The notes under the pieces: model-generated
What the model was told of the DNA's origin: nothing
Database searches by the model: none
Seen by the model: the letters and a program-made list of their open reading frames with translations, nothing else
NCBI GenBank assembly: GCA_045650465.1
Contig: JAZRRF010000024.1
Coordinates: 838 to 64,837 of the forward strand
DNA from: Alistipes sp.
GTDB lineage: Bacteria > Bacteroidota > Bacteroidia > Bacteroidales > Rikenellaceae
Reading direction: 5' to 3'
DNA length: 64,000 nucleotides
Program-made: the position numbers and the translations under genes
Part shown: positions 1-64,000 of the stretch, one piece after another
How the letters are laid out: the number at the start of each line of letters is the position of its first letter
Numbering within the stretch: position 1 is the first letter of the stretch

Positions 1-41
1 TAACGATAACAAAGTTTAACTCCCCAACAAATAGAAAGTAT

Positions 42-485
42 ATGAAAGACACTTTAACAAACACATTGCGGTTTATAGCCGCACCCATAGTAGCAACTCT
101 TGTGAGTCTACTGCTATATTGGATATTCCAAAAAATAATGGTAATTCCATACACACTGAGTTGGTTCTGGTTGATTGGATATGGTTTATTTTTTATACCA
201 TTTGCAGAGAGAATATTTTCTCTGTTAGAGACCATCCTTATTGTTGCAAATTGGTTCATTATAAAAGGTAAAACCTGGATTGCAATACTACCCATAATAA
301 TATATGCAGCGTTTGGACTATTCCTTATATATGTTACCACTATTGGCGTGTATAACGGATACGAGCAAAATAGCATAGAATATGGAGCCAAAGAGGTCGT
401 TGCCAGTATAATAAATGTAGGTATCATAGCATCACCATTCAAATCCTTAATACTAACATCATTTATAAAGCAAGATGAAGAATAA
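42..485 (+). CDS. small polytopic membrane protein (about 4 hydrophobic helices), paralog of next gene
   Basis: ATG at 42; 147 aa made mostly of long hydrophobic stretches; N-terminus TLRFIAAPIVATLVSLL resembles TILRWIAVLPAAILGATL of the next ORF; first gene of a tightly packed 4-gene plus-strand cluster. Confidence 0.6.
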   Translation: MKDTLTNTLRFIAAPIVATLVSLLLYWIFQKIMVIPYTLSWFWLIGYGLFFIPFAERIFSLLETILIVANWFIIKGKTWIAILPIIIYAAFGLFLIYVTTIGVYNGYEQNSIEYGAKEVVASIINVGIIASPFKSLILTSFIKQDEE

Positions 486-891
486 AACTTTAATCACAAT
501 CCTGCGTTGGATAGCAGTTTTGCCGGCGGCGATTCTGGGAGCCACCCTCGCAAATATTGTCGCCATTGTATTTCAATACATTGAAAGTATTTTTATAGGA
601 ACTCCTATAAATGACGGCTGTATAAGCATTGTAGAAATTATACTTTGCGGTATTCGTAACGCGATTTTTGGAGCCGCCTTTGTAGCCGCAGGATGGTATG
701 TTGCCCCCTACCACAAGAATACTGTAAAAATTGTTTTAACAACAATATTTGTACTATTAAATATAATATTAGCAGCTATGTATATAAGCGGCTTTGCACA
801 CACTAATTGGGAAACATGGACCGGTATTATATGTTCGGTCGCAGGAAGTATTATAGTGAATGGATATCTAAATGAAGATGTAAAACAATAA
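475..891 (+). CDS. small polytopic membrane protein, paralog of previous gene
   Basis: ATG at 475 overlaps the previous stop by 11 nt; 138 aa, about 4 hydrophobic helices; similar N-terminal motif to ORF 42-485. Confidence 0.6.
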   Translation: MKNKTLITILRWIAVLPAAILGATLANIVAIVFQYIESIFIGTPINDGCISIVEIILCGIRNAIFGAAFVAAGWYVAPYHKNTVKIVLTTIFVLLNIILAAMYISGFAHTNWETWTGIICSVAGSIIVNGYLNEDVKQ

Positions 892-893
892 TC

Positions 894-1175
894 ATGAAAC
901 ACACGTTACTACTCTTCGCATTGCTTGCGATAGTGAGCTGCGGACAAACGAAAGAGAAAGAAATCTCGCAAAAGGAGACAACCACCGAACACCGCGAAAC
1001 CAAAACCAAAGCAACTCACTACGACGAAGTATATGTCTGCACCGGCAGATATGCAAAGCGGTTCCATTGTGATGAAGATTGCCGGGGCTTACAGAGCTGC
1101 CGAAGTGAGATTGTTGTAATGAGCATTGAGGAAGCCGAAGACCTCGGCCTTACCACTTGCGGATATTGTTATTAA
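894..1175 (+). CDS. lipoprotein with Cys-rich C-terminal (putative Zn-binding) domain
   Basis: Signal peptide plus lipobox (LLAIVSC|GQ). C-terminal YVCTGRYAKRFHCDEDCRGLQSC...TTCGYCY has a C..HC...C...C..C pattern. It starts 2 nt after the previous stop. Confidence 0.65.
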   Translation: MKHTLLLFALLAIVSCGQTKEKEISQKETTTEHRETKTKATHYDEVYVCTGRYAKRFHCDEDCRGLQSCRSEIVVMSIEEAEDLGLTTCGYCY

Positions 1176-1178
1176 CCT

Positions 1179-1538
1179 ATGCGTTTAGACGAATTCATAA
1201 AAGAAACCCTGTTGCAGATAGCAAAAGGAGTGCAGGAGGCTGACGAGGAATTGAAGAACACAACAGCCTCTGCAAGAGTTGTGCCAATGGGTAGTTATGA
1301 CTATCAAGGAATACCGGCTGTTACACCAAGAGTGAACACAAACATAAAATCATCTATGCCCGTTTCACTTGTTGAGTTCCGCGTAAAGGTCGAGACAACC
1401 AGCGACACAGAAGCAGCCACAAAGATAGGCGGCAACATAAAGGTCATCAGTGCAGACAAAGATGTGAGAACCAAAGACCAGGAAAGCCAAGTACACGAAA
1501 TCAGTTTTTGCGTACCCCTGGCTCTCTATCAGCGATAA
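1179..1538 (+). CDS. small soluble protein, tentatively Trypco2-like (N-terminal helix plus beta-rich C-terminus)
   Basis: 119 aa; LDEFIKETLLQIAKGVQEA helix, then VSLVEFRVKVETTSD...GGNIKVISA...VHEISFCVPL. From memory this resembles the trypsin-co-occurring domain 2 pattern; not verified by HMM. Last gene of the cassette. Confidence 0.5.
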   Translation: MRLDEFIKETLLQIAKGVQEADEELKNTTASARVVPMGSYDYQGIPAVTPRVNTNIKSSMPVSLVEFRVKVETTSDTEAATKIGGNIKVISADKDVRTKDQESQVHEISFCVPLALYQR

Positions 1539-1709
1539 AGTTGTACAGCTCACGCGCCTTGTCAAGGTTCACCCCATCAAAGCCCGTAGCCGACATCTCA
1601 ACGCACCACATACGCAACTTCTCATCGCTCATACGGCGGAGAAAGAAGAATTTAATTTTCTGCCACATAGTATTAAAATTTAGTGCAAAGATAATAACGA
1701 TTTTAGAAA

Positions 1710-1925
1710 ATGAAATACACAATCCAAGAAAGTAAAGAACCCGGTTGGTGGGTAGTAACTGACACCGAGAACCTTGTAGTCCTCAAGTTCCAGGAACACA
1801 AGTTCAATGAGACGCAGAAGGTCACAATGCTCGAAGATTGCCAACTCTCCGCATTGCAGCTCGCAAGAATAATGCGTGAGATAGGCGACTGGGTCGCGGC
1901 CCACCACATAGACAAAGCATTCTAA
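1710..1925 (+). CDS. hypothetical protein
   Basis: ATG-initiated 71-aa ORF with protein-like composition, just left of the att region; no recognisable motif. Confidence 0.4.
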   Translation: MKYTIQESKEPGWWVVTDTENLVVLKFQEHKFNETQKVTMLEDCQLSALQLARIMREIGDWVAAHHIDKAF

Positions 1926-1931
1926 AATCAG

Positions 1932-1953
1932 TTTGTTTGTTCTTTGTTTGTTC
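1932..1953 (+). repeat. tandem 11-bp repeat TTTGTTTGTTC x2 (candidate left arm-type site of attP)
   Basis: Read directly; the same TTGTTTGYTC core recurs twice at 2194-2215, on the other side of the tRNA-like core and in the same orientation. Confidence 0.6.
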
Positions 1954-2015
1954 CTAACTAATTTTAACAAATCAATCAATTAATAACCAAGCAGATAAAG
2001 CGAACAACGGTTTCT

Positions 2016-2057
2016 CTCTTAATCAATGGGTCCAGGGTTCGAGTCCCTGACGGCGTA
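2016..2057 (+). other. att core: 3' portion of a tRNA-Lys(CUU)-like sequence (anticodon loop to discriminator), with no 5' half
   Basis: CTCTTAA anticodon loop (CTT) 2016-2022, TCAAT, variable GGGTC, T-arm CAGGG-TTCGAGT-CCCTG 2033-2049, acceptor 3' strand ACGGCGT-A 2050-2057. No complementary 5' acceptor, D-arm or 5' anticodon stem lies upstream. Confidence 0.7.
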
Positions 2058-2157
2058 CGAAGAGAGAAAGCACTAAAAATCAAGCAGTTAGCATTGAAAT
2101 AAGGGGTTTTCTCTCTTTCTTTTTTATTCGCGAGACTCATGAAATGCGGAAAAAATC

Positions 2158-2194
2158 GCGAACTTTTGCGAACTTTTGCGAACTTTCGCGAACC
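2158..2194 (+). repeat. tandem 10-bp repeat GCGAACTTTT (3 full copies plus a partial one) between att core and int
   Basis: gcgaactttt gcgaactttt gcgaactttc gcgaacc read directly; one helical turn per unit; candidate Int/Xis or regulator binding array. Confidence 0.6.
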
Positions 2195-2215
2195 TTGTTT
2201 GTTCCTTGTTTGCTC
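2194..2215 (+). repeat. tandem CTTGTTTG(T/C)TC x2 (candidate right arm-type site of attP)
   Basis: Same core as the 1932-1953 repeats, same orientation, immediately upstream of the int start codon. Confidence 0.55.
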
Positions 2216-2230
2216 CAAATCACAAACATT

Positions 2231-3424
2231 ATGGTAACCACTAAAATTTATCTTGACGACAGGAAGGGTGAAAGTCCTTTTCCTCTTAAAATAAGGCTGA
2301 CATATCAGCGTCAATCGGTTTATCTATTAACGAACTTCAAGGTTGAGCCGGAACAATGGAATGGTGCTCAAGTTGTGAAGCATCCCAGAGCCGGTATGAT
2401 CAACAACCAGATTAACGCCCGTAAGGCGGAGATCGATTGCAAACTATATGAATGGAGAGCAAAAGGATTGTTGGCCGGGAAGACGGCAAAGCAAATAAAA
2501 GAGATGATTGAAGCGGAAGCCGGGGATAAGCGCGAGAATGAGGCCATAACATTCGGTTGCTACTTCAAGGAGTATGCAGCTAAGAAGAAGGGGCTGACAA
2601 AGCATACTTACGATTATACTTATAAGGTATTGTCGGACTACAAGAATATAGATGCTATCCCCTTTGAGGAAATCACACCTAAATGGTTGGAAGGCTTCGA
2701 TGGTTGGTGTACGACATCCAACAACACGAAGGGCATTCACTACAGGAATATTCGCGCAGTATTCAATGATGCCATTGACGAAGAGGTGACATCGGCCTAC
2801 CCTTTCAGGAAATTCAAGATTAAGAAAGCAGAGCCTAAGCAGAGGTCGCTAACTATAGAGGAGTTGAGGAAATTCTGGTATTGGCCGGTGGAGCCGAGCC
2901 AAGAGAAGTACCATGACATATTTAAACTTATCTTCTTGCTAAGGGGAATAAATCTCAAAGATCTGTGCTTGTTGACGAAGGAGAATGTCAAGGGCGGGAG
3001 AATTATCTATCAGCGTGCAAAGACAGGTAAACCCTACTCTATCAAGATTGAGCCGGAAATAAAGGAGTTGTTGGATAAATACAAGGGGGAAAACTACCTT
3101 ATTGATGTAATGGACCGCTACAAGAGTCATACCAATTTTAATTGGAGACTCAACAAAGAATTAAATAAAATAGGGACCGTGAAAATAGGCAAGCGAGGTA
3201 AAAAGGAAATTACTCCCCTACTGCCAGGTGTGACTCCTTATTGGGCGCGACATTCGTTTGCGACTATAGGCCACTACGACTGTGGTATCTCTATGGATAT
3301 TATCTCCGACTTGCTTGGACACTCTAACGGCATGGCTGTGACTAATATCTATATCAGGAAGAATGAGAAGGTTGCAGATGATGCAGCACGCAAGATTATC
3401 GACAAGGTTATGTATGGTAAATAA
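2231..3424 (+). CDS. int: tyrosine recombinase / phage integrase (Bacteroidota type)
   Basis: C-terminal catalytic signature WARHSFAT ... LLGHS ... TNIYIR. N-terminus MVTTKIYLDDRKG is typical of Bacteroides integrases. The ORF-track start at 2144 is rejected because that extension covers the repeat arrays. Confidence 0.85.
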   Translation: MVTTKIYLDDRKGESPFPLKIRLTYQRQSVYLLTNFKVEPEQWNGAQVVKHPRAGMINNQINARKAEIDCKLYEWRAKGLLAGKTAKQIKEMIEAEAGDKRENEAITFGCYFKEYAAKKKGLTKHTYDYTYKVLSDYKNIDAIPFEEITPKWLEGFDGWCTTSNNTKGIHYRNIRAVFNDAIDEEVTSAYPFRKFKIKKAEPKQRSLTIEELRKFWYWPVEPSQEKYHDIFKLIFLLRGINLKDLCLLTKENVKGGRIIYQRAKTGKPYSIKIEPEIKELLDKYKGENYLIDVMDRYKSHTNFNWRLNKELNKIGTVKIGKRGKKEITPLLPGVTPYWARHSFATIGHYDCGISMDIISDLLGHSNGMAVTNIYIRKNEKVADDAARKIIDKVMYGK

Positions 3425-3429
3425 AATCA

Positions 3430-3459
3430 CCCCCGGCTATCCTCACGGACGGTCGGGGG
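3430..3459. terminator. GC-rich hairpin between convergent int and late-operon ends
   Basis: CCCCCG (3430-3435) pairs with CGGGGG (3454-3459); sits between the stops at 3424 (+) and 3487 (-); weak U-tracts. Confidence 0.4.
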
Positions 3460-3486
3460 CCAAAATAATTATGACAATCAAAAGAA

Positions 3487-3945
3487 TTAAATTCCTAAAG
3501 GTGCATATCTCCTGCGCACTCTCTCCTTCGGTTTCGTGCAAGCAGTCATTGAATCTGTGATATTCTGTCGCAAGCTCTCACGCTTTGTCGCGTCCGCCCA
3601 GTCCGGTCTCACATTCATCATCCACAGCCTGCGTATCTCATACACCAGGTATTGCCTGATGCAGTTCTTCAGCAATTCAAGCAGATACTCCCGACCTTCG
3701 CGCAAAGGCGAAAGAGAAAATATCAAAGAGTCATCCTTGTATTCGCAAGTAAACTTCATCCAATTAAGATTAGCAAGTGAAAGCATATCCGTCACCGCAT
3801 CCCTCAAGTGATACATCAGCGCATCCTGTGTGTCCGCATTCGTCTCCGCAGCAGTCGCGTCGGGGTCGCCATTCTTGGCCGCCTCACCCTTGTACCAGTT
3901 CAGTATATTAATTTCCCTAAATAGGTCTTCTATATAAATAATCAT
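3487..3945 (-). CDS. hypothetical late protein
   Basis: ATG at 3945 overlaps the upstream stop (ATGA); 152 aa; last gene of the minus-strand late operon. Confidence 0.6.
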   Translation of the reverse strand: MIIYIEDLFREINILNWYKGEAAKNGDPDATAAETNADTQDALMYHLRDAVTDMLSLANLNWMKFTCEYKDDSLIFSLSPLREGREYLLELLKNCIRQYLVYEIRRLWMMNVRPDWADATKRESLRQNITDSMTACTKPKERVRRRYAPLGI

Positions 3946-4349
3946 ATCGGTTTCTCCCTCTTGTTAAGGATATTCGCAATATTAGTCAGCACCTCGCTAA
4001 ACACCGCCATATACTTCTCTCCCGAGCCATTCAACTCATACCACTTCGCGAGGATATAATTAACAATGCCGGTCTCCACCTGTTCGTTGATATCCTCCCT
4101 CATATTCGGCCAATTCTCGGGCATAGAGTATTTCATCGTGCCGGTATAATACCTACCAAAGGCTCTCTCTATTAGTTTTAAACCCTCGGTCATAAACTGC
4201 TGCAGCATATCCTTATTGTCTTCAGTTGCCACGCGCAGCGCATCTCCCCTTTGCACCGCAGCGTTAGCAGTCAGCCGATATACTTTAGTGAGGATACCTT
4301 CTTTACCGTCCTTGTCTTCTTCTTGAAGAGTAATTGCGTACTTTTTCAT
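3942..4349 (-). CDS. hypothetical late protein
   Basis: The ORF-track start at 4364 is GTG. The first ATG at 4349 (MKKYAITLQ) is preceded by a perfect TATATTTG box. Confidence 0.6.
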   Translation of the reverse strand: MKKYAITLQEEDKDGKEGILTKVYRLTANAAVQRGDALRVATEDNKDMLQQFMTEGLKLIERAFGRYYTGTMKYSMPENWPNMREDINEQVETGIVNYILAKWYELNGSGEKYMAVFSEVLTNIANILNKREKPI

Positions 4350-4353
4350 GTAG

Positions 4354-4361
4354 CAAATATA
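4354..4361 (-). promoter_or_regulatory. candidate Bacteroides -7 promoter box TATATTTG
   Basis: Exact match to TAnnTTTG on the minus strand, 4 nt upstream of the ATG at 4349. Confidence 0.3.
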
Positions 4362-4464
4362 CACATAACTGCAACTGATAATGTGCAGAATTGACCTTTT
4401 CTTTATTTATGGTAAACGTCACTTTCATGCCGCGAATATCAGCACAACAATACAAAGAACACTT

Positions 4465-4899
4465 TTATCCGTTTATCGCCTCCTTCAATTTCTTCTTGCA
4501 GCACTCACATTCGCATGTCAAAAGTTTAGTCACCGGGTGCATCATCATAGCCGTCTCCCCTGTGAGATATCCCGGCGGCTCGCCAGGCTTAAGGTTCAGG
4601 GCCTCTACGATATTATCTACAAGATGTCTCAATTCGTGCTGTATCGAGTTCTCATATTCCGCAGGCGACGAAGCCAACCCAATCACCATCACCGTCTCCC
4701 TTCTCCTGTAATTGCTGTACGTCAGTCCCTGGTTCAGTTTGTTGGCACTCATATTCTCCCACGCCTGCCTCATGAAATCCCGCGGACACTCAATGCAATA
4801 TAGCAACCACATGATTTCCTCAATGTAGTAACTATCCACCGCATAGAAGATATACACCCTCCAGTCATACCTCTCAATATACAGGCACTGCCGTATCAT
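4465..4899 (-). CDS. small protein with HExxH motif (putative zincin-like metallopeptidase)
   Basis: 144 aa; VMVIGLASSPAEYENSIQHELRHLVD contains HELRH; C-terminal CECECC cluster. Confidence 0.55.
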   Translation of the reverse strand: MIRQCLYIERYDWRVYIFYAVDSYYIEEIMWLLYCIECPRDFMRQAWENMSANKLNQGLTYSNYRRRETVMVIGLASSPAEYENSIQHELRHLVDNIVEALNLKPGEPPGYLTGETAMMMHPVTKLLTCECECCKKKLKEAING

Positions 4900-4969
4900 C
4901 TTGTAATTGATTTACATCTAACTGCGCACTCCTTTGGAGGGGAGCTGTCACAAAGTGACTGAGGGGAGG

Positions 4970-5401
4970 CTACTCATAGAACTCTTCCCAGTCAACAAAC
5001 TCGCCCTGCGCCTCCATTCTCACACACCACTCGCGGAATATAAGTCCATCGGGTGCATCCACATCGTCGCACTTGTTCTTCACATACAGCGCCAACCTCT
5101 GCTCATCCGGCACGCTCTCCCCAAGATAATCAGCACGGCACTTCTGCGCGGCATACACATAGTCATAGCCGCCCTTGTTCTCAACCTCGACACCGTGCTT
5201 CTTCAGCAGCTCGTCTACCTCTTCCTTGGTATAGACCGGCACCTTGTCAATCTTGCCGTTCTTCTCCTTGCGCATCATCTTCGCCGCGCACTCATACATC
5301 TTCTTGTTGAAGTGTCTGCCATAGAGGACAATATACTGCTGCTTCTCCTTCGGCATCAGAAGGAAATCATACACATCTATCGGCAATCTGTTCTTTTCCA
5401 T
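4970..5401 (-). CDS. hypothetical late protein
   Basis: ATG-initiated 143-aa ORF, co-directional in the late operon. Confidence 0.6.
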   Translation of the reverse strand: MEKNRLPIDVYDFLLMPKEKQQYIVLYGRHFNKKMYECAAKMMRKEKNGKIDKVPVYTKEEVDELLKKHGVEVENKGGYDYVYAAQKCRADYLGESVPDEQRLALYVKNKCDDVDAPDGLIFREWCVRMEAQGEFVDWEEFYE

Positions 5402-5409
5402 AGATCATT

Positions 5410-5442
5410 TGTAAAAGGAGGGGCAGGAACCTCCCGCCCCTC
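5410..5442 (-). terminator. internal hairpin/terminator in late operon
   Basis: Minus strand reads GAGGGGC-loop-GCCCCTC followed by CTTTTAC; between the stop at 5448 and the start at 5401. Confidence 0.4.
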
Positions 5443-5447
5443 ACGGT

Positions 5448-5726
5448 TCAACCTCTTGTGTAGCGACCCATAGAATCACGTCCACGACGCTCCATCATCT
5501 CATCCTCTCGAAAGCCCATCTGTCCGGGCATTCCCATCTGCCCTGGGAAACCCATGGGCGGATAACCACCGGGCATCATTCCACGGTTGCCATAACCGCC
5601 ATCACGAAAACCGCCACCATCACGGAAACCCATCTGCCCAATCTTCTGTTTCGCCTTCTGGATTACTTTCAATCCCTTGTGCAAACTCTCCTCGAGTTCC
5701 TCAAGATACTCCATATACTCCTCCAT
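5448..5726 (-). CDS. acidic-helix plus RG/GM-rich low-complexity protein
   Basis: 92 aa; an N-terminal EEYMEYLEELEE helix, then GFRDGGGFRDGGYGNRGMMPGGYPPMGFPGQMGMPGQMGF. Confidence 0.6.
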   Translation of the reverse strand: MEEYMEYLEELEESLHKGLKVIQKAKQKIGQMGFRDGGGFRDGGYGNRGMMPGGYPPMGFPGQMGMPGQMGFREDEMMERRGRDSMGRYTRG

Positions 5727-5737
5727 AGTCGTAAAAT

Positions 5738-6160
5738 TTAAAAGTAGTTTTTCAATTCAAGGAAATCACTTTTGTTAAACTTAATCACACTCATACCGCC
5801 CGTAAGCATATCCAGCAGGAAGTTATGCGGAAGATTCACCGTTACTTGGCCGTCACCTACTTTCACGTCCACCGGCCCCATCGGATAGTTGCACTCTTTC
5901 GTCTCAAGCATCACCGAGCAAATATCATCAATGGCCGTGTCGCTGTCAATCGCCCCCGTCTCGTCGGCAAGGAAAAGGAAAGCATTGTCAATGTAAGAGT
6001 TAATCTTCTCCTCCTCACGGGCGATAAAGTTATTCAAACCCTTCTTCATGAAGTGCCCAACAGGCTTGCCCTTGAAAAGTTCGTCAATCTTCTTCTCGCC
6101 CCAACTGCAAAGAGCCTTCTTCACAGCACCTTTAAAGGTGTTTACATCGTCAATCTTCAT
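5738..6160 (-). CDS. hypothetical late protein
   Basis: ATG-initiated 140-aa ORF; start overlaps the upstream stop (6157-6160). Confidence 0.6.
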   Translation of the reverse strand: MKIDDVNTFKGAVKKALCSWGEKKIDELFKGKPVGHFMKKGLNNFIAREEEKINSYIDNAFLFLADETGAIDSDTAIDDICSVMLETKECNYPMGPVDVKVGDGQVTVNLPHNFLLDMLTGGMSVIKFNKSDFLELKNYF

Positions 6161-6636
6161 ATCTTGCCTCCTTTCATCTTCAGGTAATCATCGTAACTCA
6201 TGTTCGAATACTTCTCTTTGTAAAGTTGGAAATCCGCCATCTCTGCATCCGCCTCCTTGGCAGCACTCTTCTTCAACCTCTTAACCAAAGTCAGATGATA
6301 ATCCAACGCATCCTTGCCCTCTTTCGAGTTCTCCACCATCGGACGGATAGCCCTCATCAGCACCACCTGAGTAATAGAGTCTATAACCTTCTGGCTCTCT
6401 TTGAACTCCTCGTTCTGCGCCATAATGTCAAACTCCTTTTGGCTCATCTCACCCGTCACGCGGTCAATCTCATCCCACGTCGGTGTCTGGCTCTTCTGCG
6501 GTTGCTGCACCTGTGCCCCCAGTTCCTGCAATGCCTTCATGCGGTTCGCAAGTTCCTGCTGCATCTTTCCCAGCTCCTGCATCTGCATCGAGTTGTTACC
6601 GCCCAATAGTGGGTCGCTCAAATTACTTCCTAACAT
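6157..6636 (-). CDS. hypothetical coiled-coil late protein
   Basis: 159 aa, Q/E/K-rich helical sequence, ATG start. Confidence 0.6.
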   Translation of the reverse strand: MLGSNLSDPLLGGNNSMQMQELGKMQQELANRMKALQELGAQVQQPQKSQTPTWDEIDRVTGEMSQKEFDIMAQNEEFKESQKVIDSITQVVLMRAIRPMVENSKEGKDALDYHLTLVKRLKKSAAKEADAEMADFQLYKEKYSNMSYDDYLKMKGGKI

Positions 6637-6655
6637 AACCTCCTGCCTTTAATGT

Positions 6656-7339
6656 TTAACCTGCTGCCGCAACCTGATTATTGCAACAATAACTACTGAT
6701 ACCGGTAATTGTCGGTGTTGTCGGCACCACCACAGTACCCGTAATCATGCGGCAAGTCTTGCGGTCAGTGTAGTTGATAGCCTCACCGAGCGCGTTGCCA
6801 ATCGCAAGCTGAATAATCTTGTCCTGGTACGGACGCACAGCCTCGTTCACCGCCACACGCGCCTCAAGGTTGCTTATGCGCTCCTTGGTTGCATCGTCCT
6901 GGTCACGGGTGTACTTGTACAGGCTGAACAGCTCGTTAGTCACACGCTCATTCACACGGTCAATGTTGTCGCGGTTGTTAACGTACAGGCCGAACTTCTC
7001 GTTCACATCCACATTGCGCTGCTCCGCAAGCGCATAGAGCGTGCCCGTCTTCTGTCGCCACAACTCATTGGTGAGAGCCAGCACATCCTCACACTCATGC
7101 GCATACGCATCGAATGCCGAAGGAGCACCCCAGCCACCGCCACCGTTAATGTTCACATTCGCAGGAGCGCTGCCCCCACCATTGCCAATAAGGCCACCGA
7201 TACCACCACGACTAAGCAAAGCACCTACACCCGCAACAGTACCAATGATACCCAATGCAAGTCCGGCATTCGCCTTCTCGCGCGTTCCGCGCTCATACCC
7301 CTCGCCGTGAGTAGGGTAATCTCTTGTCTCGTAATACAT
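6656..7339 (-). CDS. Gly-rich single-pass membrane protein
   Basis: ATG at 7339 (MYYETRDYP). One TM (GLALGIIGTVAGVGALL) is followed by GGIGGLIGNGGGS...NINGGGGWG. Confidence 0.6.
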   Translation of the reverse strand: MYYETRDYPTHGEGYERGTREKANAGLALGIIGTVAGVGALLSRGGIGGLIGNGGGSAPANVNINGGGGWGAPSAFDAYAHECEDVLALTNELWRQKTGTLYALAEQRNVDVNEKFGLYVNNRDNIDRVNERVTNELFSLYKYTRDQDDATKERISNLEARVAVNEAVRPYQDKIIQLAIGNALGEAINYTDRKTCRMITGTVVVPTTPTITGISSYCCNNQVAAAG

Positions 7340-7432
7340 AGATAATATAGTTTTTAGTTGCTCGGCCACTATTGACCGACAGCGCAAAGTTCTATATTAT
7401 TCCCTCTCAAAGAAAGGAGTTCTCCGCTCGCG

Positions 7433-7440
7433 CAAAACTA
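7433..7440 (-). promoter_or_regulatory. candidate -7 promoter box TAGTTTTG
   Basis: Matches TAnnTTTG on the minus strand, downstream of the 7490-7517 terminator and about 94 nt upstream of the ATG at 7339. Confidence 0.3.
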
Positions 7441-7489
7441 CTTTAAAACCATTTTTAAACTATTTTGCCACTCTACTTAAACTCTACTG

Positions 7490-7517
7490 CAAACAAAAAG
7501 GGAGCATCACTGCTCCC
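7490..7517 (-). terminator. rho-independent terminator overlapping the stop of ORF 7507-7815
   Basis: Minus strand GGGAGCA-GUGA-UGCUCCC (GNRA loop) followed by TTTTTGTTTG. Confidence 0.55.
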
Positions 7518-7815
7518 TTAATTCCTTTTCAAGTATTTCTAATCGTTTTTTTAGTTTCTCCAAACACACCTCCGCACTCCAGGATATCGCCTTGCGGTCA
7601 AACTTGTTTATTACCGTGCATATACTGCTACGCCACATCGGGCATAGCTCTGCCATGTCTGCGCAAGTAAGATATGGTCTCAGGGCAACTACGAGAATCA
7701 TTCTTCCTTCCCTGCAAGTTTCCTTGTTCGACTCGAATAACTCACACTCATTTACCTCGAAGGCATCTAATACCTCACCGAGAGCCTCATTGTATAAGGC
7801 CTTCTTAATTTTCAT
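7507..7815 (-). CDS. hypothetical protein
   Basis: ATG-initiated 102-aa ORF followed by a terminator. Confidence 0.55.
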   Translation of the reverse strand: MKIKKALYNEALGEVLDAFEVNECELFESNKETCREGRMILVVALRPYLTCADMAELCPMWRSSICTVINKFDRKAISWSAEVCLEKLKKRLEILEKELREQ

Positions 7816-7901
7816 AGAATCATTTCTTTAATTAATCATAGGTATATATAACTCTTGCACGACTACCAATAAGCCGCGCTATTATATTGTATGTAATGTG
7901 A

Positions 7902-8330
7902 TTACTTTTTCAACTTGCGATATAGAATGAACAACCCTACCGCTATAAGAACAGGAATAGCATAGAGAACTCCTGCCCCGATATCCATCTTCGTCTGCTG
8001 CCACTTTGTCAGCTTCTTCTCCACCTCAACAATGGTCTGTAATGTGTCTATGCGCTGGATGTTCAGCGTGTCAACACGCAGCGCCTCCTTGTACTCTGTG
8101 CGCCACTTGGTTATATATATAGTATCATGCGCCTCGCGCACGAATATAGAGTCAAGGACATATATGGAGTCACGCTGAATGTCCACCACGCGCTCGGTCT
8201 CAACGCGAATAGTCTCCACCGGCACATACTGCACCGTGCGGCATGAAAACAGCGCACAGCAGGCGGTGGTAATCACCGCCCAAAACAGTATGTGCGACAA
8301 TATCTCCGTTAAGCGAACCAGCGTTTTCAT
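7902..8330 (-). CDS. candidate unimolecular spanin (N-terminal lipoprotein-like signal plus C-terminal TM)
   Basis: 142 aa; hydrophobic N-terminus ending ALFSC; C-terminal TM GAGVLYAIPVLIAVGLFILY. Start overlaps the amidase stop. Architecture resembles T1 gp11-type u-spanins. Confidence 0.5.
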   Translation of the reverse strand: MKTLVRLTEILSHILFWAVITTACCALFSCRTVQYVPVETIRVETERVVDIQRDSIYVLDSIFVREAHDTIYITKWRTEYKEALRVDTLNIQRIDTLQTIVEVEKKLTKWQQTKMDIGAGVLYAIPVLIAVGLFILYRKLKK

Positions 8331-8923
8331 TTCATGTACTTATTAACGTACTTAACCACCGCCTCGACATGGCTCATCACAACAGCCCTCTTGCCCTCGG
8401 GTGACAGCAGATAGGCAACATCAGCCTTGTTGTCCATGAAACCGTTCTCGGTAAGTATGGCAGCGCACTTGGTCTTGGCAAGCACGCTGAACTGCGCCTC
8501 CTTGTCTGCATCGCCATCGCTGTAGTCAGTGCGTATCTTCATGCCCTTGTGATTGTCTTCGGCTGACTCGATGAACATCTGTGCCAGCTCGTCACTCCTG
8601 GTCTTGCCATTGGAAGTATACACCTCAATACCTGTGCCGGACATCCATCGGCTTCCGTCTCCTGCAGCATTCACATGGATAGACAGCAGTACCACATTTT
8701 TCGCACCATGCTTCTTGCAGTACTCATTCACTCTGCGCACTCGCTCACTTAATGGCACATCAAGAAACTCGCGCACCAACAGCTCGCACTCAATACCCAT
8801 CTTCACAAGTTCTCTCTGCGCTTCTTGTGCAACCTCCCTTGAGTATAGATATTCCCTAAACTTTCCGTCCGGACTTCTCTTTCCCGGGGTATTCTCCCCG
8901 TGTCCGTTATCCATCAGTACCAT
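8327..8923 (-). CDS. N-acetylmuramoyl-L-alanine amidase (Amidase_3-type endolysin)
   Basis: MDNGHGENTPGKRSP, LLSIHVNAAG, ILTENGFMDN motifs. ATG at 8923 is preferred over the longer ORF, which would overlap the upstream gene. Confidence 0.85.
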   Translation of the reverse strand: MVLMDNGHGENTPGKRSPDGKFREYLYSREVAQEAQRELVKMGIECELLVREFLDVPLSERVRRVNEYCKKHGAKNVVLLSIHVNAAGDGSRWMSGTGIEVYTSNGKTRSDELAQMFIESAEDNHKGMKIRTDYSDGDADKEAQFSVLAKTKCAAILTENGFMDNKADVAYLLSPEGKRAVVMSHVEAVVKYVNKYMK

Positions 8924-8939
8924 AGTCGTTTTCTTTTTT

Positions 8940-9557
8940 TTACAAATCCTTATACTCAGGTAATAGATATTGTACATTCATTGCAACATCGTGCAATACA
9001 GCACGCACCTCCTCCTTGTCAACATCAACATCGTGTGTAAACTCGCAGAATATAGACCCTACCCAATCGTGAGTATTGTCGCTCAATCTCTTTATTGCAA
9101 CTTTGCTTGTTCCACAGGCCGACAGCAAAGATTTTGCATATCTGTCTTTTACCTGCTCGTCAATGTCATCATAGTATATATAGAGATTCTTTGCCATATC
9201 CGCACAGAACGACGCACACTCGCACATCTTGAGGTTCTGCACCTTCGGCTTCATTGACTCCACGCCCTTTCGCTTTGATTCAAAATATATGCTTACCATT
9301 GACTCATTACCCAGTGGGTGCGGTTGCACAATATACACCCTGTCCGCGCGTAATTCCACCAAGGCGTGCCACAGTTCGCCGTGAACAATGGCAGAGTTGT
9401 CAGCACGTCTATTCCTCTTCTCCTCATTCCTCGCACGCAGTTGCTCAATCTTTAGGTTTGTCATCATGTCTTTGGTCTTTTGGTTGTAAGCAAACCAACC
9501 GATGACAATAGTTCCAATGGCCGATATAATTGCCGGCAAATATTCAACCCAACTCAT
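8940..9557 (-). CDS. N-terminally anchored membrane protein, unknown function
   Basis: The ORF-track start at 9566 is TTG; ATG at 9557 (MSWVEYLPAIISAIGTIVIGWFAY = TM); about 180-aa soluble domain with no motif I recognise. Confidence 0.55.
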   Translation of the reverse strand: MSWVEYLPAIISAIGTIVIGWFAYNQKTKDMMTNLKIEQLRARNEEKRNRRADNSAIVHGELWHALVELRADRVYIVQPHPLGNESMVSIYFESKRKGVESMKPKVQNLKMCECASFCADMAKNLYIYYDDIDEQVKDRYAKSLLSACGTSKVAIKRLSDNTHDWVGSIFCEFTHDVDVDKEEVRAVLHDVAMNVQYLLPEYKDL

Positions 9558-10140
9558 AGTAATCAAGCATCAAATATTCAGTTTTACAATTCTTTTTGTA
9601 CTCCGCATTATACTTCTTCGCATGCCTCTTTGGCAAAGGAATATAATTATACCACTTCTTTGTAGTTTTCGCCCAGCCCATAGTCCAATAATGCTCCTCA
9701 ATACATGCAGATACAAGCGATGTTGCTGTTGGGTAATAGTTAGTACCCTCCACCCACGCAGACAGCATTACAAAGTTCTCATCGCAATACTCTCTCTTTA
9801 GCTGTTCAACAAGAAACTCGAACTCCTCGATGTCCTGCTTGCACCAAAAGCACTTGTCAAGGTACAACTGAAAGTAAATAGGCTCTTCCTTTCTTGAGTA
9901 TAACCACATGCGTTTAAGCGTCTCAAATACATCCTCCTTATAAAGCGCAAGACCATGCGAAAATCTCCACTTGCCATTAACAAAGGCAACTTGTAAGTTA
10001 AACACTTTCACATCATCAATCAACTGCTCTTGGATGGTTCTATCTTGACATTTTGACGTGGGATTGATTACCCACGCAAGAGGGCGCAGCCACCATAGTA
10101 ATTTACCGCCAGTAGCACTATTATGTGTTCCTAAAATCAT
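9544..10140 (-). CDS. PI-PLC X-box-like (PLC-like phosphodiesterase fold) protein, catalytically divergent
   Basis: ATG at 10140 overlaps the GT2 stop (ATGA). ILGTHNSAT ... QDRTIQEQLIDDVKVFNLQV ... RFSHG aligns by eye with the B. cereus PI-PLC blocks PGTHDS / FDIRGR / HHG. The Asp/Arg positions read N/N/Q. Confidence 0.45.
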   Translation of the reverse strand: MILGTHNSATGGKLLWWLRPLAWVINPTSKCQDRTIQEQLIDDVKVFNLQVAFVNGKWRFSHGLALYKEDVFETLKRMWLYSRKEEPIYFQLYLDKCFWCKQDIEEFEFLVEQLKREYCDENFVMLSAWVEGTNYYPTATSLVSACIEEHYWTMGWAKTTKKWYNYIPLPKRHAKKYNAEYKKNCKTEYLMLDYYELG

Positions 10141-10985
10141 AACAAAATCCTCCTTGAAAATTCTAACCAATCATTCATGTATTTATTCAACTCTTCAATA
10201 TTCGGCTTACATTGTTTGATTACATTCAACTGCTGTTGTAGCATTTGTGTCATAGGCAGCTTATCAAGTATAGCCTTGTCATTTGCATTAAAGAAATCAA
10301 TCAAATCCAAAGCACACAAACCTCTATAAAGAGCGTATTTAAAAGCATTCGCTTGGTGTGTTAAACTATTTTCATTGTCTCTATAATGGTATCCTATATT
10401 ACTAACATATGCGACTTTGTTTGCATACCAAAGTATAGGAATAATAGTAGGAGTATCTTCAATAAATCTTCTTGTACAATAAGGAACTTTAATACCCAAT
10501 TCTCTCTTTATAATCTTATTGTTCATAAAGACAATTTTCTCTCCCCAGAACTTCAAGACTTTATCTTCACCCTCACATATTATATCACCATAGCAGGTTG
10601 CTTCCCAATATCCTCCTTCTTTATTGCAAGTAATTCCACCACTAACTACATCAGCACCTGTTTCTTCTGCTTTCTTTACAAGTGATTCGATAAAATCTTC
10701 ATCAAGCCAATCGTCTCCATCAACAGTAATAAAATAATCGCCAGTGCTTGCTTCTATACCATCTCTTCTGCCCCAACCTGCACCTTTATTTTCTTCATGA
10801 TAGACAATTTTAATTCTATCATCTTCCTTTGCAAGTTGTTCAATAATATCTTTAGTATTATCAGTTGAACAATCTTCAACAATAACTACCTCAATATTCT
10901 TGTAGGTTTGTGAGAGGACAGACTTAACTGCCCTCTCTATAAATTTACCTACATTATATGCTGTAATGATTATGCTTATTTTCAT
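10137..10985 (-). CDS. family 2 glycosyltransferase (GT-A fold)
   Basis: ISIIITAYNVGKFIERAVKSVLSQTYKNIEVVIVEDCSTD, then the DGDD (DxD) motif; 282 aa. Confidence 0.85.
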   Translation of the reverse strand: MKISIIITAYNVGKFIERAVKSVLSQTYKNIEVVIVEDCSTDNTKDIIEQLAKEDDRIKIVYHEENKGAGWGRRDGIEASTGDYFITVDGDDWLDEDFIESLVKKAEETGADVVSGGITCNKEGGYWEATCYGDIICEGEDKVLKFWGEKIVFMNNKIIKRELGIKVPYCTRRFIEDTPTIIPILWYANKVAYVSNIGYHYRDNENSLTHQANAFKYALYRGLCALDLIDFFNANDKAILDKLPMTQMLQQQLNVIKQCKPNIEELNKYMNDWLEFSRRILL

Positions 10986-10987
10986 AA

Positions 10988-13213
10988 TTATAATTGTGTC
11001 ATATTCGAAACTTCAACATAATTAAATTTATTACTTATTACAAAATCAACTGAGCGTATATCGGTAAAATATTTACCAGTAATAAGTAAAGCATCATCGT
11101 TCATTTCATCGTGAATGGCATGAAGACTAAATAACACTTTTGCCCAACTCGGTGAGTTAGCAGTATCTTCTAATATTTTTGCTGTTAATTTATTTTGATT
11201 ATCTAAAGTAATATTATTAAAATCTTGTTTTTGACAATAAATTTTATATGTCACTCCTTCTTTAGCCAATCCTTGAGCAATAAGTGTGGGCAAACCATAA
11301 GCCTTTACAGCATCAGTAACATCAACTTCTTGTGAACCTCCACCGCCTATCTCCTTCCAATAAGTCCAATCTTCGCCATCTGTTTTACTTCTTTGTTTAA
11401 CAGTAGTTTGATTAGTTATGGCATCAACAGCGTATTTAAGTTGAGATATAGTGCGTTTCAATCTTGGGTCTTTACCAGCAACAGCATAGTTATTGATAAC
11501 AATAAGAGTAAATGTATCAATGAATGTAGGTGCTTGGAATGATGGGTCATCAGTATAAATACCAGTATAAATACCATTATCAACCATATTATTCAAACCA
11601 GTTACACCATTAATTTGCTGTACACCACCATCGGGATTTACTTGAACAGTATCTGTAAAGATATAACCCTCTCTAACACCTTGAAGTTTTTGCCAAGGAG
11701 CCCACCAATCAGAGGCAGGAGAATTATTCTCGTTATATGTACGAACATACATATTACCATCACCACCAAGACGATTAGATAACATCAAAAATTGAGTGAT
11801 ACAAATCTCATTGTTAGCAGGTTGAAGAGTAGAAGCAACAACAAACAGTCTCGCAGCAATACTGTGACCGCTTGAAGCATTTAGGATGGGCAGATTATCA
11901 TCTTGTCTTGTTCTTTCACCGTATATATCATAAACACCAGCAGTCTTAAAGTCATTCATGTTAGAATTAGCATCCCAAGTAACTTTAGTAACATCAGAAC
12001 CAATACCATCTTTAAGATTAAGTCCTTTGGATGTTAAAGAAAATTGCTCTTCATTATATGGAATACCTACCGCAACATCGTTCCACCAAGAATCCTGTCT
12101 GATACCAGAACCAAGAACACAGGGGATAACTTTTTGATACACTCCAACAGTTCCTAAAGCAACGCTGAGCAAAGGACTTTCCCCACCTGTTGTTAAAGTC
12201 TCATTATGATGAAGTTTCAATCCGTCATCTTTGGTGTTGTGGAAATAACAACTATCAATGGAAATTCCTACTCCAGTGCCATCATTAGTAGCTATCTTCA
12301 CTAAAGGAGTGTACTTATTATTGGAAGCATATCCTAACTTTACACCTCCTAAAGTATCAACTGTTGCTTCTGGTAATTCATAGTTTGAACCACCTCCTAT
12401 ATTTTCCCATTCAGTCCAAAAACCATAAGCATCACGAGTTCTCTTTTCAATCTTAACCTCACCTGTACCAACTACAAGACTATACTTCAAATGAGAAATG
12501 TGGTGTACTCCTACTTGCTGAGCAATAGCGTAATTATTGATACAGATAATAACAAAGGTTTCTCCAGTTGTTGATAGAATACCCGAATAAATACCATTGT
12601 CTGTAAGGTCATCCATTTGTTGTTGGTTTACCAAACCGACATTCACATTCCTCTGAAGAGTACTCCACTTCTCCCAAGAAAGACTGTCAAGAGTTCTACC
12701 CTTGCCGGTACGGATATAGACCTCACCTTGCCCAAGTCTATTGCTGAAAGAAAGAACTTGAGTAATACACTTGTCATCATCCTTTCCACTGCCACCGATA
12801 GAGCTGTCAAGCACAGTCAATCTCGCATTGAAAGTATGACCACCACCGGTATTAAGGATAGGCAAGTTATCATTATCCCTTGTCCTCTCGCCCTTGATGT
12901 CATACACCCCTGCCACAACAAAGTCATTCATGTTGCTCGGGTCATTATCGTTGTTCCAGGTGATGGATTTCGCACCAACAGGTTCAAAAGCCTCCACAGC
13001 CGCCCCGGGTACATCCACACCGCCAATAGTCTTGCTCTTGAGCGATGTAATAACAAAGCTCTTCTTCTCGCTCTTCACGAATACTTGCATACCCAGTCGT
13101 GGAGACGGGATATTATAGATATCACTCACACTCTCCACAATCTCACCCACTCGCGTAGGAGTATTCGGGTCAGTAAACTGCAACGACTGACCAACTTCTA
13201 TATATTCGCTCAT
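10988..13213 (-). CDS. tail fibre / receptor-binding protein with internal domain duplication
   Basis: 741 aa. Two roughly 200-aa homologous modules (aa 84-275 and 411-626), each starting (I/V)TW..N.NMNDF..AGVYDI.GERTR.D.NLPILN and ending W.(E/K)(N/E)IGGG. An ATVDTLGGVKLG fibre-like motif lies between them. Confidence 0.6.
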   Translation of the reverse strand: MSEYIEVGQSLQFTDPNTPTRVGEIVESVSDIYNIPSPRLGMQVFVKSEKKSFVITSLKSKTIGGVDVPGAAVEAFEPVGAKSITWNNDNDPSNMNDFVVAGVYDIKGERTRDNDNLPILNTGGGHTFNARLTVLDSSIGGSGKDDDKCITQVLSFSNRLGQGEVYIRTGKGRTLDSLSWEKWSTLQRNVNVGLVNQQQMDDLTDNGIYSGILSTTGETFVIICINNYAIAQQVGVHHISHLKYSLVVGTGEVKIEKRTRDAYGFWTEWENIGGGSNYELPEATVDTLGGVKLGYASNNKYTPLVKIATNDGTGVGISIDSCYFHNTKDDGLKLHHNETLTTGGESPLLSVALGTVGVYQKVIPCVLGSGIRQDSWWNDVAVGIPYNEEQFSLTSKGLNLKDGIGSDVTKVTWDANSNMNDFKTAGVYDIYGERTRQDDNLPILNASSGHSIAARLFVVASTLQPANNEICITQFLMLSNRLGGDGNMYVRTYNENNSPASDWWAPWQKLQGVREGYIFTDTVQVNPDGGVQQINGVTGLNNMVDNGIYTGIYTDDPSFQAPTFIDTFTLIVINNYAVAGKDPRLKRTISQLKYAVDAITNQTTVKQRSKTDGEDWTYWKEIGGGGSQEVDVTDAVKAYGLPTLIAQGLAKEGVTYKIYCQKQDFNNITLDNQNKLTAKILEDTANSPSWAKVLFSLHAIHDEMNDDALLITGKYFTDIRSVDFVISNKFNYVEVSNMTQL

Positions 13214-13857
13214 TCTATATAAACCTTAAGATTACCCTTAACAACCATAAACTCACCATATATCTTGTATGCCACACCACCAAGAGTTACCTCCCGGCCA
13301 TTTGCACCCTTTATCTTCTCGCTAAATTCAATCCTTCCACCAAAGCCATTGTCCTTCTTTGCGACTGTTCCCCTGTCCTTGGGAATAAGAACAACAATCG
13401 AATTACCGGCATTGAAAGAGAAATCAATCTCGTTTATCTCCTTAATACCGTTCAGCTCTCTAATATCAGGATTCTCCAAATCCCCAATGCCGTAATAAAT
13501 CACAGCATCACTCTTCGGGATATTCTGTTCTCTCTTGAACGACACCTCATAGCCACCGCAAGAGATAGTATTTCCCTCGCCCATGCAAGGGATAGTATAT
13601 CCGGTAAAGCCACTCACCACCACACGGCGGCTGCCACCGGGGTACATCGGCTCTCTGTCCTCGAACTCCACCGCCGCCATCAAATGACCGCGCCCCAATT
13701 CATTGGCATTCACAGGAGCATAATACTCAACGTCCCCGTTTTTGTAAACCTTAATCAAGTCCTCCTTCAAGAACTTGATTGTCTTTTCCCTCTGGGTGTA
13801 GAACTCCACCGAGAGAGCATCTTTTATGCCGTCTATTTTAAGAATCAAATCAGTCAT
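13210..13857 (-). CDS. hypothetical virion protein
   Basis: 215-aa beta-rich ORF; ATG at 13857; stop overlaps the fibre start. Confidence 0.55.
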   Translation of the reverse strand: MTDLILKIDGIKDALSVEFYTQREKTIKFLKEDLIKVYKNGDVEYYAPVNANELGRGHLMAAVEFEDREPMYPGGSRRVVVSGFTGYTIPCMGEGNTISCGGYEVSFKREQNIPKSDAVIYYGIGDLENPDIRELNGIKEINEIDFSFNAGNSIVVLIPKDRGTVAKKDNGFGGRIEFSEKIKGANGREVTLGGVAYKIYGEFMVVKGNLKVYIE

Positions 13858-13863
13858 CCTTCA

Positions 13864-13893
13864 ACCTTTCACATTTCCGTTTTCACCTTTCAG
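13864..13893 (-). repeat. heptad-periodic motif array (minus strand: CTGAAAG GTGAAAA CGGAAAT GTGAAAG)
   Basis: 7-nt periodicity read directly in the 38-nt gap upstream of the ATG at 13857; related arrays at 23581-23619, 38141-38187 and 63931-63990. Confidence 0.55.
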
Positions 13894-13895
13894 TT

Positions 13896-14471
13896 TTATT
13901 GCAGCATATTTGTCGAAATGTCACTCAATCTCTGCTTTCCCTGGTCATCCCCGAACATCCCCAACACCAATGCCGCCGTCATGTAACATACCGCGGTAGC
14001 CTCTTTCGGTTCGGCATTCAATTTAACACCATTGTATTTGGCGTTATACATTATATTTAATGATATTGCGGAACCATCCACATTATCTGGCACAACCATT
14101 ATATCTCCTTCTCCCATCTCAGGATATGCAATCGGGTTATTTGGGCCAGGCTTTGTATATGGATTTTGCGACATCATATATTCCGGAGAATTAATATCCG
14201 TCAGTTTCGTCACATCTTTTTTCCAAGACTGTGAGCTTATTCGTATTAGCGAAATTAAATCCTCAAAGACGAGGTCTTCCGGGTATAACTCTGTACAATT
14301 CACCACATTCACCCTGTACCCCTTCTGCGCAAGCATAATCACCGCGTCGGGGATAGCACTCTCAATGTAGTCATCAAGCAGAACACGGTCAGTGCCAATA
14401 CTAACCGCATCATCACCGCCGTGCTCATTCAGTATAGAGCGCACCTTGTCTATAATCTCCTTGTGCGTCAT
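13896..14471 (-). CDS. hypothetical head/neck protein
   Basis: 191-aa ORF; ATG overlaps the upstream stop; lies between the capsid and fibre genes. Confidence 0.5.
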   Translation of the reverse strand: MTHKEIIDKVRSILNEHGGDDAVSIGTDRVLLDDYIESAIPDAVIMLAQKGYRVNVVNCTELYPEDLVFEDLISLIRISSQSWKKDVTKLTDINSPEYMMSQNPYTKPGPNNPIAYPEMGEGDIMVVPDNVDGSAISLNIMYNAKYNGVKLNAEPKEATAVCYMTAALVLGMFGDDQGKQRLSDISTNMLQ

Positions 14472-14854
14472 TTCCAGTTCTCGAACTTAAAACCCATCTT
14501 CCTTGCAGTCTCCAGCACCTGTGCCTTTGTCTGCAACTCTTCCATCGCAGCACCCTGCTTCAAAAGAAAATCCTTCGCCATCTGCAAGTTGTTCACAGCA
14601 TCCTCCGGCTTAGGTTCTCTCTCGGGCTCCGGATTCGTCCCAATAGTGCGGACAAGTCTAATGACGCCCTTCTTGAACTCAGGCAATCTCTCAACTATCG
14701 CCTGTTCTACTGGATTGGTTGTCGAGAATGTAGCATCTCTTCTGAGTGCGCTGTCAATAGCACCTCCCTGGAAGTGCAGTGTCACCGAACCCTTGCCAAG
14801 CGGTACAGATATGAATCTTTCAACAACACCTTTTATTGCATATTCTTTTCTCAT
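14468..14854 (-). CDS. hypothetical head-associated protein
   Basis: 128-aa ORF directly downstream of the putative capsid gene. Confidence 0.5.
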   Translation of the reverse strand: MRKEYAIKGVVERFISVPLGKGSVTLHFQGGAIDSALRRDATFSTTNPVEQAIVERLPEFKKGVIRLVRTIGTNPEPEREPKPEDAVNNLQMAKDFLLKQGAAMEELQTKAQVLETARKMGFKFENWK

Positions 14855-14871
14855 ATTGTATAGATATTATG

Positions 14872-14893
14872 CATGGGGAGGAAACTCCCCATG
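14872..14893 (-). terminator. 9-bp stem-loop directly after the capsid gene (possible attenuator)
   Basis: CATGGGGAG-gaaa-CTCCCCATG read directly; no clear U-tract. Confidence 0.35.
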
Positions 14894-14899
14894 CTTGGT

Positions 14900-16570
14900 T
14901 TAGGCAACGTAATTACCGTCAAATTCTTTCCACACTGAACCGTCAAACTGCACGATAGAGCCGGCAGCATAGGTCTTGTTGTTTGTCAAGGCCGATGCCT
15001 TTACCTCGGCTGTAAGAACAACCACCTCGTTGATAGAAGGATTTTCGGGCAGAGTGGCCTGCGATGAAATCTTTGCAACAACGCCATTTTCACCTGTTGC
15101 ACCTGCACCGTTTACCCAGATGTGTGAGTAACCCTTCAAGCAGAGACAGTCAGTAGTCATGAAGATATCGCGTTTAGCCTCCTCGCCATATACTTCCTCG
15201 CTCTTCTTCTCCTCGTCCTTAACATAGTAACGTACAAGGCCGGCCTCGTCCATCAAAGCACCACAGTCACTGTAACCAAGAGCGTCAAGCATTGGGTCGT
15301 GCAACAAGTCAATGTCACCGAATGCAGTATGCAGACGAGTTACGGCATAGCCAAATGTCTCGTTCTTTGTCTTCTCGGTTGTTATGGTTTTATGAAGAGT
15401 AAACTCAATCTTCTGGATGTCATTGAGCAACTTTCTACCGAGAACCCAAATTGCCTTCTTCGAACAATTATAGCCGGTGAACTTAACCATCGAGAGGTTC
15501 AAGATGTCAGCGAATGTAATAGCACCTGCAAGGTCATACTGGCGCTTGAACTGCCAACGGAGACCCTTTGAGAAGTAATCCCACTGATAGCCCAATGATG
15601 CATCCATAGCCTGCACCTTGAACTTACCTGGCTGACCTACCCATGCGGTACGGCAGCTCTCGAGTCGGAACTGACGAAGGATAGCCTCGTCAATCTGCGA
15701 CTGCTGGAACTTGATTTTCTTCTTCTTGTTCTTGAAGTAGTCGCTTGTAATGCTGTTGCAAAGCTGCTTCTGCAAATACACACGCTCGGGCACAGGAACA
15801 ATAGTATTCGGTGCAATAAACTTCTGTGTCTCGTATGCAGCAGACGAAAGCAGAATCACCTCGGTGTTTGCAGGGATAGTCGGCATTGTACAATAGTCAT
15901 CTGTAGGGTTGGCTTTAGGACCGTTCACAGCCATTGCAATAGGCTTTTCGTTAGATGTATTCTTACCGATGAAGAATATCATCAAGTCAGTAGCAGGAAG
16001 CTCTATCTGACCTGTCGGGTCATAACCGGGGACACCTTTACAGATGGCAGTGTAATACTCCTGGAAGATTTTGGAATCGCCTACGGTTGCAAATTCCATC
16101 TCCGCGCGTGTAGCACCTTTACCTGTATATGTCGCACTGGTGTACGCTTTGTTACGCTTCTCGTCAATCATGTAATGGTCGACTTCCTGACCGGTAACCT
16201 TCACCTGTCTCTTCACCTTGTGTTTGATGGTGTCAATCACACTCTCGTCACTCGCAATAAGCAAGAACTCATCATCCACGTCCGGCTCAAAAATGTCCGA
16301 TGCTTCGTCAACATTAGAAACTGTGGTAGCCTCGCCGTTCAACTGTGTTGCCAAGCCCTCACGACCTGGAGCCGCCTGTGGCGAGCCGGGGTTTACCACA
16401 TTAACACCAAGCTCCTCGTTTGCACCTGGAGTATTCACCGGAGCACCGGGTACAGCCATTGCCATAATCAAACCACCTGCTGCTTCGTCCACAAAAAGCA
16501 TCGCAAGTCCTACAGCCCATACCGCGCAGAATATGGGATTCTTCTTCACAAAATTCAAAAATTTCTTCAT
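14900..16570 (-). CDS. putative major capsid protein
   Basis: 556 aa, immediately downstream of an acidic helical scaffold-like gene and followed by a hairpin. Called by size and position only. The hydrophobic N-terminal segment (IFCAVWAVGLAMLF) is unusual. Confidence 0.55.
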   Translation of the reverse strand: MKKFLNFVKKNPIFCAVWAVGLAMLFVDEAAGGLIMAMAVPGAPVNTPGANEELGVNVVNPGSPQAAPGREGLATQLNGEATTVSNVDEASDIFEPDVDDEFLLIASDESVIDTIKHKVKRQVKVTGQEVDHYMIDEKRNKAYTSATYTGKGATRAEMEFATVGDSKIFQEYYTAICKGVPGYDPTGQIELPATDLMIFFIGKNTSNEKPIAMAVNGPKANPTDDYCTMPTIPANTEVILLSSAAYETQKFIAPNTIVPVPERVYLQKQLCNSITSDYFKNKKKKIKFQQSQIDEAILRQFRLESCRTAWVGQPGKFKVQAMDASLGYQWDYFSKGLRWQFKRQYDLAGAITFADILNLSMVKFTGYNCSKKAIWVLGRKLLNDIQKIEFTLHKTITTEKTKNETFGYAVTRLHTAFGDIDLLHDPMLDALGYSDCGALMDEAGLVRYYVKDEEKKSEEVYGEEAKRDIFMTTDCLCLKGYSHIWVNGAGATGENGVVAKISSQATLPENPSINEVVVLTAEVKASALTNNKTYAAGSIVQFDGSVWKEFDGNYVA

Positions 16571-16597
16571 TCTATATAAATTAAAAGGTTAAAAAAA

Positions 16598-17323
16598 TTA
16601 CGCTCCCAAAGCACTCTCCAGCATTCGATTGCGCTTTTTCGGTTTCTCCACCACAGGCACAGCCTGCGATGTCAAGCCCTTCGGCATTCCGTCGCCCACC
16701 TTACCGCGCATCTCGTTGATGTTCATGTTTCTGCCCTTCACCTCGCCGGCCACAAAGGCATCTTCCACATCCTTGTCATAGTCAAGCGACTTCTTCAACT
16801 TGCCAGGCAACGTCTCATCCTTCACACCGTCAAGCAGCGGAATAAGAATCTCGTTATACACTCGGCGCATACGCTCACCCTCAGCATCCTCGCCAAGCTG
16901 TTCCTCAAGCCAATCGAGGAAATCAAGCATCTTCGCGTTGTGTTCCTCGGCCGTTCTCTTCGCACTCTCACGTTCGTTGAAGAACTCCTCATCTGCCGCC
17001 ATCATCTCGTCATACTCGGGTGTGCCCTCGTCAGCCATGAAACCCTTACCGAAGTATCTTGCAATCGCAGCACCCGGCTTTCTTGTGCCGTTCACGATGT
17101 CCGCGAACATCTGCGCCGCTCTGGGGTCATCCGATATAGCCTCAATGATACGGTCATTCGAAGATCTCAACTCCTTGATGTAGTCAAGAGCCATCTGCTC
17201 CACATCACCCGTGCGCTTCTCCTCGGGGAGAACCTCGGTGAGCAAAGCCTCAAGCTCCTGTCTTGCAGAGTTACCCACAGGTTCCTCCACAGTCATTTCT
17301 GTTACTTTTACTTCTTCATCCAT
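16598..17323 (-). CDS. putative scaffolding protein
   Basis: 241 aa, strongly acidic and helical; first gene of the minus-strand operon, divergent from the terminase module. Confidence 0.5.
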   Translation of the reverse strand: MDEEVKVTEMTVEEPVGNSARQELEALLTEVLPEEKRTGDVEQMALDYIKELRSSNDRIIEAISDDPRAAQMFADIVNGTRKPGAAIARYFGKGFMADEGTPEYDEMMAADEEFFNERESAKRTAEEHNAKMLDFLDWLEEQLGEDAEGERMRRVYNEILIPLLDGVKDETLPGKLKKSLDYDKDVEDAFVAGEVKGRNMNINEMRGKVGDGMPKGLTSQAVPVVEKPKKRNRMLESALGA

Positions 17324-17498
17324 ATGCTAAAATTTGAGAGCAAAAAAAAGAGAAAAAGAGGCTCATGATGCTACATAATTGACACTCGGGACTGCATAAC
17401 TGCCCCAACTTTCAACAGCCGGACAAAAAGTCCTCAAAATGTTATCACATTGCGGAAAACTGACATAACTTTACACCGGGGATGGCGTCATTAAACCT

Positions 17499-17903
17499 AT
17501 GTTTACACAACAACTAATCCAAGACCTCAATGAAGTCTACACAACCATCGTAAGAAAAAACCTCAAGGACGGCATCATGATGAGCCGCCGCGAGATATGT
17601 GAGAAAATAGCCACCATGCCTGCACCAAGGTTGTATATATCCCCGGAGCACGCACGTCTGTTGACCTACAGCTATAACCGCATATCGTCTAAAGGCAACA
17701 ACCGCGAATACCGCACGGCCGCCAAGCATGCCGAGTTCTACCGTCGTTACAACACCCTGCCGTCCAATGCCCGTTCATTGCAGAACATCATGGCATTGCT
17801 CCAGGAGCCTGCACCCAGCTTCTATCTCTCACCCGAACGTATCAACCGCCTGCTCTACAAGATTTATGATAGAAGAAAACAAACGCCGTCTTGCGCTCAT
17901 TAA
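17499..17903 (+). CDS. putative small terminase / DNA-binding protein with internal duplication
   Basis: 134 aa; overlaps the terL start; two copies of the motif PAP(R/S)(L/F)Y(I/L)SPE(H/R)..LL.Y..Y. Function assigned by position only. Confidence 0.4.
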   Translation: MFTQQLIQDLNEVYTTIVRKNLKDGIMMSRREICEKIATMPAPRLYISPEHARLLTYSYNRISSKGNNREYRTAAKHAEFYRRYNTLPSNARSLQNIMALLQEPAPSFYLSPERINRLLYKIYDRRKQTPSCAH

Positions 17904-19815
17904 CGCCCCCTACAACCCCATGACAGGCGAGGGCAGCCCAATTCCAAGAACCCTTGTAGAAATCCCCGACAGCCCACTGCCTAAGATGTGGCTGCCAAAC
18001 GATATGCTCAACGACCCCACCGTCCAGTCCGTCATCGAGCACGGCTTCCATTGGCACATAAGGAAAGCCGGCCTTCCCGTGAACGACAAGACAATCAATA
18101 AATTTTGGGAAGATTTTTCACGAATAAGGAATAAATACGACTACGAATGGTATGCCCGCATGTGCCAAACCATACAAGACAAGGAAACCCTCAAAGAAGT
18201 ACCCTTTGTCCTGTGGCAACCACAAAGGAAATACCTAAAAGAACTCGAAAGCCTGCGACTATCAGGCAAGGCAATAGACATCATCCTTTTGAAAGCCCGT
18301 CAGTGGGGAGGCTCAACCCTTACACAATTATATATGCAATGGCTGCAAGTATGCGTTTTCCCGGGAATAAACTCCGTCATCTGCGGCGACATTGAGAACC
18401 AATCACGTATCGTTGCCGGTATGCTCTCAAGAACCGTCAACAACACCCCACAATGGGTATTGGGATGTAACATTAAGGAAGCACCCTACAAAGGCTCAAC
18501 CTCAACAAGAGAAATCAAACCCATCGGCTCACGCTACACAATAGGCTCAGCGCAGAAACCCGATAAAGTCCGTTCCGAAAACGTCTCCCTTGCCCACCTC
18601 ACCGAGGTCGGTCTGTGGAAAGAAACCAAAGGCAAGAAACCCGAAGACCTTGTACAGGCCATCTTCGGTACCTGTCTTGGTGGTCCCGGCACAATGAAAG
18701 TCCTTGAGTCCACAGCCAAAGGTGTAGGAAACTATTTCCATAGAACATGGAAAGGCGCAACCACCACCAAAAAAGAAGAAAGAAACAACTTTCACCCGGT
18801 CTTTATTCCGTGGTTCGATATACCGCTGTATTCAAAACCGATAGAAGACTATGAAGCCTTCATCGCCACAATGACCGAGCGCGAAAAAGAACTCTTTGAA
18901 CTCGGTGCAACCCTTGAGGCAATAAACTGGTATAGAGACAAAAAGAAAGAAATCTCCGACGAGTGGCGTCTTGCAAGCGAATTTCCCTCCACCCCAACCG
19001 AAGCCTTCCAATCAACCGGCCGCAGAGTCTTCCGCTTGGAATATGTCAAGACCACACGCGAGAGCTGCATTGCCCCATGGTGGACAGGCGATGTCGATGG
19101 CGACTACCTCAATTGCCAATTTGTCAAAGGCACAGGTAATCTCGAAATATGGTACATGCCCGACCTTGACACCCCAATGAGGAATAGATACATCGTCAGC
19201 GTCGATGTCGGTGGTGTAGGCGACAAGAGCGACTACAGCTGCATCCGCGTGGCAGATAGATATTCAATGACCGAAGGCGGAGTTCCCGAAATCGTAGCCC
19301 AGTGGCACGGCCACATCGAGCATGACAAACTCGCCTGGAAAGCCGTGCAGATAGCACACCTCTATGGCGATGCACTCCTTGTAATCGAAAGCAATACATT
19401 GGAGACCGAAGGCACCGAGGGAAACAACTTCGAGTACATCCTCAACGAAATTGCCGGCACATACTTCAACCTCTATTCACGCACCAGCGAAACCGAGATA
19501 CGCCAAGGCCGCCCGAGAAGATGGGGATTCCACACCAACCCCTCAACAAAGCCAATGGTAATAAACTTCCTCAACAAAGCCATACGCGACGGACTCTACA
19601 TCGAGCACTGCACCGCCACCTGCGACGAGCTGGACCTTTACGAGTTCAAAGAAAACGGCAAAGAGATGGGAGCCGTCGAGGGCAACCACGACGACCGCAC
19701 CATGGCCACCGCCATACTCATTTGGGTCTGCTATAACTACCCATTGCCCGTTGTTATAAAAACACGCAACCCAAGCACAAAAAAGACCCGCATCGTTTCC
19801 GAAGCGAGCATTTAA
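17866..19815 (+). CDS. terL: terminase large subunit
   Basis: ATG at 17866 (MIEENKRR). LLKARQWGGSTLTQL ATPase P-loop-like block; VSVDVGGVGDKSDYSCI nuclease-type Asp block; 649 aa. Confidence 0.8.
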   Translation: MIEENKRRLALINAPYNPMTGEGSPIPRTLVEIPDSPLPKMWLPNDMLNDPTVQSVIEHGFHWHIRKAGLPVNDKTINKFWEDFSRIRNKYDYEWYARMCQTIQDKETLKEVPFVLWQPQRKYLKELESLRLSGKAIDIILLKARQWGGSTLTQLYMQWLQVCVFPGINSVICGDIENQSRIVAGMLSRTVNNTPQWVLGCNIKEAPYKGSTSTREIKPIGSRYTIGSAQKPDKVRSENVSLAHLTEVGLWKETKGKKPEDLVQAIFGTCLGGPGTMKVLESTAKGVGNYFHRTWKGATTTKKEERNNFHPVFIPWFDIPLYSKPIEDYEAFIATMTEREKELFELGATLEAINWYRDKKKEISDEWRLASEFPSTPTEAFQSTGRRVFRLEYVKTTRESCIAPWWTGDVDGDYLNCQFVKGTGNLEIWYMPDLDTPMRNRYIVSVDVGGVGDKSDYSCIRVADRYSMTEGGVPEIVAQWHGHIEHDKLAWKAVQIAHLYGDALLVIESNTLETEGTEGNNFEYILNEIAGTYFNLYSRTSETEIRQGRPRRWGFHTNPSTKPMVINFLNKAIRDGLYIEHCTATCDELDLYEFKENGKEMGAVEGNHDDRTMATAILIWVCYNYPLPVVIKTRNPSTKKTRIVSEASI

Positions 19816-19819
19816 TTTG

Positions 19820-19827
19820 TATATTTG
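19820..19827 (+). promoter_or_regulatory. candidate -7 promoter box TATATTTG
   Basis: Exact TAnnTTTG match 16 nt upstream of the ATG at 19844. Confidence 0.3.
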
Positions 19828-19843
19828 CAGAAAACAAACAATT

Positions 19844-20167
19844 ATGGCAAAGATATTTCTTCCTTTCATAGGCTCAGACCGTAAGGGTCTTGGCAGTCCT
19901 GTTGAATGCCCCAATGGCCTAAAGGATATTATTGACTTTTACAAGGGCTATCCCGGAATTGTCGGTATCAGCATCAACCGACACCCTACATTCTTGAGTG
20001 AGAACGATGATACTGTTTATCATTTTGTCCTCGACAAAGATGAAACAATCCTTGGCCTGTGTAATTTCCTTGACGGCAGATTAAACCATACCTCTTGGAG
20101 TGAATTGATGACAAGAGAGCGCACGCGCGTCATCAATAACATTTCCCAAGAACTTGATATATTATAA
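19844..20167 (+). CDS. hypothetical protein
   Basis: ATG at 19844 (MAKIFLPF); the ORF-track start at 19817 is TTG; 107 aa. Confidence 0.5.
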   Translation: MAKIFLPFIGSDRKGLGSPVECPNGLKDIIDFYKGYPGIVGISINRHPTFLSENDDTVYHFVLDKDETILGLCNFLDGRLNHTSWSELMTRERTRVINNISQELDIL

Positions 20168-20216
20168 TAGGCACATCCTTAAAAATGTTCACAACTCATT
20201 CGAGTTGCTGAAATCG

Positions 20217-20261
20217 GGGAGCGGTACACCATAGACGTGTATCGCTTCCTGCGTTTTGTTT
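20217..20261 (+). terminator. rho-independent terminator of the terminase module
   Basis: 13-bp stem GGGAGCGGTACAC / GTGTATCGCTTCC. Two positions pair as G-U only on the plus-strand RNA. Followed by TGCGTTTTGTTT. Confidence 0.6.
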
Positions 20262-20262
20262 A

Positions 20263-20276
20263 GGAAGTTAACTTCC
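20263..20276. repeat. perfect 14-bp palindrome GGAAGTTAACTTCC
   Basis: Read directly, just after the terminator in the 513-bp non-coding gap. Confidence 0.6.
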
Positions 20277-20332
20277 CGATCATCTTCTTTCTTTCGCCCC
20301 TTTCGGCCTTGTAGCCCTTTACCACCTCCTTA

Positions 20333-20375
20333 GTCCCCTTAATACCCCTTAGCTCCCTTAGTTCCCCCTTAACCC
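20333..20375. repeat. five roughly 10-bp-phased CCC(C)TTA repeats (C-tracts on plus strand, G-tracts on minus strand)
   Basis: tagtcccctt aatacccctt agctccctta gttccccctt aaccctta. The minus strand reads GGG-N4-GGGGG-N6-GGG-N6-GGGG-N6-GGGG, which fits the G3+N1-7 quadruplex pattern. Confidence 0.55.
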
Positions 20376-20646
20376 TTAAACAAATAAAAAATCTCATTTA
20401 AAGTGCAACCACCACCCAAAAACAAAGGCAACTCGCACTAAAAGAACAAAAATCCCTTTTAGGCCTTCATGCCCTTGCAGCCCCTTTAGGCCTTTTCAAA
20501 TATCCAAATATTTCCCTTTGCAAGCCTTGCAAACAAAAAAAGGGAACGCCGCTGCGCTCCCCAAAAAAGATTATTTACTCTTTGATTTCAGAACAACGCA
20601 AATATACAAATTAAGCAAACACATACCTTGCCATTTTACAACAAAT

Positions 20647-20673
20647 AAAAAAAAGCGTGACACACCGTCACGC
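20647..20673 (-). terminator. rho-independent terminator of the 946-aa gene
   Basis: GCGTGAC-loop-GTCACGC directly after the stop at 20681, followed on the minus strand by T8. Confidence 0.7.
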
Positions 20674-20680
20674 TTTCATC

Positions 20681-23521
20681 TTATCTTATTTGATTGTTCG
20701 CAAACCCAGCATCCACCAGCAGTTCAGCCATAGATACACGGCCACTCATCTGCCCGGCAATCGCAATAGCAAAATACTTATACTGCTTGCTCCTGCTCAT
20801 TCCGGTAATCAAATCTCGTTGAGTAGAAACCCTTATAACACCGTTCTCTGCCTCGCTCACTGTCGGGCGTTCCTTGCCTGTGATACAAACAAATCTCGCA
20901 CCGTCGTTTGAACCCAGCAAGTAGAAATTCAAACTGCCCTCAAAGGTGGTCCTCAATCCCGCCTGCCTCAACCTCTTGAAGTCAATCGAACCAAGCGTGA
21001 ATGGCCTTGTAATAGCCACCACAGGAATATCCCCACTCTCACCATCGGCAAAAGTAAACATCTTGCCCTGCTTGTCAAACACCACCAGTTCGGGATACTT
21101 GTTCGTCGTTAAATCAAACACCGTGTCAATCACGCTCCACACCTGGTTTGTCAGCGAATAGACATAGGAGTAACCCTTTTTATTGTTTGACACAATAATC
21201 TCATTGTAGTGGTAATTGTACGCAATCACCGCACCCTTGATGTACTCCCTTATAGGAACAGGATTCACCACCCCCTTTCCGGCCTTGGCAAAAATCGCGT
21301 TCCACATCTCTGCGTTGTAATGGAAGAAATCCACCTCAAAGCCATCAAGCACCGCACTCAAGTCAGCTACCTGTCCGTTACTGATAGCAATCACGCCCTT
21401 ATCCGTAGCAAACACAACTCCACCGCTCACCGGGCAGATAGCACCGCTGCACACCTCACGGCTGAATGGACTCTGCATAGTATATGCACCCTGTCCGCTT
21501 GTGTCAACCTGCATTGCCCATATACCTGTATCCGTGAACACATACAAAGGAAACTGACCGAACTGACCCGGAGAAATCGCCTCCGCATTGCTTGCCAATC
21601 CTTTTATCTCACCCTCAAACTTGTACGTCTGCGCCGTAGGGAAATAGAACGGATTATCCACAGCCGAGACCTTGAGAGTGTTGGATTTAAATTCTTCGTC
21701 CTCATGCCCAGTCAAAACCTCTTCACCAGTAGTCTCTTCTATTGGAGTAATATCATATTTGCATTTTGATTTCTCAATAGTGATATTTATGCGCGTGCCT
21801 GGATATACATTTCCACTTACTCCGTATTGAGAAATGTCTTTAGCATCTATTATTTCAAAATCCCCATCCCAGCTCGTTAATGTCCACCAAGAATGATCCA
21901 AATCATTCCAAGGTGCTAATAACTCATAATTAGATTTTGGTGTGTTACCTATTTTATCCAAGAATACAACAGGATTAAATTCAGTGTTGTATGTTGACAA
22001 ACTGTTGGAGTCGTAAGCATTATTAAAACCTCCTATGATATTATACCTAACCCTGTAAGCCCTTTCTGTTTTTCCAATAAGACATAAAGACATATCCATT
22101 AAGGAATGATTCTTTAATTCTGTAGAAATAAATTTGGTCACATCTTCTTCAGTGTATACACTTTGCGTTTTTGCCACATCTCTTGATGGGTGCGAAATCA
22201 AGCAAGACAAACATTTCGTTGCAATTCCTATTTGCGTATAATCGTATGTGGTCTTTTCCAATGTACCATCCTTGAACAGAACATTGGTTTTCATTTCTAT
22301 CAGTTTTTTAAACTCTGCGGTTCCTCCGTCCGGATAATACCCGTCAAGCATATTTTTTGTCGCAAGGTTCTTTACTTCTCTATATTCATAAAGATGCAGC
22401 CTTGCATTATAAACCAAGTTCCCTTTAGAAATAAACTGTTTCAAGTTTGTGGCAGGCAACTTGTCTTGCACACTCAAATACGATGGGCTTGTCTCCTCTG
22501 CTTCCCACAAGAGATTACCTTTAAGGTCGTAGCTTGCAAATTTGCTGAAAACACTACAACTCTCTATTTCATTCCTTAATTGCGGTACTGCTTTGTTCGT
22601 GTATAAAGTAACTTCACTTGAAACTGTTTCTAATGTGCCGTGTCCAGTTAATTTGAATAAATCCAAGGTCCCTGTTTTCACTTCATGTTCCATTATAGAG
22701 CCGGAAGTGAAAATATCTACTGACATTATAATATCTTGCCATTTATCAAGGTTGTAATCGAACGACAAATCAGTATGAAAACCAACCACTTCTGCTGTGA
22801 TATTTGCTTTTTCATCGTCATTTATTGCGGTTCCAATGTAAGTCGCAAAATTTTTAACACCACTGCTAACTGTAAGACCGTCCAATACAAACTTACCTTC
22901 GCCTCTTACATAATACAAATGTGAATATCTATATGAGCCATCAAAGAGTTTTATGCCAACAATAAACAAAACATTGTCAACAAAATACTTACTCTTATAT
23001 ATTCCATCGAGTGCTTTATCAAAGAAGCCTTTGGAATGTTTCATCCATGATGTTTCATCATCATGGATACTATATGAATACCCACCTTCACTTGTAACGC
23101 TTTTTAAATGATGGGATAATTTTATCTTCATCTCCGGCACCTCCGGCAGTCCACCCAAATACTCAAAACCCCCATTTCGCCATATCGCATACTCCACCCT
23201 GTCGGCAAAGTTCATTATAACAATATTGCCCATCAGTGCAAACGACTCCACACCGTCTGCCAAATACTCTTCCTGTTGGCTATCTTTGTTCCTATAATAC
23301 AGCGTACCGTCATCTTCCAGCTCTAACCAATGCCCACTGTTGGCGTGATACAAAGCCTGCTTAATAGAGCCACCCCTACTATCAACGGCAGGCGACTGGC
23401 ATGGAACCAGCTCGCCCCCCTTGTGTCTCATATTCAGCAACACACTCATATCCCCGGCCTCGTTAAGGCCGTCGTCTGGTATATTGGAAATACCCTTAAA
23501 AGAAATAATCCTCTTCTCCAT
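20681..23521 (-). CDS. large virion structural protein (candidate tail/nozzle protein)
   Basis: 946 aa, immediately downstream of the portal; beta-rich. Function assigned by position and size only. Confidence 0.55.
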   Translation of the reverse strand: MEKRIISFKGISNIPDDGLNEAGDMSVLLNMRHKGGELVPCQSPAVDSRGGSIKQALYHANSGHWLELEDDGTLYYRNKDSQQEEYLADGVESFALMGNIVIMNFADRVEYAIWRNGGFEYLGGLPEVPEMKIKLSHHLKSVTSEGGYSYSIHDDETSWMKHSKGFFDKALDGIYKSKYFVDNVLFIVGIKLFDGSYRYSHLYYVRGEGKFVLDGLTVSSGVKNFATYIGTAINDDEKANITAEVVGFHTDLSFDYNLDKWQDIIMSVDIFTSGSIMEHEVKTGTLDLFKLTGHGTLETVSSEVTLYTNKAVPQLRNEIESCSVFSKFASYDLKGNLLWEAEETSPSYLSVQDKLPATNLKQFISKGNLVYNARLHLYEYREVKNLATKNMLDGYYPDGGTAEFKKLIEMKTNVLFKDGTLEKTTYDYTQIGIATKCLSCLISHPSRDVAKTQSVYTEEDVTKFISTELKNHSLMDMSLCLIGKTERAYRVRYNIIGGFNNAYDSNSLSTYNTEFNPVVFLDKIGNTPKSNYELLAPWNDLDHSWWTLTSWDGDFEIIDAKDISQYGVSGNVYPGTRINITIEKSKCKYDITPIEETTGEEVLTGHEDEEFKSNTLKVSAVDNPFYFPTAQTYKFEGEIKGLASNAEAISPGQFGQFPLYVFTDTGIWAMQVDTSGQGAYTMQSPFSREVCSGAICPVSGGVVFATDKGVIAISNGQVADLSAVLDGFEVDFFHYNAEMWNAIFAKAGKGVVNPVPIREYIKGAVIAYNYHYNEIIVSNNKKGYSYVYSLTNQVWSVIDTVFDLTTNKYPELVVFDKQGKMFTFADGESGDIPVVAITRPFTLGSIDFKRLRQAGLRTTFEGSLNFYLLGSNDGARFVCITGKERPTVSEAENGVIRVSTQRDLITGMSRSKQYKYFAIAIAGQMSGRVSMAELLVDAGFANNQIR

Positions 23522-23580
23522 AACATTGTATTTAATTGGTCTATAAGGCTCCCTTAGAACCCTTAGTCACCCTATAGACC

Positions 23581-23619
23581 CTTTTCGTTTTCACCTTTCA
23601 CCTTTCAGTTTTCACCTTT
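23581..23619 (-). repeat. heptad-periodic motif array (minus strand: GGTGAAA ACTGAAA GGTGAAA GGTGAAA ACGAAAA)
   Basis: cttttcg ttttcac ctttcac ctttcag ttttcac cttta read directly; overlaps the last four portal codons (KGEN-stop). Confidence 0.55.
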
Positions 23620-25584
23620 AAAAATGACTCCATCCTGCGCACCCGGTGTACCATTCATAGCCTGCTGGAACTGCGGACTCATAGCCTGTCCATTTACCGC
23701 CTGTCCTGCCTGCTGCTGATACTGCGCCATAGCCTCCTGCGCCTGCTGCTCCTTTCTCTTCACCGCCTCCAACAGTTTTGTAGCGAAAGGATAAGAAGTA
23801 TTCTCAAGCATGGTAGCAAGGTCAATCGCACCACCCGCAAACAAGTTGTAAAGGAAGTCATTCTGCAATACCTGGTATGCAGGGCTGTTGTTGCCCTCGG
23901 TAACAGTCAGGTCAATCAACGCATTCTTCACCTTATCTGGGTTATACCACTTTGCCTCCTCGCTGTAATCTCTTCCGGCAAGGTCAAGATATTTAGGCTC
24001 GTTATAATATTGCTGAATAGTCTGCATCACCTTCGTGTCGCGTCTTCTTCTAAACGCAGTCAGCGAACCAAACAATCCTTTCAAGTTCAGTGAAGAGTTC
24101 TGCACCTGCTGCGCATACAGCGAGGCCGGTGTGCCCGAATTTGGAGCCTGTCCCTGCATCGCACTGTTCACACCCGAAATCTCGTTAATCAACTTCAGCT
24201 GAAGGTTCAACAGTTCATAGTCTCCGGCTGTCGATGCACCACCGTTGATTTGATGCACCACATCGCGCACATTGACACCATTCTTTGGCTTCACGAACAG
24301 CACACCGTTCCACCTTACATACTCGTCCACAATCTCCTCGCGTGTCATGCTCTCAAACGCAGTCTCGTCAACAACCATCACACCCTTTGACGAAGCACCA
24401 CGCATAAAGTCAATCAGCGTAGCAGTGCGGTTGATACTCCTCTGCTGGTCGATGAACTGCTCAAAGTAATTGTACAGGTGGCCGCTTGTCATGTGGTACA
24501 CACCAAGCACATAGTTATGCTCACCGTGCCAATAAGGACTGTCACCCTTGTACAAGCAGTGTCCCCATGGAGTCATGTAGCGGAAAACCCAAACTCTCTC
24601 CGTTTCGTTGGTCTCATACTCAATGAGTGGAATATCCTCCTCGGCCACACCCTGCGAGGTATAATACTCCATTCTTCTCTCGTTCTCCTCGTCAAGGATA
24701 TGCTTCTCACTGCGTTTCACATAGCCATAAGTACCGTTCTCCCAATCGTGGTAATAGATGGCCGGCCTGTTCTCAAGTCTCCAACCAAGAATCACACGGC
24801 ACATATTAGGCTGCGCAGGAGTGTAGAAGTTCAGGCTGTTCAGCTTGTCACCGTTCAGCGCATTAGAGTCAAGGTAATTGCCACCCTCGCCGTAGATGCT
24901 TCTCAATTCCTGTTCAGGAACGTATTTGCCGAAAGTAGCAATCACATCTTCGGTAGTCATATCATACAGCTCGCCCACACGCGACATGTCCCACATACGG
25001 GGGTCTTCTACCGATGTATCAAAGAACAATCTCTTTGGATCCACAGGATACAACCACACATCCTGTTTGCCGTTCCGAGGGTTCACACCGTACTCAACCC
25101 TCTGCGCCATCACACCGGCAGTCGCATTCGATTTAAGCGTTGCCACATCAAGTTCACCGGTCTCGTTAATGTCGTGGACATACTCAACAGCAATAGACAC
25201 CATTTCGCCAAGCTTCGCCTCACGCTGGTCTCTTACAACACACACAGGCTTAACCTGCGCCGTGCGGCACTGACCCTCGATATTGTTCCAGATAGGAGCA
25301 ATCATATTGTTCTTCAAAGGAACCTTGCCGTTCTTCTTTATCAGCTCACCTTCGGTAATCATCTGCCCCGTGTCCGGGTCACGCACAAGGTCGCCCCACT
25401 GGTCACCCCAGGCATAGCGTTCTGCCCTTGCAGCTTTAGCTCTCATTTCGGACAAATTACACCAATCTGTGTGAAATTGTTCGAGCGCAGCTAAATCTTC
25501 TGCGTCAACGCTTAACGCACTTTTTTTTTGCGGCGTTTTAGCGCGTTTTTTATCTACTTTTACCCTTGTTATAAATTTGTTCAT
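23605..25584 (-). CDS. putative portal protein
   Basis: 659 aa; size, position in the head module and a Q/A-rich C-terminal tail (QQAQEAMAQYQQQAGQAV); not HMM-verified. Confidence 0.6.
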   Translation of the reverse strand: MNKFITRVKVDKKRAKTPQKKSALSVDAEDLAALEQFHTDWCNLSEMRAKAARAERYAWGDQWGDLVRDPDTGQMITEGELIKKNGKVPLKNNMIAPIWNNIEGQCRTAQVKPVCVVRDQREAKLGEMVSIAVEYVHDINETGELDVATLKSNATAGVMAQRVEYGVNPRNGKQDVWLYPVDPKRLFFDTSVEDPRMWDMSRVGELYDMTTEDVIATFGKYVPEQELRSIYGEGGNYLDSNALNGDKLNSLNFYTPAQPNMCRVILGWRLENRPAIYYHDWENGTYGYVKRSEKHILDEENERRMEYYTSQGVAEEDIPLIEYETNETERVWVFRYMTPWGHCLYKGDSPYWHGEHNYVLGVYHMTSGHLYNYFEQFIDQQRSINRTATLIDFMRGASSKGVMVVDETAFESMTREEIVDEYVRWNGVLFVKPKNGVNVRDVVHQINGGASTAGDYELLNLQLKLINEISGVNSAMQGQAPNSGTPASLYAQQVQNSSLNLKGLFGSLTAFRRRRDTKVMQTIQQYYNEPKYLDLAGRDYSEEAKWYNPDKVKNALIDLTVTEGNNSPAYQVLQNDFLYNLFAGGAIDLATMLENTSYPFATKLLEAVKRKEQQAQEAMAQYQQQAGQAVNGQAMSPQFQQAMNGTPGAQDGVIFKGEN

Positions 25585-25591
25585 TGCAATT

Positions 25592-26692
25592 TCAATTGTT
25601 CAAAGGAAATAAAACCTCGTTCACTGTGATGTTTTTAAATACATCTATGTCATCAACATCATTGTATTTAAAAATCTCCGCAACTGTGCGCCAAAATTCA
25701 ATGTACGCTTTCTTTAGTGCTTTTGTTTTTGATAGCTCTTTTATGTTTTCTACGCTGTCTAGTGTAAATAGCGTTTTGCTTTTTGCTTCATCTATCTTCT
25801 TTGCAAAATTTGTGACTGCACTGCATTGTTTTAATATAACAACCGCTTTTTCGTCATCACTCATGTTTCCGTCTGCGTTTGTCAACTCGCTCCATGGCAT
25901 TGTGTAGCTCAATGTTTGAATTATCTCTTGCCATTTGCTTGGTTTTTCCTTTTTTACGCCTTCTGCAAAAATGTCTGTATAAACAAACATCGGCTCGTAT
26001 GGTTTTATTCTAACTGGTAGCACTTCGAGTTTGCCTTTTCCGTCAATTTTGTATGTTATACCATCATTTGTGTAATATATACCAGGGGTTGTTTCTATAG
26101 TCTTTCTGCTTTGCTTTCTTTCAGCAAAAAGTTCTTTGCTCTGCTCGCCGCCGTCTAACAATATCTTTGCATCTATTGCAATTTTGTATGCAATCAAATC
26201 ATTGTATGTTATTTCGCTGTCTATTACAGGCTGTACAATGCAGTTGTTAAGGTCTTGTATAAAATCAGCAGTGTCAATGCCGTTTTGTCTGCAAAATACC
26301 TCAATCCTTGCAGCTTGCAGCTCATGTTTTTCGTGCAATTCTTCTTCAATCTCTTGCTCTATTGTTATTTGCTCGTTGCGGTCTATTTCCGCATTTAATA
26401 TCTCATAATATTCTGCACTACCTTCTTCAACTGTGGCAAAGTCCACGCTAACGTATCTAACAAGTGCTTGCATAAATGTTAAGTTTTCATTCAACATTGC
26501 ATTTATCACACGCGCAAGCTGTGGATTTTGCAATAGAATGGCCCTCATTTTCTCAATTTGTGCATTTTGCTTGTTTATATAACTCAACAAACCGTCAAGT
26601 AACGGCATGTTTCTTTCATTTTCGTCAAGGTTAGTCGCTATTGCGTCTTTTAATTGCTGCCTTGTTTGCAATTCTTTTCTATAATCAATCAT
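25592..26692 (-). CDS. hypothetical protein (A+T-rich gene)
   Basis: 366-aa ATG-initiated ORF directly upstream of the portal; visibly lower G+C than the portal gene. Confidence 0.55.
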   Translation of the reverse strand: MIDYRKELQTRQQLKDAIATNLDENERNMPLLDGLLSYINKQNAQIEKMRAILLQNPQLARVINAMLNENLTFMQALVRYVSVDFATVEEGSAEYYEILNAEIDRNEQITIEQEIEEELHEKHELQAARIEVFCRQNGIDTADFIQDLNNCIVQPVIDSEITYNDLIAYKIAIDAKILLDGGEQSKELFAERKQSRKTIETTPGIYYTNDGITYKIDGKGKLEVLPVRIKPYEPMFVYTDIFAEGVKKEKPSKWQEIIQTLSYTMPWSELTNADGNMSDDEKAVVILKQCSAVTNFAKKIDEAKSKTLFTLDSVENIKELSKTKALKKAYIEFWRTVAEIFKYNDVDDIDVFKNITVNEVLFPLNN

Positions 26693-26718
26693 ACAATTTA
26701 TTGTTTTGTGTTTTTACT

Positions 26719-28377
26719 TCATTTCCGTATTTTTATTGGCTGGTCGCTCACTTTTTTAAATGATATTGTACCGTCTGGGTTATAAGTTGGGGTTTGTAAA
26801 TCTTTAGTTTCATTTCTGCTGTACCCTTCATCTATATTAAACGGTTGTGTTTCAAAACTGTCGTATTCAATTCCATTTTCTTTTGTATAATTATAGAGAT
26901 CTATCATTTGTTGCATTTTTTGAACGGTAGGGTGTGGGTCTTCTACAATAAGTTGCTTTCCTGTATTGTCTAAGTATATCTTTACCGCCTTATAGCCTTG
27001 TGGTAGTGAATAATATGCAGCATGTATATTTGGATATTCTTTATATTTTCGGGTCTCTGGTTGGTATATTAGGTATGTATCGTTTGCCCTTTTGTTTTTT
27101 GTCTGTTGCTGCATTCTTTTATCAAACTGCTCTTGCTGTTGCTTAATTCTTCTATCAAACTGGTCTTGCTGCTGCCTCATTCTTGTATTAAACTGGTCTT
27201 GCTGCTGCCTCATTCTTGTATTAAACTGCTCTTGTTTTAGTTCATTGGCAATGTTTGTAGCGTTCTGTTTCTGCATCTGTTCGCGCAATCTCAGCAGTTC
27301 TTGTCGCTGTCTTTTTTTTATGTCCCTTATGCGTTTGTTTGCACTTTCTGTATATCCTTGTGTAGGTTTTATCTTCCACGCACCACCATGTATGGCAGCA
27401 CCCATCGTCACAAGGTTAGTAATATCACTTAGTATAGCCATGTCGCGGTCACGCTTTGCGTTCCTCTCCTCCTGCTCTGCGGCAGTCTTCAGCGACTGGG
27501 CAATCTGTGCATCCGTCTGCTCAAAATAATTACCCTTTTCCATCTCCGGGCGCTCCGGCAATGGAATAGTCTTTTTCCCACCATCCTCAACAGCTGTTTT
27601 TACAGCAGGTGCAGGTGTCTGTGCAACGGGTGCTTCCTTTTTAGGGGCAGTCTTTTCGGGTGTAGGTTTTTTGTCCCCTATTATCTCCACCTCCTCAAGG
27701 TCTGTTTCCCATGCTATAGGCTCGGTCTCTATACGTTTTTTACCGGCTTCTATCAGTCCTTCTTTTTTCGCCGCTTCCTCCATTTTGCGTATGTCGCGTC
27801 GTTCACGCCATGACGGCGATTTTGAGGCTTCGTTAATATAGGCGATAGCCTTGTCATATCGCGACTGCGCTGTAGGCATTTCCTCTTTTTGGGAAACAGC
27901 CTCTGTCGCAGTTGCCTGTGCAACAGAAACAGGCGTTTCCTCTTTCACAGCAGGCGTCTGTGCCTGTGTCTGTTCAGCAGTTGGCTTCGCAACTTTTCTC
28001 GGCATAGTACCGTCGAGATATGCCACCGATTCAGGCAAGGTCGGGGATTGTACAGCTGGGGCTTTAGCACCAAATATTACATTTCCGGGGTATTTAGAAA
28101 TTTTCTCCTTATATTTCTTCTCATAGGCCTTGCGGTTTTCCGCCATTGTTTCTTTCCAGTCTTCTTCAGGCTCATTAAAACCTTGTGTACCTTGCTCACG
28201 GATAGCCGCCTTTGGGTTTTCGTACATCAAATCACCTCTTGCTCGGGCTAAACCACGTACCTCCTCTGCCGTACCAACGTACGGATCATACGCAAGGTCA
28301 AATTCCATCGGTTTCCCCTCAATATCCTTCAGCACAGTATTGCGCTTCTCATTTTTTTCACTCATAATTACACTCAT
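26719..28377 (-). CDS. virion-associated protein, paralog of ORF 43845-45551
   Basis: The ORF-track start at 28401 is GTG; ATG at 28377 (MSVIMSEK). It shares SRYDKAIA, AVEDGGKKTI...PEMEKGNY.EQTDAQIAQ and RDMAILSDI.NLVT.GA..HGGAWKI blocks with the 568-aa protein. Confidence 0.65.
   Translation of the reverse strand: MSVIMSEKNEKRNTVLKDIEGKPMEFDLAYDPYVGTAEEVRGLARARGDLMYENPKAAIREQGTQGFNEPEEDWKETMAENRKAYEKKYKEKISKYPGNVIFGAKAPAVQSPTLPESVAYLDGTMPRKVAKPTAEQTQAQTPAVKEETPVSVAQATATEAVSQKEEMPTAQSRYDKAIAYINEASKSPSWRERRDIRKMEEAAKKEGLIEAGKKRIETEPIAWETDLEEVEIIGDKKPTPEKTAPKKEAPVAQTPAPAVKTAVEDGGKKTIPLPERPEMEKGNYFEQTDAQIAQSLKTAAEQEERNAKRDRDMAILSDITNLVTMGAAIHGGAWKIKPTQGYTESANKRIRDIKKRQRQELLRLREQMQKQNATNIANELKQEQFNTRMRQQQDQFNTRMRQQQDQFDRRIKQQQEQFDKRMQQQTKNKRANDTYLIYQPETRKYKEYPNIHAAYYSLPQGYKAVKIYLDNTGKQLIVEDPHPTVQKMQQMIDLYNYTKENGIEYDSFETQPFNIDEGYSRNETKDLQTPTYNPDGTISFKKVSDQPIKIRK
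27094..27236 (-). repeat. 33-bp in-frame tandem repeat (about 4 units, two identical) encoding QFNTRMRQQQD-type 11-mers
   Basis: 27160-27192 and 27193-27225 are identical; the flanking units are diverged. Confidence 0.7.
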
Positions 28378-28552
28378 ATCTTCATTAATTAAATTAAACA
28401 CCCAATGTTAGGCATAAATCAAACCATTCACATTGCGGTTTTTTTTGCGAAATTCGTACTTTTTTTATTTTTTGTTCGGCAAGTTATTCATTCTTTTAAT
28501 GCTGTTTTGTGCGGAATTGCAATAAATTTTTGCGGAAAAGAGATTTTTTCAT

Positions 28553-28590
28553 AAAAAAAGCACCCTTTTGGGTGCTTTTGTCTTTTTTAT
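28553..28590 (-). terminator. rho-independent terminator (A-tract/T-tract flanked, potentially bidirectional)
   Basis: GCACCC-tttt-GGGTGC with A7 upstream and TTTTGTCTTTTTT downstream; immediately after the stop at 28594. Confidence 0.7.
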
Positions 28591-28593
28591 CAA

Positions 28594-28872
28594 TTATTTG
28601 TAATATGGGGATAAATCTTTCAACTCTAACGCGTGGTTTATTTCGGTTCTCAATGCCTCAACGCTGTTGCAGTATCGTATTATTGAGCTAATTGTAAAAT
28701 AAACATCTTCCAAATCTATCTCTTTGTTGCCTGTTCCCATGTGGTTTTCATCATAGATTGCTGTTATTTGTGCTATTGCAGGTATCAAACTATTATAGTC
28801 TATTGTATCGGCATAGCTTTTGATGTTTGCAGCATCAAAAACAGCTATTGTAATCTGTTTTTCGTTCTCCAT
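28594..28872 (-). CDS. hypothetical protein
   Basis: 92-aa ATG-initiated ORF followed by a strong terminator. Confidence 0.55.
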   Translation of the reverse strand: MENEKQITIAVFDAANIKSYADTIDYNSLIPAIAQITAIYDENHMGTGNKEIDLEDVYFTISSIIRYCNSVEALRTEINHALELKDLSPYYK

Positions 28873-28898
28873 AGCTTTTATATGTTGTTGTGTTTTTT

Positions 28899-29663
28899 TT
28901 AATCAAACAATGAATGTATAAATTTTCGCCCTGTTTCTGTCCATACTGTCTGCTGTGATGTATGCACTTTGCCTGTTGCACCTATGTACTCGCGCGTTAT
29001 CGTGCTTGTATATCCTTTGTCTTGGTACTTGGCTTTCAGCAGCCATTGTCCGTTCTGCTTGTACTGTACACCCATTTCGCGCAATTTGCGGTTTAAAGTC
29101 TCTGCGCCCATACCAAACTCTTTTGCTATCTGTGTAACAGTGTATGTGCTTTCACTACTCAACACCCTTTGGAAATATTCTACTTGTGGAGCTTGTAAGG
29201 TTATAATGCGCTCTTGTTCTTGTGTTTTTGCTTCCAAAAGTTGTTTTTCTGCTTTTGCTTGTTCCAATCGTCGGTTCAGTATTTCCATTGCGTGGGCAAT
29301 AGCTGCATCGTCATCGGCCACCGTTGTTACTCCTGTTGTCAATAACTCTTTTATATGGTCATTGCACCAAATGGCAAATGCAGGAGAAAGCCACCGCGCA
29401 AATTCAAGGGCAACATCTTCGTGCATCCATGTGCCTGGGTTGTCGCCACCGCGTGTAACTTGCACTAAATCAGCCAAAGTGCTTTTTCTCACTTTGGCAA
29501 GTTCGTTGAGAAATTCTTCAGTTTGTTTGTTCTGCAACCAATCTATCGGTCGCTTGTTGAAAGTCTTTGCCATTTCTGTAGCATTGACCTTTACGCTGTC
29601 TCCCTTCGCAAAGGAAACAGAGCTACCATTGTAATGGTACGTTTGAATTTGGTTGTTCAGCAT
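28899..29663 (-). CDS. KilA-N / KilAC-type phage antirepressor
   Basis: N-terminus VNATEMAKTFNKRPIDWLQNKQTEEFL ... GTWMHEDVALEFARWLSPAFAIWC (KilA-N). C-terminus LQAPQVEYFQRVLSSESTYTVTQIAKEFGMGAETLNRKLREMGVQYK (KilAC/ANT). Confidence 0.8.
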   Translation of the reverse strand: MLNNQIQTYHYNGSSVSFAKGDSVKVNATEMAKTFNKRPIDWLQNKQTEEFLNELAKVRKSTLADLVQVTRGGDNPGTWMHEDVALEFARWLSPAFAIWCNDHIKELLTTGVTTVADDDAAIAHAMEILNRRLEQAKAEKQLLEAKTQEQERIITLQAPQVEYFQRVLSSESTYTVTQIAKEFGMGAETLNRKLREMGVQYKQNGQWLLKAKYQDKGYTSTITREYIGATGKVHTSQQTVWTETGRKFIHSLFD

Positions 29664-29704
29664 ATATACAAAAAAAGCACGCTAAAACGAGTGCTGAACA
29701 ACCA
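29650..29704 (-). promoter_or_regulatory. 13-bp inverted repeat that would sequester the antirepressor start codon in the mRNA
   Basis: tggttgttcagca (29650-29662, includes the U and G of the AUG and codons 2-5) is the exact complement of tgctgaacaacca (29692-29704); 29-nt loop. Confidence 0.5.
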
Positions 29705-29790
29705 TAAGAGATTATTTGAGGGCATTGCTGACACCTCCTCGTTTTTGCGTGCTATACTAAAATGTACAACATTATCTTATGTCTTGGCAG

Positions 29791-29818
29791 GGAAAAAGAA
29801 AAACCCTTACGGTTTTTC
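29791..29818 (-). terminator. weak A/U-rich hairpin terminator downstream of the lipoprotein gene
   Basis: Minus strand GAAAAACC-GTAAG-GGTTTTTC followed by TTTTTCC. Confidence 0.3.
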
Positions 29819-29905
29819 CATAAGAGCCTCTGCCTGCTCTTATAATTGTTCAGCACTGCAAATATATGGCGTGTTTTTTAATCTGCAAAACTTTTTGCTG
29901 TTTTT

Positions 29906-30142
29906 TTACCAAAAAATAGAATCATCGGCAGGGTTGTGGCTCTCAATTTCAAGCCTTTTTTCATTTTCCCAATATAAGCTATCTTCTTTGCTTCTTTTTT
30001 TGGGTGTTCTCGGTGTTTGTTGCGCTTTGTTTATTTTATAATCTTTTACTTCATTGTCCTTTTTTGGTTTTTCCGCATTGCAAGCAAGTAGCAATGCCAA
30101 AAAACACAAAGCAAGCGCAGTTCTTTTATTAAAGTATTTCAT
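29906..30142 (-). CDS. small secreted lipoprotein
   Basis: 78 aa; signal peptide plus lipobox ALLLAC|NAEKP; lysine-rich mature part. Confidence 0.65.
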   Translation of the reverse strand: MKYFNKRTALALCFLALLLACNAEKPKKDNEVKDYKINKAQQTPRTPKKRSKEDSLYWENEKRLEIESHNPADDSIFW

Positions 30143-30204
30143 TAAGGTAAAATAAAATTAAACAATTATATCTGCTCGCAAATATAATAATTTAATTTTA
30201 TTTT

Positions 30205-30400
30205 GTGCAGTGTAAGGTTGCGCGGCAGCCCTTTTCGCAACCCGCTTGCACGCGCAAGCGACCATTGCTGTGCTGCCTTGCGATAACCGCCCACACAGCT
30301 TCGCTGCTTCGGGCGGTCATTCAAGAGCCTCCAAGTCCTCCTGATTTACCTCTCTCACCGATTTTTTGGTGGGAGCCGCCACCTTACGGCTCCCACTTTT
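30205..30400 (+). ncRNA. candidate structured RNA element in a G+C-rich intergenic island (strand and function uncertain)
   Basis: Perfect stems GGTTGCG/CGCAACC (30216-22/30236-42), CGCTTGC/GCAAGCG (30243-49/30254-60), GGCAGC/GCTGCC (30224-29/30272-77), CCGCCC/GGGCGG (30287-92/30311-16) and GTGGGAGCCG/CGGCTCCCAC (30369-78/30387-96). The last is followed by TTTT on the plus strand. Confidence 0.3.
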
Positions 30401-30416
30401 CACTCTTGATAGAAAC

Positions 30417-33400
30417 TTATTCATAACGCTTCATTATTTCTGTTGCAATATCAGTCAATCTTCTAACCTCACTCATTCTCCATTCGGGATCTTTGTTCTG
30501 CTTTATAAACTTTTTATGTGCCCCTATGGCGTTAATAACCTCCTTAAAACCTTTATCAGCATATACGCCATAATGCTCAACAGCCTTTGCTCTCTCTTCA
30601 GGTGACAACTCCTCGCCATCACGAATCTTTTCATAGTCAGACTTGAATTTATCGTGAAGCACTTTATACTCATACCACCTTTCAAGGTCCTCGAATGTCT
30701 CCAACTTTTCGTAAGTATTAACCTTTGAGTACTTGTGAAGCGCTTTTGTCGCCGCATTCTCCACAGGAGAGCCAAGCAACTCTTCAAGTTTCTCCTTTCT
30801 CAAAGACTTCGCCACATTCGTGCCGTTTCTCTCGTCCATGCCCTCAATCCATTTCTTTTTAAGGATTTCCTTTTCGGTGTCCGAAGACTGGTCATATATT
30901 ACACTTATATCCTCCGGAGAGTATTCCTTTTCGACACGCTCCTTCAAGGTCTCCACAAACTTGTTGGCATACTTGTCAACTCGCTTCTCGTCCTCGCTGC
31001 CAAGTGGGAAGTTTCTTGTCATCTTATACTCGATATACCTGTCTGCAACCTTTTTCACCTTCTCGGCATCAGCACCATATATCTCATCAAGAATAAGCAT
31101 ATCCTGCTGCGACTGCGGAGCCTCCAAAATTCTCAAACCCAGTAACACACCATCGTTAGCCAATTTAACATCGCCATCGCTGACATCAATAAACGCTGCT
31201 GCGAGATCAATCAACCTCTGCGGAGAGATACCGGTATTCATTTCGGTTAAGATTATTCCAAGCTGCAAGATACCGGCTGCCGTGCCGTCTTTTTCGAAGC
31301 TGTCAATTACTTTCTGCAAGTCTCCCTCAAATGGAGCTTCAAGCAATCCTACTGCATATTTACCATCGGTTATATGCTTCTCATAGAGACCCTTTGCAAA
31401 GTTACCAAGCGTAAAGCCCTCGAACATTCCGGTAACGCCCACCTTCTTTGCCATATCATATATCTTCTCCTTTTCTTCCTCGTCATCACCGAACAACAAG
31501 TAGGGCAGTTGTCCCATCAGTACCCACAGATAGTTCATGCCATAACCGAATATCGCCAAGTTGGTAAAATCTTTTGCGTAACTCTTGTAAAACTCCTTTG
31601 TGGCCTGTTTCCCAGCAGTCACTTCATCTACACCCATCTTGATATACTTCTGCTTGGTGGCCTCGCGTATTCTCTCGCCACGCGCAAGCTTCTTGCCTAT
31701 TCCAACCATGCTGCCTACAACTCTTCTCTGGAATGCCATCTGCGAGTTTCGGAACAAGGTTGTTAGCAAAGCTACAAGACCGCCATCCTTCTGCAGGGAA
31801 CTCAAATATGCACCCTGACCACTCTGCTGGGTCTCGTTGTAAGAGATAGCCGCGTCATTCTTCGCGCGTTTATCCGCCTCATACTCCGTCAAGCCTAAAG
31901 ATTTATAAAACCTCAGTCTCGTGTTATACACAGCTCTTGCACCGGATGCAACAACCACAGCGTCAATAAAAGCATTAGGTGTCATACCCACCATTCTTGC
32001 TGCCTTCATTATCCTGCTGTCATAGATTGAATACTCATTCTCTCCAAGTCGCTCATTACCGGCTGTGCGCCCTTTCCAACGCTCCTCAAAGCCGGGAAGG
32101 TTCTTAATTGCCCAGTTCCAAGAAGACCACCAGCCTACAGGAGTCGATGCGGTCCACATCAAGTCAAATACATTCGCGTCTCCTAAGAATGCCGGCAAAC
32201 TCGCAATCTGTTTCAAGGATGTAAATCCACCGTAAGTAATCTTCGCTGCATTTGCTCCACTCATCAGTTTGGCAAGGTAATCCGCCTTTGGCTTGTAGTT
32301 GCCTGTTGCAATTCGGGCAGTATCCACAAAGTCTTTCCAAAGAGTTTCTCCGTCACCGTAGCGCACACTCTTTGTGTTCTGCACACGATTCTTGAAATCT
32401 TTGTCGTTAATAAGAGTGTTGTTATCCCTTATAAACTCCGCGTATGCCGCCCAATGCTCCATATCCACGATATGTTCATTAAGGACATCAAAAGCATTTG
32501 CCATGAGGTCTATCGGGGTAACATTTACCCTACGCTTGATAATTGAACCGGTTATTGTAGATGGAATAGCATCCGAGGTGTTGTTTATATCCTCATTGCC
32601 TTGTCTTGCATCCTTGTTCACCCTCAATGGGAAGTAGTTCTCTACCTCGCTCATAGACGCACCGAACATTCTCTGGTGAACCTCGTTCATTCTTGGCCTC
32701 ATTTGTGGCAAGAACTCAGCTTGGATATAGTCCGCAAACTTCTTGTACTTGGCAGGGAGTTTCTTAACAGCACCCTGCACCTTCTCTTCTGTCAATCCCA
32801 TGTTACGCAATTTCATCTGTCCCTCAGCCTGTTTCTCGGTCATGTAGAGATACATCAACTGGCCTATGGTCAGCTCTCGTTCTACCGTTGCACCACCATT
32901 CCAATACGAAAGTATCACACCGCTTCCCTTTGTCGATTCGCGCGCAATAGTCTTGTAAGTCTTGCCAATTATCTTTTTATCGAATATCTTCTGCGCTGCA
33001 GCTTCAAGGATATTGAAGTCATTCTGTGACTCCTTCCACTCCTTATCTTGTGCCTCGTTGAACGCAGTCATGAAGTGATTAAACAATTCACCTCTTCCGT
33101 CAAGGTGGTCGCGGCCAAAGTATTTCATGTAATTCTCATAAGTACCCAAGCCATTCATCACAGTACGAACTATGGGGTTCTTATAGACAACCATGTCAAC
33201 AGTCTTGCCGGCAGCTCCAGGCTCTTTTCTCTCAGCACTCTTGTCAACACCATTCATATCGCTCTCTGCCATGTCATGGATTCTCTGCACACGCATAGCC
33301 TCTGCCTCGCGGAACGCCCTTGCACGCTGCACACCTTCGTAGATGTCACCGCTCAAAGCATGGAGCACTTTCTGGTATGCGTCAATCTGCTGCGCCCTCA

Positions 33401-36400
33401 ACTGTACAATCTGCGAGTTTATGGTCTTTGCAAACTCATGGTACTCTTTCCAGGTGATTTCTCCCTTCTCAGCCTTTGTACGCTTCCCGGTCAGTTCATT
33501 TTTAATTTTCGTTATATCAGCCTCAGCAGCCTTCACCTCGTTTCTGTAAGTCGCAGCCAACAGCATTGCATCAGCCTCAGCCTGTGCCTCCTTCAGTTGG
33601 TTCTCAAGAGCCGTATTGCTACCATTCTCCTCAAGCTGCTTCTGGATTTCTCCAACTCTCTTGAATGAGTCGTTGTACTTCTCCTCAAAGCCCTCGTCAT
33701 CAAGGTTGATTGCATCTTTGTAAGTATTTAGGATTCTCTTTCCGATGATATCCACACCGCCCTGAACAACAACACCACTTGCGTTGACTCTCTCCGCGCC
33801 GGTCTTCATCTGCTTTTCCATTATCTCCTCAAGCTGGCTTGTGTGCTCATTGGTGATAATCTCAGCAATCTTCACGGCTGCGCCGTTTACCGTTTTCGCA
33901 TGGCCACCGGTAGCCTTTTGCATGAGGTTCAGCAAGCGTATAATCTTATAGCTCGACATGCCGCTCATCGCATTGTTTCTAAGGTACATCTTCACAAGAT
34001 CAGTGAATATCCTTACAGTATTTCGGTCATAAACCTTCTGCGCGTTCATCAACTTTATGACATTCGCAAGGTCACGGCCATACGCTCTGATAGCAGAGAG
34101 GCGCATTTCTACATTCTCCTTCTCCTGCTCTGCATGTTTCAAGAGGCTTTCTGTAATTCGCTCCTGGAGCGTCATTGCCTGTGGGTTTGTCTGCAATCCG
34201 GCAGGCATGCTTTCGCCCGTGATAGCATCCCTCTCCGCAAACAAACTGTCGTGCATCTCCCTCTGCTCCTGTGTCTCAAGGGCAAAGCCCAAGTACCTCA
34301 AAACAGTGATAGGAAACCTCGATGTCACATTATGCAACCTACGTATAGCCTTTGCATTCTCCTTCAAAGCCTTCTTTTTCTGCTCAGGAGTGAGTTCCTT
34401 CTTTGAGAAAAGCGTCCTCTCCTCTTGCACATTCAAAGAATTATCAACCGATTTATCTCCATAAACCATTTCATCTTCATAGAGAACAGATTCGCGGCTC
34501 TCTACATCCACCATGTCAAGCAATTTAATCGTACCACCCGAATACAGTCCTATGTACGCCCCTAAATTCGACTTGGCAGCTGCACTCAGTGCCGGGAAAC
34601 GTCCAAACAGCACAGGCCTGTTTCCACCCATCACTGTTGTGTAATAAACAATCTCCTTAGCAACCTTCTTTGCGCTCGCAGCAGTTATACCAACAAACGG
34701 TGTAAAAACATTACCTACAACTCTATTTTGGTTATTGCAGACCAAAAGGCCAATCTTGTTTCTATCTCCCAAGCGATTAGAAGATATGAATGCCGCAACA
34801 TCGCTATCATTTTTTACCTGAAACAATTCTGCCGGGTTGAAATCCTTGTCGAAAACCTGCTTGTTGAACGTGAATGTCTCAACAGGTACGTCAGCCCCAC
34901 CTTCAGCCTTTGTACTCCTCTCTTCGTTTGTCTCTTTAGCAGTGTCGTATATTCCGAACTTGCCACTTTTTAGGTTTATAATAATACCTTTCTCTACAAT
35001 ATCCCCATAGATTGTTCTAAAACCTTCCAAAGCAGCCACATCTTCATTAGAAGCCCTCAAAGCACCGCTCGGATGATTATGCACCAGATATACCTTATCC
35101 GGTTTGACATTCTCCATGGCCACTGCCACTGCAGAAGCGTTAATTATCGAAGAGGTGTAATGTCCCATGCCCAAGTGCAGTACCACAGGCTTGCCGTCTT
35201 TTACAAGTACTGCAAAAGAGTTCTCAATGCTTTCATCTTCGAGGTTCTTGAAGATATACGCAACATCCTCCAAGGACTCAATCTGTTCCCCGGCTGTAAA
35301 ATCAAAAGCTTTGCTTTTTGTAAATACTCGTTGTACGAGAGACGTCTCACCCTCTTCGAGTGGACGTAGCGGTGCGTTTATTAGAGTAAGGGCATCTCCT
35401 CCTGCAAGACCATCCCGTTGTATATCACCTGTTCTGGTCCTGTTGTCAGCGGTTTGATTTCCTCCACTGGCACCCCGTTGTATGTCGGTAGTTGTTCGCT
35501 CATCAGTATCGAATAATTCAAGTTGTTCATATCTAACAATCCTGCCATCGCCTGTCGTATGCAAAGTTATATTTTTATTTTCAAAATTCCTATCATTACG
35601 ATTACCTCTTCTGAACATCGTCTGCCCCTCCATCACACTCTCCTTCATTTCCGGAGTAACATCAACAGAGTGCATCACATTGTTCTGCTCAAGAGAAGGC
35701 ATTTCAACAGTGCCGACCTTTGCACCCCACTTCTTGGTGTACTTCTGCACGAACGATGGCAGCATCTTGTCATAGAAACCCTTCATACCCTCGCCACCAA
35801 TACGCAAGCCATCACCGCTGATGGTGTCTCCCTCTTGCATTTCAAGCATTTTATTTGCAAGCGGTTTTCCTACAATATCTGCAATAGATTTTCCGATATA
35901 CTCATCTTTGGAATTGACAACTATTCCGTTCGGGTCAACTATAAATTTGTAGTCAAGCCCCATAGAGAAGCTCTTGTTTCCGTTCTTTCCAACCTTTTCG
36001 CATTCTATATGGCTAACAACTTTGGCTATATTATACCTCTCCGCCTGCTGTTCACCCGTAGTCCAAGCCACCTTGTCAAATCCCTCCTCGGCAGCAAGTC
36101 GCAGCATACGCTTCATCGCAAGCTCATACCAGTTCTTCTCAAAGGGAGCAGAGGGGATACCTCTCTCTTGTCCTCGCAGTTCTTGCAATCGTTTTTCAGC
36201 CTCATTGCGTGCCTGTCCCAACGCATCCATTGTGATTCTTTCCTCTTCGGATAGCATAGCGTCAAAGTTCTTTAGGCGTTCAAACATCGAGCCCCCAAGT
36301 TCCTTGAAGTTATACTTTTCTTTCAAAGGCTCTCGGTATGCAGTCAATTCCCTATTGGTTTTACGAACCTCTTCTTCAGCAGCAAGTACTTCTTTGGCCA

Positions 36401-39400
36401 AACCAACACCACGATATCCCTTCTCTCGGCCATCCTGGTGTCTCTTGGACTGAATCTCATCAATCACAAGCACACGATTACCCTCGCTGTCGGTAGTCTC
36501 ACCAAAGCGCACCCAAGCAACAGCACGGCCTTCGCCTGCATCACCAAAGTGAATCTCATCGCTTTGGTTGTACGGCTCAATGGTAGGCACCACAAGAGCA
36601 ATCTCACGTTTGCGTTCAAGACCTTCTGTTGTATAACTCTCTCGATGCTCATTGATAGCGTTGTCCGCAGGGTTTGCATCAACAATCTTATTATCCAATA
36701 TGAAATCCTCATATTCGCCTTCGCTTACCGTTGACTCACTCCATAGAACCTCGCCATTGTAATACTCAAAGAAATCCTCAATGCCGGGGTACTTCTCTTG
36801 CATAGCATCCCAACCAATCTCCTTTGTTTCAGCCTCAAGTTTCTTTGAAGCTTCATTCATCATACCACTGCCGAACTGAGAGTATCTCACCTCCTCAATC
36901 TTGATAGTATTCTCATTAACGAAGTCAAGCACTTCCTGTTTGGTAAGCGATTTGCTCTCGTTGTTCTCCAGCCATTCACTGAGGCCCATCCACGCCTCCT
37001 CACCGGCCTTCAAACCGCCGTTCTTCTTCAGCATAGCAAGCCACTGCTCGGGAGTAGCCTTCTCCTGCTTTATACCCTCAACAGCCCTCTGCGCATTGCT
37101 AACAAAAACTTCCTGATTGTAGTTGGCCTTGCGGAACATCGTGCTACCCAAGTCTGTACCTTCCGGCAAATCCGTTTCAACAGGAGGGTAAGTATAATCG
37201 CCGCCCACATCCTTTGTGTGCAGCTTTGCATCAGCATCAATGACACTTATGTTTCCAGCCGCGTCGCGCACAACATTTCCCTTCTGCAAATCAGCGATAA
37301 CAATCTCGCCATCAGCAAAAGCCGTGTTCGCATCATTCAGCGGCTCAAATCCAAGAGACTGCATATACTCCCTGCGCTCCTCACTTGTCAGCGGAGTACT
37401 CTCGGCAAAATCCACAATAGGCTGCTGGAGAATCCTCACGAACTCACCATCAATCTCACCATAACCCAAAATCTCATATCTTGTGTCACGGAATACATCG
37501 TTAAACAAAGCAATGTTGTCAATGTCAGGGCGGAAACGCTTGCCGAAAGGCTTGCCCTTAGATGCCTTTATAACATAACGGCCGTCTTTAGAAGAATAGA
37601 CCTTTGAGTCCTTACCCTCACCAATAGGCTCGGTATCATCAGTAAACTCCTTGAGGTCAGTATGCCAGTTACCGGTGGCTATAGCCCACCCTTTGAGGAG
37701 TTCTTTCTTTCTCTCCTCAATCTCTCTTCTTCCTGCTTCACTAAAGCGTTCATTCGCTGGGACTGCGCTCTCAGATATTCGGCTGAAAAGCGCATCGACA
37801 GCGTTCGCTCTCGCTCCTTGACGCAGCGCTCGTTCCATTCTCTGTGGAAGTCGTTGCGATATTCTCCGTCCGAAAGGGTTAGCAGGTGTAGCATCTTCAA
37901 TGAATTTATCTATCTGCGACAAAGTTACATCATTAAAATCACCTTTCAAAACAGAAGAGTATATTTCTTTCGCAAGTTCCTTTCTTTCAGCCTCTCTCTT
38001 CAGGCGTTGCTTCTTTGCATACTCTTTGTTTCCATATATGATACCGCCAACTTCATCAAGAACATTGTTTATGCGGTTCTTCTCCTGGCGTCTCTCCGAC
38101 ATCTTCTTGCTCGCCATTGTCTCACCCTGGCCGGTAACCTGTGAAACCTTTCCGTTTTCAGTTTTCACATTTCCGTTTTTCCGTAGGTTCGCATAGCTTG
38201 CCCTGATGACCGCCTCAACATCCCTCTGCTTCAAGTTCTTGAAACCAGCCTTGCGCAGCACATTCATCACATAGTCAATGAACCTCTGCCATACACTCTT
38301 CTCAAGCTCGTTCAAGTCCATCTTCTCTGCGATGTGTGCCACATACTCATCAGCCGCCTGTCGCATCTTCGCCTTTGACGGATTCGCCATGTCGGCTCCA
38401 ACATACTGTAAGAAGTGCGCTCTCAACGCTGCAGGCATCATATCCCAAACACCATCGAGGAACTTGTCAAAATCCTCTTGGCCCAATAAATGCTTGATAC
38501 CATAGTGTGACACAGCCTCATGCAGGATAGTGCTCTCCACATCGCGCATACTCTCCATATTCGGCATATACAGCGCAATCTCACCTGTGACAGGATTATA
38601 CCAACCCTTTACCTCACCACCCTCGGCAATAGCCTTCATCGCATCTTTATTCGTTACCGTTGACTCATCATTGTGCACAGTAACCTCAACGCCCAACTTC
38701 TCGGCAACCCCCTTCGCATGGTCAGCAAAACGCGCTTGTTGCTTCTTCTTTGCCGTTTCAAGAACCTTATCCGCAACCGGATGAGACGCTTTTGCCTTAC
38801 CATCCACATAAACCTGTGTGCCTATCGCATTTCCCTGCTTGTCATAACGGGTGACTGATGCCGCCTTGCCGCCTCCGTCATACTCCGTATGCTCAAACAG
38901 CACACCCTCGTCGTATGAATCAACCGACACAACCTTACCGTCGTGCTCAGTGACAACCGTTGCCACCTCACCACGCGAATTGTAGTTCGTGATACGCTTG
39001 TCGCCATTCTCAAGCACCTCCTCGGTAAATGTAGGCTCCTTAATCTCAGCCACACCGCTTTGGCCGGGAGCGTTTCCACCCTCGGCCATCACTGGTGTAA
39101 ACCAACCATCAACCTTGCTTTCAAGCGAAGTGCCCTTTACAATAGCCCTCAGTTCCTCAAGTTCATTGGGGTACAATCCACGCTCCTTGGCTTTGTAGAA
39201 TAACTCATACGCTGGGGAGATTTTGCCATATTCCTCGCGGTTACTCTTGCGCACAGCCTCCATATCCTTCAGCATCTGCGTACTATTACCCGCGCTGTTG
39301 AGTGTATAGTGGTCTACAACTTGGTCACTTGCTTGTGATATAGTTGAACCGTTCGGAATTTCCGAACCGCTTACTTGTTGATTTCCTTGTGACGTTGCAT

Positions 39401-42400
39401 TCTCGCCACCGCTGTACACATCACCTTGAACCTTGCCTCCTTGTCCTGGCTCTCCAAGGTTTGTATCTCCTGTGTTGTCAGCAAATTGTTCGCCTTGCAG
39501 TAGTTCACTGCTTCCGCGAGTACTCTCGCTTTCTCTTGTGGTGTCATTTTCGTAATTTTCCGCTAAGTTATTAAAATATTCTGTTTCATCAAAACCTTTA
39601 AGCTCTTGCATTATACGAGGCACTATCGACTCTTCGTATGCAATCTGCTCTTCGATAGACTCAAAGTTAAGCGCATTAGCAACGCCTCTCAACTCCGCAA
39701 GCTGTTGCTCAACATCAGTCTGCTGTCGCATCTCAAGGCCCTTCTTTGCAAATGAACGAGGATTACCGTTAGAGAGAACATCAATAATCATATCCCTCAC
39801 ATCCTGCATATCCCCATTAAATCCAAGGCCACGCAGCTCATCACCATAGCTCTCATAAATGATTTCAGCAGCACGTTCAATGCTCACGCCACCCTTCTCC
39901 TTGCCGGCAATAACACCAACCATCTGCTTCTGTTCAGCCTTCGTACCAGTCTCTTTTTGGAAACTTTCCGGAGTAATCTTAATTCCACCCAACTGATTTG
40001 CAACAAACTCATCGGGAGTCATTTCAATCACCTCCCTCGGTTTTACAGCCTCAACAGACTCACGCATCTCGCTTTGTGAAATCTCCGCGTCGCGTTTAGC
40101 CACCTCGTTCCAATAGTCAACCTTCGCCTGTGCCGCCTTCTTGCCAGCCTCCCACTTATTCATGGCAGCCTCGTATGCATCAGGGTCAGTACCTACATTC
40201 GGTTCCTTATCAAACTTCGTCAGCGCACTCTCCGCCTGCTTGCGGTTATTCTCAATCATCTGCGCACGCGCTTGGCTATTAGGCACGCGCTGCACAAAAT
40301 ACTCAAGAGTCTTTTCCGCCGGCATTTCAGTAAACAACACCTTGCCACCCTTGTCGGTAGGCACCGCAGTCGTAAAATTAGTTTCAGCCAGCAACACAAC
40401 ACGTTTGCCATCAACATCAACAGTCACACTGCCATCCTCATTGCGGGAAACAACAGCATAGTTCTTGCCATCCATACGGAAGAAATCAGGCACCTCTGCC
40501 ACCTTGGGCGCAACCACCTGTGGCTGTGCGGTCTCTGTCTGTGCAGTTTCATTAGACAACCCATTAGACAACCCGGGTTGTTCAATAGGCTGTGTAGTTT
40601 CAACAGGTGACACAACGTCACCACTTGTAGCGCCTTCCGCTTTGACCTCTCCGCCTTCAACTACAGGCTGCTTTCCTGTAGCATCAGCCATGATGGCCTC
40701 GAATTCTTTTGCAGGCACCTCTGTAGGCCTGCCGTCAATAAGAGCGTCCACCATATCACCGCGTCGGCCTACAAGCATTACAGTGTGGTCGCCTTCCGAG
40801 TCACTATACACAAATGTATTAAGTTGGCTTTTGTAGCGAGCATCAATCTCCGCACGCTTTACAGCCTTCTGTGCCTCAGCATTCTCAACAGCCACTTTCT
40901 CGCGGATGTTACCGGCTTGTATCGCCTCCTTCTTGCTGTTAGGCATAAGAGCTACCAAACCCTCACTCTGATTAACATCAATATAGCCATCGTTATCAAG
41001 CACTACCGTGCCACCGGTAATGTAAATAACCTCACCGGTGCTTGGCAAAGTAGTCATATACACATTGCCATCCTCGTGCGCTACAGCATCAACACTATTG
41101 TCCGCCTCAATGATCTCACTTTCTCGCTCTGCGTTGAGCCTTTCACTCATACCATCATACCTTGCCTTCTCTTCCAAGTAAGTATACAACGCATCCGCAA
41201 CAGCTTCATCACCCATGGCAACCTCATCAACACTTCTGCCACCGACGAAATCCTCAATGCTCGCATCATTCTGCAATCCAAGTGCAACCCTTACCGCTGT
41301 CTCCGCATCATCCAAAGACTTGTTGGCAAGAGCAATCGTGCTTCCGTTCACAGTATCAGGATCGGTGTTGTAACCCTCCTCGTAACGACCATTAAGCATT
41401 TCATTGAGCATTTTCTGTCGCTCGTCTGTGATAGCCTCACTTACTCCTATCGCAGTCTTATACTGCAAAGAATACACGGCATACTGCAATGCGACCTTTT
41501 TCTGTTCATTGGTCAGTGTTTCATCGGCATATACATCTTTAATTGCCTGGTCAATCTCACTTAATGTCTCTTCTGTGTTCTCTATTGAGCCATTATCGAG
41601 GCGCGACTTGATTTCATCCCATTGGGCTATGTTCTCACCCCACAATGTACGAGCTGTGCGGTCTGCGCTCTGCATCTTCCATTTCTCCTGAGCACCCAGT
41701 TTGAACGAACCATCATAAGCACCTACGGCTGTTCTCAATGATGATGTGATAGCACCCGGAACAGCCACAGCAATAAGCGTAGTAGTCAAATCCTTCTCGT
41801 TGAAGAAATCTTTAAGTTTAGGGTCTCTAAGCAACGCCGGAGATAACAAGCCCACATGTACCTCTTCCATAAACTCCTCTATAGGTCCATGCCAACCTGT
41901 TCTCTCAAAGAAATTACCCAGGGTTTTACCAAATCTGCTATTAGCAAGATTATCTATCCACCCCAATACTTTTGTTCCCTTTCCCCATTTGCGTAGCTGA
42001 CGGAATGGAAGAGACGCATAACCTGCACCGATCATTTCCGATGCAGTGTCCAGCATCCTCTCCGTAAATTCTTCGTACACGGCTGTCGCAGCTCCTTTCT
42101 CATTCTTTTGCCCACCATATACCAATTTGCCATCCTCATCAGTGTCTACGACAACATCACCCTGCATGCGTTCCTGTACACCTGCTATCGTGCCGGGCAG
42201 CTGCATGGTTGCAGCTGTGCCATATCCAGCAGCAACAGAGCCGGCTATATTTCCTAACACCTGCGTGCCCTTTTTCAAAACATTTGAACGGAAACGCTTC
42301 TCAGCCCATTTAAGGAGCTTCTTGCCGGCAGCCTTACCCGTACCGCGAAGTGGGTTTATTGCCATCTCAAACATAAGAGGTATGCTCTCCATGAAAGATT

Positions 42401-43823
42401 TACCGGCACCGGCCGATGCCGATAGGTCCTCTGCATACATTTCATTATACGCAGTAAGCATAACCACCGACTCCAGGAACTTCTGCTCTGCCTGTGTAAG
42501 AGAGCCTTCGCCCTCATCATTTATCTTGTCAAGCACACCTTGCAACGCTTGACCTCTCTTAATTTCTTCGGCACTCGTCCATGTGTCAGGGTCAAGGATT
42601 GCCGCGCCCATACCGGCAACAAACTGTTTGCCGCCTCCGCCTTCCGCTTGAGCCAACGCCTGTAGATTCTTCGCCTTCGCAATATTCTGCCTGGTGTAGT
42701 TAATCATGTCAAGCTGGCGCGCGACTTCCTGCGCCTCCTCGGTTGGAATACCGTTAATAGACATTGCATCTCTTACCGCATCAGCACTGGTCATGCCTCG
42801 TTGATCTGTGGTCGACAAAGCCATCGCTATATCCCATCCCGCAGGTTTCTCCTTCTCCCAATTAGCCTGCGCTTCACCGGCCTTAGCCTTAATCTCTGCC
42901 TCAATAGAGTCCAAGCCCTCTTCCAGTTCAGCCATCTGTTTGTCGGCCATGTATTTCATCGTGGTATCATCGTCGGCCACACCGGCTTCTATCTGTGCCG
43001 GGGTATATCCGCGTTTTCCTGCTATGGCGCGTTTATCCACAACAGCATCCATAGTCAACTCATTAGCTTTGAGATTTCCGCCTGTGGCCCAACGGAAGAG
43101 CAAGTCATAATCGCCATTTACTCTACGATCGGTAGCTGCTAAGAAATCATCCTCAATCTCGTTGATAGACTTTCCAAACATGCGCTCCAAGGTCTTTACC
43201 TTTGAAGCATCATCAAGTTCGCTAAAATCTGTTCTAACAGCCTCAATAGTTTCGACCTTTTGCTCAGCCTCAACTTTCTGTTGCTTCTTCGACTGCTGCT
43301 TCTGATGTTTGGCATTCCAACCATATTCATGATTAGGGGTTGCATTCTTCTTGACGTCCGGAGTGACACCGACTTTAACTCTAACCTGTTGTGCTACTTC
43401 ATCCACCTGCTCTGGTGTAAGAGGATTGATTATAGCCCCGGAATCATCTTCCTCCTCCTCGTTACCATCGCCCTTTAGAGCTTCCCACTTCTGCCGCACA
43501 CGACTTTTCTTCTGTTCTTCTACAGCTTCCTCTTTTAATCCCAACTCTCCCCCGGTAAGGGTAAAACCATTCTCGCCACCCTTGGGTTGCTGCGCAGGAA
43601 CCGGTGCGGTCGTCTTCTGCTCCACATTGGGAACAAGCATTGCTGCAAACTCTTCGTAACTATCACCAATATCCGTGTAGCCACTATTTCTCATTGCGTC
43701 ATAAGCTACACGCACATTCTCCGGTTTTTCCAACAACTTGTTGAACTCCTCCTGGTTCTCACCAATATCTGTGTACCCCTCATTTTTAAGGGCGTTGTAC
43801 AATATCGTTCTATTGTCGTTCAT
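30417..43823 (-). CDS. giant multidomain (polyvalent-type) virion/ejection protein, about 4470 aa
   Basis: Uninterrupted 13.4-kb ORF; ATG at 43823 (TTG at 43832 in the ORF track). Contains HExxH, kinase-like and RadC/JAB motifs (see domain features). Confidence 0.9.
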   Translation of the reverse strand: MNDNRTILYNALKNEGYTDIGENQEEFNKLLEKPENVRVAYDAMRNSGYTDIGDSYEEFAAMLVPNVEQKTTAPVPAQQPKGGENGFTLTGGELGLKEEAVEEQKKSRVRQKWEALKGDGNEEEEDDSGAIINPLTPEQVDEVAQQVRVKVGVTPDVKKNATPNHEYGWNAKHQKQQSKKQQKVEAEQKVETIEAVRTDFSELDDASKVKTLERMFGKSINEIEDDFLAATDRRVNGDYDLLFRWATGGNLKANELTMDAVVDKRAIAGKRGYTPAQIEAGVADDDTTMKYMADKQMAELEEGLDSIEAEIKAKAGEAQANWEKEKPAGWDIAMALSTTDQRGMTSADAVRDAMSINGIPTEEAQEVARQLDMINYTRQNIAKAKNLQALAQAEGGGGKQFVAGMGAAILDPDTWTSAEEIKRGQALQGVLDKINDEGEGSLTQAEQKFLESVVMLTAYNEMYAEDLSASAGAGKSFMESIPLMFEMAINPLRGTGKAAGKKLLKWAEKRFRSNVLKKGTQVLGNIAGSVAAGYGTAATMQLPGTIAGVQERMQGDVVVDTDEDGKLVYGGQKNEKGAATAVYEEFTERMLDTASEMIGAGYASLPFRQLRKWGKGTKVLGWIDNLANSRFGKTLGNFFERTGWHGPIEEFMEEVHVGLLSPALLRDPKLKDFFNEKDLTTTLIAVAVPGAITSSLRTAVGAYDGSFKLGAQEKWKMQSADRTARTLWGENIAQWDEIKSRLDNGSIENTEETLSEIDQAIKDVYADETLTNEQKKVALQYAVYSLQYKTAIGVSEAITDERQKMLNEMLNGRYEEGYNTDPDTVNGSTIALANKSLDDAETAVRVALGLQNDASIEDFVGGRSVDEVAMGDEAVADALYTYLEEKARYDGMSERLNAERESEIIEADNSVDAVAHEDGNVYMTTLPSTGEVIYITGGTVVLDNDGYIDVNQSEGLVALMPNSKKEAIQAGNIREKVAVENAEAQKAVKRAEIDARYKSQLNTFVYSDSEGDHTVMLVGRRGDMVDALIDGRPTEVPAKEFEAIMADATGKQPVVEGGEVKAEGATSGDVVSPVETTQPIEQPGLSNGLSNETAQTETAQPQVVAPKVAEVPDFFRMDGKNYAVVSRNEDGSVTVDVDGKRVVLLAETNFTTAVPTDKGGKVLFTEMPAEKTLEYFVQRVPNSQARAQMIENNRKQAESALTKFDKEPNVGTDPDAYEAAMNKWEAGKKAAQAKVDYWNEVAKRDAEISQSEMRESVEAVKPREVIEMTPDEFVANQLGGIKITPESFQKETGTKAEQKQMVGVIAGKEKGGVSIERAAEIIYESYGDELRGLGFNGDMQDVRDMIIDVLSNGNPRSFAKKGLEMRQQTDVEQQLAELRGVANALNFESIEEQIAYEESIVPRIMQELKGFDETEYFNNLAENYENDTTRESESTRGSSELLQGEQFADNTGDTNLGEPGQGGKVQGDVYSGGENATSQGNQQVSGSEIPNGSTISQASDQVVDHYTLNSAGNSTQMLKDMEAVRKSNREEYGKISPAYELFYKAKERGLYPNELEELRAIVKGTSLESKVDGWFTPVMAEGGNAPGQSGVAEIKEPTFTEEVLENGDKRITNYNSRGEVATVVTEHDGKVVSVDSYDEGVLFEHTEYDGGGKAASVTRYDKQGNAIGTQVYVDGKAKASHPVADKVLETAKKKQQARFADHAKGVAEKLGVEVTVHNDESTVTNKDAMKAIAEGGEVKGWYNPVTGEIALYMPNMESMRDVESTILHEAVSHYGIKHLLGQEDFDKFLDGVWDMMPAALRAHFLQYVGADMANPSKAKMRQAADEYVAHIAEKMDLNELEKSVWQRFIDYVMNVLRKAGFKNLKQRDVEAVIRASYANLRKNGNVKTENGKVSQVTGQGETMASKKMSERRQEKNRINNVLDEVGGIIYGNKEYAKKQRLKREAERKELAKEIYSSVLKGDFNDVTLSQIDKFIEDATPANPFGRRISQRLPQRMERALRQGARANAVDALFSRISESAVPANERFSEAGRREIEERKKELLKGWAIATGNWHTDLKEFTDDTEPIGEGKDSKVYSSKDGRYVIKASKGKPFGKRFRPDIDNIALFNDVFRDTRYEILGYGEIDGEFVRILQQPIVDFAESTPLTSEERREYMQSLGFEPLNDANTAFADGEIVIADLQKGNVVRDAAGNISVIDADAKLHTKDVGGDYTYPPVETDLPEGTDLGSTMFRKANYNQEVFVSNAQRAVEGIKQEKATPEQWLAMLKKNGGLKAGEEAWMGLSEWLENNESKSLTKQEVLDFVNENTIKIEEVRYSQFGSGMMNEASKKLEAETKEIGWDAMQEKYPGIEDFFEYYNGEVLWSESTVSEGEYEDFILDNKIVDANPADNAINEHRESYTTEGLERKREIALVVPTIEPYNQSDEIHFGDAGEGRAVAWVRFGETTDSEGNRVLVIDEIQSKRHQDGREKGYRGVGLAKEVLAAEEEVRKTNRELTAYREPLKEKYNFKELGGSMFERLKNFDAMLSEEERITMDALGQARNEAEKRLQELRGQERGIPSAPFEKNWYELAMKRMLRLAAEEGFDKVAWTTGEQQAERYNIAKVVSHIECEKVGKNGNKSFSMGLDYKFIVDPNGIVVNSKDEYIGKSIADIVGKPLANKMLEMQEGDTISGDGLRIGGEGMKGFYDKMLPSFVQKYTKKWGAKVGTVEMPSLEQNNVMHSVDVTPEMKESVMEGQTMFRRGNRNDRNFENKNITLHTTGDGRIVRYEQLELFDTDERTTTDIQRGASGGNQTADNRTRTGDIQRDGLAGGDALTLINAPLRPLEEGETSLVQRVFTKSKAFDFTAGEQIESLEDVAYIFKNLEDESIENSFAVLVKDGKPVVLHLGMGHYTSSIINASAVAVAMENVKPDKVYLVHNHPSGALRASNEDVAALEGFRTIYGDIVEKGIIINLKSGKFGIYDTAKETNEERSTKAEGGADVPVETFTFNKQVFDKDFNPAELFQVKNDSDVAAFISSNRLGDRNKIGLLVCNNQNRVVGNVFTPFVGITAASAKKVAKEIVYYTTVMGGNRPVLFGRFPALSAAAKSNLGAYIGLYSGGTIKLLDMVDVESRESVLYEDEMVYGDKSVDNSLNVQEERTLFSKKELTPEQKKKALKENAKAIRRLHNVTSRFPITVLRYLGFALETQEQREMHDSLFAERDAITGESMPAGLQTNPQAMTLQERITESLLKHAEQEKENVEMRLSAIRAYGRDLANVIKLMNAQKVYDRNTVRIFTDLVKMYLRNNAMSGMSSYKIIRLLNLMQKATGGHAKTVNGAAVKIAEIITNEHTSQLEEIMEKQMKTGAERVNASGVVVQGGVDIIGKRILNTYKDAINLDDEGFEEKYNDSFKRVGEIQKQLEENGSNTALENQLKEAQAEADAMLLAATYRNEVKAAEADITKIKNELTGKRTKAEKGEITWKEYHEFAKTINSQIVQLRAQQIDAYQKVLHALSGDIYEGVQRARAFREAEAMRVQRIHDMAESDMNGVDKSAERKEPGAAGKTVDMVVYKNPIVRTVMNGLGTYENYMKYFGRDHLDGRGELFNHFMTAFNEAQDKEWKESQNDFNILEAAAQKIFDKKIIGKTYKTIARESTKGSGVILSYWNGGATVERELTIGQLMYLYMTEKQAEGQMKLRNMGLTEEKVQGAVKKLPAKYKKFADYIQAEFLPQMRPRMNEVHQRMFGASMSEVENYFPLRVNKDARQGNEDINNTSDAIPSTITGSIIKRRVNVTPIDLMANAFDVLNEHIVDMEHWAAYAEFIRDNNTLINDKDFKNRVQNTKSVRYGDGETLWKDFVDTARIATGNYKPKADYLAKLMSGANAAKITYGGFTSLKQIASLPAFLGDANVFDLMWTASTPVGWWSSWNWAIKNLPGFEERWKGRTAGNERLGENEYSIYDSRIMKAARMVGMTPNAFIDAVVVASGARAVYNTRLRFYKSLGLTEYEADKRAKNDAAISYNETQQSGQGAYLSSLQKDGGLVALLTTLFRNSQMAFQRRVVGSMVGIGKKLARGERIREATKQKYIKMGVDEVTAGKQATKEFYKSYAKDFTNLAIFGYGMNYLWVLMGQLPYLLFGDDEEEKEKIYDMAKKVGVTGMFEGFTLGNFAKGLYEKHITDGKYAVGLLEAPFEGDLQKVIDSFEKDGTAAGILQLGIILTEMNTGISPQRLIDLAAAFIDVSDGDVKLANDGVLLGLRILEAPQSQQDMLILDEIYGADAEKVKKVADRYIEYKMTRNFPLGSEDEKRVDKYANKFVETLKERVEKEYSPEDISVIYDQSSDTEKEILKKKWIEGMDERNGTNVAKSLRKEKLEELLGSPVENAATKALHKYSKVNTYEKLETFEDLERWYEYKVLHDKFKSDYEKIRDGEELSPEERAKAVEHYGVYADKGFKEVINAIGAHKKFIKQNKDPEWRMSEVRRLTDIATEIMKRYE
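34955..35240 (-). other. domain of giant ORF: RadC-like JAB/JAMM module
   Basis: SFAVLVKDGKPVVLHLGMGHYTSSIINASAVAVAMENVKPDKVYLVHNHPSGALRASNEDVAALEGF; the HNHPSG is encoded at 35064-35081. Confidence 0.7.
37225..37660 (-). other. domain of giant ORF: small protein-kinase-like module (polyvalent-protein kinase type)
   Basis: GEGKDSKVYSSKDGRYVIKASKG (Gly-rich loop plus Lys), IADLQKGNV (D..K.N catalytic-loop-like), VIDADAK (DFG-like). Confidence 0.5.
38141..38187 (-). repeat. intragenic copy of the heptad motif array
   Basis: Shares the exact 16-mer ttcacatttccgtttt with the intergenic array at 13868-13883; encodes NGNVKTENGKVSQ. Confidence 0.5.
38330..38780 (-). other. domain of giant ORF: zincin-like metallopeptidase (polyvalent-protein MPTase type)
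   Basis: KGWYNPVTGEIALYMPN...STILHEAVSHYGIKHLLG; the HExxH is encoded at 38505-38522. Confidence 0.6.
38810..39018 (-). other. domain of giant ORF: YD/RHS-like repeats
   Basis: ITNYNSRGEVATVVTEHDGKVVSVDSYDEGVLFEHTEYDGGGKAASVTRYDKQGNAIG. Confidence 0.4.
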
Positions 43824-43844
43824 TGCTTGCAATTTTCGTTAGAC

Positions 43845-45551
43845 CTATTTAAACCCTGCTTTTTTTCCGCTGTTAAACCCTGCTGTTTTCCCCTTATTGA
43901 CACTCGGCGGTGTGGCAGTCATGCCACCTCTCTCAAGCGCTCCACGCATCTGATTAACAGACGGGTTAGAGACTGCTTTATATCCATTTACTAAGTCAGG
44001 CTCCATCACTGCCAAGTTTTGATTCGCTTTAACCATCCGCCAATACGCTTCAATAACCGCCTTGTCGTCATTATAATCAAACGCCATACCATTGATGTAG
44101 CGTATCTTTTTTTCCTTGTTGCCCGAACCGCTTCCGCCACCCTGATTCTTTAATCGCTCCTCTCTTGCTCCTTGAATACCCAACAGAGCATTATGATAAC
44201 TCACCTCCTCCTTGAGTCGCGCATTACGGTAGTCCTCGTCAGCCTCCCACTTTGCCTGCGCCACTTCTGCGTCATATTTAGCCTTCGCAGCAGCATTCCG
44301 CTCCTTGCGGTCCGCATCAGCAGCCTCCATGCGCTGCCTTGCATATTCCGCCAACAGCTTCGAGTTGCTTTCCCTTAATGCACGCAGCTTCTCATTAGCC
44401 ACCGCACTACGCGCCTCCTCCTTGTCAATCTTCCACGCACCACCATGCATGGCAGCACCCTTAGTCACAAGGTTAGCAATATCACTTAGTATAGCCATAT
44501 CACGTTCACGCTTAGCCCTTCGCTCCTGCTCTGCGGCAGACTTCTGCGCCTGGGCAATCTGTGCATCCGTCTGCTCTACATAATTACCCTTTTCCATCTC
44601 CGGAAGATCCGGCCATAGAATCGTCTTTTTCCCACCATCCTCAACAGCTGTCTGTGCAGCAGGAGCAGGTGTAGGTGTAGATGTCTCTTTTGCCGGTGTC
44701 ACAGGTGCTTTGGGCTGTGCAGCCGGCGTTTCCTTTTTCACAGCAGGTGTCTGCGGTATTTGTGGCTCGGTCTCTTTACGTTTTTTACCGTCTTCTATCA
44801 GTTTACGCAACTCCTCCGCACTCCAGTTTTCCCTTCCTACTGCATGAGAATAAAAATAAGGATGCATCTCTTTATCTTCATTCATCTCACGTATATGGTA
44901 ACGTTTCAGCCGCGACGGCGATTTTGCAGCTTCAATATCAGCGATAGCCTTGTCATATCGCGACTGTTCAGCTGGAGTTTCCGGCAGAGTTTCAAGAACA
45001 GATCTATGATAATAGTTATCGAGTTTGCTTACACCCGCATTTCGAGCACTCTCGTTAGGAATTCGAGTGCCCCTGATATCAAATGGGCTCACATTTTTTG
45101 GAAATGTAGTTTCTGACTCCTTTTTCTGCGATCTATTTCCCCATATATCCACCTCCTCAAGAACAACTACATCGTCTGACGCTTGTGTGTCAGGTGCAGC
45201 AGGCGTTTCCTCCTTTTGGGAGGCAGCCGGTGTCACAGGTGCTTTGGGCTGTGCAGTATCAAAAGTTCGTCCGGCTTTTTTTGCTATAGGGTTATCAACA
45301 ACTTCATACCACTTCCCACCTATACTGGCATAGTAATTTCCTTTGTTGTCTGCTTCTGTGCCCCGGTTCAACGCTCCTATAATATCACCATCAGAATTTC
45401 TAAATATAGGATATCCAGCAGCCCTCGCAGCTGCGTGGTTATTGGGAATTTCATCGAAGTTTACTTTCTTATAGCGTTTCCCATTCTGCTCAATATATTC
45501 CTCACCTGCCTTGGTCTTCTTGTGATTCTTGTCATCTAATACACTGCTCAT
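43845..45551 (-). CDS. virion/ejection protein, paralog of ORF 26719-28377
   Basis: 568 aa; central roughly 170 aa are near-identical in blocks to the 552-aa protein, with high nucleotide identity (44428-44675 vs 27371-27620). Confidence 0.65.
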   Translation of the reverse strand: MSSVLDDKNHKKTKAGEEYIEQNGKRYKKVNFDEIPNNHAAARAAGYPIFRNSDGDIIGALNRGTEADNKGNYYASIGGKWYEVVDNPIAKKAGRTFDTAQPKAPVTPAASQKEETPAAPDTQASDDVVVLEEVDIWGNRSQKKESETTFPKNVSPFDIRGTRIPNESARNAGVSKLDNYYHRSVLETLPETPAEQSRYDKAIADIEAAKSPSRLKRYHIREMNEDKEMHPYFYSHAVGRENWSAEELRKLIEDGKKRKETEPQIPQTPAVKKETPAAQPKAPVTPAKETSTPTPAPAAQTAVEDGGKKTILWPDLPEMEKGNYVEQTDAQIAQAQKSAAEQERRAKRERDMAILSDIANLVTKGAAMHGGAWKIDKEEARSAVANEKLRALRESNSKLLAEYARQRMEAADADRKERNAAAKAKYDAEVAQAKWEADEDYRNARLKEEVSYHNALLGIQGAREERLKNQGGGSGSGNKEKKIRYINGMAFDYNDDKAVIEAYWRMVKANQNLAVMEPDLVNGYKAVSNPSVNQMRGALERGGMTATPPSVNKGKTAGFNSGKKAGFK

Positions 45552-45565
45552 AGTATCCCCTCCAT

Positions 45566-46150
45566 CTATTTACCATTCTTGTTTCTCGGAACTTTAATAC
45601 CCAGCTCGCCAGCCTCAGCCGCAGAATCTTCCACGCCGCCGTCAGCCTTGTCCCAATCTACGCCCTGCAATCCACTCGCAATAAGGCTCGCACCACTACT
45701 CATAAGATTACTTGCCGCCTGCTGCCTTGCCTCAGCAATAGCCGCCTGCTGCTGACTCAAGTTATTATCCATCGCAAGCTTCTGCGCATCGATAGCCGCT
45801 CTATCCTGCTGCCCCTTTGCCGCCAAGTTACCGACCATGTTGCCCATTGCCTCACCACCGGCCTCAGCAACCGCTGCAGCCTGTTCGGGTGTTCCACCGG
45901 TTATAGCCTGTCGCGCTCTCGCCTCCTTTGTTCTCTCCGCCCAAGCATTCCTGTACTGCTTCAACGCATTCTGCGCCTGCACAGTGTTCAGGTAATCCTG
46001 GTAGTAATTACGGTTATACCACGCCTCATTGGCAGCCCTCTGCCGAGCCAACCCTTGTTCTTGTTTCTCCGCCTCCGACGCGCTCTTGTACGCCCCGTAC
46101 AGCGTACTCGCAAGCCCCACGCCTGCACCTATAAGTCCAACTACACTCAT
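45566..46150 (-). CDS. small internal-virion-like protein with N-terminal hydrophobic segment
   Basis: 194 aa; MSVVGLIGAGVGLASTLYGAY, then an A/Q/E-rich helical sequence; first gene of the operon. Confidence 0.6.
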   Translation of the reverse strand: MSVVGLIGAGVGLASTLYGAYKSASEAEKQEQGLARQRAANEAWYNRNYYQDYLNTVQAQNALKQYRNAWAERTKEARARQAITGGTPEQAAAVAEAGGEAMGNMVGNLAAKGQQDRAAIDAQKLAMDNNLSQQQAAIAEARQQAASNLMSSGASLIASGLQGVDWDKADGGVEDSAAEAGELGIKVPRNKNGK

Positions 46151-46286
46151 GTCTTCATTAATTCGAATTAAACACCCAAAGGTGCAAATCCCAACACGAT
46201 TTATCAGTACATAATTAACCCACCATTATGGATAACTGACACAATCCACCTCCTTGCAGGCACTGTATTCTAATTGTTGTGTATCT

Positions 46287-46322
46287 TTGTAGTGTGCATT
46301 GTAGTGTATATTGTAGTGTGCA
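46287..46322 (+). repeat. 12-bp tandem repeat TTGTAGTGT(G/A)(C/T)A x3 (candidate operator array)
   Basis: Read directly; lies 34 nt upstream of the ATG at 46356 in the divergent promoter region. Confidence 0.6.
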
Positions 46323-46355
46323 AAAAACGCCCCCCTTGGAACAGTTTGATAATCA

Positions 46356-46829
46356 ATGAAAAAGAAGTGTCGAAAAAAACCACTTACCGATGAAGAAAAA
46401 ATGCTTGCCGTGCAGGAATACAAGACCAACGGCAACGCATCAGCCATAGCCAGGAAGTACGGCGTTGCACGCACCACCTTTCTCGCCTGGCTGCCATTGT
46501 TCAGCGACACACCAGTATCCAACGACATCGTCACACAAGCCACAGTCAAGGCCATAGAAAAAACCTCCGATGCCGCAGTGCGCTCCATCGAGCAAGCCAC
46601 CGCCACACGCCAGGAATTCCTCCAACAACACTATGCCGGAGTCAGCACACTCTTCTCCGCCCTCATCACCAAGATGACCAAAGAATTGAGCGACGACAAC
46701 AAACACCCCTCACTCCGCGACCAGGCAGCCGCCCTCACCGCCCTCGTCAACTTCGTAAAGGAATTCACACCCACCGAAGAGCAAGGCACCACCACAATAA
46801 ATTTATTGCAGCAGACAGTCAACAATTAA
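46356..46829 (+). CDS. HTH DNA-binding protein (transposase/TerS-like N-terminal HTH plus helical C-terminus); candidate lysogeny regulator
   Basis: LTDEEKMLAVQEYKTNGNASAIARKYGVARTTFLAWL; 157 aa; transcribed opposite to all lytic genes. Confidence 0.6.
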   Translation: MKKKCRKKPLTDEEKMLAVQEYKTNGNASAIARKYGVARTTFLAWLPLFSDTPVSNDIVTQATVKAIEKTSDAAVRSIEQATATRQEFLQQHYAGVSTLFSALITKMTKELSDDNKHPSLRDQAAALTALVNFVKEFTPTEEQGTTTINLLQQTVNN

Positions 46830-46988
46830 CCCCTTCCAGCGGTTCTTTGTCCTTCACGACCTCTTTGCGTGAAAATATTTCAACAAATGCAAAATTCTTG
46901 TGGAAATATTTTGCCACAAAGAAAATAATGCTTACCTTCGCAGTGTAATCAATTAGAACTGGTGGCAACAGTAATTCAGCGTATTATT

Positions 46989-47492
46989 ATGAAGAAGTAT
47001 CAAATCAACGCAATCTGCGATCCTTACAACGCACGTCATCATTATCACGGCCAGCGCGTTATCAGCTACAATTGTGCAACACCCGTTGAATGGGTAATGG
47101 AAGAAGACCTCACACTCGAAGAGGCACAGAATATCCTTGATACTTACGCCAACAACCTCGGCGATGACTACACCTGGAACAATGACGAATGGATCAAGGA
47201 ACTCCAAGAAGAAGGCATCGACACCTCCTGGTATAAGGGTGAAGGTATATACACCGACGGAGTACTCATCTATCAGCACGGCGACATGAGCCTCCGCTAC
47301 GACTCTATGCTCTATAGAATTGAAGAAATGGACACACTCCCCGCAGGCTACACCATGCAGCAAAGCATATCAGGCTACTGGAGGCTCCTCGACAGCGAAG
47401 GCAATTATATCCATGACGACCCTGCATGCGAAGATGTATATGATGAAGGCTCAGCAATCGCATTGTTCAACGAAATCATTAAGAACCCATGA
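46989..47492 (+). CDS. hypothetical acidic protein
   Basis: ATG at 46989 (the ORF-track GTG is at 46962); 167 aa; stop overlaps the XRE start (ATGA). Confidence 0.55.
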   Translation: MKKYQINAICDPYNARHHYHGQRVISYNCATPVEWVMEEDLTLEEAQNILDTYANNLGDDYTWNNDEWIKELQEEGIDTSWYKGEGIYTDGVLIYQHGDMSLRYDSMLYRIEEMDTLPAGYTMQQSISGYWRLLDSEGNYIHDDPACEDVYDEGSAIALFNEIIKNP

Positions 47493-47686
47493 ATATAAGA
47501 GAAGAAATTGGTACACAACTCCGCGCCCTGCGCGAGGCCAAAGGCCTCACCACCCGGGAACTCGCAGAACTCGCCGGCATCGACTACTCACACATCGCGA
47601 AGATCGAGCGCGGCACATACAACCTCCGCGTCGACACACTCCACAAGGTCGCAACCGCACTTGGAGCGGAAATTAAAATCGAATAA
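47489..47686 (+). CDS. XRE-family HTH transcriptional regulator (Cro/CI-like)
   Basis: LRALREAKGLTTRELAELAGIDYSHIAKIERGTYNLRVDTLHKVATALG. Confidence 0.8.
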   Translation: MNIREEIGTQLRALREAKGLTTRELAELAGIDYSHIAKIERGTYNLRVDTLHKVATALGAEIKIE

Positions 47687-47693
47687 GACAACA

Positions 47694-47729
47694 AGAGGCA
47701 ACCACCACGGCTGCCTCTTTTCTTTTTTA
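47694..47729 (+). terminator. rho-independent terminator after the XRE gene
   Basis: AGAGGCA-loop-TGCCTCT followed by TTTCTTTTTT. Confidence 0.7.
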
Positions 47730-47861
47730 TCCTTTGTTTTGTCAAACACTTTTACTTTACCCTCAAATTTTGCCAACATTAACTATCAATCAGTTAGCAA
47801 AAATTTCCCAAAAGGCAAAACGCAAATACCTTGTAAACAATTTTCTTAACCACACACAAAC

Positions 47862-47893
47862 AAAAAACCCCGACCATCCTAAGACAGCCGGGG
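47862..47893 (-). terminator. rho-independent terminator of the SPFH cassette
   Basis: Minus strand CCCCGGC...GTCGGGG followed by TTTTTTG, 13 nt after the stop at 47906. Confidence 0.6.
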
Positions 47894-47905
47894 TTGAGTG
47901 TGGAG

Positions 47906-48577
47906 TTATTCTGTGGGGCAAGTGGAGAAAGTGATGGTTACATCAAGAGATTTACCATTGCCGTGAAGGCGGAATGTTTCTTTGCTATAATCTTTGGCAC
48001 ATTCTGCTCCAGTTGATTTGAACTTGTTGTCACGCAATATGCTTCTCAACTTATTGGCAACATGACTTAAAGGGCTGGAGCCTGGAAGAGGTATTGCCTC
48101 TTCTTTGGTCTGCTCCACTATCACTTCGCCTGTGGGCTCGGACTCTTCGTTTACCGGTTCCTCACCTTCTACAAAACCTTCCACCGTAAGGTCAACCTCT
48201 GCAGGCTCCTCATTTTCACAAACTTTCTCCATCTCCTCGTCTTGAGTCTCCTTCTCCGCAACATCAGGATCCTCGCCAGCCTCTTCATTGAGTGAATTCT
48301 TCAACTCCTCCAACTTCTCCCTGTTCCTTTTCTCCTCCTCGATGGTTTCACCGACTCTCTTGAAGAACGACGACAGGCCATCGTCAAAAGTTTCAGGCAA
48401 CTCCACATTTTTGCAGATAAACTTGTAAAGCTCTTCTGCCGCGGTGAAGTTGATTATCTTCTCACCTTCCTTCCATTGTGTTGTAAACTCGATTGCATAC
48501 TTGAGGGCCTCGCCTTTGCTCTTGAAACCACTCATACTCGGTGTGCCGGTAAGCCCGGCGCTTAATGCTTCAAACAT
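47906..48577 (-). CDS. highly acidic protein
   Basis: ATG at 48577, chosen because the longer ORF would overlap the SPFH gene; central segment EEAGEDPDVAEKETQDEEMEKVCENEEPAEVD...EEPVNEESEP. Confidence 0.55.
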   Translation of the reverse strand: MFEALSAGLTGTPSMSGFKSKGEALKYAIEFTTQWKEGEKIINFTAAEELYKFICKNVELPETFDDGLSSFFKRVGETIEEEKRNREKLEELKNSLNEEAGEDPDVAEKETQDEEMEKVCENEEPAEVDLTVEGFVEGEEPVNEESEPTGEVIVEQTKEEAIPLPGSSPLSHVANKLRSILRDNKFKSTGAECAKDYSKETFRLHGNGKSLDVTITFSTCPTE

Positions 48578-48596
48578 AAGATTAAAATTTAAAGGG

Positions 48597-49412
48597 TTAT
48601 TTAATAAACTTAGACGCATCCACAAATGTGCCGCCACCGGCAACAATCGGTGTCTTGCCATCCCATTTCTCAAGCGCTTTCATCTGCACAAGGTTATTTG
48701 ATAGTGAAGCCGCCACCACGCGATTGTAATAGGCTTCCGCATCGGCCTGAATCTTCAGCGCCTCAGCATTTCCCTTCGCAATGGCAATCTTCTTTTCAGC
48801 CTCCGCATTAGCCACAGCCACCTCATTCTCTACTCTCATCTGATCCTGCACAGCCTTATTCTTCTGGTTAATTGCATCCTCATAGGATTTCGGGTACTGT
48901 ATACCCGGAGAGAGCTGGTCCAGGATAAAGTTCTCAGCAAGGAAATACTCCCTTACCCTTGCTTCAAAGGCCTTATCCACAGCCTCACGGTTCGACACAA
49001 TCTCATCCGCATTGTATTTGTTAAACTCAATTCGTGCAGCATCCTTGATATAGACATATAATGTCTTGGTTATAATCTCGTCCATCCCCTTGCGGTACTT
49101 CTTGAACACAATCGGCGCTTTGCCATCCTGCATCTTAATAAGCGCCGAAGGATCGACCGTAAACCTCGAACCATCCTTTGAGTTGATCTCAAACGCGGGA
49201 TAGTCCACCGTCTGCACAAAGGTGGGATACTCGAATACCGCAACCTTAATTGGGTTATACCACATGGCGCCGGTCACAAGCACCACATCATCCACACCCT
49301 TACCGTCGCCGTAAAGGTTCACTTTGATACCCTCATGTCCGGCATCAATTCTCTCGTAAGCACACGATGTCAACAACAGCGCAGAAAGCGCAAACAACAT
49401 AATCTTCTTCAT
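48597..49412 (-). CDS. SPFH/band-7 (prohibitin/stomatin-like) domain lipoprotein
   Basis: Signal plus lipobox LLLTSC|AY. ERIDAGHEGIKV ... FTVDPSALIKM ... a C-terminal AEAEKKIAIAKGNAEALKIQADAEAYYN coiled coil typical of SPFH proteins. Confidence 0.8.
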   Translation of the reverse strand: MKKIMLFALSALLLTSCAYERIDAGHEGIKVNLYGDGKGVDDVVLVTGAMWYNPIKVAVFEYPTFVQTVDYPAFEINSKDGSRFTVDPSALIKMQDGKAPIVFKKYRKGMDEIITKTLYVYIKDAARIEFNKYNADEIVSNREAVDKAFEARVREYFLAENFILDQLSPGIQYPKSYEDAINQKNKAVQDQMRVENEVAVANAEAEKKIAIAKGNAEALKIQADAEAYYNRVVAASLSNNLVQMKALEKWDGKTPIVAGGGTFVDASKFIK

Positions 49413-49600
49413 TTGTTTTTGATTTTAAGGTTAATAAAACATTTGGTCTTGTAAGATATAAAAGCAAACATCACCGGCAAGACACAACCGATGACATTCA
49501 AAACACTATTACTTGCATTGATGGCTGCAAGGCTTAATTCAAAAACGGCAAAAGCGATAATGCACCAGGCCAAAAGTTTTACAAAAGTCGATGTTTTCAT
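49409..49600 (-). CDS. two-TM small membrane protein
   Basis: 63 aa with two hydrophobic helices; stop overlaps the SPFH start (ATGA). Confidence 0.55.
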   Translation of the reverse strand: MKTSTFVKLLAWCIIAFAVFELSLAAINASNSVLNVIGCVLPVMFAFISYKTKCFINLKIKNK

Positions 49601-50079
49601 TTCGTTTCAATGTTAAGTTTTCTCTCCCATGGACGACGGGTTTTGTTGAACTCATTGATTTTATCCTTCAGCAGGTCCCTCTCACGTTTTGCTTCGCTGA
49701 TCTCAAGTTCAGCCCTGAACGACTTGCTTTCAAGCTCGTCACATCTTTTCTTCTGCTCCTCAAGCATGTTCGCAATTTCCTTTGCGACTTTCTCGCCGAG
49801 AATGAAGCCATCAAAGAAAGGATAGCCACTCATAATGTAGATATTCTTACCCTCAAGAGCTGCAATCAAGAGACTCACGCTCTTTGCGTTCATGACAAAC
49901 TCACCACTTATGTGCACCGACTCCTTTCCGCCTTTCAGTACACCATTGTTTGCGGTGACAATAACCTTCAGGTCTTCAGTGATTGTCACCGTCTGTTTTT
50001 TCTCACTGCGAGCAGCATCGCCCGACACAGCCTTCATTGGGTTGTAACCCTGTTTTCTGTTTTCCATTTTGTTTTCCAT
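49597..50079 (-). CDS. hypothetical protein (beta-rich core plus C-terminal coiled coil)
   Basis: 160 aa; ATG at 50079; stop overlaps the next start; first gene after the terminator at 50092-50130. Confidence 0.55.
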   Translation of the reverse strand: MENKMENRKQGYNPMKAVSGDAARSEKKQTVTITEDLKVIVTANNGVLKGGKESVHISGEFVMNAKSVSLLIAALEGKNIYIMSGYPFFDGFILGEKVAKEIANMLEEQKKRCDELESKSFRAELEISEAKRERDLLKDKINEFNKTRRPWERKLNIETK

Positions 50080-50091
50080 TTTTTAAATTTT

Positions 50092-50130
50092 GTTTGCAAA
50101 GAAAATCAGCCTCTCTTGCAAGGGGCTGAT
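50092..50130 (-). terminator. rho-independent terminator ending the early-gene operon
   Basis: Minus strand ATCAGCCCC-loop-GAGGCTGAT followed by TTTTCTTTG. Confidence 0.6.
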
Positions 50131-50137
50131 TATCAAA

Positions 50138-50308
50138 TTATTTCTTTTTTCCGTACATCTCAAGTGTTTGCTTCTCATCCTCGGCGGCCTGTCGGGTTGT
50201 AAAGACTTTCACTATGCCCCAGTCTTTCTCCTCGGGGTAATACTCTTCCACCGCCCAGAGCGTGTCGCCAAAGCGGTCAGTTGAATGAGTTGTTCTGTAC
50301 TTGCTCAT
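50138..50308 (-). CDS. hypothetical small protein
   Basis: ATG at 50308 (MSKYRTTH) avoids overlap with the upstream gene; 56 aa. Confidence 0.45.
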   Translation of the reverse strand: MSKYRTTHSTDRFGDTLWAVEEYYPEEKDWGIVKVFTTRQAAEDEKQTLEMYGKKK

Positions 50309-50318
50309 GATATTTATT

Positions 50319-50549
50319 TTAAGAGTTATCACTTGGCAACGGACACCAATCAGGTAGATATTTCAACACCTCTCGACCTATTTGTATATTCGTAAAATAC
50401 ACATCGTCGGGGATATACGGTTCAGGTTGTAACTGATGGCTCGGATGAGTGCATAAGTATTCCACACGCATTTCTCCGTTATATTCAAGCTCTTTTCTTT
50501 TACAATAGGGGCAGTTGAAGCACCCTGTAACTACAATTTTTCTTTGCAT
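50319..50549 (-). CDS. small Cys-containing (zinc-ribbon-like) protein
   Basis: 76 aa; CFNCPYC ... C..PSH ... C. Confidence 0.5.
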   Translation of the reverse strand: MQRKIVVTGCFNCPYCKRKELEYNGEMRVEYLCTHPSHQLQPEPYIPDDVYFTNIQIGREVLKYLPDWCPLPSDNS

Positions 50550-50551
50550 AA

Positions 50552-50836
50552 TTACATTTGTTCTTTAATTAAATTAAACCAATCCGCAAGCTCGCGGAAT
50601 TCGGGATTGAATTTGTAATTCTCATCGTACTTCCTGTCGTAATAACTGACAGTCGCATGATCCTTGTTCAGCCTGTTACTAATCTTTTCCAGACCAAAAC
50701 CTTGCAGTCGCAGATGACGCGCCATGATGAACCGGCAATAAGTGATATCCATGTATCTGCCTGGTGGAATCTGCTCACCCATCAGCGCAGCAAGGAGTAT
50801 TGGTTTCGGGTTTATTCGTTTTCTCATACATATCAT
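50552..50836 (-). CDS. DnaA domain IV-like HTH protein
   Basis: ATG at 50836 (ATGA overlap with the upstream stop). ITYCRFIMARHLRLQGFGLEKISNRLNKDHATVSYYDRKY resembles the DnaA C-terminal DNA-binding domain (RQIAMYL ... DHTTV). Confidence 0.5.
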   Translation of the reverse strand: MICMRKRINPKPILLAALMGEQIPPGRYMDITYCRFIMARHLRLQGFGLEKISNRLNKDHATVSYYDRKYDENYKFNPEFRELADWFNLIKEQM

Positions 50837-51132
50837 TCTTGATCTTTCTCGTTTAACATTTCGCAAAGGAGCTTTGCCCGTAGGTGGGCTATCTTCTTTG
50901 ATCCTTCGTTAGTGTATGGGAATGCTTTAATGTAATGTAAATCTGGTGAATCCTCGCATTCTACATAAACAATATATTTGCCAACGTTTGTCATACAACA
51001 ATACTTGCAACGATTATTCTCAACCGCTTTATTTGTTGCGACATGCTCTTCGTACACTCGCCAGTAATAGGCATTTCCATCTTTCGGCACATAGCCGAAC
51101 CATTCAAATAGTTTGTTGATGATTCGTTTCAT
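50833..51132 (-). CDS. hypothetical protein
   Basis: 99-aa ATG-initiated ORF in the co-directional early array. Confidence 0.5.
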   Translation of the reverse strand: MKRIINKLFEWFGYVPKDGNAYYWRVYEEHVATNKAVENNRCKYCCMTNVGKYIVYVECEDSPDLHYIKAFPYTNEGSKKIAHLRAKLLCEMLNEKDQE

Positions 51133-51155
51133 GGTTCAAAACTTTTAGTTTTGTT

Positions 51156-51253
51156 AAAAAAAAGAGGTGGGGTTTACATCTTGGTTTATAGCCGTCAAGT
51201 TACGGGCTAACTTCTTAGAGGGAATTACCACGCTCCGATTCCCTTACCCCAAA
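51156..51253 (-). ncRNA. candidate multi-hairpin terminator or small RNA
   Basis: Minus strand: closing stem UGGGGU...ACCCCA encloses AGGGAAU-loop-AUUCCCU and GUUAGCC...GGCUA(UA)AC, and is followed by CCUCU8. A G+C-richer island in an A+T-rich region. Confidence 0.3.
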
Positions 51254-51349
51254 GTTACGTTTGAATTACTCACATTAAGTGAAACTTAATCGCCTGTGAT
51301 AAACACATATTTTTGCATTGGGCGATAATCGCTGTTACGATTGTACCTC

Positions 51350-51718
51350 TTATTGCTTTAAGTATTCTTTGTTAAATGCTTTTGCGTTAATAAGTCTTTC
51401 TATATCGCATATCAATCGTTCATAGCAATAATCTATATTGTTTTTGTTAGTAATATCCAACGCAAACGTTTTATTACCTTTAATTGCTATTTCCAGTAGC
51501 CGATGCAGACTCCAAGCGGGAATGTCATTTGAACGCAATAATTCTTCCCATTCTCTTCTTATACGAAGATGGTACTCTATATCACCTTCGGCATCTTCGC
51601 TACCTTCAGCATAATACATATCTGCAGTCTCAGGTTTCAATCCCAATTCCAACAAGCGTTGGCTCTGTTCTTTAGTAGTGCATACCTGCGAATTAAATTT
51701 TAGTTCTGTCTTTTGCAT
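51350..51718 (-). CDS. hypothetical protein
   Basis: 122-aa ATG-initiated ORF. Confidence 0.5.
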   Translation of the reverse strand: MQKTELKFNSQVCTTKEQSQRLLELGLKPETADMYYAEGSEDAEGDIEYHLRIRREWEELLRSNDIPAWSLHRLLEIAIKGNKTFALDITNKNNIDYCYERLICDIERLINAKAFNKEYLKQ

Positions 51719-51959
51719 ATTGAAAATCTTTTATCATTACAATTTGTTTGCTTGGTTTTTCCATTAAAGAAAATGGGTATCTTATCCCATTTTGGGTTTC
51801 TACGCAAAACTGGTGTTGCCTATATTTGTATCCCTTTACACGGACAACACCTTCTATTTTATGTTCCACACCTTCTGAGAAGTAGCACATCTTAACTGTC
51901 TGCCCAGTTGCTATAGCTTTACGATTTCGGTCGATAATACCTGTTAAAATGTTTGCCAT
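51693..51959 (-). CDS. hypothetical protein
   Basis: 88-aa ATG-initiated ORF. Confidence 0.5.
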   Translation of the reverse strand: MANILTGIIDRNRKAIATGQTVKMCYFSEGVEHKIEGVVRVKGYKYRQHQFCVETQNGIRYPFSLMEKPSKQIVMIKDFQYAKDRTKI

Positions 51960-51960
51960 A

Positions 51961-52170
51961 TCATTCTATCGGTTTAAACATTTCACACTCTTCTGTTTCA
52001 AAGTCGTATTCTTCATCAACGTGTGGAGGACATATATTGGGCGATAGAAAGCCATTTACTGCTTTCTTGCGCAACTCCTTGCGAAGCCAATACCTGTAAC
52101 ACTTATCTCTTATTGCACAGGCTCTACCCATACAATGCGCTACATCGGTGGTGTAGGTTATCTTACTCAT
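51961..52170 (-). CDS. small Cys-rich protein
   Basis: 69 aa with six Cys (CMGRAC..DKC ... C ... C). Confidence 0.5.
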   Translation of the reverse strand: MSKITYTTDVAHCMGRACAIRDKCYRYWLRKELRKKAVNGFLSPNICPPHVDEEYDFETEECEMFKPIE

Positions 52171-52366
52171 ATCTCAATAGTTTTCTTTTTACCCAAACAT
52201 TTCTACCACAAAAAGGACAGGTTACATTGTATGAGAATCCTTCTATTTGACTATCGTTACTCATATTTGCATCACCGTGTTCAAATTCAAAACGAGTATG
52301 ACATCTATAACATTCACCTTGATATATAGGCTTGCCTATTGGTTTACTAATTATTTTTATTGCCAT
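52163..52366 (-). CDS. zinc-ribbon protein
   Basis: ATG at 52366; CYRC ... CPFC pairs. Confidence 0.5.
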   Translation of the reverse strand: MAIKIISKPIGKPIYQGECYRCHTRFEFEHGDANMSNDSQIEGFSYNVTCPFCGRNVWVKRKLLRYE

Positions 52367-52661
52367 AAAATTCACATCTAACTAAACCCAAATCACCTTT
52401 TTCCAGCAACGCGCTTTCAATAACCTTGCCGTTGTCTACAAGTTCTACATAACCGTATTGATGGTCTGGGAAATTATCACCTTCTATTACTGTAAGTTTT
52501 ATCCCAAAACAATCACAGGAACTTTGCCGTGCCTCAAGAAACTGTTTTAAATCCTCGGAACGGCCAAGATATTTCCTATTAAGCGTATATCTTTCCTCCA
52601 ACTTTATTCGTTGGGAAGTAAACTTCCTTATCATTCGTTTTAGCCAGTTCATTTTTCCCAT
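52347..52661 (-). CDS. hypothetical protein
   Basis: 104-aa ATG-initiated ORF. Confidence 0.5.
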   Translation of the reverse strand: MGKMNWLKRMIRKFTSQRIKLEERYTLNRKYLGRSEDLKQFLEARQSSCDCFGIKLTVIEGDNFPDHQYGYVELVDNGKVIESALLEKGDLGLVRCEFYGNKNN

Positions 52662-52897
52662 TCTTTATTTTCAATTATTGTTAATACTCGGTCTACTACA
52701 TCTTCAAGGCGTTGTGCTGGTGTTTGGTCATATACTTGATTGCCACAACAAATTATTACCTTATCATACGGATATGGGTTCAAGCAATAGTACTCGATAA
52801 AAACATATTCAAGATTGCCGCCATATCTCATTGTGTAAATATTGCCTTTGTATTCTATTTGTTTCGGCAGCTTGTCTATTTTCTCTTGTAGGGTCAT
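52649..52897 (-). CDS. hypothetical protein
   Basis: 82-aa ATG-initiated ORF. Confidence 0.5.
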   Translation of the reverse strand: MTLQEKIDKLPKQIEYKGNIYTMRYGGNLEYVFIEYYCLNPYPYDKVIICCGNQVYDQTPAQRLEDVVDRVLTIIENKEWEK

Positions 52898-52899
52898 AA

Positions 52900-53109
52900 T
52901 TATTTACTATATCGTTTAATTTCTGTACAAGTTTTAGTTATAGGGCAAAAATCGCAATATCCAAAACAACCTTGTGTTTTTTTCACGCAAGTAAATTTGC
53001 TCAACTCTAATACTTTCTTATTTAACTCTGCAACCTTATCCATTTCAGCGTAATACTTTTCTTTCGGAACGAGGTTGTCGTATTCTTCTTTTGTTAGTAT
53101 GTATTGCAT
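52900..53109 (-). CDS. small Cys-rich protein
   Basis: 69 aa; CVKKTQGCFGYCDFCPITKTC. Confidence 0.5.
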   Translation of the reverse strand: MQYILTKEEYDNLVPKEKYYAEMDKVAELNKKVLELSKFTCVKKTQGCFGYCDFCPITKTCTEIKRYSK

Positions 53110-53111
53110 AA

Positions 53112-53363
53112 TTATTCTTCTATCTTAGGTATTGGTAAATAATGGGTGTAATATGCGTGGTGTTCTATATCTCCGTACCACTCAAATATATCGTGTATTG
53201 GAGATATTACATCATATGTATAGCCGTAAGAATCTTTAGAAGCCAACGCAACAGGGGTTCCATCTTTATGCAGCTTAACTATCGCATTGATACTTTCGAT
53301 GCTTGCAACACCGTTCTCATCGCGGTCAATCTTTATCCAAGTCATTTTCTTTTTGTTGTCCAT
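53112..53363 (-). CDS. hypothetical protein
   Basis: 83-aa ATG-initiated ORF. Confidence 0.5.
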   Translation of the reverse strand: MDNKKKMTWIKIDRDENGVASIESINAIVKLHKDGTPVALASKDSYGYTYDVISPIHDIFEWYGDIEHHAYYTHYLPIPKIEE

Positions 53364-53530
53364 ACTTTCAATATTTTAAGCCAAGCTCTTGTATTCTCAC
53401 ACGCTTCTAACGATGTACTATGTGCATCACTTAATGTGCTTATAAACACCATAAAGAAATATGCTATTGACAAACACAAAGTGCAAAGCACATATAACAG
53501 CATTGCAAATGGGTATATTATGTATTTCAT
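53342..53530 (-). CDS. small membrane protein
   Basis: 62 aa; long hydrophobic N-terminal half. Confidence 0.45.
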   Translation of the reverse strand: MKYIIYPFAMLLYVLCTLCLSIAYFFMVFISTLSDAHSTSLEACENTRAWLKILKVWTTKRK

Positions 53531-53724
53531 CTTCTATGTGTTTTCTTATTCTTATTCTTTTTTCTTCTCGCTTTGATTGCTTTGGGGTTATTCCCTCTCT
53601 TCGTAGAACTGCCCTTGTATGATGTTCCTATATGCGAATAGGTATTACTTAATTTACTACAATATGCTACATCAAATAAATCGGCATACATGGCAACTTC
53701 TTCCATAGCACTACCTATACTCAT
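53527..53724 (-). CDS. small protein with very basic C-terminus
   Basis: 65 aa; ends KAIKARRKKNKNKKTHRR. Confidence 0.45.
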   Translation of the reverse strand: MSIGSAMEEVAMYADLFDVAYCSKLSNTYSHIGTSYKGSSTKRGNNPKAIKARRKKNKNKKTHRR

Positions 53725-54008
53725 TCCGCACCTCCTTCCATTGCTTGCCTAAACTCGGCAATAATCTCTTCCACATCCACCCCACGGCGGTGCAGCTCTG
53801 TGAGGCAACAGATGAGGACATCTGCCAACTCTTCCTGTGCCTGGGTGTATTCCGGCAGGTGCTCACTTGGATCTACCTCGCTCGCCTCGCGGAACTCCTT
53901 CAGCTCGCTGAGGATACCGAAGAACGCATCAAGGTGGCCTGCATCCTTTTCTGTCTTGCCGCGAATAATCGCAGTGTTAAATGCGGTCTGTGCTAATTGG
54001 TTTATCAT
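53721..54008 (-). CDS. MazG-like nucleotide pyrophosphohydrolase
   Basis: 95 aa; ILSELKEFREA ... EELADVLICCLTELHRRGVDVEE matches the all-alpha MazG/dimeric-dUTPase EExxE/D pattern. Confidence 0.55.
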   Translation of the reverse strand: MINQLAQTAFNTAIIRGKTEKDAGHLDAFFGILSELKEFREASEVDPSEHLPEYTQAQEELADVLICCLTELHRRGVDVEEIIAEFRQAMEGGAE

Positions 54009-54222
54009 TGTGTGTACTTATTAAATACCGCATCTCCTCCTCGGGAGTCATATAGCGGATGGTTGGTTTACTATTTGTTTTGTCTATCATCTCCTGAACG
54101 CTTGTTGATACGGGGAACTGGTTGAAGATTTTTGCAATTCGTTCAGCCGCACCTTTAATCAGCTGGATGCCAAAAAATAAATTCGCGCCCCTGAATTCTT
54201 TTTTGGGTTTATCTATGTACAT
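53977..54222 (-). CDS. hypothetical protein
   Basis: 81-aa ATG-initiated ORF. Confidence 0.45.
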   Translation of the reverse strand: MYIDKPKKEFRGANLFFGIQLIKGAAERIAKIFNQFPVSTSVQEMIDKTNSKPTIRYMTPEEEMRYLISTHNDKPISTDRI

Positions 54223-54243
54223 TTTGCTTTCTTTTTTCGGGGA

Positions 54244-54277
54244 TTAAAAAGAGCCGAAAGAATCAATCTCGCGGCTC
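54244..54277 (-). terminator. possible internal terminator
   Basis: Minus strand GAGCCG-15 nt-CGGCTC followed by TTTTTAA. Confidence 0.35.
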
Positions 54278-54286
54278 CAATGGTTG

Positions 54287-54445
54287 TTACTGCTCAGCCT
54301 CAAGGGCAAGCATCTTTATACATAAATCGTGTGGCTCAAGGTCTCTTGTCATTTCGCAGAACTCCGCGAACTTGTGGAACAACCCAGATGCTATGATGAA
54401 TGCATAGGCGCGGTTCTTCGCGTCCTTCTCAATCTGTAACTTACT
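54287..54445 (-). CDS. hypothetical small protein
   Basis: ATG at 54445 (MSKLQIEK) avoids overlap with the upstream gene; 52 aa. Confidence 0.4.
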   Translation of the reverse strand, partial: SKLQIEKDAKNRAYAFIIASGLFHKFAEFCEMTRDLEPHDLCIKMLALEAEQ

Positions 54446-54474
54446 CATTGCTTTTCCCTCCCCTGTTGAATAAG

Positions 54475-54738
54475 TTATGACTTGGTTACGACCTTGATGT
54501 TGCAAGGTGGGTTGTCTTCTTCGTAAGCATTGACTATCAATTCCATATGTTGGGTATGCAGTTCGATGATTGCTGCAGCATCTCTGAATATTGATGCCAC
54601 TTGTTGCAGGTCTTCTTCCTTACTTGCCGAATCAGCCATATGCCTGAAGTAATCAACCATAAACGATGGACTGTTAGCCGGGATATATCCGTCAATCAAA
54701 CCGTACTCCTTGGCTTTTTGAAATACATTCTTTTCCAT
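54475..54738 (-). CDS. hypothetical protein
   Basis: 87-aa ATG-initiated ORF. Confidence 0.5.
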   Translation of the reverse strand: MEKNVFQKAKEYGLIDGYIPANSPSFMVDYFRHMADSASKEEDLQQVASIFRDAAAIIELHTQHMELIVNAYEEDNPPCNIKVVTKS

Positions 54739-54740
54739 AG

Positions 54741-55517
54741 TTACGCTGCCATTTTCTTGTTATACAAATCGAGAATAAACTGCTTGCCGAGTTCAGTCCA
54801 GTACATCTGCTGTCGGGTCTTGAAGTTGCCTTGACTATCGACATAGGGGTGCGGACGGTGGACTACATAACCTCTATCGCGGTATTTGGCTTTGAGGTGG
54901 TAGGTCTTGCTCTCGTAATATTGCACATCCCATTCGCAGAGCAGTTTGTTGAGTTTGATTGCAGAGATACCCAAGCAGTCGGCTATCATATTGACGGTAA
55001 GGTAGCCTTCGGAAGATAATACCTTGTCGTGGTATTCTACCTTTGGGGCTTGGAGCTTGAGTTGATGCTCTTGCTCGATATTCACAAGTTGCAGGCGTTC
55101 TTTCTCTTCTTCGGCTTCGAGGGCCAACTGAATTAACTCTTTGCGTGTAAGCTCACGTTGTACCATTTTGGCGGCTCCATGAAATACTTGTCGGTAAACC
55201 TCAAACACAGGGCGAATGCGGCGGGCGATGAAGAACTCCAAACAGGAAACTGTGAGGTAGTAATCAACAGTCGGACGACCGCCATTTGGGTTTTGCGGAT
55301 TTTTCCGCAAAACTTGATAATCAACGCCTTCAATGAAAGAAGAGTTTTGCAGAGCCTCGACTGCGTCAGATTTCCTTGTATAGACAAGCATCCATACTTC
55401 ATCGAGATTGATTGGAAACTCGTTGTCGGATTTAGACAACTCTAAAATTGCGGAGAAGTAACTTTTAATTTCGTTTGAGGTACTCTCCTTTGTGAGGATT
55501 AAATTTGTTTGTGCCAT
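54741..55517 (-). CDS. second phage antirepressor (Ant-like N-terminus plus KilAC C-terminus)
   Basis: C-terminus LQAPKVEYHDKVLSSEGYLTVNMIADCLGISAIKLNKLLCEWDVQYY is homologous to the C-terminus of ORF 28899-29663. ATG at 55517 (or 55541). Confidence 0.75.
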   Translation of the reverse strand: MAQTNLILTKESTSNEIKSYFSAILELSKSDNEFPINLDEVWMLVYTRKSDAVEALQNSSFIEGVDYQVLRKNPQNPNGGRPTVDYYLTVSCLEFFIARRIRPVFEVYRQVFHGAAKMVQRELTRKELIQLALEAEEEKERLQLVNIEQEHQLKLQAPKVEYHDKVLSSEGYLTVNMIADCLGISAIKLNKLLCEWDVQYYESKTYHLKAKYRDRGYVVHRPHPYVDSQGNFKTRQQMYWTELGKQFILDLYNKKMAA

Positions 55518-55726
55518 GATTAAGACAATTTTTGGCATCATAGGACAGAAGAATGGCGTCCACTTCCCATTGTCTCACTTCCTAATAGGCAAGTTGCTAC
55601 GCCATTAAGCAATAGCATGGGGTTGAACGCCATAGTAAATGCCTTTCCCGTCGACTTTCACCATAGAGGCAGTGGGTGCATTAACACTCCACACGGGGGT
55701 ACAATCGCTATATTTAGCACAAACAA

Positions 55727-55759
55727 GCAAAAATAAAAATTGCCTGCAAGTTGGCAGGC
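55727..55759 (-). terminator. rho-independent terminator
   Basis: Minus strand GCCTGC-caactt-GCAGGC followed by AATTTTTATTTTTG. Confidence 0.65.
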
Positions 55760-55866
55760 TTCCGCTTGCCTATTATGAAATGAGACAGTGCAAATATAGC
55801 TCTGCTGTTCTATTCTGCCAAATGTTTTTGAAATTATTTTTTCATTCCGTTTTGGTTATAACTATG

Positions 55867-56292
55867 TTATAAAATTCTCTTACTCAAAAATTTCGCCCAC
55901 TTGTATTCTATTCTCGCGCCACGGCTCTCCTGCCAATTGGGGAGCTGATATATCTTGTCGCAGAACATTATCGCCCACAGGCACTTTGCCATACATCTTA
56001 CCCAGCTCCAGTTCTTACGGCATATCTTCATTGGGTTGATGACTTGGTAGCCCATCGCGGCAAGTGTCCTCTCCGCATTTGAGAAATTCCCGCATGCCAC
56101 AAGATACGGCAAGTCACTGACCTTGCCACTGATGAATACCTTGGTGCGGATGTGGTATCGTTTCATTATCTCCCTCTCATCCATCGCCCCTGTGGTGTAC
56201 GCCCTCATCAGAGCCACACCATCCGCTTTATTTTGGTGCGCCACCGCATATTCGTGTGCGCGTTTGTTAATTGTGTTCATTAGTTTATCCAT
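55867..56292 (-). CDS. DUF4406-like (nucleoside 2-deoxyribosyltransferase-like) protein
   Basis: KVFISGKVSDLPYL...NFSNAERTLAAMGYQVINP ... CDKIYQLPNWQESRGARIEYKWA matches the DUF4406 pattern as I recall it. Confidence 0.65.
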   Translation of the reverse strand: MDKLMNTINKRAHEYAVAHQNKADGVALMRAYTTGAMDEREIMKRYHIRTKVFISGKVSDLPYLVACGNFSNAERTLAAMGYQVINPMKICRKNWSWVRCMAKCLWAIMFCDKIYQLPNWQESRGARIEYKWAKFLSKRIL

Positions 56293-56333
56293 TTGATTGT
56301 TGTTGGTCCTTTATATCCTTTCTCCCAAACATA

Positions 56334-56882
56334 TCAGGCATAAGCAACAGCACTGCCACCGGTTGTCCTTAACCCTTCAAAATTGCCATTCATCGCACAG
56401 TTTATGCGCGAGGATGAAACATATATTACCTTTGGTGGAAAATTCGTAAACAGGCGCTTACGTCCTTTGCCCTCCATGAATTGAAGTTTCAGGAACATCG
56501 CTACCTTGTTGCCCTCGCGTATGATGGAAAGTGCTTTGTATATGAACTCTGTTGCAAGTTTATAGGGCGGATTGGTTACTATATCGCCGTGCCAAGAGGT
56601 ATTATCCATTGAAAGAAAATCATAAACCTCAGTAGTCGGCGTGCGTTGTACAATGTCGCTTGTCCTTACGTCGTGGCCGTGCTTCTTGAATACATCGGCC
56701 AAATGGTTCTCACCGCTTGCACATTCCCATATATTGGACAAGAACTCTTCTTGTTGCAGTAGAAGCTCTGCAGCTATCGGGTCGGTGGCGTAATAGTCAT
56801 TAGCCTGCCGCTCCTTTTCGGTGTGGTTGCTCGCGCCAAGCGTCTTGAATACGCTGTTTTTATTTCCGGTCCAGTCTTTCAT
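56334..56882 (-). CDS. N6-adenine DNA methyltransferase
   Basis: DIVTNPPYK catalytic motif; ATG at 56882 overlaps the upstream stop (TAATG). Confidence 0.8.
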   Translation of the reverse strand: MKDWTGNKNSVFKTLGASNHTEKERQANDYYATDPIAAELLLQQEEFLSNIWECASGENHLADVFKKHGHDVRTSDIVQRTPTTEVYDFLSMDNTSWHGDIVTNPPYKLATEFIYKALSIIREGNKVAMFLKLQFMEGKGRKRLFTNFPPKVIYVSSSRINCAMNGNFEGLRTTGGSAVAYA

Positions 56883-57997
56883 TATTCTACTTCTTTGAGT
56901 TCTCCATCGATTAACTGATACCAAGTGTCGGCCTTGACTGTTTTTCCATCAACCTTGACCGCTCGAACTTCTTTGATTGGACATGTCACTCCATTCCACT
57001 CTTCTCTTTCGGCAATACACAGCCAACAGCCTATTGCTCCTTTTGCCTTGCATTGATAACCAGCTGCAAGAGCAATAGAATTTAAGCCTGTTGCGGATGA
57101 TGCACCCTTGTAGCCTGTTGCGGATGATGCACCACAGTTGCCTGTTGCGGATGATGCACCCTTGTAGCCTGTTGCGGATGATGCACCGTAGTCGCCTGTT
57201 GCGGATGATGCACCGTAGTTGCCTGTTGCGGATGATGCACCACAGTTGCCTGTTGCGGATGATGCACCGTAGTTGCCTGTTGCGGATGATGCACCACAGT
57301 TGCCTGTTGCGGATGATGCACCGTAGTAGCCTGTTGCGGATGATGCACCCTTGTAGCCTGTTGCGGATGATGCACCGTAGTCGCCTGTTGCGGATGATGC
57401 ACCGTAGTCGCCTGTTGCGGATGATGCACCCTTGTAGCCTGTTGCGGATGATGCACCACAGTTGCCTGTTGCGGATGATGCACCACAGTTGCCTGTTGCG
57501 GATGATGCACCCTTGTAGCCTGTTGCGGATGATGCACCGTAGTTGCCTGTTGCGGATGATGCACCACAGTTGCCTGTTGCGGATGATGCACCGTAGTTGC
57601 CTGTTGCGGATGATGCACCACAGTTGCCTGTTGCGGATGATGCACCGTAGTCGCCTGTTGCGTGTTTGGTATTCTCCGGTGTTGATTTCTCAAATGTAAA
57701 TTTAATTGCAGCTGCAACAATGTCTTTCAGTGAAAGTTCTGCGCCTATCTTGATTTTCGTTGAGCAGGTTTTATCGCTTTCGCTCTTATCAATCTCTCCA
57801 CTTTGTTCTACTTCGCAATAGCGGCTATCGCTGGGTGCATAATGACTGAATACATCTAATGGATGCTCGCAAGCGTGAAAACCACGGTGACAGGCTTTTG
57901 CTTCTTTCTCTTCGTATTCTTTGCCTATCTCGTACTGGAAGCCTCGGCACTTGAGGTCTTTGTCGAAGCCTTTGAATGATTTAATAATCTTTGTCAT
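56882..57997 (-). CDS. repeat protein: GFHAC-motif N-domain, 21 x GASSATGxx nonapeptides, Cys-containing C-domain
   Basis: 371 aa; N-terminus KGFDKDLKCRGFQYEIGKEYE...CHRGFHACEHPLDVF. The central array is encoded by perfect 27-bp repeats. Confidence 0.75.
   Translation of the reverse strand: MTKIIKSFKGFDKDLKCRGFQYEIGKEYEEKEAKACHRGFHACEHPLDVFSHYAPSDSRYCEVEQSGEIDKSESDKTCSTKIKIGAELSLKDIVAAAIKFTFEKSTPENTKHATGDYGASSATGNCGASSATGNYGASSATGNCGASSATGNYGASSATGYKGASSATGNCGASSATGNCGASSATGYKGASSATGDYGASSATGDYGASSATGYKGASSATGYYGASSATGNCGASSATGNYGASSATGNCGASSATGNYGASSATGDYGASSATGYKGASSATGNCGASSATGYKGASSATGLNSIALAAGYQCKAKGAIGCWLCIAEREEWNGVTCPIKEVRAVKVDGKTVKADTWYQLIDGELKEVE
57086..57664 (-). repeat. 27-bp tandem repeat, 21 full units plus a partial one
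   Basis: gcctgttgcggatgatgcacc is invariant in every unit. It is followed by one of five hexamers: cttgta, acagtt, gtagtt, gtagtc, gtagta. Confidence 0.95.
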
Positions 57998-58160
57998 AAC
58001 TCTTCTTCTTTTTCCCTGCGTTCAGCGCAGTGTTAATAATATCCTGCATCGTAGTGCAGATAAATCTCATATCATCCGGTGTCGGGTCAATCACCGTGCC
58101 ATAGAGGTCAATGCGCTCCTTCAGCAACTCAAGTGCCTTGCGGTAAATCTTTTCGTTCAT
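57981..58160 (-). CDS. hypothetical small protein (below ORF-track cutoff)
   Basis: Hand-translated 59-aa ORF MNEKIYRKALELLKERIDLYGTVIDP...; its ATG overlaps the upstream stop (ATGA), filling an otherwise empty gap. Confidence 0.4.
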   Translation of the reverse strand: MNEKIYRKALELLKERIDLYGTVIDPTPDDMRFICTTMQDIINTALNAGKKKKSYDKDY

Positions 58161-58381
58161 AGTTTCGCAATTAAGCAGATTAAATACCCAATATAAAGTA
58201 TTATATTAACAATCGCTGTAACCATAATAACCCAAGCAATAGCCCTCATCAACTGAGGATTGTACTTGTACTCTCCTGTCGCATACCAATAGAATCTATT
58301 CTTCTTGTCGACTTTATTAAACACACACAGCGCAATAAGCAGTAGCACGCTTACTATTGCGCAAAAACTCGAAATTCTCAT
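58157..58381 (-). CDS. small membrane protein
   Basis: 74 aa with 2-3 hydrophobic helices; ATG overlaps the upstream stop. Confidence 0.5.
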   Translation of the reverse strand: MRISSFCAIVSVLLLIALCVFNKVDKKNRFYWYATGEYKYNPQLMRAIAWVIMVTAIVNIILYIGYLICLIAKL

Positions 58382-59340
58382 AGTTTTCTCAATCTTGATA
58401 AAATAAATGCACCGGGTTGGTTAATCTTCCCCTTCTTAATCTCCTTGATGGCATATTGCAGTTCAACCAAAGCCTGCCGCTTGCCTCCGGCAATGCCATA
58501 AATCTCGCAATAGTCAAGATCCGAGAGATTATCCTTGCACCAACATATCGCATGATACCATTCAGTGTTGACATCTCCCGCCTGTTTACGCAGCGACTCG
58601 TTCAACTGATTCAGCGGATACCTCAACCGCTTCGTCTCCTCATCCAACTGCAACCACTCGCGGTAGTATTGGGTAAACCCATTCTGGAAGCTTCCGCTAA
58701 TCGCAACCGCATCCCATACATCCTCGCGTATCTGCGCCCATTTCCCAAGTTCAGAATATAAATTCTTAACCTCTCCTCCTCCTCGCGTGTGCGCGTCTTG
58801 AGGAAGATTATTTACTTCTATTCTATTCTCTTTACTTCTCTTTACTTCTCTTCGCGGCAAACTTCCCGAACAATCGTCCATTCCTCCCGAACAATCCGCT
58901 GTTTCTTCACTTTCCTCCGGAATAATCTCACTTTCCTCCGGAATAATCTCGCATTTTTCCGTAAGTTTGATATTTTCAGGAATTACAGCATCTTTGCGTT
59001 TCGCCCGTTGGCAGAAATCCATATAACGCTCTTGTATGGAGCGCGAAGTAACAACACCTTCCGCAAGTTTCTCCTCGTCAAAAAGCCCAACCGAAGCACA
59101 GAATGACACAACCTGTTTAACAACATCTTCCGTCAATGCAAGATATTCTGCAACATCAAAGATTATATCCTCTGTCCATTCAAGGAAACACCCCTTGTCG
59201 CGGTAAATCTCACATAAGACATAGTCATATACCGCAAGGCCTTGACAGCCATGCGCCTTCTTCAGACGTTTAATCTTGATATCCTGGTAGCGGTCTGTGT
59301 CAACAGAGAAGTAGTTGAGTCCAATTTTTGCTTTAGCCAT
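58378..59340 (-). CDS. replication initiation protein (DUF4373 / Lin1244-Lin1753-like N-domain)
   Basis: MAKAKIGLNYFSVDTDRYQDIKIKRLKKAHGCQGLAVYDYVLCEIYRDKGCFLEW is typical of Bacteroidota phage replication proteins as I recall them. Confidence 0.65.
   Translation of the reverse strand: MAKAKIGLNYFSVDTDRYQDIKIKRLKKAHGCQGLAVYDYVLCEIYRDKGCFLEWTEDIIFDVAEYLALTEDVVKQVVSFCASVGLFDEEKLAEGVVTSRSIQERYMDFCQRAKRKDAVIPENIKLTEKCEIIPEESEIIPEESEETADCSGGMDDCSGSLPRREVKRSKENRIEVNNLPQDAHTRGGGEVKNLYSELGKWAQIREDVWDAVAISGSFQNGFTQYYREWLQLDEETKRLRYPLNQLNESLRKQAGDVNTEWYHAICWCKDNLSDLDYCEIYGIAGGKRQALVELQYAIKEIKKGKINQPGAFILSRLRKL
58811..58950. repeat. cluster of short direct repeats inside the replication gene (iteron-like)
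   Basis: TTTACTTCT x3 (58811, 58831, 58841); TCCCGAACAATC x2 (58864, 58885); 21-mer cactttcctccggaataatct x2 (58909-58929, 58930-58950). Confidence 0.6.
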
Positions 59341-59752
59341 TCTTCTGTTTTTCTAAATCTTTGACTTTTTGTTTGTAGTATTTTATCAACTCTTTATACT
59401 CGAAATCGGAATATTTCTTGTAAAAAGTTTTCTTCAATCGAAGTTCCTTGATAATACCCTCACCATACTTCTTGATAAGTCCCTCTTCATAACCCACATT
59501 GTTGCCTTCGTCATAGGTGTTACACTTTGGGCATTGTAGGTTACAATTGCGTTCATCGAACCTAAGATTCATGTGTTGGCGGTTAATATAGTGCCCGTTG
59601 TGAGCTTTCTTCCAGTGAATAATTTTACCGCAACTGATGCAACGGCCGAAGCCGTTAGCATCGCTGTCGCGCAGTCTTATGTAAAGTGAAAACCATCTGT
59701 CAAGGGTTGCTTTGTACCCCGTCATCTTTTTGCATTTCGACAATAAAGGCAT
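59333..59752 (-). CDS. NinG/Rap-like recombination endonuclease
   Basis: WFSLYIRLRDSDANGFGRCISCGK...AHNGHYINRQH.NLRFDERNCNLQCPKCNTYDEGN matches the lambda NinG family pattern. ATG at 59752 or 59725; the ORF-track start is TTG. Confidence 0.7.
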   Translation of the reverse strand: MPLLSKCKKMTGYKATLDRWFSLYIRLRDSDANGFGRCISCGKIIHWKKAHNGHYINRQHMNLRFDERNCNLQCPKCNTYDEGNNVGYEEGLIKKYGEGIIKELRLKKTFYKKYSDFEYKELIKYYKQKVKDLEKQKNG

Positions 59753-60224
59753 AATCAATGATTTTAGTTTCAACAACAGAATGTATCTCAAAATCCTGAC
59801 AAGTCTTGCTTAATGACATTGTCAACAAGTCATGTGCAGCTTCCACAGTTCCGCTGTGGATACAATAGAAGCGAGAAAGTTTTTTGACTTTACAAGTGAC
59901 TTCGTCTATCGTCGGGAATATAACTTTTGCCTTATAGAACCTATCACACTCCGTGTTGGCACCCTTGTTGCCTAAGAGCTGTTGCGCTTCGCCTTTAAGC
60001 TCGGTTACGATGCCATACTCGTCCTGCACTAAATCTTTGATTAGGGACTCTTTTATAGAGGTTACTCGTGCTTCACCGGTTATCTGAGAAGCAAGCAACT
60101 TGAGTATTCCTATTTCTGCTGTAGCGCAAGAATGTGTTCTTACAAGGTATTGTTCAGTCACTTTGGTGTTAAGGCCCTTTTCTCCGGCCCTCTCGTATTT
60201 TACGGTAAGTTCGTATAGTTGCAT
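59700..60224 (-). CDS. hypothetical protein
   Basis: 174-aa ATG-initiated ORF in the recombination module. Confidence 0.5.
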   Translation of the reverse strand: MQLYELTVKYERAGEKGLNTKVTEQYLVRTHSCATAEIGILKLLASQITGEARVTSIKESLIKDLVQDEYGIVTELKGEAQQLLGNKGANTECDRFYKAKVIFPTIDEVTCKVKKLSRFYCIHSGTVEAAHDLLTMSLSKTCQDFEIHSVVETKIIDYAFIVEMQKDDGVQSNP

Positions 60225-60226
60225 AA

Positions 60227-60664
60227 TTATATAAATTCTTTGTTCTCTTCAATTACTTGTTTGCAATGAATCAGGAACTCCTGCTCGTTGGCACTCGGGA
60301 GATAAATCCCCGCCACCGCACTGCTCCAGTTCCTGAACCTCTCTATAGCCGTTGTCATCTCCGCTGTGGTCAGTTCAGCCGTTGACCTTAAGAACTCCAC
60401 CCTTATTCCTTTTTTGTTGCTGTGAGCGCGTTTAAAAAGGTCGGCGTTGCAAGTCCTTTTGAAGATGTCCAGCTTCACCTCCTCGATGCTTAATCCATAC
60501 TCCGAACCGAAGTACCCCAAGAGGAGGTGCAAGTAGCTATTCTGCGCCAAAGAACGCTTCGGGTGAATCTTCTTCAGTTCCACCGTTGCACCATCGGAAA
60601 GGAGCTTGGCGACTTTTTCCTGAAACTTGGGTACTTCGTATTCGTTAGTAAGGTTGTAAATCAT
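60227..60664 (-). CDS. NinB/Orf-like recombination mediator
   Basis: VELKKIHPKRSLAQNSYLHLLLGYF compares with lambda NinB VVTIQERNRSLDQNRKLWACLGDV. Confidence 0.5.
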   Translation of the reverse strand: MIYNLTNEYEVPKFQEKVAKLLSDGATVELKKIHPKRSLAQNSYLHLLLGYFGSEYGLSIEEVKLDIFKRTCNADLFKRAHSNKKGIRVEFLRSTAELTTAEMTTAIERFRNWSSAVAGIYLPSANEQEFLIHCKQVIEENKEFI

Positions 60665-60667
60665 AGA

Positions 60668-60973
60668 TTAGAAAGGGAGATCATCGTCATCACTCACACT
60701 TGGCGCAGCGTTAATCTGCTCGGCCGTCGCCTGCGGCTGTGGCTCATAAGTCTGCAAGTCACCAATGTAATAGTTCACACCCTCCTTGCGTTCCTCCTTC
60801 TTGGGAGCACAGCTCACCGAGTGGGTGTAGGTTTTGCCGTCAAAGATTGATGGCGTCTTCTTCTCACCGATAAAGATGTTAAGGTAAATCCTCTCCTTGC
60901 CATCCTTACACATTACTTTCTTCATCTGCTCGCGAGGAATGTCGCTGAGACAGATACTACCAAATAGATTCAT
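60668..60973 (-). CDS. SSB-like protein with canonical acidic C-terminal tip
   Basis: 101 aa ending SDDDDLPF (bacterial SSB tips end DDDIPF); lies between the exonuclease and NinB-like genes. Confidence 0.5.
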   Translation of the reverse strand: MNLFGSICLSDIPREQMKKVMCKDGKERIYLNIFIGEKKTPSIFDGKTYTHSVSCAPKKEERKEGVNYYIGDLQTYEPQPQATAEQINAAPSVSDDDDLPF

Positions 60974-60978
60974 AGTTC

Positions 60979-61860
60979 TTAATTTCTTATTGTAATTCTT
61001 AATGACTCTTTTCTCGTTGATTTCTTTAGATACTGTTTGTACAGTTCCGGATGCTCCTTCTGGAACTTCTTCGTGTCAAAATTATCGCTCTTGCTTGCCG
61101 GGCTGTAGGTAGCCTTCAGCTCTTCAGTATCCCACGACTTGACACCGTGCTCCTTCATAGCCGCGAGAAGTTGCTCCTGAATATCTTCGTATCTCTTCTT
61201 GTAGTAGTCGGCCATCTCCTTCGCCTCAATGAGAATATCCACCGCACTGCGAGTGATAAGCTGCTTCTCATCCTTTACCGGAACGAGATACATCTCACCG
61301 TTCTTCTCGCACTCCATCAGCTTAATGATTTCCTCGGTAGGCTTGCGCTCAACCTCAACAAGTTTCGCAATCTCATCTCTTAACCACACCGCGAAAAGTC
61401 TTGCAACCTTCAAGTGGGGGTTCTGCAGTTCAAACAGATAAGCATAAATCGAAAGCTGCCAAGCAACATACTCTTCGTCAAGGTGGCTTGTAGTCTTGAT
61501 GTCCGCAAGCACAACCTCGCCATCCTTCTCCCACACACAGTCAATGTTACTTGCGAAATACTCATTGTCACTAACAGTGTACTCGTTGCACAACACCGTG
61601 AAATCCTTTCGAAGTTCCAAATAGTTCTTGCCTTCTGTAGTCTGTGGCTCAAGGCCTGTAGCATCGGCGAACTCGCAGTCATCATGTATCATTGTACCGC
61701 GTTCAGCGGCTCGTTGAAGCACGAATGCCGGAATATCCTTGTACTTGTCGGCAAACAACTGACGGAATAGCATCCCTGTTATGCCGTGCAATATCTTTCC
61801 GTTAAGGGTATAGGTGTGCTCGTCTTTGTCGAACACTACCCACGATTGATTAAGTTTCAT
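60979..61860 (-). CDS. PD-(D/E)XK-family exonuclease
   Basis: GTMIHDDCEF ... SNIDCVW ... VVLADIKTTSH (D ... D.K pattern); immediately downstream of the ERF gene. Confidence 0.6.
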   Translation of the reverse strand: MKLNQSWVVFDKDEHTYTLNGKILHGITGMLFRQLFADKYKDIPAFVLQRAAERGTMIHDDCEFADATGLEPQTTEGKNYLELRKDFTVLCNEYTVSDNEYFASNIDCVWEKDGEVVLADIKTTSHLDEEYVAWQLSIYAYLFELQNPHLKVARLFAVWLRDEIAKLVEVERKPTEEIIKLMECEKNGEMYLVPVKDEKQLITRSAVDILIEAKEMADYYKKRYEDIQEQLLAAMKEHGVKSWDTEELKATYSPASKSDNFDTKKFQKEHPELYKQYLKKSTRKESLRITIRN

Positions 61861-62462
61861 TGTCTTGGATGTTTTACACCCTGCTCAGTGCAGGCCTTTT
61901 TAAATGATTCCTCTTTGCTGAACTGTGGATACTTCTTCCAGCAGGCAACCACCTCTTCGTATGATTCAGTATCATACATCTCCGCAATAGCCTCCTCAAG
62001 AGTAACCACCTTTGGTTTCTCAACAACCTTTTCGGCCTTTCCGCCCTTTCCGCCCTTTTGGCCTTTCTCGGTGAACTCCTTCGAGGTGTTCAGGCTATCG
62101 GCATCTATACCATCATCAATAGCAAATAGACCATTGAGCGCATACTTCCTTGCATAAGAAGACACCGCACCGGTTATCTGCGCCTCGTCCATGCCCTTCT
62201 TTGTCTCCTCCTCTCTGGCACATCCCTTGGCGGAGATAGTTTCACCGGCAGAATTGATGAGCGTAGCAGTAGCTTCAACATAGAACCTACCACCTATCTC
62301 CTTAATCTCGTCACTGATATTGAGGATACATCCATGCTCCTTGAGCAGCGGCTTTGCCGCCTTCAGTATATCCTCTGCACTACGGTAGTTGTACCCACCG
62401 AACTTGTTAGTGCGGTTCTTGGGCACATTCAGCGCAAACTGAATGTCGATAAGTTCTTTCAT
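61857..62462 (-). CDS. erf: ERF-family single-strand annealing protein
   Basis: NKFGGYNYRSAEDILKAAKPLLKEHG ... DEAQITGAVSSYARKYALNGLFAID. Confidence 0.7.
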   Translation of the reverse strand: MKELIDIQFALNVPKNRTNKFGGYNYRSAEDILKAAKPLLKEHGCILNISDEIKEIGGRFYVEATATLINSAGETISAKGCAREEETKKGMDEAQITGAVSSYARKYALNGLFAIDDGIDADSLNTSKEFTEKGQKGGKGGKAEKVVEKPKVVTLEEAIAEMYDTESYEEVVACWKKYPQFSKEESFKKACTEQGVKHPRQ

Positions 62463-62626
62463 AACTTCAACATATTAGCAATGATTTCCAACTTCGCCTT
62501 GAGCTTCGCGTTCTCGTCGGCGTAATAGTCTTTCACAGAGCGAGCATTCTTCAACTCCTTCTCTTGTTTCTCTACAAGTTCAATCAATTCCTCCTTTGTG
62601 AGGTTATTTAAATCCTTTTCTGCCAT
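62459..62626 (-). CDS. small coiled-coil protein (below ORF-track cutoff)
   Basis: Hand-translated 55 aa MAEKDLNNLTKEELIELVEKQEKELKNARSVKDYYADENAKLKAKLEIIANMLKL; stop overlaps the erf ATG (ATGA). Confidence 0.4.
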   Translation of the reverse strand: MAEKDLNNLTKEELIELVEKQEKELKNARSVKDYYADENAKLKAKLEIIANMLKL

Positions 62627-62641
62627 AACTGTAAATGTTTA

Positions 62642-62917
62642 TTATCTGTTAAAATAATCCTGTTCTCTGTTCTGCAACACCCTCAACTCCGCCATCTTCA
62701 ACTCAATTTTACCCGGGCGGATATGAGGCATAATCTCCTCGTTCCTCAGCCATCGGTCCACATTCGCGCGGCCGAACAACTCATAAGTCCTGCGCTTGCT
62801 AACGAACTCCGGCTCATCCTTCTGCTCACGGAGCATACTCACAACCGTAGTAGCCACATCCCTCAAGAACACATCATAAGGGATAGACTTGTCACTAAAA
62901 TCTAAGATTGTTTGCAT
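62642..62917 (-). CDS. hypothetical protein
   Basis: 91-aa ATG-initiated ORF. Confidence 0.5.
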   Translation of the reverse strand: MQTILDFSDKSIPYDVFLRDVATTVVSMLREQKDEPEFVSKRRTYELFGRANVDRWLRNEEIMPHIRPGKIELKMAELRVLQNREQDYFNR

Positions 62918-63001
62918 GGTGGTTCAATTACAAATTCAACATATTTCTTTATCACAGTGCAATACCTGCCGTTCAGGCAGTTAATAGCCTTGGTGCAAGT
63001 C

Positions 63002-63196
63002 TCACACCTTAATTGGCTTGATGTAATGCCCATTATACTTCTTCATTGCCAGTTCACGAATCTGTTCATCCTTCTCGCTACCCCAACGACCTTTCAGCGC
63101 GTTGGTCACCGTGTTGGGATGACATCCCAACTCTGCCGCAATCTGCACATTCGAGCCTCGCGGCGTCGATATCTCTCTTAATTTCTTTCTCTTCAT
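63002..63196 (-). CDS. small HTH DNA-binding protein
   Basis: REISTPRGSNVQIAAELGCHPNTVTNALKGRWG. Confidence 0.6.
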   Translation of the reverse strand: MKRKKLREISTPRGSNVQIAAELGCHPNTVTNALKGRWGSEKDEQIRELAMKKYNGHYIKPIKV

Positions 63197-63353
63197 TCTT
63201 TCTATCTATGTATTTAATTATCTTACCGGCAACGCGTCTCGCGTTGTCATTCTTGTTCGTTCTCGGAATATCTTTTGTCACCGCAATAAAGTGCCGGAAC
63301 AAATTCTGCACCTCTATTGCCGTCTTATCGCTAATCTCAATCATAGGGTACAT
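63078..63353 (-). CDS. hypothetical protein (its 3' end overlaps the HTH gene in another frame)
   Basis: ATG at 63353 or 63344. The N-terminal two thirds look protein-like; the last roughly 40 codons overlap ORF 63002-63196 and look less so. Confidence 0.35.
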   Translation of the reverse strand: MYPMIEISDKTAIEVQNLFRHFIAVTKDIPRTNKNDNARRVAGKIIKYIDRKNEEKEIKRDIDAARLECADCGRVGMSSQHGDQRAERSLG

Positions 63354-63516
63354 AATATTTTTCCCTGTACTCCGGTACAGCATTCTCATATTCCTCCTCG
63401 GTACACGGGTGCGATTCCATCGTGTCAGGATCTACTACCGCGTATTCAAGCCTCGCGGCCTTAACCGGCATACAATAAGGGCAACCATTGTCGCCGCAGT
63501 ATGGACACTCACTCAT
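63337..63516 (-). CDS. small Cys-rich protein
   Basis: ATG at 63516 (MSECPYCGDNGCPYC); the ORF-track start is GTG. Confidence 0.45.
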   Translation of the reverse strand: MSECPYCGDNGCPYCMPVKAARLEYAVVDPDTMESHPCTEEEYENAVPEYREKYYVPYD

Positions 63517-63658
63517 AGCTATCAAGTTTTTTGCCACAAAAGACGGCCACAGCTGCACATGCCACAGCGAATGCCGCTGAGGCGTAAGTCATACCAGTTG
63601 CGAATAGCACGCAGCCAACCATAGCAGCTGTCATTGCTCTGTCGTAAAATCGTTTCAT
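63509..63658 (-). CDS. small membrane protein (below ORF-track cutoff)
   Basis: Hand-translated 49 aa MKRFYDRAMTAAMVGCVLFATGMTYASAAFAVACAAVAVFCGKKLDSYE; stop overlaps the next ATG; first ORF of the early operon. Confidence 0.4.
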   Translation of the reverse strand: MKRFYDRAMTAAMVGCVLFATGMTYASAAFAVACAAVAVFCGKKLDSYE

Positions 63659-63930
63659 AATTATATCGTTTTAAAATTCTTCAATCAAAAAACTCCTGGA
63701 GCCTCACGGCGGCAGGAGAAACACAAACTTATTATGATGAAAAAACAATTTCCGCACGCTTGCGGAGTGGATGCCGAGGGCTTGAACCTCCTGAACGAAG
63801 CAGAACATGATTAAACTTTTTTGCCCCATATCCGGCGCTGCATCCGTGCGGAGGCCGAAGCCTCCTGAAACTAAAATCAACTCAAAATATATAGCTACAA
63901 AACCGAGCCTCACGGCTTGAGTTTATCAAA

Positions 63931-63990
63931 CTGAAAAGTGAAAGGTGAAAAGTGAAAACAGTTTTCCGCTTTCCGCTCTAACCTTTAACC
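63931..63990 (+). repeat. heptad-periodic motif array in plus orientation (CTGAAAA GTGAAAG GTGAAAA GTGAAAA CAGTTTT CCGCTTT CCGCTCT AACCTTT AACCTTA)
   Basis: 7-nt periodicity read directly. Same GTGAAAR units as the arrays at 13864-13893 and 23581-23619, but on the opposite strand. Confidence 0.55.
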
Positions 63991-64000
63991 TTATAAGTTG

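Follow-up and report, generated by a model that had tools for sequence, protein, structure and literature searches.

Results

Four packed genes adjoin an attP-like region and an integrase gene

The window analyzed here, a 64,000-nucleotide stretch of Alistipes sp. DNA (GCA_045650465.1 JAZRRF010000024.1:838-64837), opens with four tightly packed open reading frames, P1 to P4, followed by small ORFs, an attP-like region, and an integrase gene:

1..485, plus strand: 3' part of P1', 161 codons of a 299-aa gene, recognized from the open frame, database homologues, and contig L018
42-485, plus strand: P1 ORF as called
475-891 (475..891), plus strand: P2, 138 aa, about four transmembrane (TM) helices, an independent accessory gene; 11-nt overlap with the P1 ORF
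894-1175 (894..1175), plus strand: P3, a lipoprotein of 93 aa whose linker varies and whose C-domain (48 aa) is conserved; 2-nt gap after P2
1179-1538 (1179..1538), plus strand: P4, a 119-aa cytoplasmic protein with a predicted amphipathic N-terminal helix and three amphipathic β-strands; 3-nt gap after P3
1501..1668, minus strand: convergent small ORF, 55 aa from ATG (73 aa with TTG at 1722), overlapping the 3' end of P4
1710..1925, plus strand: conserved 71-aa ORF between P4 and attP
1933..2219, unstranded: attP-like region with a tRNA 3'-end-like core near 2028-2060 and direct repeats
2144..3424, plus strand: tyrosine integrase (Pfam Phage_int_SAM_5 4.8e-17, phrog_1 1.3e-33)

The ORF coordinates, overlap, and gaps reproduce those of the original prediction, as does the position of the cassette beside attP/int and on the strand opposite to most large ORFs (the majority of which, in the window, are on the minus strand). 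P2, P3, and P4 are under purifying selection (pN/pS 0.14, 0.11, and 0.21) and by this measure evolve as real genes. The GC content of P1/P2 is 34–37 % (34 % for the part of P1' in the window) and that of P3/P4 45–47 %, against a window mean of 44.8 %, and this break between P2 and P3 indicates separate origins. P1' and P2 are a low-GC, lineage-specific insertion, and P3 and P4 are a semi-conserved pair.

Direct repeats of 25 nt (1933-1957 and 2195-2219) bound the attP-like region, which contains 10-nt inverted repeats as well as 3.6 copies of the 10-nt tandem repeat GCGAACTTTT (2158-2193). No complete tRNA was found in it; flanking 25-nt repeats together with a tRNA 3'-end-like fragment are what is expected of attP. 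The true start of the integrase is probably the Met at 2231 (MVTTKIYLDD), and homologues in loci L005, L017, and L022 are called at 392–394 aa. Both small ORFs have a pN/pS of 0.09. L001-L007 carry homologues of the convergent one in the same place (E 1e-14 to 5e-35), and the 71-aa ORF, which gave zero family matches, has homologues in L001-L004 (E ~1e-44).

None of the four ORFs had a significant match in Pfam, PHROGs, PADLOC, or NCBIfam scans, nor did full-length P1' and the other proteins of the slot described below in Pfam, PHROGs, or PADLOC. With PADLOC, nothing fell below E 0.01 for the four proteins or full-length P1', in agreement with the initial impression that no named system has this composition. 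Megablast of window 1-6000 against GenBank phages returned zero matches, an Rfam scan of 1-2400 nothing, and IMG/VR scans with P3, P4, and the P4 alignment no close relatives; exact-protein look-ups found neither the 147-aa "P1" nor P4 on record. A 10-mer, CACATTGCGG, had been singled out as shared with two phage promoter regions and lying 20 nt inside the first gene. It does occur three times, but at chance level and without flanking similarity among the copies (415 different 10-mers occur at least three times in the window versus ~175 in Markov-random sequence), and it lies ~480 nt inside the real gene; it is uninformative.

The first gene is truncated by the window edge, and its relationship to P2 is unproven

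The first ORF had been taken for a whole gene (42-485). We found that its frame is open to window base 3, with TITKFNSPTNRKY preceding the Met, and that its database matches are 299 aa long (P0061, 100 % identical; P0062, 90 %). Contig L018 matches window 1-1181 at 99.15 % identity (L018 2721-3901) and carries the full P1' gene at 2306-3205, and the exact 299-aa P1', P2, P3, and P4 are recorded together on one 66,512-bp NCBI contig. A query of concatenated P1 and P2 revealed the 299-aa gene and missed the P2 cluster, which the exact look-up gave. P1' consists of a 152-aa soluble N-domain, mostly upstream of the window and probably cytoplasmic, and a TM part with 4–5 helices by hydropathy within the window. 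The N-domain found nothing among PDB sequences. Kinship of this domain with the lipoproteins of the corresponding slots in L022 and L008 was rejected (E 7.9); between themselves, these lipoproteins show homology (E 5e-22). For sequence-only reading, the lesson is that a "gene" starting near a window edge may be a fragment.

P2 belongs to a cluster of nine members at ≥90 % identity and has zero family or PDB matches. L022-L026 have P2 without P1', P3, or P4, and attP/int comes next after it; in L013 a P3 gene is immediately preceded by a 39 %-identical homologue. For the 129-aa protein that accompanies P2 in L022, identity as a P1-like module was tested and ruled out. P1 and P2 had been described as clear paralogs. 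BLASTP aligns them over 19 aa at E 0.016, aligned locally they score no better than shuffled sequences (z 1.15, 134/1000), and hhalign gives a probability of 8.6 %; what they have in common is a collinear hydrophobic pattern only (global alignment z 4.6). Paralogy is thus unproven at the level of sequence comparison, and similar TM patterns should not be read as proof of it.

P3 is a lipoprotein with a conserved Cys/His-rich domain

P3 starts with MKHTLLLFALLAIVS directly before C, and its signal peptide ends in a lipobox, LAIVSC (consensus [LVI][ASTVI][GAS]C). Among 28 homologues the lipobox Cys is kept in ≥90 %, and two others have an uncleaved anchor instead. In the same alignment the C-domain conserves C49, H58, C63, C69, C89, and C92. 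The proposed Cys-rich lipoprotein tail therefore stands as a lipobox and a Cys/His-rich C-domain, except that the Cys of its "HC" (Cys59) is variable.

From this pattern the C-domain looks like a small metal-binding module. It was modeled at pLDDT 70–85; Foldseek of the model against PDB and BFVD gave nothing significant, and the P3 profile against PDB sequences gave no matches. Weak matches within the family were to NinF (6/28) and to Ada_Zn_binding (PF02805; 2/28 at E 0.025), and the BFVD fold match "Metal binding domain of Ada" had E 1.6 and probability 0.25. We rejected an Ada-type Zn-binding domain (PF02805) for lack of a significant profile or fold match. The P3 family comprises 39 clusters and is metagenome-only, with related copies in Bacteroidaceae, Paludibacteraceae, and Alistipes MAGs.

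P4 is linked transitively to the Trypco2/Pepco family

The prediction that P4 has an N-terminal helix and a β-rich C-terminus is borne out by a predicted helix and three long β-strands, in a model of poor quality (pLDDT 46). Its proposed Trypco2-like nature is upheld by transitive homology and not by a direct match to Pfam Trypco2. A profile search with P4 collected 1,087 relatives (cluster representatives) at E≤1e-3. Pfam Trypco2 was matched by 42/114 sampled relatives at E≤0.01 (best 1.5e-5), where chance would give about one match in total across all Pfam families, and it is the only family to recur. Neither P4 nor any of its 17 close family members has a Trypco2 match even at E≤10, and the nearest wider relatives of P4 reach 13–17 bits versus a Pfam Trypco2 gathering score of 24.2. 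No direct similarity was detectable to SsPepco (WP_069919158.1), the experimentally characterized member: it scores 3.1 bits against the family profile A3, where 2,000 shuffles reach up to 5.5, and the hhalign probability is 0.8 %; the P4 profile found nothing among PDB sequences.

Trypco2/Pepco proteins (PF19631) act as effectors in conflict systems of the NTPase and Avs types (Kaur et al. 2020, PMC7159879; Evans et al. 2025, bioRxiv 10.1101/2025.11.14.688446). Pepco/Trypco2 is a protease-activated β-barrel pore toxin in which an amphipathic N-terminal helix and β-strands give a 9–10-mer, SDS-resistant β-barrel pore, and canonical Pepco is prevalent in Actinobacteria and cyanobacteria (bioRxiv 10.1101/2025.11.14.688446). 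P4 resembles Pepco in length (119 versus ~117 aa) and in its predicted order of an amphipathic N-terminal helix followed by amphipathic β-strands; the hydrophobic moment (μH) of the N-terminal helix is 0.49 in P4 versus 0.42 in SsPepco, and the secondary-structure layout is similar as far as the P4 model (pLDDT 46) allows. The two differ at the C-terminus. The C-terminus of SsPepco comprises a 12-aa linker, Ile97, and a tail of 20 aa, whereas P4 ends 3–6 residues after its last β-strand and does not have the cleavable, charged, Pro-rich tail of ~20 aa that follows a conserved Ile in Pepco. Its last residues, LALYQR, lie six residues past a conserved F-x-[VI]-P motif (subfamily median tail, 9 aa). 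The short relatives in L005 (PQTNTFPKNAIL) and L027 have longer Pro- and charge-rich tails.

They differ also in their neighbors, which are Bacteroidota phage repressors for P4 and sensor-proteases in Actinobacteria and cyanobacteria for Pepco. We found no trypsin- or caspase-like protease gene adjacent to P4 in the cassette or its neighbors, nor a protease gene in the contexts L005, L019, L027, L028, L029, L032, L035-L037, and L040. Near P4-like genes, the only peptidase-type domain is S24 or S24-like and belongs to some of the repressors. We rejected this domain as the "peptidase" partner of P4: in the window family it has Ala for the catalytic Ser and falls below the Pfam cut-off, and several P4-linked HTH proteins do not have S24. 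The assignment of P4 to the Trypco2/Pepco superfamily, as a divergent branch that is linked to repressors and has no protease, appears to hold, and holds only transitively.

In a 99 %-identical contig the cassette lies directly behind a CI-type repressor gene

The context upstream of the window was taken from the proxy contig L018 (99.15 % identical), not from the window itself; no overlap was found between the 3' end of the window and the 5' end of L018. In L018, a CI-type repressor gene (1515-2309; phrog_4 E 7e-9, S24-like C-domain) overlaps the start of P1' at 2306 with its stop (ATGA), which identifies the cassette as the distal part of a lysogeny operon. The phrog_4 "transcriptional repressor" match is found in three divergent loci at E 7e-9 to 2e-10, and the layout with an upstream, co-oriented repressor is also present in L001, L005, L008, L009, L017, and L022. 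The suggestion that the cassette occupies a position typical of morons, superinfection-exclusion genes, or defence genes is therefore more strongly supported than before.

On its plus strand, window 1-2200 has no Bacteroidetes -7 motif (TAnnTTTG), but the repressor gene has one 157 nt upstream; σ70-like promoter and terminator matches were not above shuffles. Given translational coupling and no internal promoter-like motif found, the genes are most likely made in lysogens.

P4-like genes adjoin HTH repressors more widely. We found this association in at least eight independent Bacteroidota phage or phage-like contexts (L005, L019, L027, L032, L029, L036, L035/L037, and L039). About a dozen contexts were sampled, and the association fails in an alphaproteobacterial plasmid.

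The slot between repressor and attP is variable

Related phages carry one to five different small genes between the repressor gene (REP) and attP, as in the following loci (numbers are lengths in aa):

L001: REP-98-115-84-P3-P4-int
L005: REP-P4like-int
L008: REP-62-210(lipoprotein)-P3-72-int
L017: REP-P3-int
L022: REP-lipoprotein193-129-P2-int

All slot proteins other than P4 have TM segments or a lipobox. P2, P3, and P4 are each found without the others, and the sole recurring pair is P3-P4, which is present in three lineages down to ~35–39 % identity; L001 keeps it, and so does L040, at 35 % and 39 % identity and beside a 27 %-identical integrase. A sharp mosaic joint lies within P4, where 56/57 of the first nucleotides are identical to the L005 form and the DNA beyond is unrelated.

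The original prediction treated the four genes as one unit and named their failure to co-occur in other genomes as evidence against itself, and such failure is what we found: the set is present only in the window, in L018 (which covers the cassette through P3 only), and on the source contig, and the other loci differ.

Discussion

A proposed variable accessory slot in a lysogeny operon

We favor, with a probability of roughly 0.55, the reading that window 1-1538 is the distal part of the repressor operon of a ~66-kb temperate gut Bacteroidales phage, that it forms a variable accessory slot, and that protection of the lysogen is its likeliest role. Caught in its excised form, the phage would carry the repressor gene, P1' (299 aa), P2, P3, and P4, then attP and the integrase gene. 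The stretch from repressor to attP would be a recombination-prone accessory ("moron") slot holding mostly envelope proteins (multi-pass membrane, N-anchored, or lipoproteins), with or without a P4-like protein. Translational coupling would tie its genes to that of the repressor and to one another. The sequence comparisons establish the gene structure, the operon position (through L018), the variability of the slot, the family relationships, and the association of P4-like genes with repressors; expression in lysogens, any activity in exclusion or defence, and a pore formed by P4 are inferred. The likeliest role would be to protect the lysogen against other phages, by superinfection exclusion or abortive defence: P1' and P2 may be inner-membrane exclusion or abortive-infection proteins, P3 an exported lipoprotein acting at the envelope, and P4 a Pepco-like, latent, membrane-permeabilizing oligomer.

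A P4 without the canonical adjacent protease and cleavable tail requires another mode of control. A more specific proposal, which we regard as speculative and rather doubtful, is that a protease-less Pepco/Trypco2 branch was captured by temperate Bacteroidota phages and wired to their repressor operons as an abortive-infection or addiction toxin with a new trigger. The phages concerned would be integrase-type and Mu-like, including phages of Riemerella, Porphyromonas, and Bacteroides, and would sometimes carry the Zn-motif lipoprotein as well. Lost expression of the repressor operon, a protease of an incoming phage, or a lipoprotein partner might then replace the sensor-protease as the trigger.

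Alternative explanations

The close association of P4-like genes with repressors can also be read as serving the phage's own life cycle, as an addiction pair or a lysis-lysogeny factor, with the other three genes as unrelated morons; in the addiction form, the HTH protein would be the regulator or antitoxin and P4 a membrane toxin punishing prophage loss. The HTH gene directly adjoins the P4-like gene, often with gaps of 1–30 nt, across several HTH families (CI+S24, Phage_CI_repr, XRE/HTH_3, and short HTH). The phages with this adjacency are integrase-type and Mu-like, a chromosomal HigB-like/HTH/P4-like trio shows it once, and an HTH protein first with a small protein second is the order typical of type II toxin-antitoxin operons. 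However, three or four unrelated genes separate repressor and P4 in the window and L001, the order is reversed in Riemerella phages, the upstream partner of P4 in L040 is P3 rather than an HTH protein, and the HTH partners are not one co-evolving family. We consider this explanation possible and on balance unlikely. The envelope proteins of the slot could equally serve host fitness or surface change, and the whole cassette can be read as a set of lysogenic-conversion or host-fitness factors that alter surface, transport, or stress properties of the Bacteroidales host in the gut without any phage-phage conflict. Membrane proteins or lipoproteins everywhere but at P4, zero matches to defence models, and strain-to-strain variation like that of lysogenic-conversion genes all fit. 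We judge it improbable nonetheless, as the family to which P4 is related has been described from conflict systems only, signatures of enzymes or transporters are absent from these very small proteins, and exclusion genes such as lambda rexAB classically occupy the spot just behind the repressor gene.

The dedicated four-component system first envisaged, in which two paralogous 4-TM proteins, a lipoprotein, and a Trypco2-like protein act together, draws on the tight ORF packing, on the same order in L018 through P3, and on the exact proteins lying together on the 66.5-kb source contig. It is, on sequence comparison, already largely refuted by the absent co-occurrence: the combination is confined to near-identical genomes, P2 occurs without P1', P3, and P4 in L022-26, P3 alone in L017, a P4-like gene alone in L005, L019, L027, L032, and L036, and P3 with P4 beside other partners in L001. 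P1 is moreover a fragment of a 299-aa gene, the paralogy is unsupported, and GC content breaks between P2 and P3, so we hold this system to be very improbable. Kinship to Trypco2/Pepco without a protease partner or cleavable tail would also suit an anti-defence decoy, a phage copy of a host Pepco effector that poisons host barrels by co-assembling with them or soaks up the host protease, and phages do capture and disable immune components. But placing an anti-defence gene in the lysogeny operon, and not with the early lytic genes, would be odd timing, no protease-Pepco system was found among the sampled Bacteroidales contexts, and canonical Pepco is described as prevalent in Actinobacteria and cyanobacteria; we give the decoy very little credence. 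Least credible to us is a lysis cassette of holin-like membrane proteins and a spanin-like lipoprotein. The sequence of small multi-TM proteins and then a small lipoprotein is suggestive, and the lipoprotein of the neighboring slot in L008 has a weak "Rz-like spanin" PHROG match (E 0.02), yet there is no endolysin in or beside the cassette, which shares the strand of the lysogeny genes, is coupled to the repressor gene, and adjoins int. Its content also differs between near-identical phages, and such variation would be lethal for an essential lysis module.

If the accessory-slot reading is correct, gut Bacteroidales phages keep accessory genes, probably for exclusion or defence, between a CI-type repressor gene and attP, and a simple rule follows for finding more of them in metagenomes. 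Pepco/Trypco2, recently shown to form protease-gated pores, would extend to a phage-borne, repressor-linked, protease-less branch, raising the question of what silences and what fires a pore-former of this kind.

Comparison with known systems

Several known arrangements share features with the cassette. Type II toxin-antitoxin operons with an HTH antitoxin (XRE/HigA-type) resemble the many contexts in which a small P4-like gene comes shortly after an HTH gene, one of them including a Gp49/HigB-like gene; they differ from it in that the partners of P4-like genes belong to several HTH families, full-length CI repressors among them, and in the reversed order of the Riemerella phages and the intervening genes of the window. 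Temperate mycobacteriophages carry prophage-mediated defence genes beside their immunity cassettes. These and moron loci in general share with our locus highly variable small genes between repressor and integrase, swapped by recombination among related phages, but the host phylum and the gene families are different.

The small phage lipoproteins Llp of T5 and Cor of phi80/N15 block the phage's own outer-membrane receptor. P3, too, is a small lipoprotein encoded by a phage; it has conserved cysteines and is probably produced in cells that are infected or lysogenic. It has no detectable homology to them, and its C-domain differs in a His/Cys pattern that resembles a metal-binding site.

In lambda cI-rexA-rexB, exclusion genes are co-transcribed with the prophage repressor, and RexB has 144 aa and 4 TM segments. 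No homology to RexA/RexB or to any catalogued exclusion or defence protein was found for the cassette by PADLOC, PHROGs, or Pfam; PADLOC, run on all genes, gave no sequence relationship to rexAB. The composition of the cassette is also variable and includes a lipoprotein and a Trypco2-like protein. The likeness lies in accessory genes that come immediately after the repressor gene, on the lysogeny strand, in an inner-membrane protein of ~140 aa with four TM segments (P2, 138 aa) beside a larger partner, and in genes that are dispensable and vary between phages.

Gene layout and the repressor operon

Four plus-strand ORFs lead up to an attP-like region and an integrase gene.

Features of the region (window coordinates)
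42-485 (+): P1 ORF, as placed in the original prediction
475-891 (+): P2 ORF, 11-nt overlap with 42-485
894-1175 (+): P3 ORF, 2-nt gap after P2
1179-1538 (+): P4 ORF, 3-nt gap after P3
1933-2219: attP-like region between P4 and int, with a tRNA 3'-end-like fragment and repeats
2144-3424 (+): tyrosine integrase (int), 3' of P4 and the attP-like region

We recovered the predicted coordinates, overlap and gaps exactly, along with the placement of the array opposite most large ORFs: the minus strand carries the majority of the window's large ORFs. Gene 1, described as a complete ORF, is truncated at the window edge. Its frame is open up to base 3, the 13 codons preceding the supposed Met encode TITKFNSPTNRKY, and it is related in the databases solely to 299-aa proteins (P0061, 100 % identical; P0062, 90 %) in which the TITKFNSPTNRKY peptide and 139 further residues lie N-terminal of that position. 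As described, 42-485 is a window-edge artefact.

The exact 299-aa protein (P1') is recorded with the exact P2, P3, and P4 on one 66,512-bp NCBI contig, evidently the one from which the window derives, and the missing upstream DNA is provided by L018, a near-identical proxy contig (99.15 % identical to window 1-1181). In L018, the start of the 299-aa gene (2306-3205) overlaps, as ATGA, the stop of a gene for a 264-aa protein. This protein, like homologues in six further loci, combines an HTH N-domain with a Zn-ribbon-like insert and an S24-like C-domain; they match phrog_4 'transcriptional repressor' (E 7e-9 to 2e-10). Because P1' overlaps this repressor-type gene, we assign the cassette to the distal part of a CI-type repressor operon. 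The plus strand of window 1-2200 contains no Bacteroidetes -7 motif, and one sits 157 nt 5' of the repressor gene; matches to σ70-type promoters and to terminators did not exceed shuffle level.

LexA and CI carry G-D-S-M-x-P at the catalytic Ser site. The CI-type repressors aligned here (L018 1515-2309 and homologues, alignment A7) read TRAMEP at this site and have an invariant Arg at the expected catalytic Lys position; the variants of L001 and L008 read DESLAP at the Ser site. Replacement of the catalytic Ser by Ala and of Lys by Arg suggests that repressors of this phage group lack self-cleavage and would therefore respond to a non-SOS induction route. Just 5' of the repressor gene, on the lysogeny strand, several related phages encode a conserved 65-73-aa protein with a Zn-finger-like CPVCGKCH motif (L018 994-1191; L001 5389-5610; L005 6508-6708).

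Between P4 and int (1933-2219), we found a tRNA 3'-end-like fragment, and no complete tRNA, with a 25-nt direct repeat on either side (two copies, 88 % identical, 262 nt apart). A triple set of 10-nt inverted repeats, TTTCTCTCTT/AAGAGAGAAA, surrounds this tRNA-like core, and GCGAACTTTT is repeated 3.6 times in tandem immediately 5' of position 2231, where the integrase probably starts. These repeats are candidate arm-type and regulatory sites. The arrangement is attP-like, so the captured phage was in its excised form.

Comparison with related loci puts P2, P3, and P4 under purifying selection (pN/pS 0.11-0.21). Two small ORFs, each with pN/pS 0.09 and no family match, lie between P4 and attP: a convergent 55-aa ORF (1501-1668, minus) overlapping its final 38 nt and a 71-aa ORF (1710-1925, plus) before attP. 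They are conserved in L001-L007 or L001-L004, and small convergent ORFs also adjoin P4-like genes in L020/21, L027, and L032-34.

Elsewhere in the window, a giant ORF (30417-43832, minus) encodes 4,471 aa. L005 has a >2,492-aa protein at this position, and L008 a 5,292-aa protein with precomputed Pfam matches to Kinase-PolyVal, InPase, Eco57I, SNF2/ResIII helicase, and LPD38; this L008 protein is a 'polyvalent protein' of the type found in phages and conjugative elements. A 27-nt tandem repeat (57086-57662; 21.4 copies, 91 % match) lies within ORF 56882-57997 (minus), giving its 371-aa protein a 9-aa repeat, and recurs in L005 at 95 % identity.

The membrane proteins and the lipoprotein

P1 and P2 had been called clear paralogs, a relation that our comparisons do not bear out: BLASTP gave E 0.016 across 19 aa, the local alignment was not above shuffles (z 1.15), hhalign probability was 8.6 %, and only a collinear hydrophobic pattern stood out in the global alignment (z 4.6). 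What the comparisons show is a pair of membrane proteins built alike, and no more. The shared 10-mer, CACATTGCGG, does occur three times in the window but is uninformative; 415 different 10-mers are present at least three times, versus about 175 in Markov-random sequence, and the sequences flanking its three copies are dissimilar. Its recurrence is chance.

P3 is a lipoprotein, as predicted (lipobox LAIVS|C). In its conserved 48-aa C-domain, C49, H58, C63, C69, C89, and C92 are invariant or near-invariant; no fold or family was assignable, with scattered sub-threshold matches to NinF and Ada_Zn_binding and, in BFVD, an 'Ada metal-binding' entry matched at E 1.6. In a related phage from a Paludibacteraceae MAG (L010), a P3 homologue (7986-8255) is located elsewhere in the genome: the regions on its two sides are homologous to window ~29.9 kb and ~16.3 kb, and neither a repressor nor an integrase match lies nearby. 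This placement fits a view of P3 as an autonomous mobile moron.

A variable slot between repressor and integrase

We mapped gene orders by local HMM and BLAST over loci brought in by homologues, which derive from gut MAGs assigned to Bacteroidaceae, Paludibacteraceae, and Alistipes.

Gene orders in the slot (REP, repressor; bare numbers, proteins by aa length)
Window/L018: REP-P1'-P2-P3-P4-attP-int
L001-4: REP-98-115-84-P3-P4-int; P4 96 % identical, different integrase type
L005-7: REP-P4like(93 aa)-int
L008: REP-62-210(lipoprotein)-P3like-72-int
L017: REP-P3-int
L022-26: REP-lipoprotein193-129-P2-int; P2 96 % identical, no P3 or P4
L013: P2like-P3
L040: P3like(35 %)-P4like(39 %)-int(27 %)

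TM segments or a lipobox occur in every slot protein apart from P4. P1' and P2 have a GC content of 34-37 %, and P3 and P4 one of 45-47 %, compared with 44.8 % over the full window. Similarity to L001 begins mid-P3 and stops just before attP. The first 57 nt of P4 (19 codons; 1179-1235) match L005 7844-7900 at 56 of 57 positions, after which the DNA of the 93-aa form is unrelated; the upstream genes also differ. This break is a sharp mosaic joint, and the shared gene start would be a linker for recombination or else a conserved nucleic-acid element. Given the varying gene sets, the GC break, and the mosaic joint, we conclude that the region is a recombination-driven accessory slot.

P4 and the Trypco2 superfamily

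The definition of Trypco2 is that of a small protein whose gene occurs beside genes for trypsin-like peptidases in conflict systems (PMC7159879). More recent work on it, under the name Pepco, showed a pre-assembled 9-10-mer β-barrel that becomes toxic once the adjacent protease removes a 20-aa tail after Ile97, and its amphipathic N-terminal helix is essential for toxicity (bioRxiv 10.1101/2025.11.14.688446); we took the sequence of SsPepco, an experimentally characterised member, from the supplement of that study.

The Trypco2-like assignment of P4 holds at the superfamily level; neither P4 nor its 16 close relatives match the Pfam family. An exhaustive HMMER search with a P4-family profile retrieved 1,087 cluster representatives (E<=1e-3), nearly all full-length at 105-140 aa. 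PF19631 (Trypco2) was matched by 42 of 114 sampled relatives at E<=0.01 (best 1.5e-5), with no second recurring family among the 114; the nearest relatives reach only 13-17 bits, in register along the β-rich half. SsPepco scored just 3 bits against the profile (shuffles reach 5.5), with hhalign probability 0.8 %. P4 resembles Pepco in size, amphipathic moments, and predicted layout (helix 3-26; strands 62-74, 79-90, and 105-116; model pLDDT only 46), and differs in having no adjoining protease gene in any sampled context. Its C-terminus lies six residues past a conserved F-x-[VI]-P motif (subfamily median nine). Relatives linked by profile, combined with no SsPepco similarity above shuffles, no protease, and a short end, lead us to describe P4 as best placed in a divergent sister branch of Trypco2, not as a demonstrated Pepco.

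Among 50,697 GenBank phage records, detectable P4-family members occur only in Bacteroidota phages.

HTH regulators beside P4-like genes (sampled contexts)
L005: CI+S24-like repressor immediately upstream
L019-21: Phage_CI_repr protein, 97 aa
Porphyromonas phages 006a and 010a (Mu-like): 'repressor', S24 E 1.5e-12
L032-34: Phage_CI_repr protein, 156 aa
L029-31 (chromosomal): Gp49/HigB-like, HTH_3, then P4-like
Bacteroides phage BS-TP2: HTH regulator, then P4-like
Four Riemerella phages: P4-like first in the lysogeny operon, then 254-aa HTH regulator

The exceptions are one contig cut upstream, an alphaproteobacterial plasmid with a small membrane protein upstream, and L040, with P3 upstream. 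Across the sampled contexts, this protease-less branch is linked time after time to repressor operons in temperate phages of Bacteroidota; the literature library searched gave no paper tying Pepco or Trypco2 to prophages. In cultured BS-TP2 (PQ571275.1), the 129-aa Trypco2-like protein (L036 3501-3890) is annotated 'Alpha-D-ribose 1-methylphosphonate 5-triphosphate diphosphatase PhnM', almost certainly a misannotation.

Discussion

The DNA and genes are real and the position is interesting; what does not survive of the four-gene cassette is a complete gene 1, proven paralogy, a meaningful 10-mer, and a single system. A single four-gene system is disfavoured: P3-P4 is the only combination recurring across deep divergence (three lineages), and the four genes are not one unit. 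A lysis cassette is likewise disfavoured. In the strongest competing reading, P4-like proteins would work within the repressor circuit of the phage itself, forming a toxin-antitoxin-like addiction pair or acting as an accessory of the switch. P1', P2, and P3 may instead provide lysogenic conversion unrelated to phages.

The best-supported reading is that of a modular accessory array, probably expressed in lysogens, whose products would act at the cell envelope. P4 would then work as a membrane-active oligomer akin to Pepco, controlled in a non-canonical way; we infer lysogen expression, exclusion or defence activity, and pore formation alike. The P4 branch would gain significance should P4 turn out to form pores in response to a new kind of trigger. 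Among known systems, P3 is analogous, not homologous, to the receptor-blocking lipoproteins T5 Llp and Cor, and the closest functional analogue of the cassette would be lambda cI-rexA-rexB.

Follow-up and report, generated by a model that had tools for sequence, protein, structure and literature searches.

The 64,000-nt stretch of DNA that we analyzed (the window) carries a giant ORF on its minus strand, at 30417..43832, which has 4,471 codons if counted from a TTG and ends with a stop codon at 30417-30419. The probable start is its first ATG, at 43823, which lies 21 nt past the stop codon of the upstream gene and gives a product of 4,468 amino acids (498 kDa, pI 5.1). A preliminary description had claimed an uninterrupted 13.4-kb minus-strand ORF of about 4,470 codons, and this is exact; the motif strings that it quoted are all present in the protein at the positions given. 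The features of the protein and its neighbors are listed in Table 1.

A stop-free run of such length is impossible by chance, and the ORF is real. Protein-level homologs were found elsewhere for nearly all parts of it, which implies that it is coding along its entire length. In particular, P0029, an independent homolog of 4,028 amino acids, is collinear with the giant protein over residues 1-1109 and 2227-4468. We considered whether the long frame might be an artifact that fuses several genes, either an assembly chimera or a decaying pseudogene: the giant region is broken into two or three ORFs in a few relatives (L010, L036, and L068). However, the collinearity with P0029 runs from the first residue to the last, except for a swapped cassette region; among 50 related Bacteroidales loci, 40 have an open frame of 4,000 codons or longer; and, besides the homologs for almost all segments, the catalytic motifs are intact. 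An artifact is strongly disfavored, and we consider it very improbable.

Table 1. Features of the giant protein and neighboring genes
Feature	Residues	Position (nt)	Strand	Basis
Tandem ~30-aa motif, LYxxLxxxGYxDIGxxxEF, two copies	8-66	43626..43802	-	Read from the sequence
Conserved N-terminal chassis region	~370-1100	40524..42716	-	Homologs in other giants
LPD14 (PF18827)	625-699	41727..41951	-	Pfam E 5e-10
YDxxG-type hairpin repeats (descriptive label)	~1620-1675	38799..38966	-	By eye
Zincin-like HExxxH metallopeptidase domain (predicted)	~1700-1895	38139..38726	-	Motif conservation in homologs
Kinase-PolyVal (PF18762)	2037-2202	37218..37715	-	Pfam E 2e-38, 132 bits
Large unnamed conserved domain (block)	2227-2745	35589..37145	-	Homolog clusters, invariant columns, AlphaFold
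RadC-type JAB domain (PF04002)	2850-2931	35031..35276	-	Pfam, above cutoff
Possible degenerate second RadC-like copy	~2985-3125	34449..34871	-	Weak
Conserved, mostly alpha-helical C-terminal module	3333-4468 (core 3333-4320)	30420..33827	-	Homologs, AlphaFold
568-aa protein directly upstream of giant ORF, middle gene of small/medium/giant cassette		43845..45551	-	ORF list
194-aa Ala/Gln-rich protein, Gly-rich hydrophobic N-terminus		45566..46150	-	Borderline T7_gp14 match
P22-type portal gene		23605..25584	-	PHROG 156 E 5e-64; Pfam P22_portal E 7e-40

Near its N-terminus, the protein has the duplicated GYTDIG..EEF motif that had been reported for it: GYTDIG is at residues 16-21 and 48-53, and five other giants (4,157-7,483 amino acids) have the tandem motif at the equivalent position. 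The N-terminal chassis region is common to BS-TP4 gp3, BKO1-TP3 gp55, and about 25 of 150 representative giants, and it includes one hydrophobic segment, at residue ~683 (by hydropathy). The proposed YD-like repeats, such as RYDKQGNAIG at residues 1659-1668, can be seen by eye as five or six YDxxG-type hairpin units, but they did not match any Pfam repeat model at E ≤ 1.

The preliminary description also proposed an HExxH zincin. The motif in question, HEAVSH (residues 1768-1773; nt 38505-38522), is HExxxH instead, and HExxH is absent from all 4,468 residues. The assignment nevertheless seems to be right in kind. HExxxH was found in 84 of 86 homologs (HExxH was in none), a conserved Glu lies about 57 residues downstream of HEAVSH (in AADEYVAHIAE), and H, E, H, G ... 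E ... A are invariant in two alignments (A1 and A5). No Pfam or PDB profile matched the domain, and its zincin-like metallopeptidase fold is a prediction from these residues. An HEXXXH metallopeptidase (MPTase) clade has been described in polyvalent proteins (Iyer et al. 2017, PMC5512222).

What had been called a compact kinase-like core is, by its Pfam match to positions 2-159 of the 160-position profile, a protein kinase of the C-lobe-less Kinase-PolyVal type. The Gly-loop (GEGKDSKVY, residue 2068), the VIK lysine, the DLQKGN catalytic loop (in IADLQKGNV, residue 2176), and IDAD (in VIDADAK, residue 2194) are all in the domain. Kinase-PolyVal has been reported mainly from polyvalent proteins of Bacteroidetes and Verrucomicrobia (pro)phages, and the host range of the giant agrees with this (Bacteroidetes prophages; Iyer et al.). 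In P0029, which is the closest homolog, MuF_C takes the place of the kinase, so this is a cassette swap.

The kinase is followed by a conserved-looking block with VIDEIQSKRHQDGREKG at residue 2453, WYELAMKRM at 2565, and GEGMKGFYDKMLP at 2677. This is a real domain: it matches 10,649 protein clusters at E ≤ 1e-3 and 3,148 at E ≤ 1e-30, and these are almost exclusively giants of 2,000-7,500 amino acids. Searches of Pfam and of PDB sequences gave no match, and Pfam has no model for it. Because many polar residues are invariant, the block is probably an enzyme. It consists of an N-terminal helical subdomain, an alpha/beta core, and a C-terminal subdomain that bears GGEGMKGFYD. The core has a GNAT-like strand order, broken by a helical insert of about 80 residues, and the best non-homologous Foldseek matches of the AlphaFold model (pLDDT 77, pTM 0.60) are weak ones to GNAT acyltransferases (E 0.02-0.1). 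The model suggests that a GNAT-like core is possible. The block also occurs in the Pelagibacter phage HTVC028P, which is T7-like, in its cluster of genes for internal virion proteins, and in uncultured-phage proteins that have LT_GEWL, LPD, or ART-PolyVal annotations.

The RadC-type JAB site was confirmed. The domain scored 31.3 bits with Pfam on a 600-aa piece and 24.4 bits on the whole protein (the cutoff is 22.1 bits), and the JAMM-type metal motif, HxH-x7-SxxD, is complete (HNHPSGALRASNED), with HNHPSG at residues 2915-2920 (nt 35064-35081). It also matched RadC from PDB (2qlc, E 0.004) and from NCBIfam (E 2e-5, which is far under that model's full-length cutoff). As for the suggested degenerate second copy, 14-19 relatives have both this segment and the first copy, but its RadC-like similarity is slight (BLAST E 2.1; hhalign P 0.018 over 19 N-terminal columns) and it lacks the metal-binding motif. 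A second copy without metal ligands is possible, if weakly indicated.

About 1,200 C-terminal residues were thought to have no motif. None was found in the libraries (PDB and Foldseek searches gave no match), but no other module of the giant-protein family is as conserved as this one, with 12 homologs at E values of 1e-60 to 1e-133, and it occurs at 76 genomic loci that are mostly labeled Bacteroidales. The AlphaFold model is helical with low confidence (pLDDT 59.8), and in the module a hydrophobic helix leads into an acidic run (LWVLMGQLPYLLFGDDEEE). Some relatives encode the C-terminal module in a gene of its own, immediately upstream of a P22-type portal; in L009, it stands alone as a 972-aa gene that adjoins such a portal.

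The giant had been described as unusually large. This did not hold within its family: its relatives reach 7,483 amino acids, and frames of 4,000 codons or longer are the norm at the related loci (see above). Such giants are normal in its phage group, which makes it a typical representative of a class already known. The cargo of these proteins varies. Of 11 relatives that share the C-terminal module, 6 carry ART-PolyVal, 4 carry MuF_C, and 2 carry Kinase-PolyVal; ddrB-ParB, PBECR3/5, and LPD3/23 were also found.

The window also encodes TerL, the P22-type portal, an SU10-like capsid protein (MCP), a T7_gp14-like protein, an endolysin, a tail-fiber-like gene, an integrase, and an Ant-like gene. 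The integrase and the Ant-like gene imply that the genome is temperate, and the lack of tape-measure and sheath genes among the ORFs scanned fits a podovirus-like phage, as the preliminary description had it. The phage belongs to a large prophage family that is found mainly in Bacteroidales. Conjugative elements carry about 40% of polyvalent proteins (Iyer et al. 2017, PMC5512222), but given the virion genes and the integrase, and with no relaxase or T4SS genes among the ORFs scanned, we give next to no credence to a conjugative element as the source of the giant.

Downstream, a portal gene lies within 600 nt of the giant frame in 42 of 68 loci. It directly follows the giant ORF in most relatives, while three genes intervene in the window. 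Upstream, the 568-aa protein had no match in family, PDB, and phage searches. Its positional analogs are HTVC028P gp35 (565 amino acids), BKO1-TP3 gp56, and JC1 gp68 (510 amino acids), which was found in virions by mass spectrometry (MS) (PMC9144972). The 194-aa protein, which is compositionally biased, matched the internal virion protein model T7_gp14 (PF24072) with E 5e-6 and 27.0 bits, which is exactly the cutoff. It has homologs at the equivalent position in BKO1-TP3 (gp57), BF1-TP2 (gp70), and L055, but the T7_gp14 match was not reproduced in these homologs or against T7 gp14 itself.

The domains and gene neighborhood of the giant support the proposal that it belongs to the phage polyvalent proteins as described by Iyer et al. 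(2017; PMC5512222). Like those proteins, it has many disparate enzymatic domains in a single polypeptide. It shares Kinase-PolyVal, LPD14, and RadC (the last above its Pfam cutoff), an HEXXXH-type MPTase, and late virion gene neighbors with them, and its relatives carry classic polyvalent cargo. Unlike others of the class, it lacks MuF, ArdC-N, and the methylase-helicase dyad. Its 520-aa block and its C-terminal module of about 1,100 amino acids match no LPD model in the Pfam library that we searched (the comparison was with Pfam models rather than with the LPD1-40 alignments of Iyer et al.).

Similar giants are encoded by cultured temperate Bacteroides phages (Gut Microbes 2025, PMC12694917): BS-TP4 gp3 (5,391 amino acids), BKO1-TP3 gp55 (5,553 amino acids, labeled as "DarB-like antirestriction"), and BF1-TP2 gp68 (3,633 amino acids). 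That paper does not discuss these proteins. The three phages resemble the window phage in having genomes of about 64-68 kb, an integrase, a P22-type portal, and a small/medium/giant cassette, and their giants share the N-terminal region and the HExxxH domain with ours at 22-34% identity. However, their C-termini are of the LPD38 type and are not homologous to our C-terminal module. Their cargo also differs: it comprises InPase, ART-PolyVal, PBECR5, ddrB-ParB, and an Sbno-type helicase with weak methylase-type matches (all but ddrB-ParB, along with LPD38, were noted in BS-TP4 and BF1-TP2).

For more distant giants, there is evidence from virions. The Bcep22-like podoviruses, which are temperate like the window phage, encode "DarB-like" giants (JC1 gp69, 4,515 amino acids, and Bcep22 gp75). 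The JC1 gene occupies about 22% of the genome and follows genes for virion proteins of about 196 and 510 amino acids, an order like that in the window, and all three proteins were detected by MS in CsCl-purified virions (PMC9144972). These giants have no detectable sequence similarity to ours, have helicase-type regions and LPD38, and come from Burkholderia phages. Similarly, gp47 of the short-tailed temperate Stx phage phi24B is a polyvalent protein that is present in virions yet absent from the cryo-EM reconstruction, and it was proposed to be an encapsidated ejection protein (bioRxiv 10.64898/2026.04.10.717836). It is smaller than our giant (2,811 amino acids) and has other domains (LPD5, LPD1, LPD38, and MuF-C). 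Because our C-terminal module is not homologous to the LPD38-type ends of the giants with MS evidence, they are a precedent for packaging by analogy only.

Phage T7 has ordered small/medium/large internal-protein genes (gp14, gp15, and gp16), as in our cassette. In T7 and N4, very large proteins travel inside a podovirus head and are then threaded into the host cell, and ejection proteins can carry enzymes (the transglycosylase of T7 gp16 and the RNA polymerase of N4 gp50). The link to T7 is limited to the cutoff-level match of the 194-aa protein, with a negative direct comparison; our giant resembles neither gp15 nor gp16 and lacks transglycosylase and RNA polymerase domains. Phage P1 DarB is a large antirestriction protein that is packaged in the capsid and guards the incoming DNA, and databases apply its name to relatives of our giant. 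Since its defining methyltransferase-helicase pair is absent from our giant (by Pfam), the "DarB-like" label is not transferable.

Is the giant a component of the virion? It could be a cytoplasmic multi-enzyme protein, expressed by the prophage or in the late phase of infection, that acts in superinfection exclusion or in defense against other elements, for instance; host-captured polyvalent proteins could be turned on incoming elements (Iyer et al., PMC5512222). However, its gene has the same orientation as the virion genes and lies close to them, the link to the portal gene across the family argues for a virion role, and analogous giants are present in purified virions. We consider a nonvirion protein to be improbable.

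From the small/568-aa/giant gene order and the MS of analogous giants, we infer that the giant is probably a ~498-kDa polyvalent virion protein, made up of a chassis and cargo, that is packed and ejected with the DNA. That it doubles as an ejection protein, as previously suggested, is plausible by this analogy. A different reading is that it is injected purely as a multi-effector, for anti-defense or host takeover, while the conduit is made by different proteins of the virion (the 194-aa and 568-aa ones, for example). Neither the chassis nor the 568-aa neighbor has detectable sequence or fold similarity to known conduit-forming ejection proteins (such as T7 gp15/gp16 and the P22 ejection proteins) or to any solved structure, the segment at residue ~683 is the single clear hydrophobic one in the entire protein, and the precedents of P1 DarB and T4 Alt (in Iyer et al., PMC5512222) are cargo, not conduit. 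On the other hand, the giant fills the third and largest slot of the cassette, like T7 gp16 and JC1 gp69, and the C-terminal module is conserved far beyond any cargo and is beside the portal even as a separate gene, a pattern more in keeping with a role in structure or ejection than with that of an effector. We therefore view a purely effector role as rather unlikely, although still a serious contender.

The conserved chassis comprises the tandem motif, the N-terminal region with LPD14, and the helical C-terminal module, and the variable cargo between these parts consists of the zincin-like domain, the kinase, the unnamed block, and the RadC-type JAB domain with its possible degenerate copy. 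If the giant is packed and ejected, it would be made late, alongside virion genes, and packed into the capsid via its chassis along with the two smaller proteins encoded just upstream, mirroring gp14-gp15-gp16 of T7 and gp67-gp68-gp69 of JC1. It would then be threaded through the short tail, before or with the DNA, and the helical and hydrophobic parts of the chassis might aid in crossing the envelope. The cargo enzymes would work during the first minutes of infection, with the kinase acting on host proteins and RadC and the unnamed enzyme acting on nucleic acids or other substrates. The metallopeptidase may cleave the giant polypeptide at short T-M/L-F-R/S-K/R linkers (a motif that we defined post hoc, from data already seen), which lie between the cassettes.

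The giant gene is intact. On the minus strand, its frame runs from 43832 to 30417 with no internal stops: counted from TTG, as in the ORF list, it has 4471 codons. The first ATG, from which we number residues, is at 43823, 21 nt past the stop of the preceding gene, and gives a product of 4468 amino acids (498 kDa, pI 5.1). Every amino acid string that the preliminary description quoted from the giant was found where it had been placed.

We considered whether the ORF might be an assembly chimera. A large conserved domain of the giant, which has no name and which we call the block, was searched against 1.84 billion representative proteins. The matches included the closest homolog of the giant, P0029 (4028 amino acids), which is collinear with residues 1-1109 and 2227-4468 (2066 and 4009 bits by local phmmer). 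Other segments of the giant are matched by independent fragments and by relatives. We also scanned the C-terminal module against one genome per species, which yielded 76 loci. Their record titles are mostly Bacteroidales (Muribaculaceae, Prevotella, Bacteroides, and Porphyromonadaceae), and they include cultured Duncaniella muris DSM 103720 and Prevotellamassilia timonensis. At least 9 kb of upstream sequence was available for 50 loci; in 40 of these, the frame was open across the whole fetched flank, which amounts to at least 4,000 codons. Another five loci contain complete ORFs, 2,500-4,325 codons long. Given the collinear homolog, the matches to other segments, and the open frames in related loci, a chimera is very unlikely. 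Nor is the giant unusually large, as had been thought: its size is ordinary for a family with representatives of up to 7,483 amino acids. No phage genome matched the ORF by megablast.

Running Pfam on the whole giant and on ten overlapping 600-amino-acid pieces yielded three matches (see the table). First, the kinase-like core that had been recognized by eye matches Kinase-PolyVal above the gathering cutoff and over the full model. The Gly-loop (GEGKDSKVY), the VIK lysine, the catalytic loop (DLQKGN), and IDAD can all be read from the sequence, so the predicted ATP-binding and phosphotransfer residues are intact. The domain spans about 166 amino acids and the next domain begins at residue 2227, which is consistent with the expected loss of the C-lobe. 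Second, there is an LPD14 domain. Third, the RadC/JAB call was upheld: the match is above the Pfam cutoff, the HxH-x7-SxxD metal motif is complete (HNHPSGALRASNED), and the segment can be aligned to a RadC structure (2qlc). The giant missed the cutoff for the full-length RadC equivalog (24 versus 180 bits), as expected for a bare domain. Scans against PHROGs and NCBIfam found nothing beyond RadC. A second, degenerate copy of RadC had also been proposed (residues ~2985-3125). This copy does accompany the first one in relatives, but its similarity to the first copy is weak (BLAST E = 2.1; 19 columns and P = 0.018 with hhalign) and the metal ligands are absent. The proposed YD-like repeats were not borne out: no RHS/YD repeat profile in Pfam matched at E ≤ 1, and the YDxxG periodicity of residues 1620-1675 is visual only. 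Pfam scores for DUF6576, BACK, DUF7326, DUF1850, and Helicase_IV_N were under their cutoffs, and we treated them as noise.

Features of the giant protein and of its genomic setting, with positions in residues of the giant and in nucleotides of the window
Feature	Residues	Window position	Strand	Remarks
N-terminal tandem motif	8-66	43626-43802		two copies
LPD14	625-699			Pfam, E = 5e-10
Linker motif, T-M/L-F/A-R/S-K/R	1902	38106-38120
Kinase-PolyVal (PF18762)	2037-2202			E = 2e-38; 132 bits versus cutoff of 27; profile positions 2-159 of 160
Linker motif	2228	37128-37142
Linker motif	2735	35607-35621
RadC-like JAB (PF04002)	2850-2931			31.3 bits on a piece and 24.4 on the whole protein versus cutoff of 22.1
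Linker motif	3137	34401-34415
Integrase		2144..3424
GtrB-like glycosyltransferase		10137-10985
TerL		17728..19815	+
P22-type portal		23605..25584
Ant/Rha-like regulator		28899..29663		one of three genes between the giant and the portal
194-aa protein		45566-46150
Collagen-like (collagen-repeat) tail-fiber-like gene		56882-57997		distant from the main structural block

The HExxH zincin site of the preliminary description turned out to be HExxxH (H-E-A-V-S-H). A regular-expression scan found no HExxH in the entire giant, and no Pfam model, including MPTase-PolyVal (PF18818), matched residues 1700-1895 at E ≤ 1. The canonical profile is absent, but a zincin-like peptidase is still probable. According to tblastn, the region is common to the giants of three cultured Bacteroides temperate phages (BS-TP4 gp3, BKO1-TP3 gp55, and BF1-TP2 gp68), and it is also shared by a human-gut phage contig, a Dolichospermum phage, and Vibrio phage giants that are annotated as methylases. 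The H, E, H, and G of HExxxHxG are invariant in alignments of 7 and 19 sequences, as are the Glu and Ala of an AADEYIAxLAE helix about 57 residues downstream. Across 86 homologous segments, HExxxH was present in 84 and HExxH in none. The metallopeptidases (MPTases) of polyvalent proteins include an HEXXXH clade (Iyer et al. 2017, PMC5512222); as compared with the published description of that clade, the domain of the giant has both the HEXXXH motif and the downstream Glu. PDB profile searches with the two alignments found no zincin except 3e11 (E = 0.34). Word-indexed searches with the region, as a single sequence or as a 7-sequence profile, returned two near-identical fragments and nothing else, and a scan of IMG/VR gave no match. 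Overall, we predict with good but not full confidence that residues 1700-1895 are a zincin-like metallopeptidase.

With Kinase-PolyVal, LPD14, RadC, and an HExxxH peptidase-like domain in one polypeptide, the giant is by sequence a member of the known polyvalent class, as had been suggested, and every defining feature that can be tested in this way was found. It is also phage-encoded and adjacent to late virion genes: the window encodes TerL, a P22-type portal, an SU10-like MCP (capsid protein), a putatively T7_gp14-like protein, an endolysin, and an integrase. The concept itself, introduced by Iyer et al. 2017 (PMC5512222) and backed by virion proteomics of Bcep22/JC1 and phi24B, is unchanged. 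In Burkholderia phage JC1, gp67 (196 amino acids), gp68 (510 amino acids), and gp69 (4515 amino acids; 22% of the JC1 genome) were all detected by mass spectrometry in CsCl-purified virions (PMC9144972). Virions of Stx phage phi24B contain abundant gp47, a 2811-amino-acid polyvalent protein that the cryo-EM reconstruction does not show and that was proposed to be an encapsidated ejection protein (bioRxiv 10.64898/2026.04.10.717836). The resemblance of the giant to these proteins is in architecture and gene order, not homology; by this analogy, we infer that the giant would be delivered into the host and would have an ejection role. Such giants take up about one-fifth of the coding capacity in an abundant group of temperate phages of gut Bacteroidales, and they are annotated as "hypothetical" or mislabeled as "DarB-like." The latter label does not fit the giant, which had no Pfam match to the pair of an N6-adenine methyltransferase and a superfamily-2 helicase that marks the P1 DarB antirestriction protein. 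BS-TP4 gp3 has an Sbno-type helicase and weak methylase-type matches, and a Vibrio phage giant has a ResIII/Helicase_C helicase and a weak methylase match.

Two large conserved pieces of the giant lack a family model. The first is the block, whose true extent is residues 2227-2745 (about 520 amino acids). A cutoff of E ≤ 1e-3 gave 10,649 representative clusters with the block, and E ≤ 1e-30 gave 3,148. Among the best 150 matches, nearly all lie within proteins of 2,000-7,500 amino acids, often in two copies. Besides gut Bacteroidales prophages, its range takes in giant ORFs of cyanophages and the cluster of internal virion proteins in a T7-like pelagiphage. In the latter, Pelagibacter phage HTVC028P, the block is part of gp34, which is flanked by genes annotated as "internal protein A" and "internal virion protein"; Microcystis and Nostoc phages have it within a 12-kb ORF. 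Among BFVD entries, it turns up in proteins of uncultured phages that are annotated with LT_GEWL, LPD, or ART-PolyVal domains. Pfam scans of the internal-protein genes of HTVC028P and of the Microcystis phage giant gave nothing useful. Dolichospermum phage Dfl-JY45 (contig L006, 2322-9485) encodes a 2387-amino-acid protein that combines two copies of the block with four ART-PolyVal domains; therefore, the block pairs with ADP-ribosyltransferases well outside Bacteroidales phages.

The block matches no Pfam model and has no sequence relative in PDB, even in a profile search with its alignment. Dozens of polar residues are invariant, for example in HFGDAG.GRA.AW.R.G and DE.QS.RHQ..R..GY, which suggests that the block is an enzyme. 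Other invariant stretches are PF.K.W.EL..KRMLR.AAE, AWT.G.QQ.ERY, and GM..FYD. An AlphaFold model from 13 sequences (pLDDT 77, pTM 0.60) has a core in the order b-a-a-b-b-b-a[helical insert]-a-b-a-b. GNAT acyltransferases have the topology b1-a1-a2-b2-b3-b4-a3-b5-a4-b6, with a pyrophosphate-binding loop after b4, and the order of elements in the modeled core agrees with this topology. When we compared the model to PDB with Foldseek, GNAT acetyltransferases (SSAT, Eis2, and the GNAT domain of ICL2) ranked first, and in BFVD, GNATs came first behind the true homologs, although the scores were weak in both libraries (E = 0.015-0.1, TM ≤ 0.3). The block may have a GNAT-like core, which we take as a lead and not a finding.

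The second piece is the C-terminal module (about 1,100 amino acids). Roughly 1,200 C-terminal residues had been described as having no motif. It is correct that no family model covers them, but residues 3333-4320 and beyond are the most conserved module of the giant, with 12 homologs at E = 1e-60 to 1e-133. On one contig (L009), the module is a separate gene of 972 amino acids that overlaps its upstream neighbor by 4 nt and is followed directly by genes for a P22-type portal and then an SU10-like capsid protein; on another (L010), it is preceded by an ORF of more than 3,200 amino acids. A portal homolog starts at most 600 nt downstream of the module in 42 of 68 genomic loci. The AlphaFold model of the module is almost all helical and is of low confidence (pLDDT 59.8); its Foldseek matches (SMC, cohesin, and transporters) are noise. 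A PDB profile search with the alignment of the module found no meaningful match; across our PDB profile searches, only designed helical repeats and 3e11 came up. In BS-TP4, BF1-TP2, and the Vibrio phage, LPD38-type C-termini hold the slot of the module. We rejected the idea that the module is a divergent LPD38, as it has no detectable homology to those C-termini. At residues ~4097-4117 of the giant (about 31473-31535 in the window), a hydrophobic helix is immediately followed by an acidic GDD(D/E) run, and the C-terminus of BS-TP4 gp3, which is of the LPD38 type, has the same feature at a similar distance from its end. The hhalign comparison of this feature is insignificant (probability 0.4%), and the likeness may be due to convergence or chance.

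Comparing relatives by their sequences shows a conserved chassis with swappable enzyme cassettes. In 11 relatives that share the C-terminal module, Pfam identified ART-PolyVal (6 relatives), MuF_C (4), LPD14 (3), and Kinase-PolyVal, LPD3, and RadC (2 each); ddrB-ParB, PBECR3, PBECR5, LPD23, a nucleotidyltransferase, and a methyltransferase were each found in one. In P0029, MuF_C occupies the kinase slot of the giant, from the zincin-like domain to the block (residues ~1896-2226; 37146-38138 in the window). At this fixed position, one cassette has thus been exchanged for another. The extreme N-terminus carries a tandem motif of about 30 amino acids (LYxxLxxxGYxDIGxxxEF). Five other giants, of 4,157-7,483 amino acids, have this motif with unchanged position and spacing. 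This motif could be a packaging or targeting signal.

The zincin-like domain, the kinase cassette, the block, the RadC pair, and the C-terminal module are set apart from one another by short linker motifs placed exactly at their boundaries. There are four sites versus 0.06 expected, for a pattern chosen post hoc. Most [ML]F[RS] sites in relatives correspond to the conserved tail of the block. The motifs may be processing sites for the peptidase, or they may simply be modular linkers.

One speculative reading, which we consider rather unlikely to hold in both of its parts, is that the block is an unnamed family of GNAT-like acyl- or other group-transferases with a long helical insert and that the giant is a delivery vehicle that takes itself apart. 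Cleavage by the HExxxH peptidase at the T-M/L-F-R/S-K/R linkers would release interchangeable cassettes, and the block would be one of the commonest cargo domains in phage ejection proteins. More broadly, the giant supplies a clean map of chassis and cargo. The probably enzymatic block and the portal-linked helical module are the obvious places to start in asking how a short-tailed phage can pack and eject proteins of half a megadalton, and what such proteins do to Bacteroides cells upon entering them.

The two genes immediately upstream of the giant encode a 568-amino-acid protein and a 194-amino-acid Ala/Gln-rich protein. The larger protein has no homolog in phage genomes or PDB. The smaller one matches T7_gp14 in Pfam at exactly the cutoff (27.0 bits, E = 5e-6), and it is the sole member of its family to reach that score. 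Homologs of the small protein are encoded at L087:1571-2050, L001:7360-7908, and L055:325-1077, two genes upstream of the giants. In BKO1-TP3 the order is small gp57, gp56, the giant gp55, and then the portal, and the small homolog is likewise placed in BF1-TP2 and in L055. Members of the family begin with a Gly-rich hydrophobic N-terminus, which is followed by a conserved WYxRxY motif and by helices rich in Ala and Gln. A PDB profile search with this family gave no meaningful match. Because the T7_gp14 match was not reproduced with the upstream ORFs of five related loci, nor by hhalign against T7 gp14 itself, the assignment to the gp14 family is suggestive only. Pfam, PDB, and Foldseek gave no sign of a likeness of the giant to T7 gp16 or of the 568-amino-acid protein to gp15, although the low-confidence model makes the fold test a weak one.

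The gene set of the window, which also includes a replication initiator, is that of a temperate phage. The prophage may be capable of O-antigen or capsule conversion, given its GtrB-like glycosyltransferase. The giant is separated from the portal by the Ant/Rha-like regulator and by proteins of 560 and 366 amino acids that have no family matches (25592-29663). Because the portal is within 600 nt of the giant in most related loci, this three-gene stretch looks like an insertion that is specific to this phage.

Follow-up and report, generated by a model that had tools for sequence, protein, structure and literature searches.

SPFH proteins occur across life and have recently been resolved by cryo-EM as membrane cages, and their roles in bacteria are still vague. 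In one of these assemblies, QmcA-YbbJ, the TM helices of the partner protein belong to the cage, according to the account of Tan et al. 2024 given in PMC12624060 (PDB 8z5g). For the bacterial p-prohibitins (SPFH4), a periplasmic topology was inferred by Hinderhofer 2009, who found them in 14 of 27 Bacteroidetes/Chlorobi genomes (HflK/C in one) and did not find any NfeD partner for them (PMC2636767). Phages carry SPFH genes as well, and these copies have been a puzzle for annotators for twenty years: the annotation of SPFH lipoproteins in phages goes back to 2006, no function has been demonstrated for them in the searchable literature, and a recent article still states that their function “remains unclear” (PMC13239085, 2026). 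To that extent, the statement of the first-pass annotation that no function had been described for such phage genes stands, although the family is not obscure, with matches in 517 GenBank phage records. Ideas in print include an action on lysogeny through FtsH, which has been doubted since strictly lytic phages carry the gene (PMC8540360), and, in Kayvirus, help with the secretion of Tgl (PMC7150955). Searches of the literature for SPFH together with crAss-like phages came back empty, and those for SPFH with phage-defence terms brought up nothing relevant.

Layout and patchwork of the locus

The locus described here lies in a temperate phage (integrase at 2144-3424, plus an antirepressor) within the window, i.e., the whole stretch of 64,000 nucleotides from an Alistipes sp. 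contig that was analysed. As first annotated, it contains four minus-strand genes of 160, 63, 271 and 223 aa, flanked by two hairpins:

Upstream hairpin and U-rich tract: 50093..50134, minus strand, between the stop of a 64-aa gene (50138) and the start of g1
g1: 50079-49597, minus strand, 160 aa (156 aa from the start at 50067)
g2: 49600-49409, minus strand, 63 aa, two hydrophobic helices, basic ends, pI 9.7
g3: 49412-48597, minus strand, 271 aa, SPFH/Band-7 protein and predicted lipoprotein
g4: 48577-47906, minus strand, 223 aa, pI 4.49, net charge -25
Downstream hairpin and U-tract, intrinsic-terminator-like: 47856..47896, minus strand, closing the minus-strand operon

For g1, the start at 50067 is the likelier one, this second Met being the start in most homologues. 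Both hairpins, which had been taken for good terminators, are real as folds followed by a U-tract, and their terminator role is putative. The upstream one (approximately 50134-50101, then UUUUCUUU; dG -15.8 kcal/mol, z -3.3) is absent from the list returned by a simple consensus terminator scan, lies in a region alignable with the relative L089, and may serve as terminator or as attenuator. Downstream, a stem of 13 bp (7 G-C) at 47895-47866 is followed by the T-run TTTTTTGTTTGT (dG -23.9, z -4.8, a stability that none of 200 shuffles reached), and the same hairpin is found directly 3' of the SPFH stop in the relative L081 and of the g4 stop in L089. Translational coupling, which had been ascribed to all four genes, applies to g1/g2 and g2/g3, the only ATGA overlaps, whereas g3 and g4, with a gap of 19 nt between them, are not strictly coupled. 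An internal promoter was looked for and not recognised, the sole Bacteroides-type match (TAnnTTTG) in the region overlapping the g4 start codon and a sigma-70 scan giving chance-level results only. HTH/XRE genes lie near the four genes, and an endolysin candidate (Amidase_3, 8327-8977) lies about 40 kb from them within the window. The megablast of positions 46000-52000 against phages returned no match, and therefore there is no close cultured relative.

The four genes had been regarded as a single cassette next to an XRE region, a view that does not survive the comparison with related phages, in which the joint conservation that the first-pass annotation had itself set as a test is lacking. 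L081, the closest relative, has a gene in the position of g1 (g1') followed by g2 and g3, and lacks both g4 and the adjoining XRE gene, so the adjacency to the XRE region is not conserved either; others, L089 to L093 among them, have g4 without g2-g3, either as g1'-g4 or as g4 by itself. Furthermore, g1 is 38% identical to its positional counterpart in L081/L089, as opposed to 86-93% for g2 and g3, the swap junctions fall exactly on stop codons, and no homologue of g1 or g4 was found in 160 other SPFH loci. By comparative genomics, the four genes are three independent units: the conserved one is g2-g3, shown by these rearrangements to be mobile as an independent block, while g1 and g4 are clade-specific accessory genes unrelated to it.

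Both accessory genes have homologues of their own. Those of g1 (61) have in common an N-terminal region of ~95 aa and a C-terminal FNxTRRPWERKL motif, both conserved, along with a coiled coil whose length varies. The AF2 model of g1 reaches a pLDDT of 57 overall, with helix 96-146 alone being confident, and is too poor to serve as a query in fold searches; of the beta-rich core and coiled coil first proposed, the helix holds and the remainder is of low confidence. No family was found for it in Pfam, PHROGs or NCBIfam, and a PDB profile search gave chance-level matches only. A Mu Gam-like nuclease inhibitor was considered on account of the JGI name “Gam”, given to one distant homologue only, and was rejected; none of 16 members of the g1 family matches the Gam Pfam family. 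Regarding g4 (76 homologues), two conserved domains (N-terminal, aa 8-75, and C-terminal, aa 160-223) enclose an acidic stretch (aa 81-160) that probably acts like a linker, since its length is highly variable among homologues and it is deleted in one that is 84% identical (P0130). This weakens the suggestion that g4 is a DNA mimic. The protein belongs to no known family, its sub-threshold match to Arm-DNA-bind_4 (19.8 vs 22.3 bits, Pfam) being treated as chance, and its gene order in related phages shows it to be a separate unit, located at the close of the early operon.

The SPFH lipoprotein and its hairpin partner

The assignment of g3 to the SPFH proteins was borne out by Pfam Band_7 (PF01145; 77.2 bits against a cut-off of 23.6, E 2.1e-21, aa 21-207), by phrog_200 (E 1.2e-60) and by Foldseek, all of which agree. 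It has 2740 homologues; scanning viral contigs with the one protein gave nothing, and the alignment-based scan succeeded. Its AF2 model is confident in the core (aa 64-235, pLDDT ~76-95), which includes most of a long C-terminal helix (aa 175-236), and of low confidence in the first 60 residues. The best match in the PDB profile search is prohibitin-2 (5e-9), and Foldseek gives a probability of 1.00 to PHB1/2, HflK/C, stomatin, QmcA, erlin and flotillin, with PHB1/2 in the top six places and the HflK/C cages 7wi3, 9cz2 and 9paw and QmcA-YbbJ (8z5g) among the matches. The N-terminus, MKKIMLFALSALLLTSC, is a signal peptide with an L-T-S-C lipobox, in which MKKIMLFALSALLL-T-S-C fits the pattern [LVI][ASTVI][GAS]C and Ser16 and Cys17 are invariant across 19 homologues; Pfam LPAM_1 scores 16.2 bits, under its cut-off of 20. 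On this lipobox g3 is a bacterial lipoprotein whose acylation is predicted, and the export that the lipobox implies, together with nearest sequence and fold matches in the PDB that are prohibitins, makes it a candidate for the prohibitin-like SPFH4 subfamily. Its homologues also share a segment, ER[IV]DAGxEGIxVNLYGDxKGV, that would lie close to the membrane. Asp+2, the inner-membrane retention residue, is present in only three of eight homologues from proteobacterial phages.

The gene that overlaps the start of g3 had been proposed to encode the small membrane partner of an SPFH protein, of the NfeD type. A partner it is, as the neighbourhoods described below attest, and the NfeD part of the proposal fails: neither g2 nor any of 10 diverse partners matches NfeD (PF01957) or any other Pfam family, and the 63 aa of g2, wholly occupied by two TM helices, are too short for an OB-fold domain. 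According to the positive-inside rule, both ends of g2 are predicted to be cytoplasmic (N-in/C-in), in which case the short loop between its helices would be periplasmic. This loop carries the motif of a hairpin family, [LM]-[LIV]-[STN]-x-[PA]-[SDN]-[TD]-x-x-[VN]-x-x-G, here INASNSVLNVIG, with the G conserved in 85% and V/N in 99%. Members of the family have ~60-80 aa, two TM helices and the loop motif, and their gene directly precedes an SPFH gene; g2 displays all of these features, and an iterated profile joins it to the family (E 6.6e-16). When 1.84 billion proteins were searched with the hairpin, 34 cluster representatives were obtained, nearly all of them full-length (59-74 aa). In PHROGs, phrog_1130 covers the partners found in P1-like, Stx2a, N4-like, rV5-like, T7-like and Rhizobium phages, and phrog_11110 that of a Pseudomonas phage, both being labelled “membrane protein” (phrog_200 is labelled “lipoprotein”); g2 and the crAss-like partner do not match phrog_1130 directly.

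The linkage of the two genes was evaluated with a hairpin profile that was seeded from cellular partners alone, then iterated and run on 11,903 ORFs. Each of its 163 matches is followed on the same strand, at a distance of no more than 800 nt, by an SPFH gene, and it matched none of the ~11,700 other ORFs; a hairpin gene, encoding roughly 60-70 aa, was thus placed immediately ahead of the SPFH gene in 161 of the 179 SPFH loci, including all 80 from IMG/VR, at least 73 of which show a two-TM ORF in that position by hydropathy alone. Bearers of the pair comprise crAss-like (cr126_1), P1-like, Stx2a, N4-like, rV5-like, T7-like and jumbo phages, Bruynoghevirus, Rhizobium IC12, Proteus Mydo, Erwinia S6, Desulfovibrio ProddE and Lak-like megaphages. 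On bacterial chromosomes it occurs in approximately 57 of 69 loci (Flavobacterium, Chitinophaga, Sphingobacterium, Pontibacter and related genomes), about 12 cellular SPFH loci lacking the hairpin partner, and its neighbours there are housekeeping genes (Pth, NuoA/B, regulators) that differ between genera. The SPFH N-terminus bears a lipobox in the phage copies and an N-terminal anchor in the cellular ones. Among homologues from Firmicute phages, the upstream gene is a different, single-TM one. The partner ORF is uncalled in several GenBank records, and it could now be called systematically. A P1-like phage has the module in place of plp-upl-tciABC, and P1 proper lacks it; the “membrane protein” and “lipoprotein” of the former, located between tRNAs and ban, raised the suspicion that the module was the upl-plp pair of P1, which was ruled out, as plp in the P1 record has 125 aa and lies on the opposite strand.

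Given that cellular homologues exist and that the pair is present or absent among close relatives, it might be a near-neutral passenger, a two-gene host unit picked up by recombination with no specific benefit for the phage; mutants of SPFH genes usually have weak phenotypes, as a passage of PMC13086221 describes them. Nevertheless, at least 370 IMG/VR contigs and the 517 GenBank records, which span many families of viruses and many phyla of hosts, have kept the intact pair, the 42-45 kb podophages retain it in spite of their size constraint, and the lipobox has been consistently acquired by the phage copies, all of which makes a passenger very improbable.

A function in lysis has slightly better prospects and is still improbable. 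The hairpin would behave like a holin or antiholin, and the SPFH scaffold would set the time or place of the breach or aid the export of a cell-wall hydrolase. On paper, g2 resembles a class II holin (~60 aa, two TM, basic C-terminus), the mbpS of Kayvirus and its holin-like mbpV lie between lysK and tgl (PMC7150955), and in crAss-like phages the order hairpin, SPFH, TM protein continues with a peptidoglycan hydrolase. Against it, Pfam and PHROGs give g2 no match to any holin family, many Bacteroidota have the hairpin family on their chromosomes, as would not be expected of a holin, and the endolysin candidate is distant in the window; g2 was consequently discarded as a holin. The hydrolase neighbour, moreover, is confined to the crAss-like lineages and one other group, where it may be plain shared gene order, and is best treated as a lead only.

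A proposed membrane scaffold and the competing explanations

The explanation that we favour, with about even confidence, is that g2-g3 encodes a host-derived, two-component, periplasm-facing SPFH scaffold that modulates the quality control of the inner membrane. In it, g3 would be exported and lipid-anchored, with its prohibitin-like SPFH domain on the periplasmic side, and would oligomerise through the long C-terminal helix into a membrane ring or cage, by analogy with every solved SPFH assembly. The g2 hairpin would reside in the inner membrane, only its conserved loop reaching the periplasm, as a dedicated integral-membrane subunit of the g3 assembly, i.e., in the role that NfeD, to which it is unrelated, has for stomatin-type SPFH proteins. 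The pair is an autonomous and horizontally mobile module, chromosomal in many Bacteroidota and acquired by very different phages; in this prophage it probably entered where the early operon ends, with g1 on one side and g4 on the other. Once assembled, it may fence off a patch of the inner membrane and thereby modulate membrane-protein quality control in the infected cell. The best-precedented target is the FtsH protease, which could be sequestered or gated as in the HflK/C and prohibitin complexes, a link suggested by family analogy. The benefit would then be a general one, with phage or host membrane proteins stabilised and the membrane kept intact and energised, rather than a dedicated lysis-lysogeny switch.

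A bolder version of this proposal, which we put forward only tentatively, is that SPFH proteins of the prohibitin type, facing the periplasm, have an obligate partner that had so far been missed, and that the hairpin (phrog_1130-like) is this partner. Were this true, there would be a second class of SPFH co-subunits, independent of NfeD and present in Bacteroidota cells and in phages of at least three host phyla, and phages would use the pair to assemble a membrane cage of their own, with which they would seize the FtsH-based quality control of the inner membrane or, alternatively, close the membrane to incoming DNA or to the effectors of abortive infection. A conserved gene order is, however, also expected from a co-inherited two-gene mobile unit that forms no obligate complex.

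The connection with FtsH had initially been framed in terms of the lysis-lysogeny decision, g3 acting like HflK/C on FtsH and in this manner tuning the stability of a CII-like regulator. This suits a temperate phage with HTH/XRE genes near the module and a protein whose nearest structural relatives are the HflK/C-FtsH and prohibitin-AAA protease complexes, and it has already been proposed for other phages (PMC8540360, PMC10269572). But g3 is not an HflK orthologue: its identification as HflK or HflC was rejected (TIGR01933, 14.2 bits vs a cut-off of 159.4), and the module has a single SPFH gene instead of a K+C pair. No CII-like or CIII-like gene was identified, L081 has the module without the XRE gene beside it, and copies exist on bacterial chromosomes. 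Above all, the module is also carried by strictly virulent phages (Crassvirales, Schitoviridae, Vequintavirinae, Autographiviridae, Kayvirus and Lak), and because of these lineages a role in lysis-lysogeny is excluded as its general function; as the explanation for the present locus, we deem it quite unlikely.

Superinfection exclusion usually depends on small inner-membrane proteins and lipoproteins, such as T4 Imm/Sp and T5 Llp, and a pair formed by one of each could likewise block incoming phage DNA at the inner membrane, either from the prophage or early in infection. Its mobility and its accessory, moron-like position agree with that, as do the PHROGs category of phrog_1130 (“moron, auxiliary metabolic gene and host takeover”), the location of the pair beside int and xis in a Stx2a phage, and the SPFH gene that adjoins an annotated superinfection exclusion gene in Vi01-like phages (PMC3220722). 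Nonetheless, none of the four proteins matches any PADLOC family of known anti-phage defence, the pair sits in an early operon of lytic direction, preceded by a hairpin and by no recognisable promoter of its own, and the copies found amid housekeeping genes on the chromosomes of free-living Bacteroidota favour a role in cell physiology. Exclusion is therefore an unlikely explanation, and the scaffold for membrane quality control remains our preferred one. In either case, what was an odd prophage gene is now a defined two-component module, with a near-constant tiny partner, a chromosomal counterpart and mobility as a block, and one that can be tested in P1-, Stx- and N4-type phages of E. coli.

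Comparison with known systems

The SPFH-NfeD operons (QmcA-YbbJ, PH1511-PH1510 and YuaG-YuaF) also show translational coupling of an SPFH gene to that of a small membrane protein. In them, however, the partner is an NfeD/OB-fold protein, a domain that g2 lacks, and in the phage module the partner gene comes first; in addition, the SPFH domain of QmcA faces the cytoplasm, whereas that of g3 is probably periplasmic. HflK/HflC-FtsH of E. coli has the SPFH fold in common with g3, forms a periplasm-facing cage on the inner membrane and has a historical tie to phage lysogeny, but comprises two SPFH genes where there is one here, and it is not orthologous to g3, which is predicted to carry a lipid anchor. 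With respect to phage systems, PHROGs includes g3 in phrog_200 and records neither the pairing nor a function. The MbpV-MbpS pair of Kayvirus likewise places a small membrane-protein gene directly upstream of a phage SPFH gene (PMC7150955), although MbpS has a TM anchor instead of a lipobox and belongs to the lysis region of a phage with a Gram-positive host, and MbpV, with a single TM and a long charged tail, is not detected by the hairpin profile.

The closest resemblance is to the prohibitin-like proteins (SPFH4/PHB1/PHB2), which give the best match to g3 in sequence and structure, have the same long C-terminal helix and, as its lipobox suggests for g3, hold their domain outside the cytoplasm; the homologue in ProddE is annotated in GenBank as cd03401 SPFH_prohibitin. 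The differences are that these proteins are TM-anchored, the phage copies being lipoproteins, and that eukaryotic PHB1/PHB2 form a gene pair, in contrast to the one SPFH gene of the phage module. Besides, no partner was reported for SPFH4 in the 2009 survey, whereas a conserved two-TM partner accompanies the SPFH gene here, and in this way the prohibitin-like subfamily of bacteria gains a candidate for a partner that was previously thought to be absent.

The four genes and their phage setting

The four open reading frames described in the first-pass annotation, here g1 to g4, are present, and they occupy the terminal part of a long operon on the minus strand, made up of small early genes, within what is a temperate phage or prophage:

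2144-3424, integrase
4970-5401 (-), DUF7841 protein, other prophage arm
8327-8977 (-), Amidase_3 endolysin candidate, other prophage arm
10137-10985 (-), family-2 glycosyltransferase, other prophage arm
17728-19815, large terminase
23605-25584, portal
30417-43832 (-), 4471-aa giant protein, just downstream of g1-g4 after the next two genes
43845-45551, 568-aa protein, just downstream of g1-g4
45566-46150, T7 gp14-like internal virion protein, just downstream of g1-g4
48577-47906 (-), g4, 223 aa
49412-48597 (-), g3, 271-aa SPFH/Band-7 lipoprotein
49600-49409 (-), g2, 63-aa two-TM hairpin protein
50079-49597 (-), g1, 160 aa
54741-55541, antirepressor
58378-59340, replication initiator

Relatives of the 4471-aa protein have polyvalent-protein domains (ART-PolyVal, ddrB-ParB, LPD23 and RadC matches), and it looks like a polyvalent protein that a podovirus-like temperate Bacteroidales phage would eject; the glycosyltransferase is a possible surface-modifying conversion gene. 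g3 is indeed an SPFH lipoprotein (Pfam Band-7, 2.1e-21; phrog_200, 1.2e-60), with a lipobox, LTSC, whose Ser-Cys is invariant among homologues; g2 has two hydrophobic helices flanked by basic termini, and g4 is acidic (pI 4.49, net charge -25). The proposed translational coupling is consistent with ATGA overlaps at g1/g2 and g2/g3, but 19 nt separate g3 and g4. The N-terminus of g1 reads MENKMENRK and the second MENRK is the start in most homologues, so the true start is probably at 50067 (156 aa). As for the terminators said to bound the genes, both RNA stem-loops are more stable than shuffled controls (upstream, -15.8 kcal/mol, z -3.3; downstream, -23.9 kcal/mol, z -4.8) and each is followed by a U-tract, although a consensus scan detected the downstream one only.

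A convergent unit (46962-47686, +) holds two genes, one of 65 aa with an XRE-type HTH and one of 176 aa that is acidic (pI 4.25); both are missing from the closest relative, locus L081. A second RNA stem-loop (47693-47719), with a T-run after it on the plus strand, probably terminates this unit, in which case 47.69-47.90 kb would be a two-way terminator zone.

A conserved pair within a mosaic

The four genes had been regarded as one cassette, a reading that comparison of relatives does not sustain. L081 lacks g4, and its SPFH protein and g2 are 93% and 86% identical to those of the window, the gene in the g1 position only 38%; nucleotide similarity starts at 49664, within the g1 3' end. Further relatives with g4 either pass directly from a g1-like gene (38% identical) to g4 (77% identical) without g2-g3 (L089, L090) or have an operon closed by g4 with g1, g2 and g3 all absent (L091-L093). 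The g4 unit is bounded by '...ATTAAATAA' and the terminator sequence 'CTCCACACTCAACCCCGG': the '...ATTAAATAA' stop before g4 is that of g3 in the window and that of the g1-like gene in L089, while in L081 the terminator directly abuts the g3 stop, so that module junctions coincide with stop codons. Homologues of g1 or g4 occur in none of the 80 IMG/VR and 80 genome SPFH loci. Swapped neighbours, stop-codon junctions and this absence thus resolve the cassette into a mosaic of g1, g2-g3 and g4. The comparison suggests that modules may swap by recombination at gene-end microhomologies. Swap points lie at 48597-48600 and 47906-47910 in the window, about 8811-8820 in L081 and about 4975-4985 in L089, and the stop codons there have short identical strings in common (ATTAAATAA / AATAA).

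g1 and g4 are clade-specific accessory genes. The former has 61 homologues, no recognisable family in family and profile searches, and a model whose C-terminal helix is the sole confident part. The latter has a conserved domain at each end and an acidic linker between them; the linker's strongly variable length among homologues argues against the structured DNA mimic suggested earlier.

As judged from sequence, the conserved unit is g2-g3. g3 has 2740 homologues and 370 IMG/VR matches; of the 80 IMG/VR loci retained, at least 73 have a two-TM ORF of 60-86 aa immediately upstream of the SPFH gene, often overlapping it. A partner profile, seeded with 41 partners from cellular Bacteroidota loci only and iterated three times over 11,903 six-frame ORFs of at least 40 aa (all loci plus the window), converged on 163 matches at E < 0.01, every one of them upstream of an SPFH gene, at most 800 nt away and in the same orientation. 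g2 matched at 6.6e-16. E-values of the training sequences are inflated; the informative part is that none of the roughly 11,700 other ORFs matched. The family motif, [LM]-[LIV]-[STN]-x-[PA]-[SDN]-[TD]-x-x-[VN]-x-x-G (118 non-redundant sequences), falls in the turn joining the two helices. A single-sequence search with g2 among 1.84 billion proteins returned 34 cluster representatives, nearly all full-length proteins of 59-74 aa; proteobacterial-phage partners match phrog_1130 ('membrane protein') and a Pseudomonas partner phrog_11110. The expected NfeD-like partner is found in part: a small membrane partner gene lies upstream in 161 of 179 SPFH loci, but g2 and 10 diverse partners gave no match to NfeD or any other Pfam family.

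Distribution and possible roles

The pair is present in the crAss-like cr126_1, Lak-like megaphages, phages roughly 180 kb or 81 kb in length, a P1-like phage, a Stx2a phage, a Bruynoghevirus, Rhizobium IC12, Proteus Mydo, Erwinia S6 and Desulfovibrio ProddE; in Firmicute phages the gene upstream of SPFH is a different, single-TM one. The partner ORF is unannotated in GenBank for the Stx2a phage (LC567818; L086 1816-2004), Burkholderia vB_SR1 (L184 about 1000-1180) and Rhizobium IC12 (L177 995-1198), whose 'lipoprotein' CDS is drawn as 359 aa from an upstream GTG and spans the partner position in another frame. Phage-like module contigs (L094, L095, L098, L101, L102, L104) are binned in Tenericutes, Bacilli, Clostridium or Oscillospiraceae MAGs, probably in error, which makes host assignment from such records unsafe.

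With each species represented by a single genome, a scan also revealed the pair (identity about 48-50%) in Flavobacterium, Chitinophaga, Sphingobacterium, Pontibacter, Pedobacter, Siphonobacter and further genera. Its neighbours there, which from their translations we take to be housekeeping genes (peptidyl-tRNA hydrolase, NuoA/B, regulators), are conserved within a genus only; the pair is thus a free-standing chromosomal module of Bacteroidota that phages acquired. Cellular SPFH copies have a TM-anchor-like N-terminus in which the Cys is not universal, and phage copies a proper lipobox. One Bacteroidia MAG contig (L165 about 5200-6760) lacks a hairpin gene; its two SPFH genes, of the g3 family, are arranged in tandem and encode 262 and 254 aa.

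What might the module do? A part in the lysis-lysogeny decision, as the first-pass annotation proposed and as other authors had raised and questioned before, conflicts with the finding that many virulent phages, and chromosomes too, carry it. Superinfection exclusion is a possible role that fits the accessory position and the PHROG category of the partner, although PADLOC matched none of the four proteins. In the P1-like phage (L085, NC_050153) the pair lies between tRNA genes and ban, where P1 itself (L088, NC_005856 69.4-71.0 kb) holds plp, upl and tciABC; the tRNA-ban interval, inside the C1-controlled ban region, is thus a place where membrane-related accessory genes are exchanged. A lysis function is suggested by gene order in Kayvirus and crAss-like phages, but in the window 40 kb separate the pair from the amidase gene, and a chromosomal housekeeping context is not where a holin would be expected. 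The crAss-like order (L084 2767-4615, cr126_1; IMG/VR groups L013-L014, L037-L047) is hairpin, SPFH, two-TM protein of ~115-121 aa and glucosaminidase-like peptidoglycan hydrolase, with an 84-aa soluble ORF separating the first two genes in some phages. Finally, the note beginning 'part of structural ...' in the SPFH record of Cellulophaga phage phi4:1 (gp165, L181), together with three peptides of an SPFH lipoprotein in a Vi01-like phage proteome (Sajous1 gp200; PMC10892097), indicates that the protein may co-purify with virions or membrane vesicles.

A proposed prohibitin-like assembly and its known relatives

By sequence profile the best solved relatives of g3 are prohibitins (5e-9), and its AF2 model (overall pLDDT 68.5, core confident) best matches PHB1/2, HflK/C-FtsH, stomatin and QmcA-YbbJ cages; orthology to HflK was rejected by the HflK family test. 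g3 would be exported and lipid-anchored and, like other SPFH proteins, assembled in a ring or cage. g2 is predicted to be N-in/C-in, its conserved loop being the sole periplasmic exposure, beside the membrane-proximal start of g3, itself a highly conserved stretch, and both may form one assembly fencing off an inner-membrane patch, of which FtsH would, by analogy, be the best-precedented client. An Asp at +2 is the inner-membrane retention signal of E. coli lipoproteins; among eight proteobacterial-phage SPFH copies, those of the P1-like, Stx2a and Burkholderia phages carry it and the other five do not, and the membrane localisation of g3 is uncertain.

Phage SPFH genes have been on record since 2006 (PMC1524935) and match 517 GenBank phage records, and g3 is a further member of this known but uncharacterised family, whose presence, in keeping with the lack of a described function noted at first, a 2026 paper still terms unexplained. 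The g3 family is consistent with the description by Hinderhofer et al. of the prokaryotic prohibitin subfamily SPFH4, which is predicted to face the periplasm, is common in Bacteroidetes, where HflK/C are rare, and for which no NfeD partner was found (PMC2636767); the two-TM hairpin is a candidate for that missing partner. The searchable literature yielded no description of the near-universal coupling of SPFH to one hairpin family, of the pair in Bacteroidota chromosomes or of its mobility as a two-gene block, and it is these features that appear new relative to the known theme of an SPFH protein plus partner.
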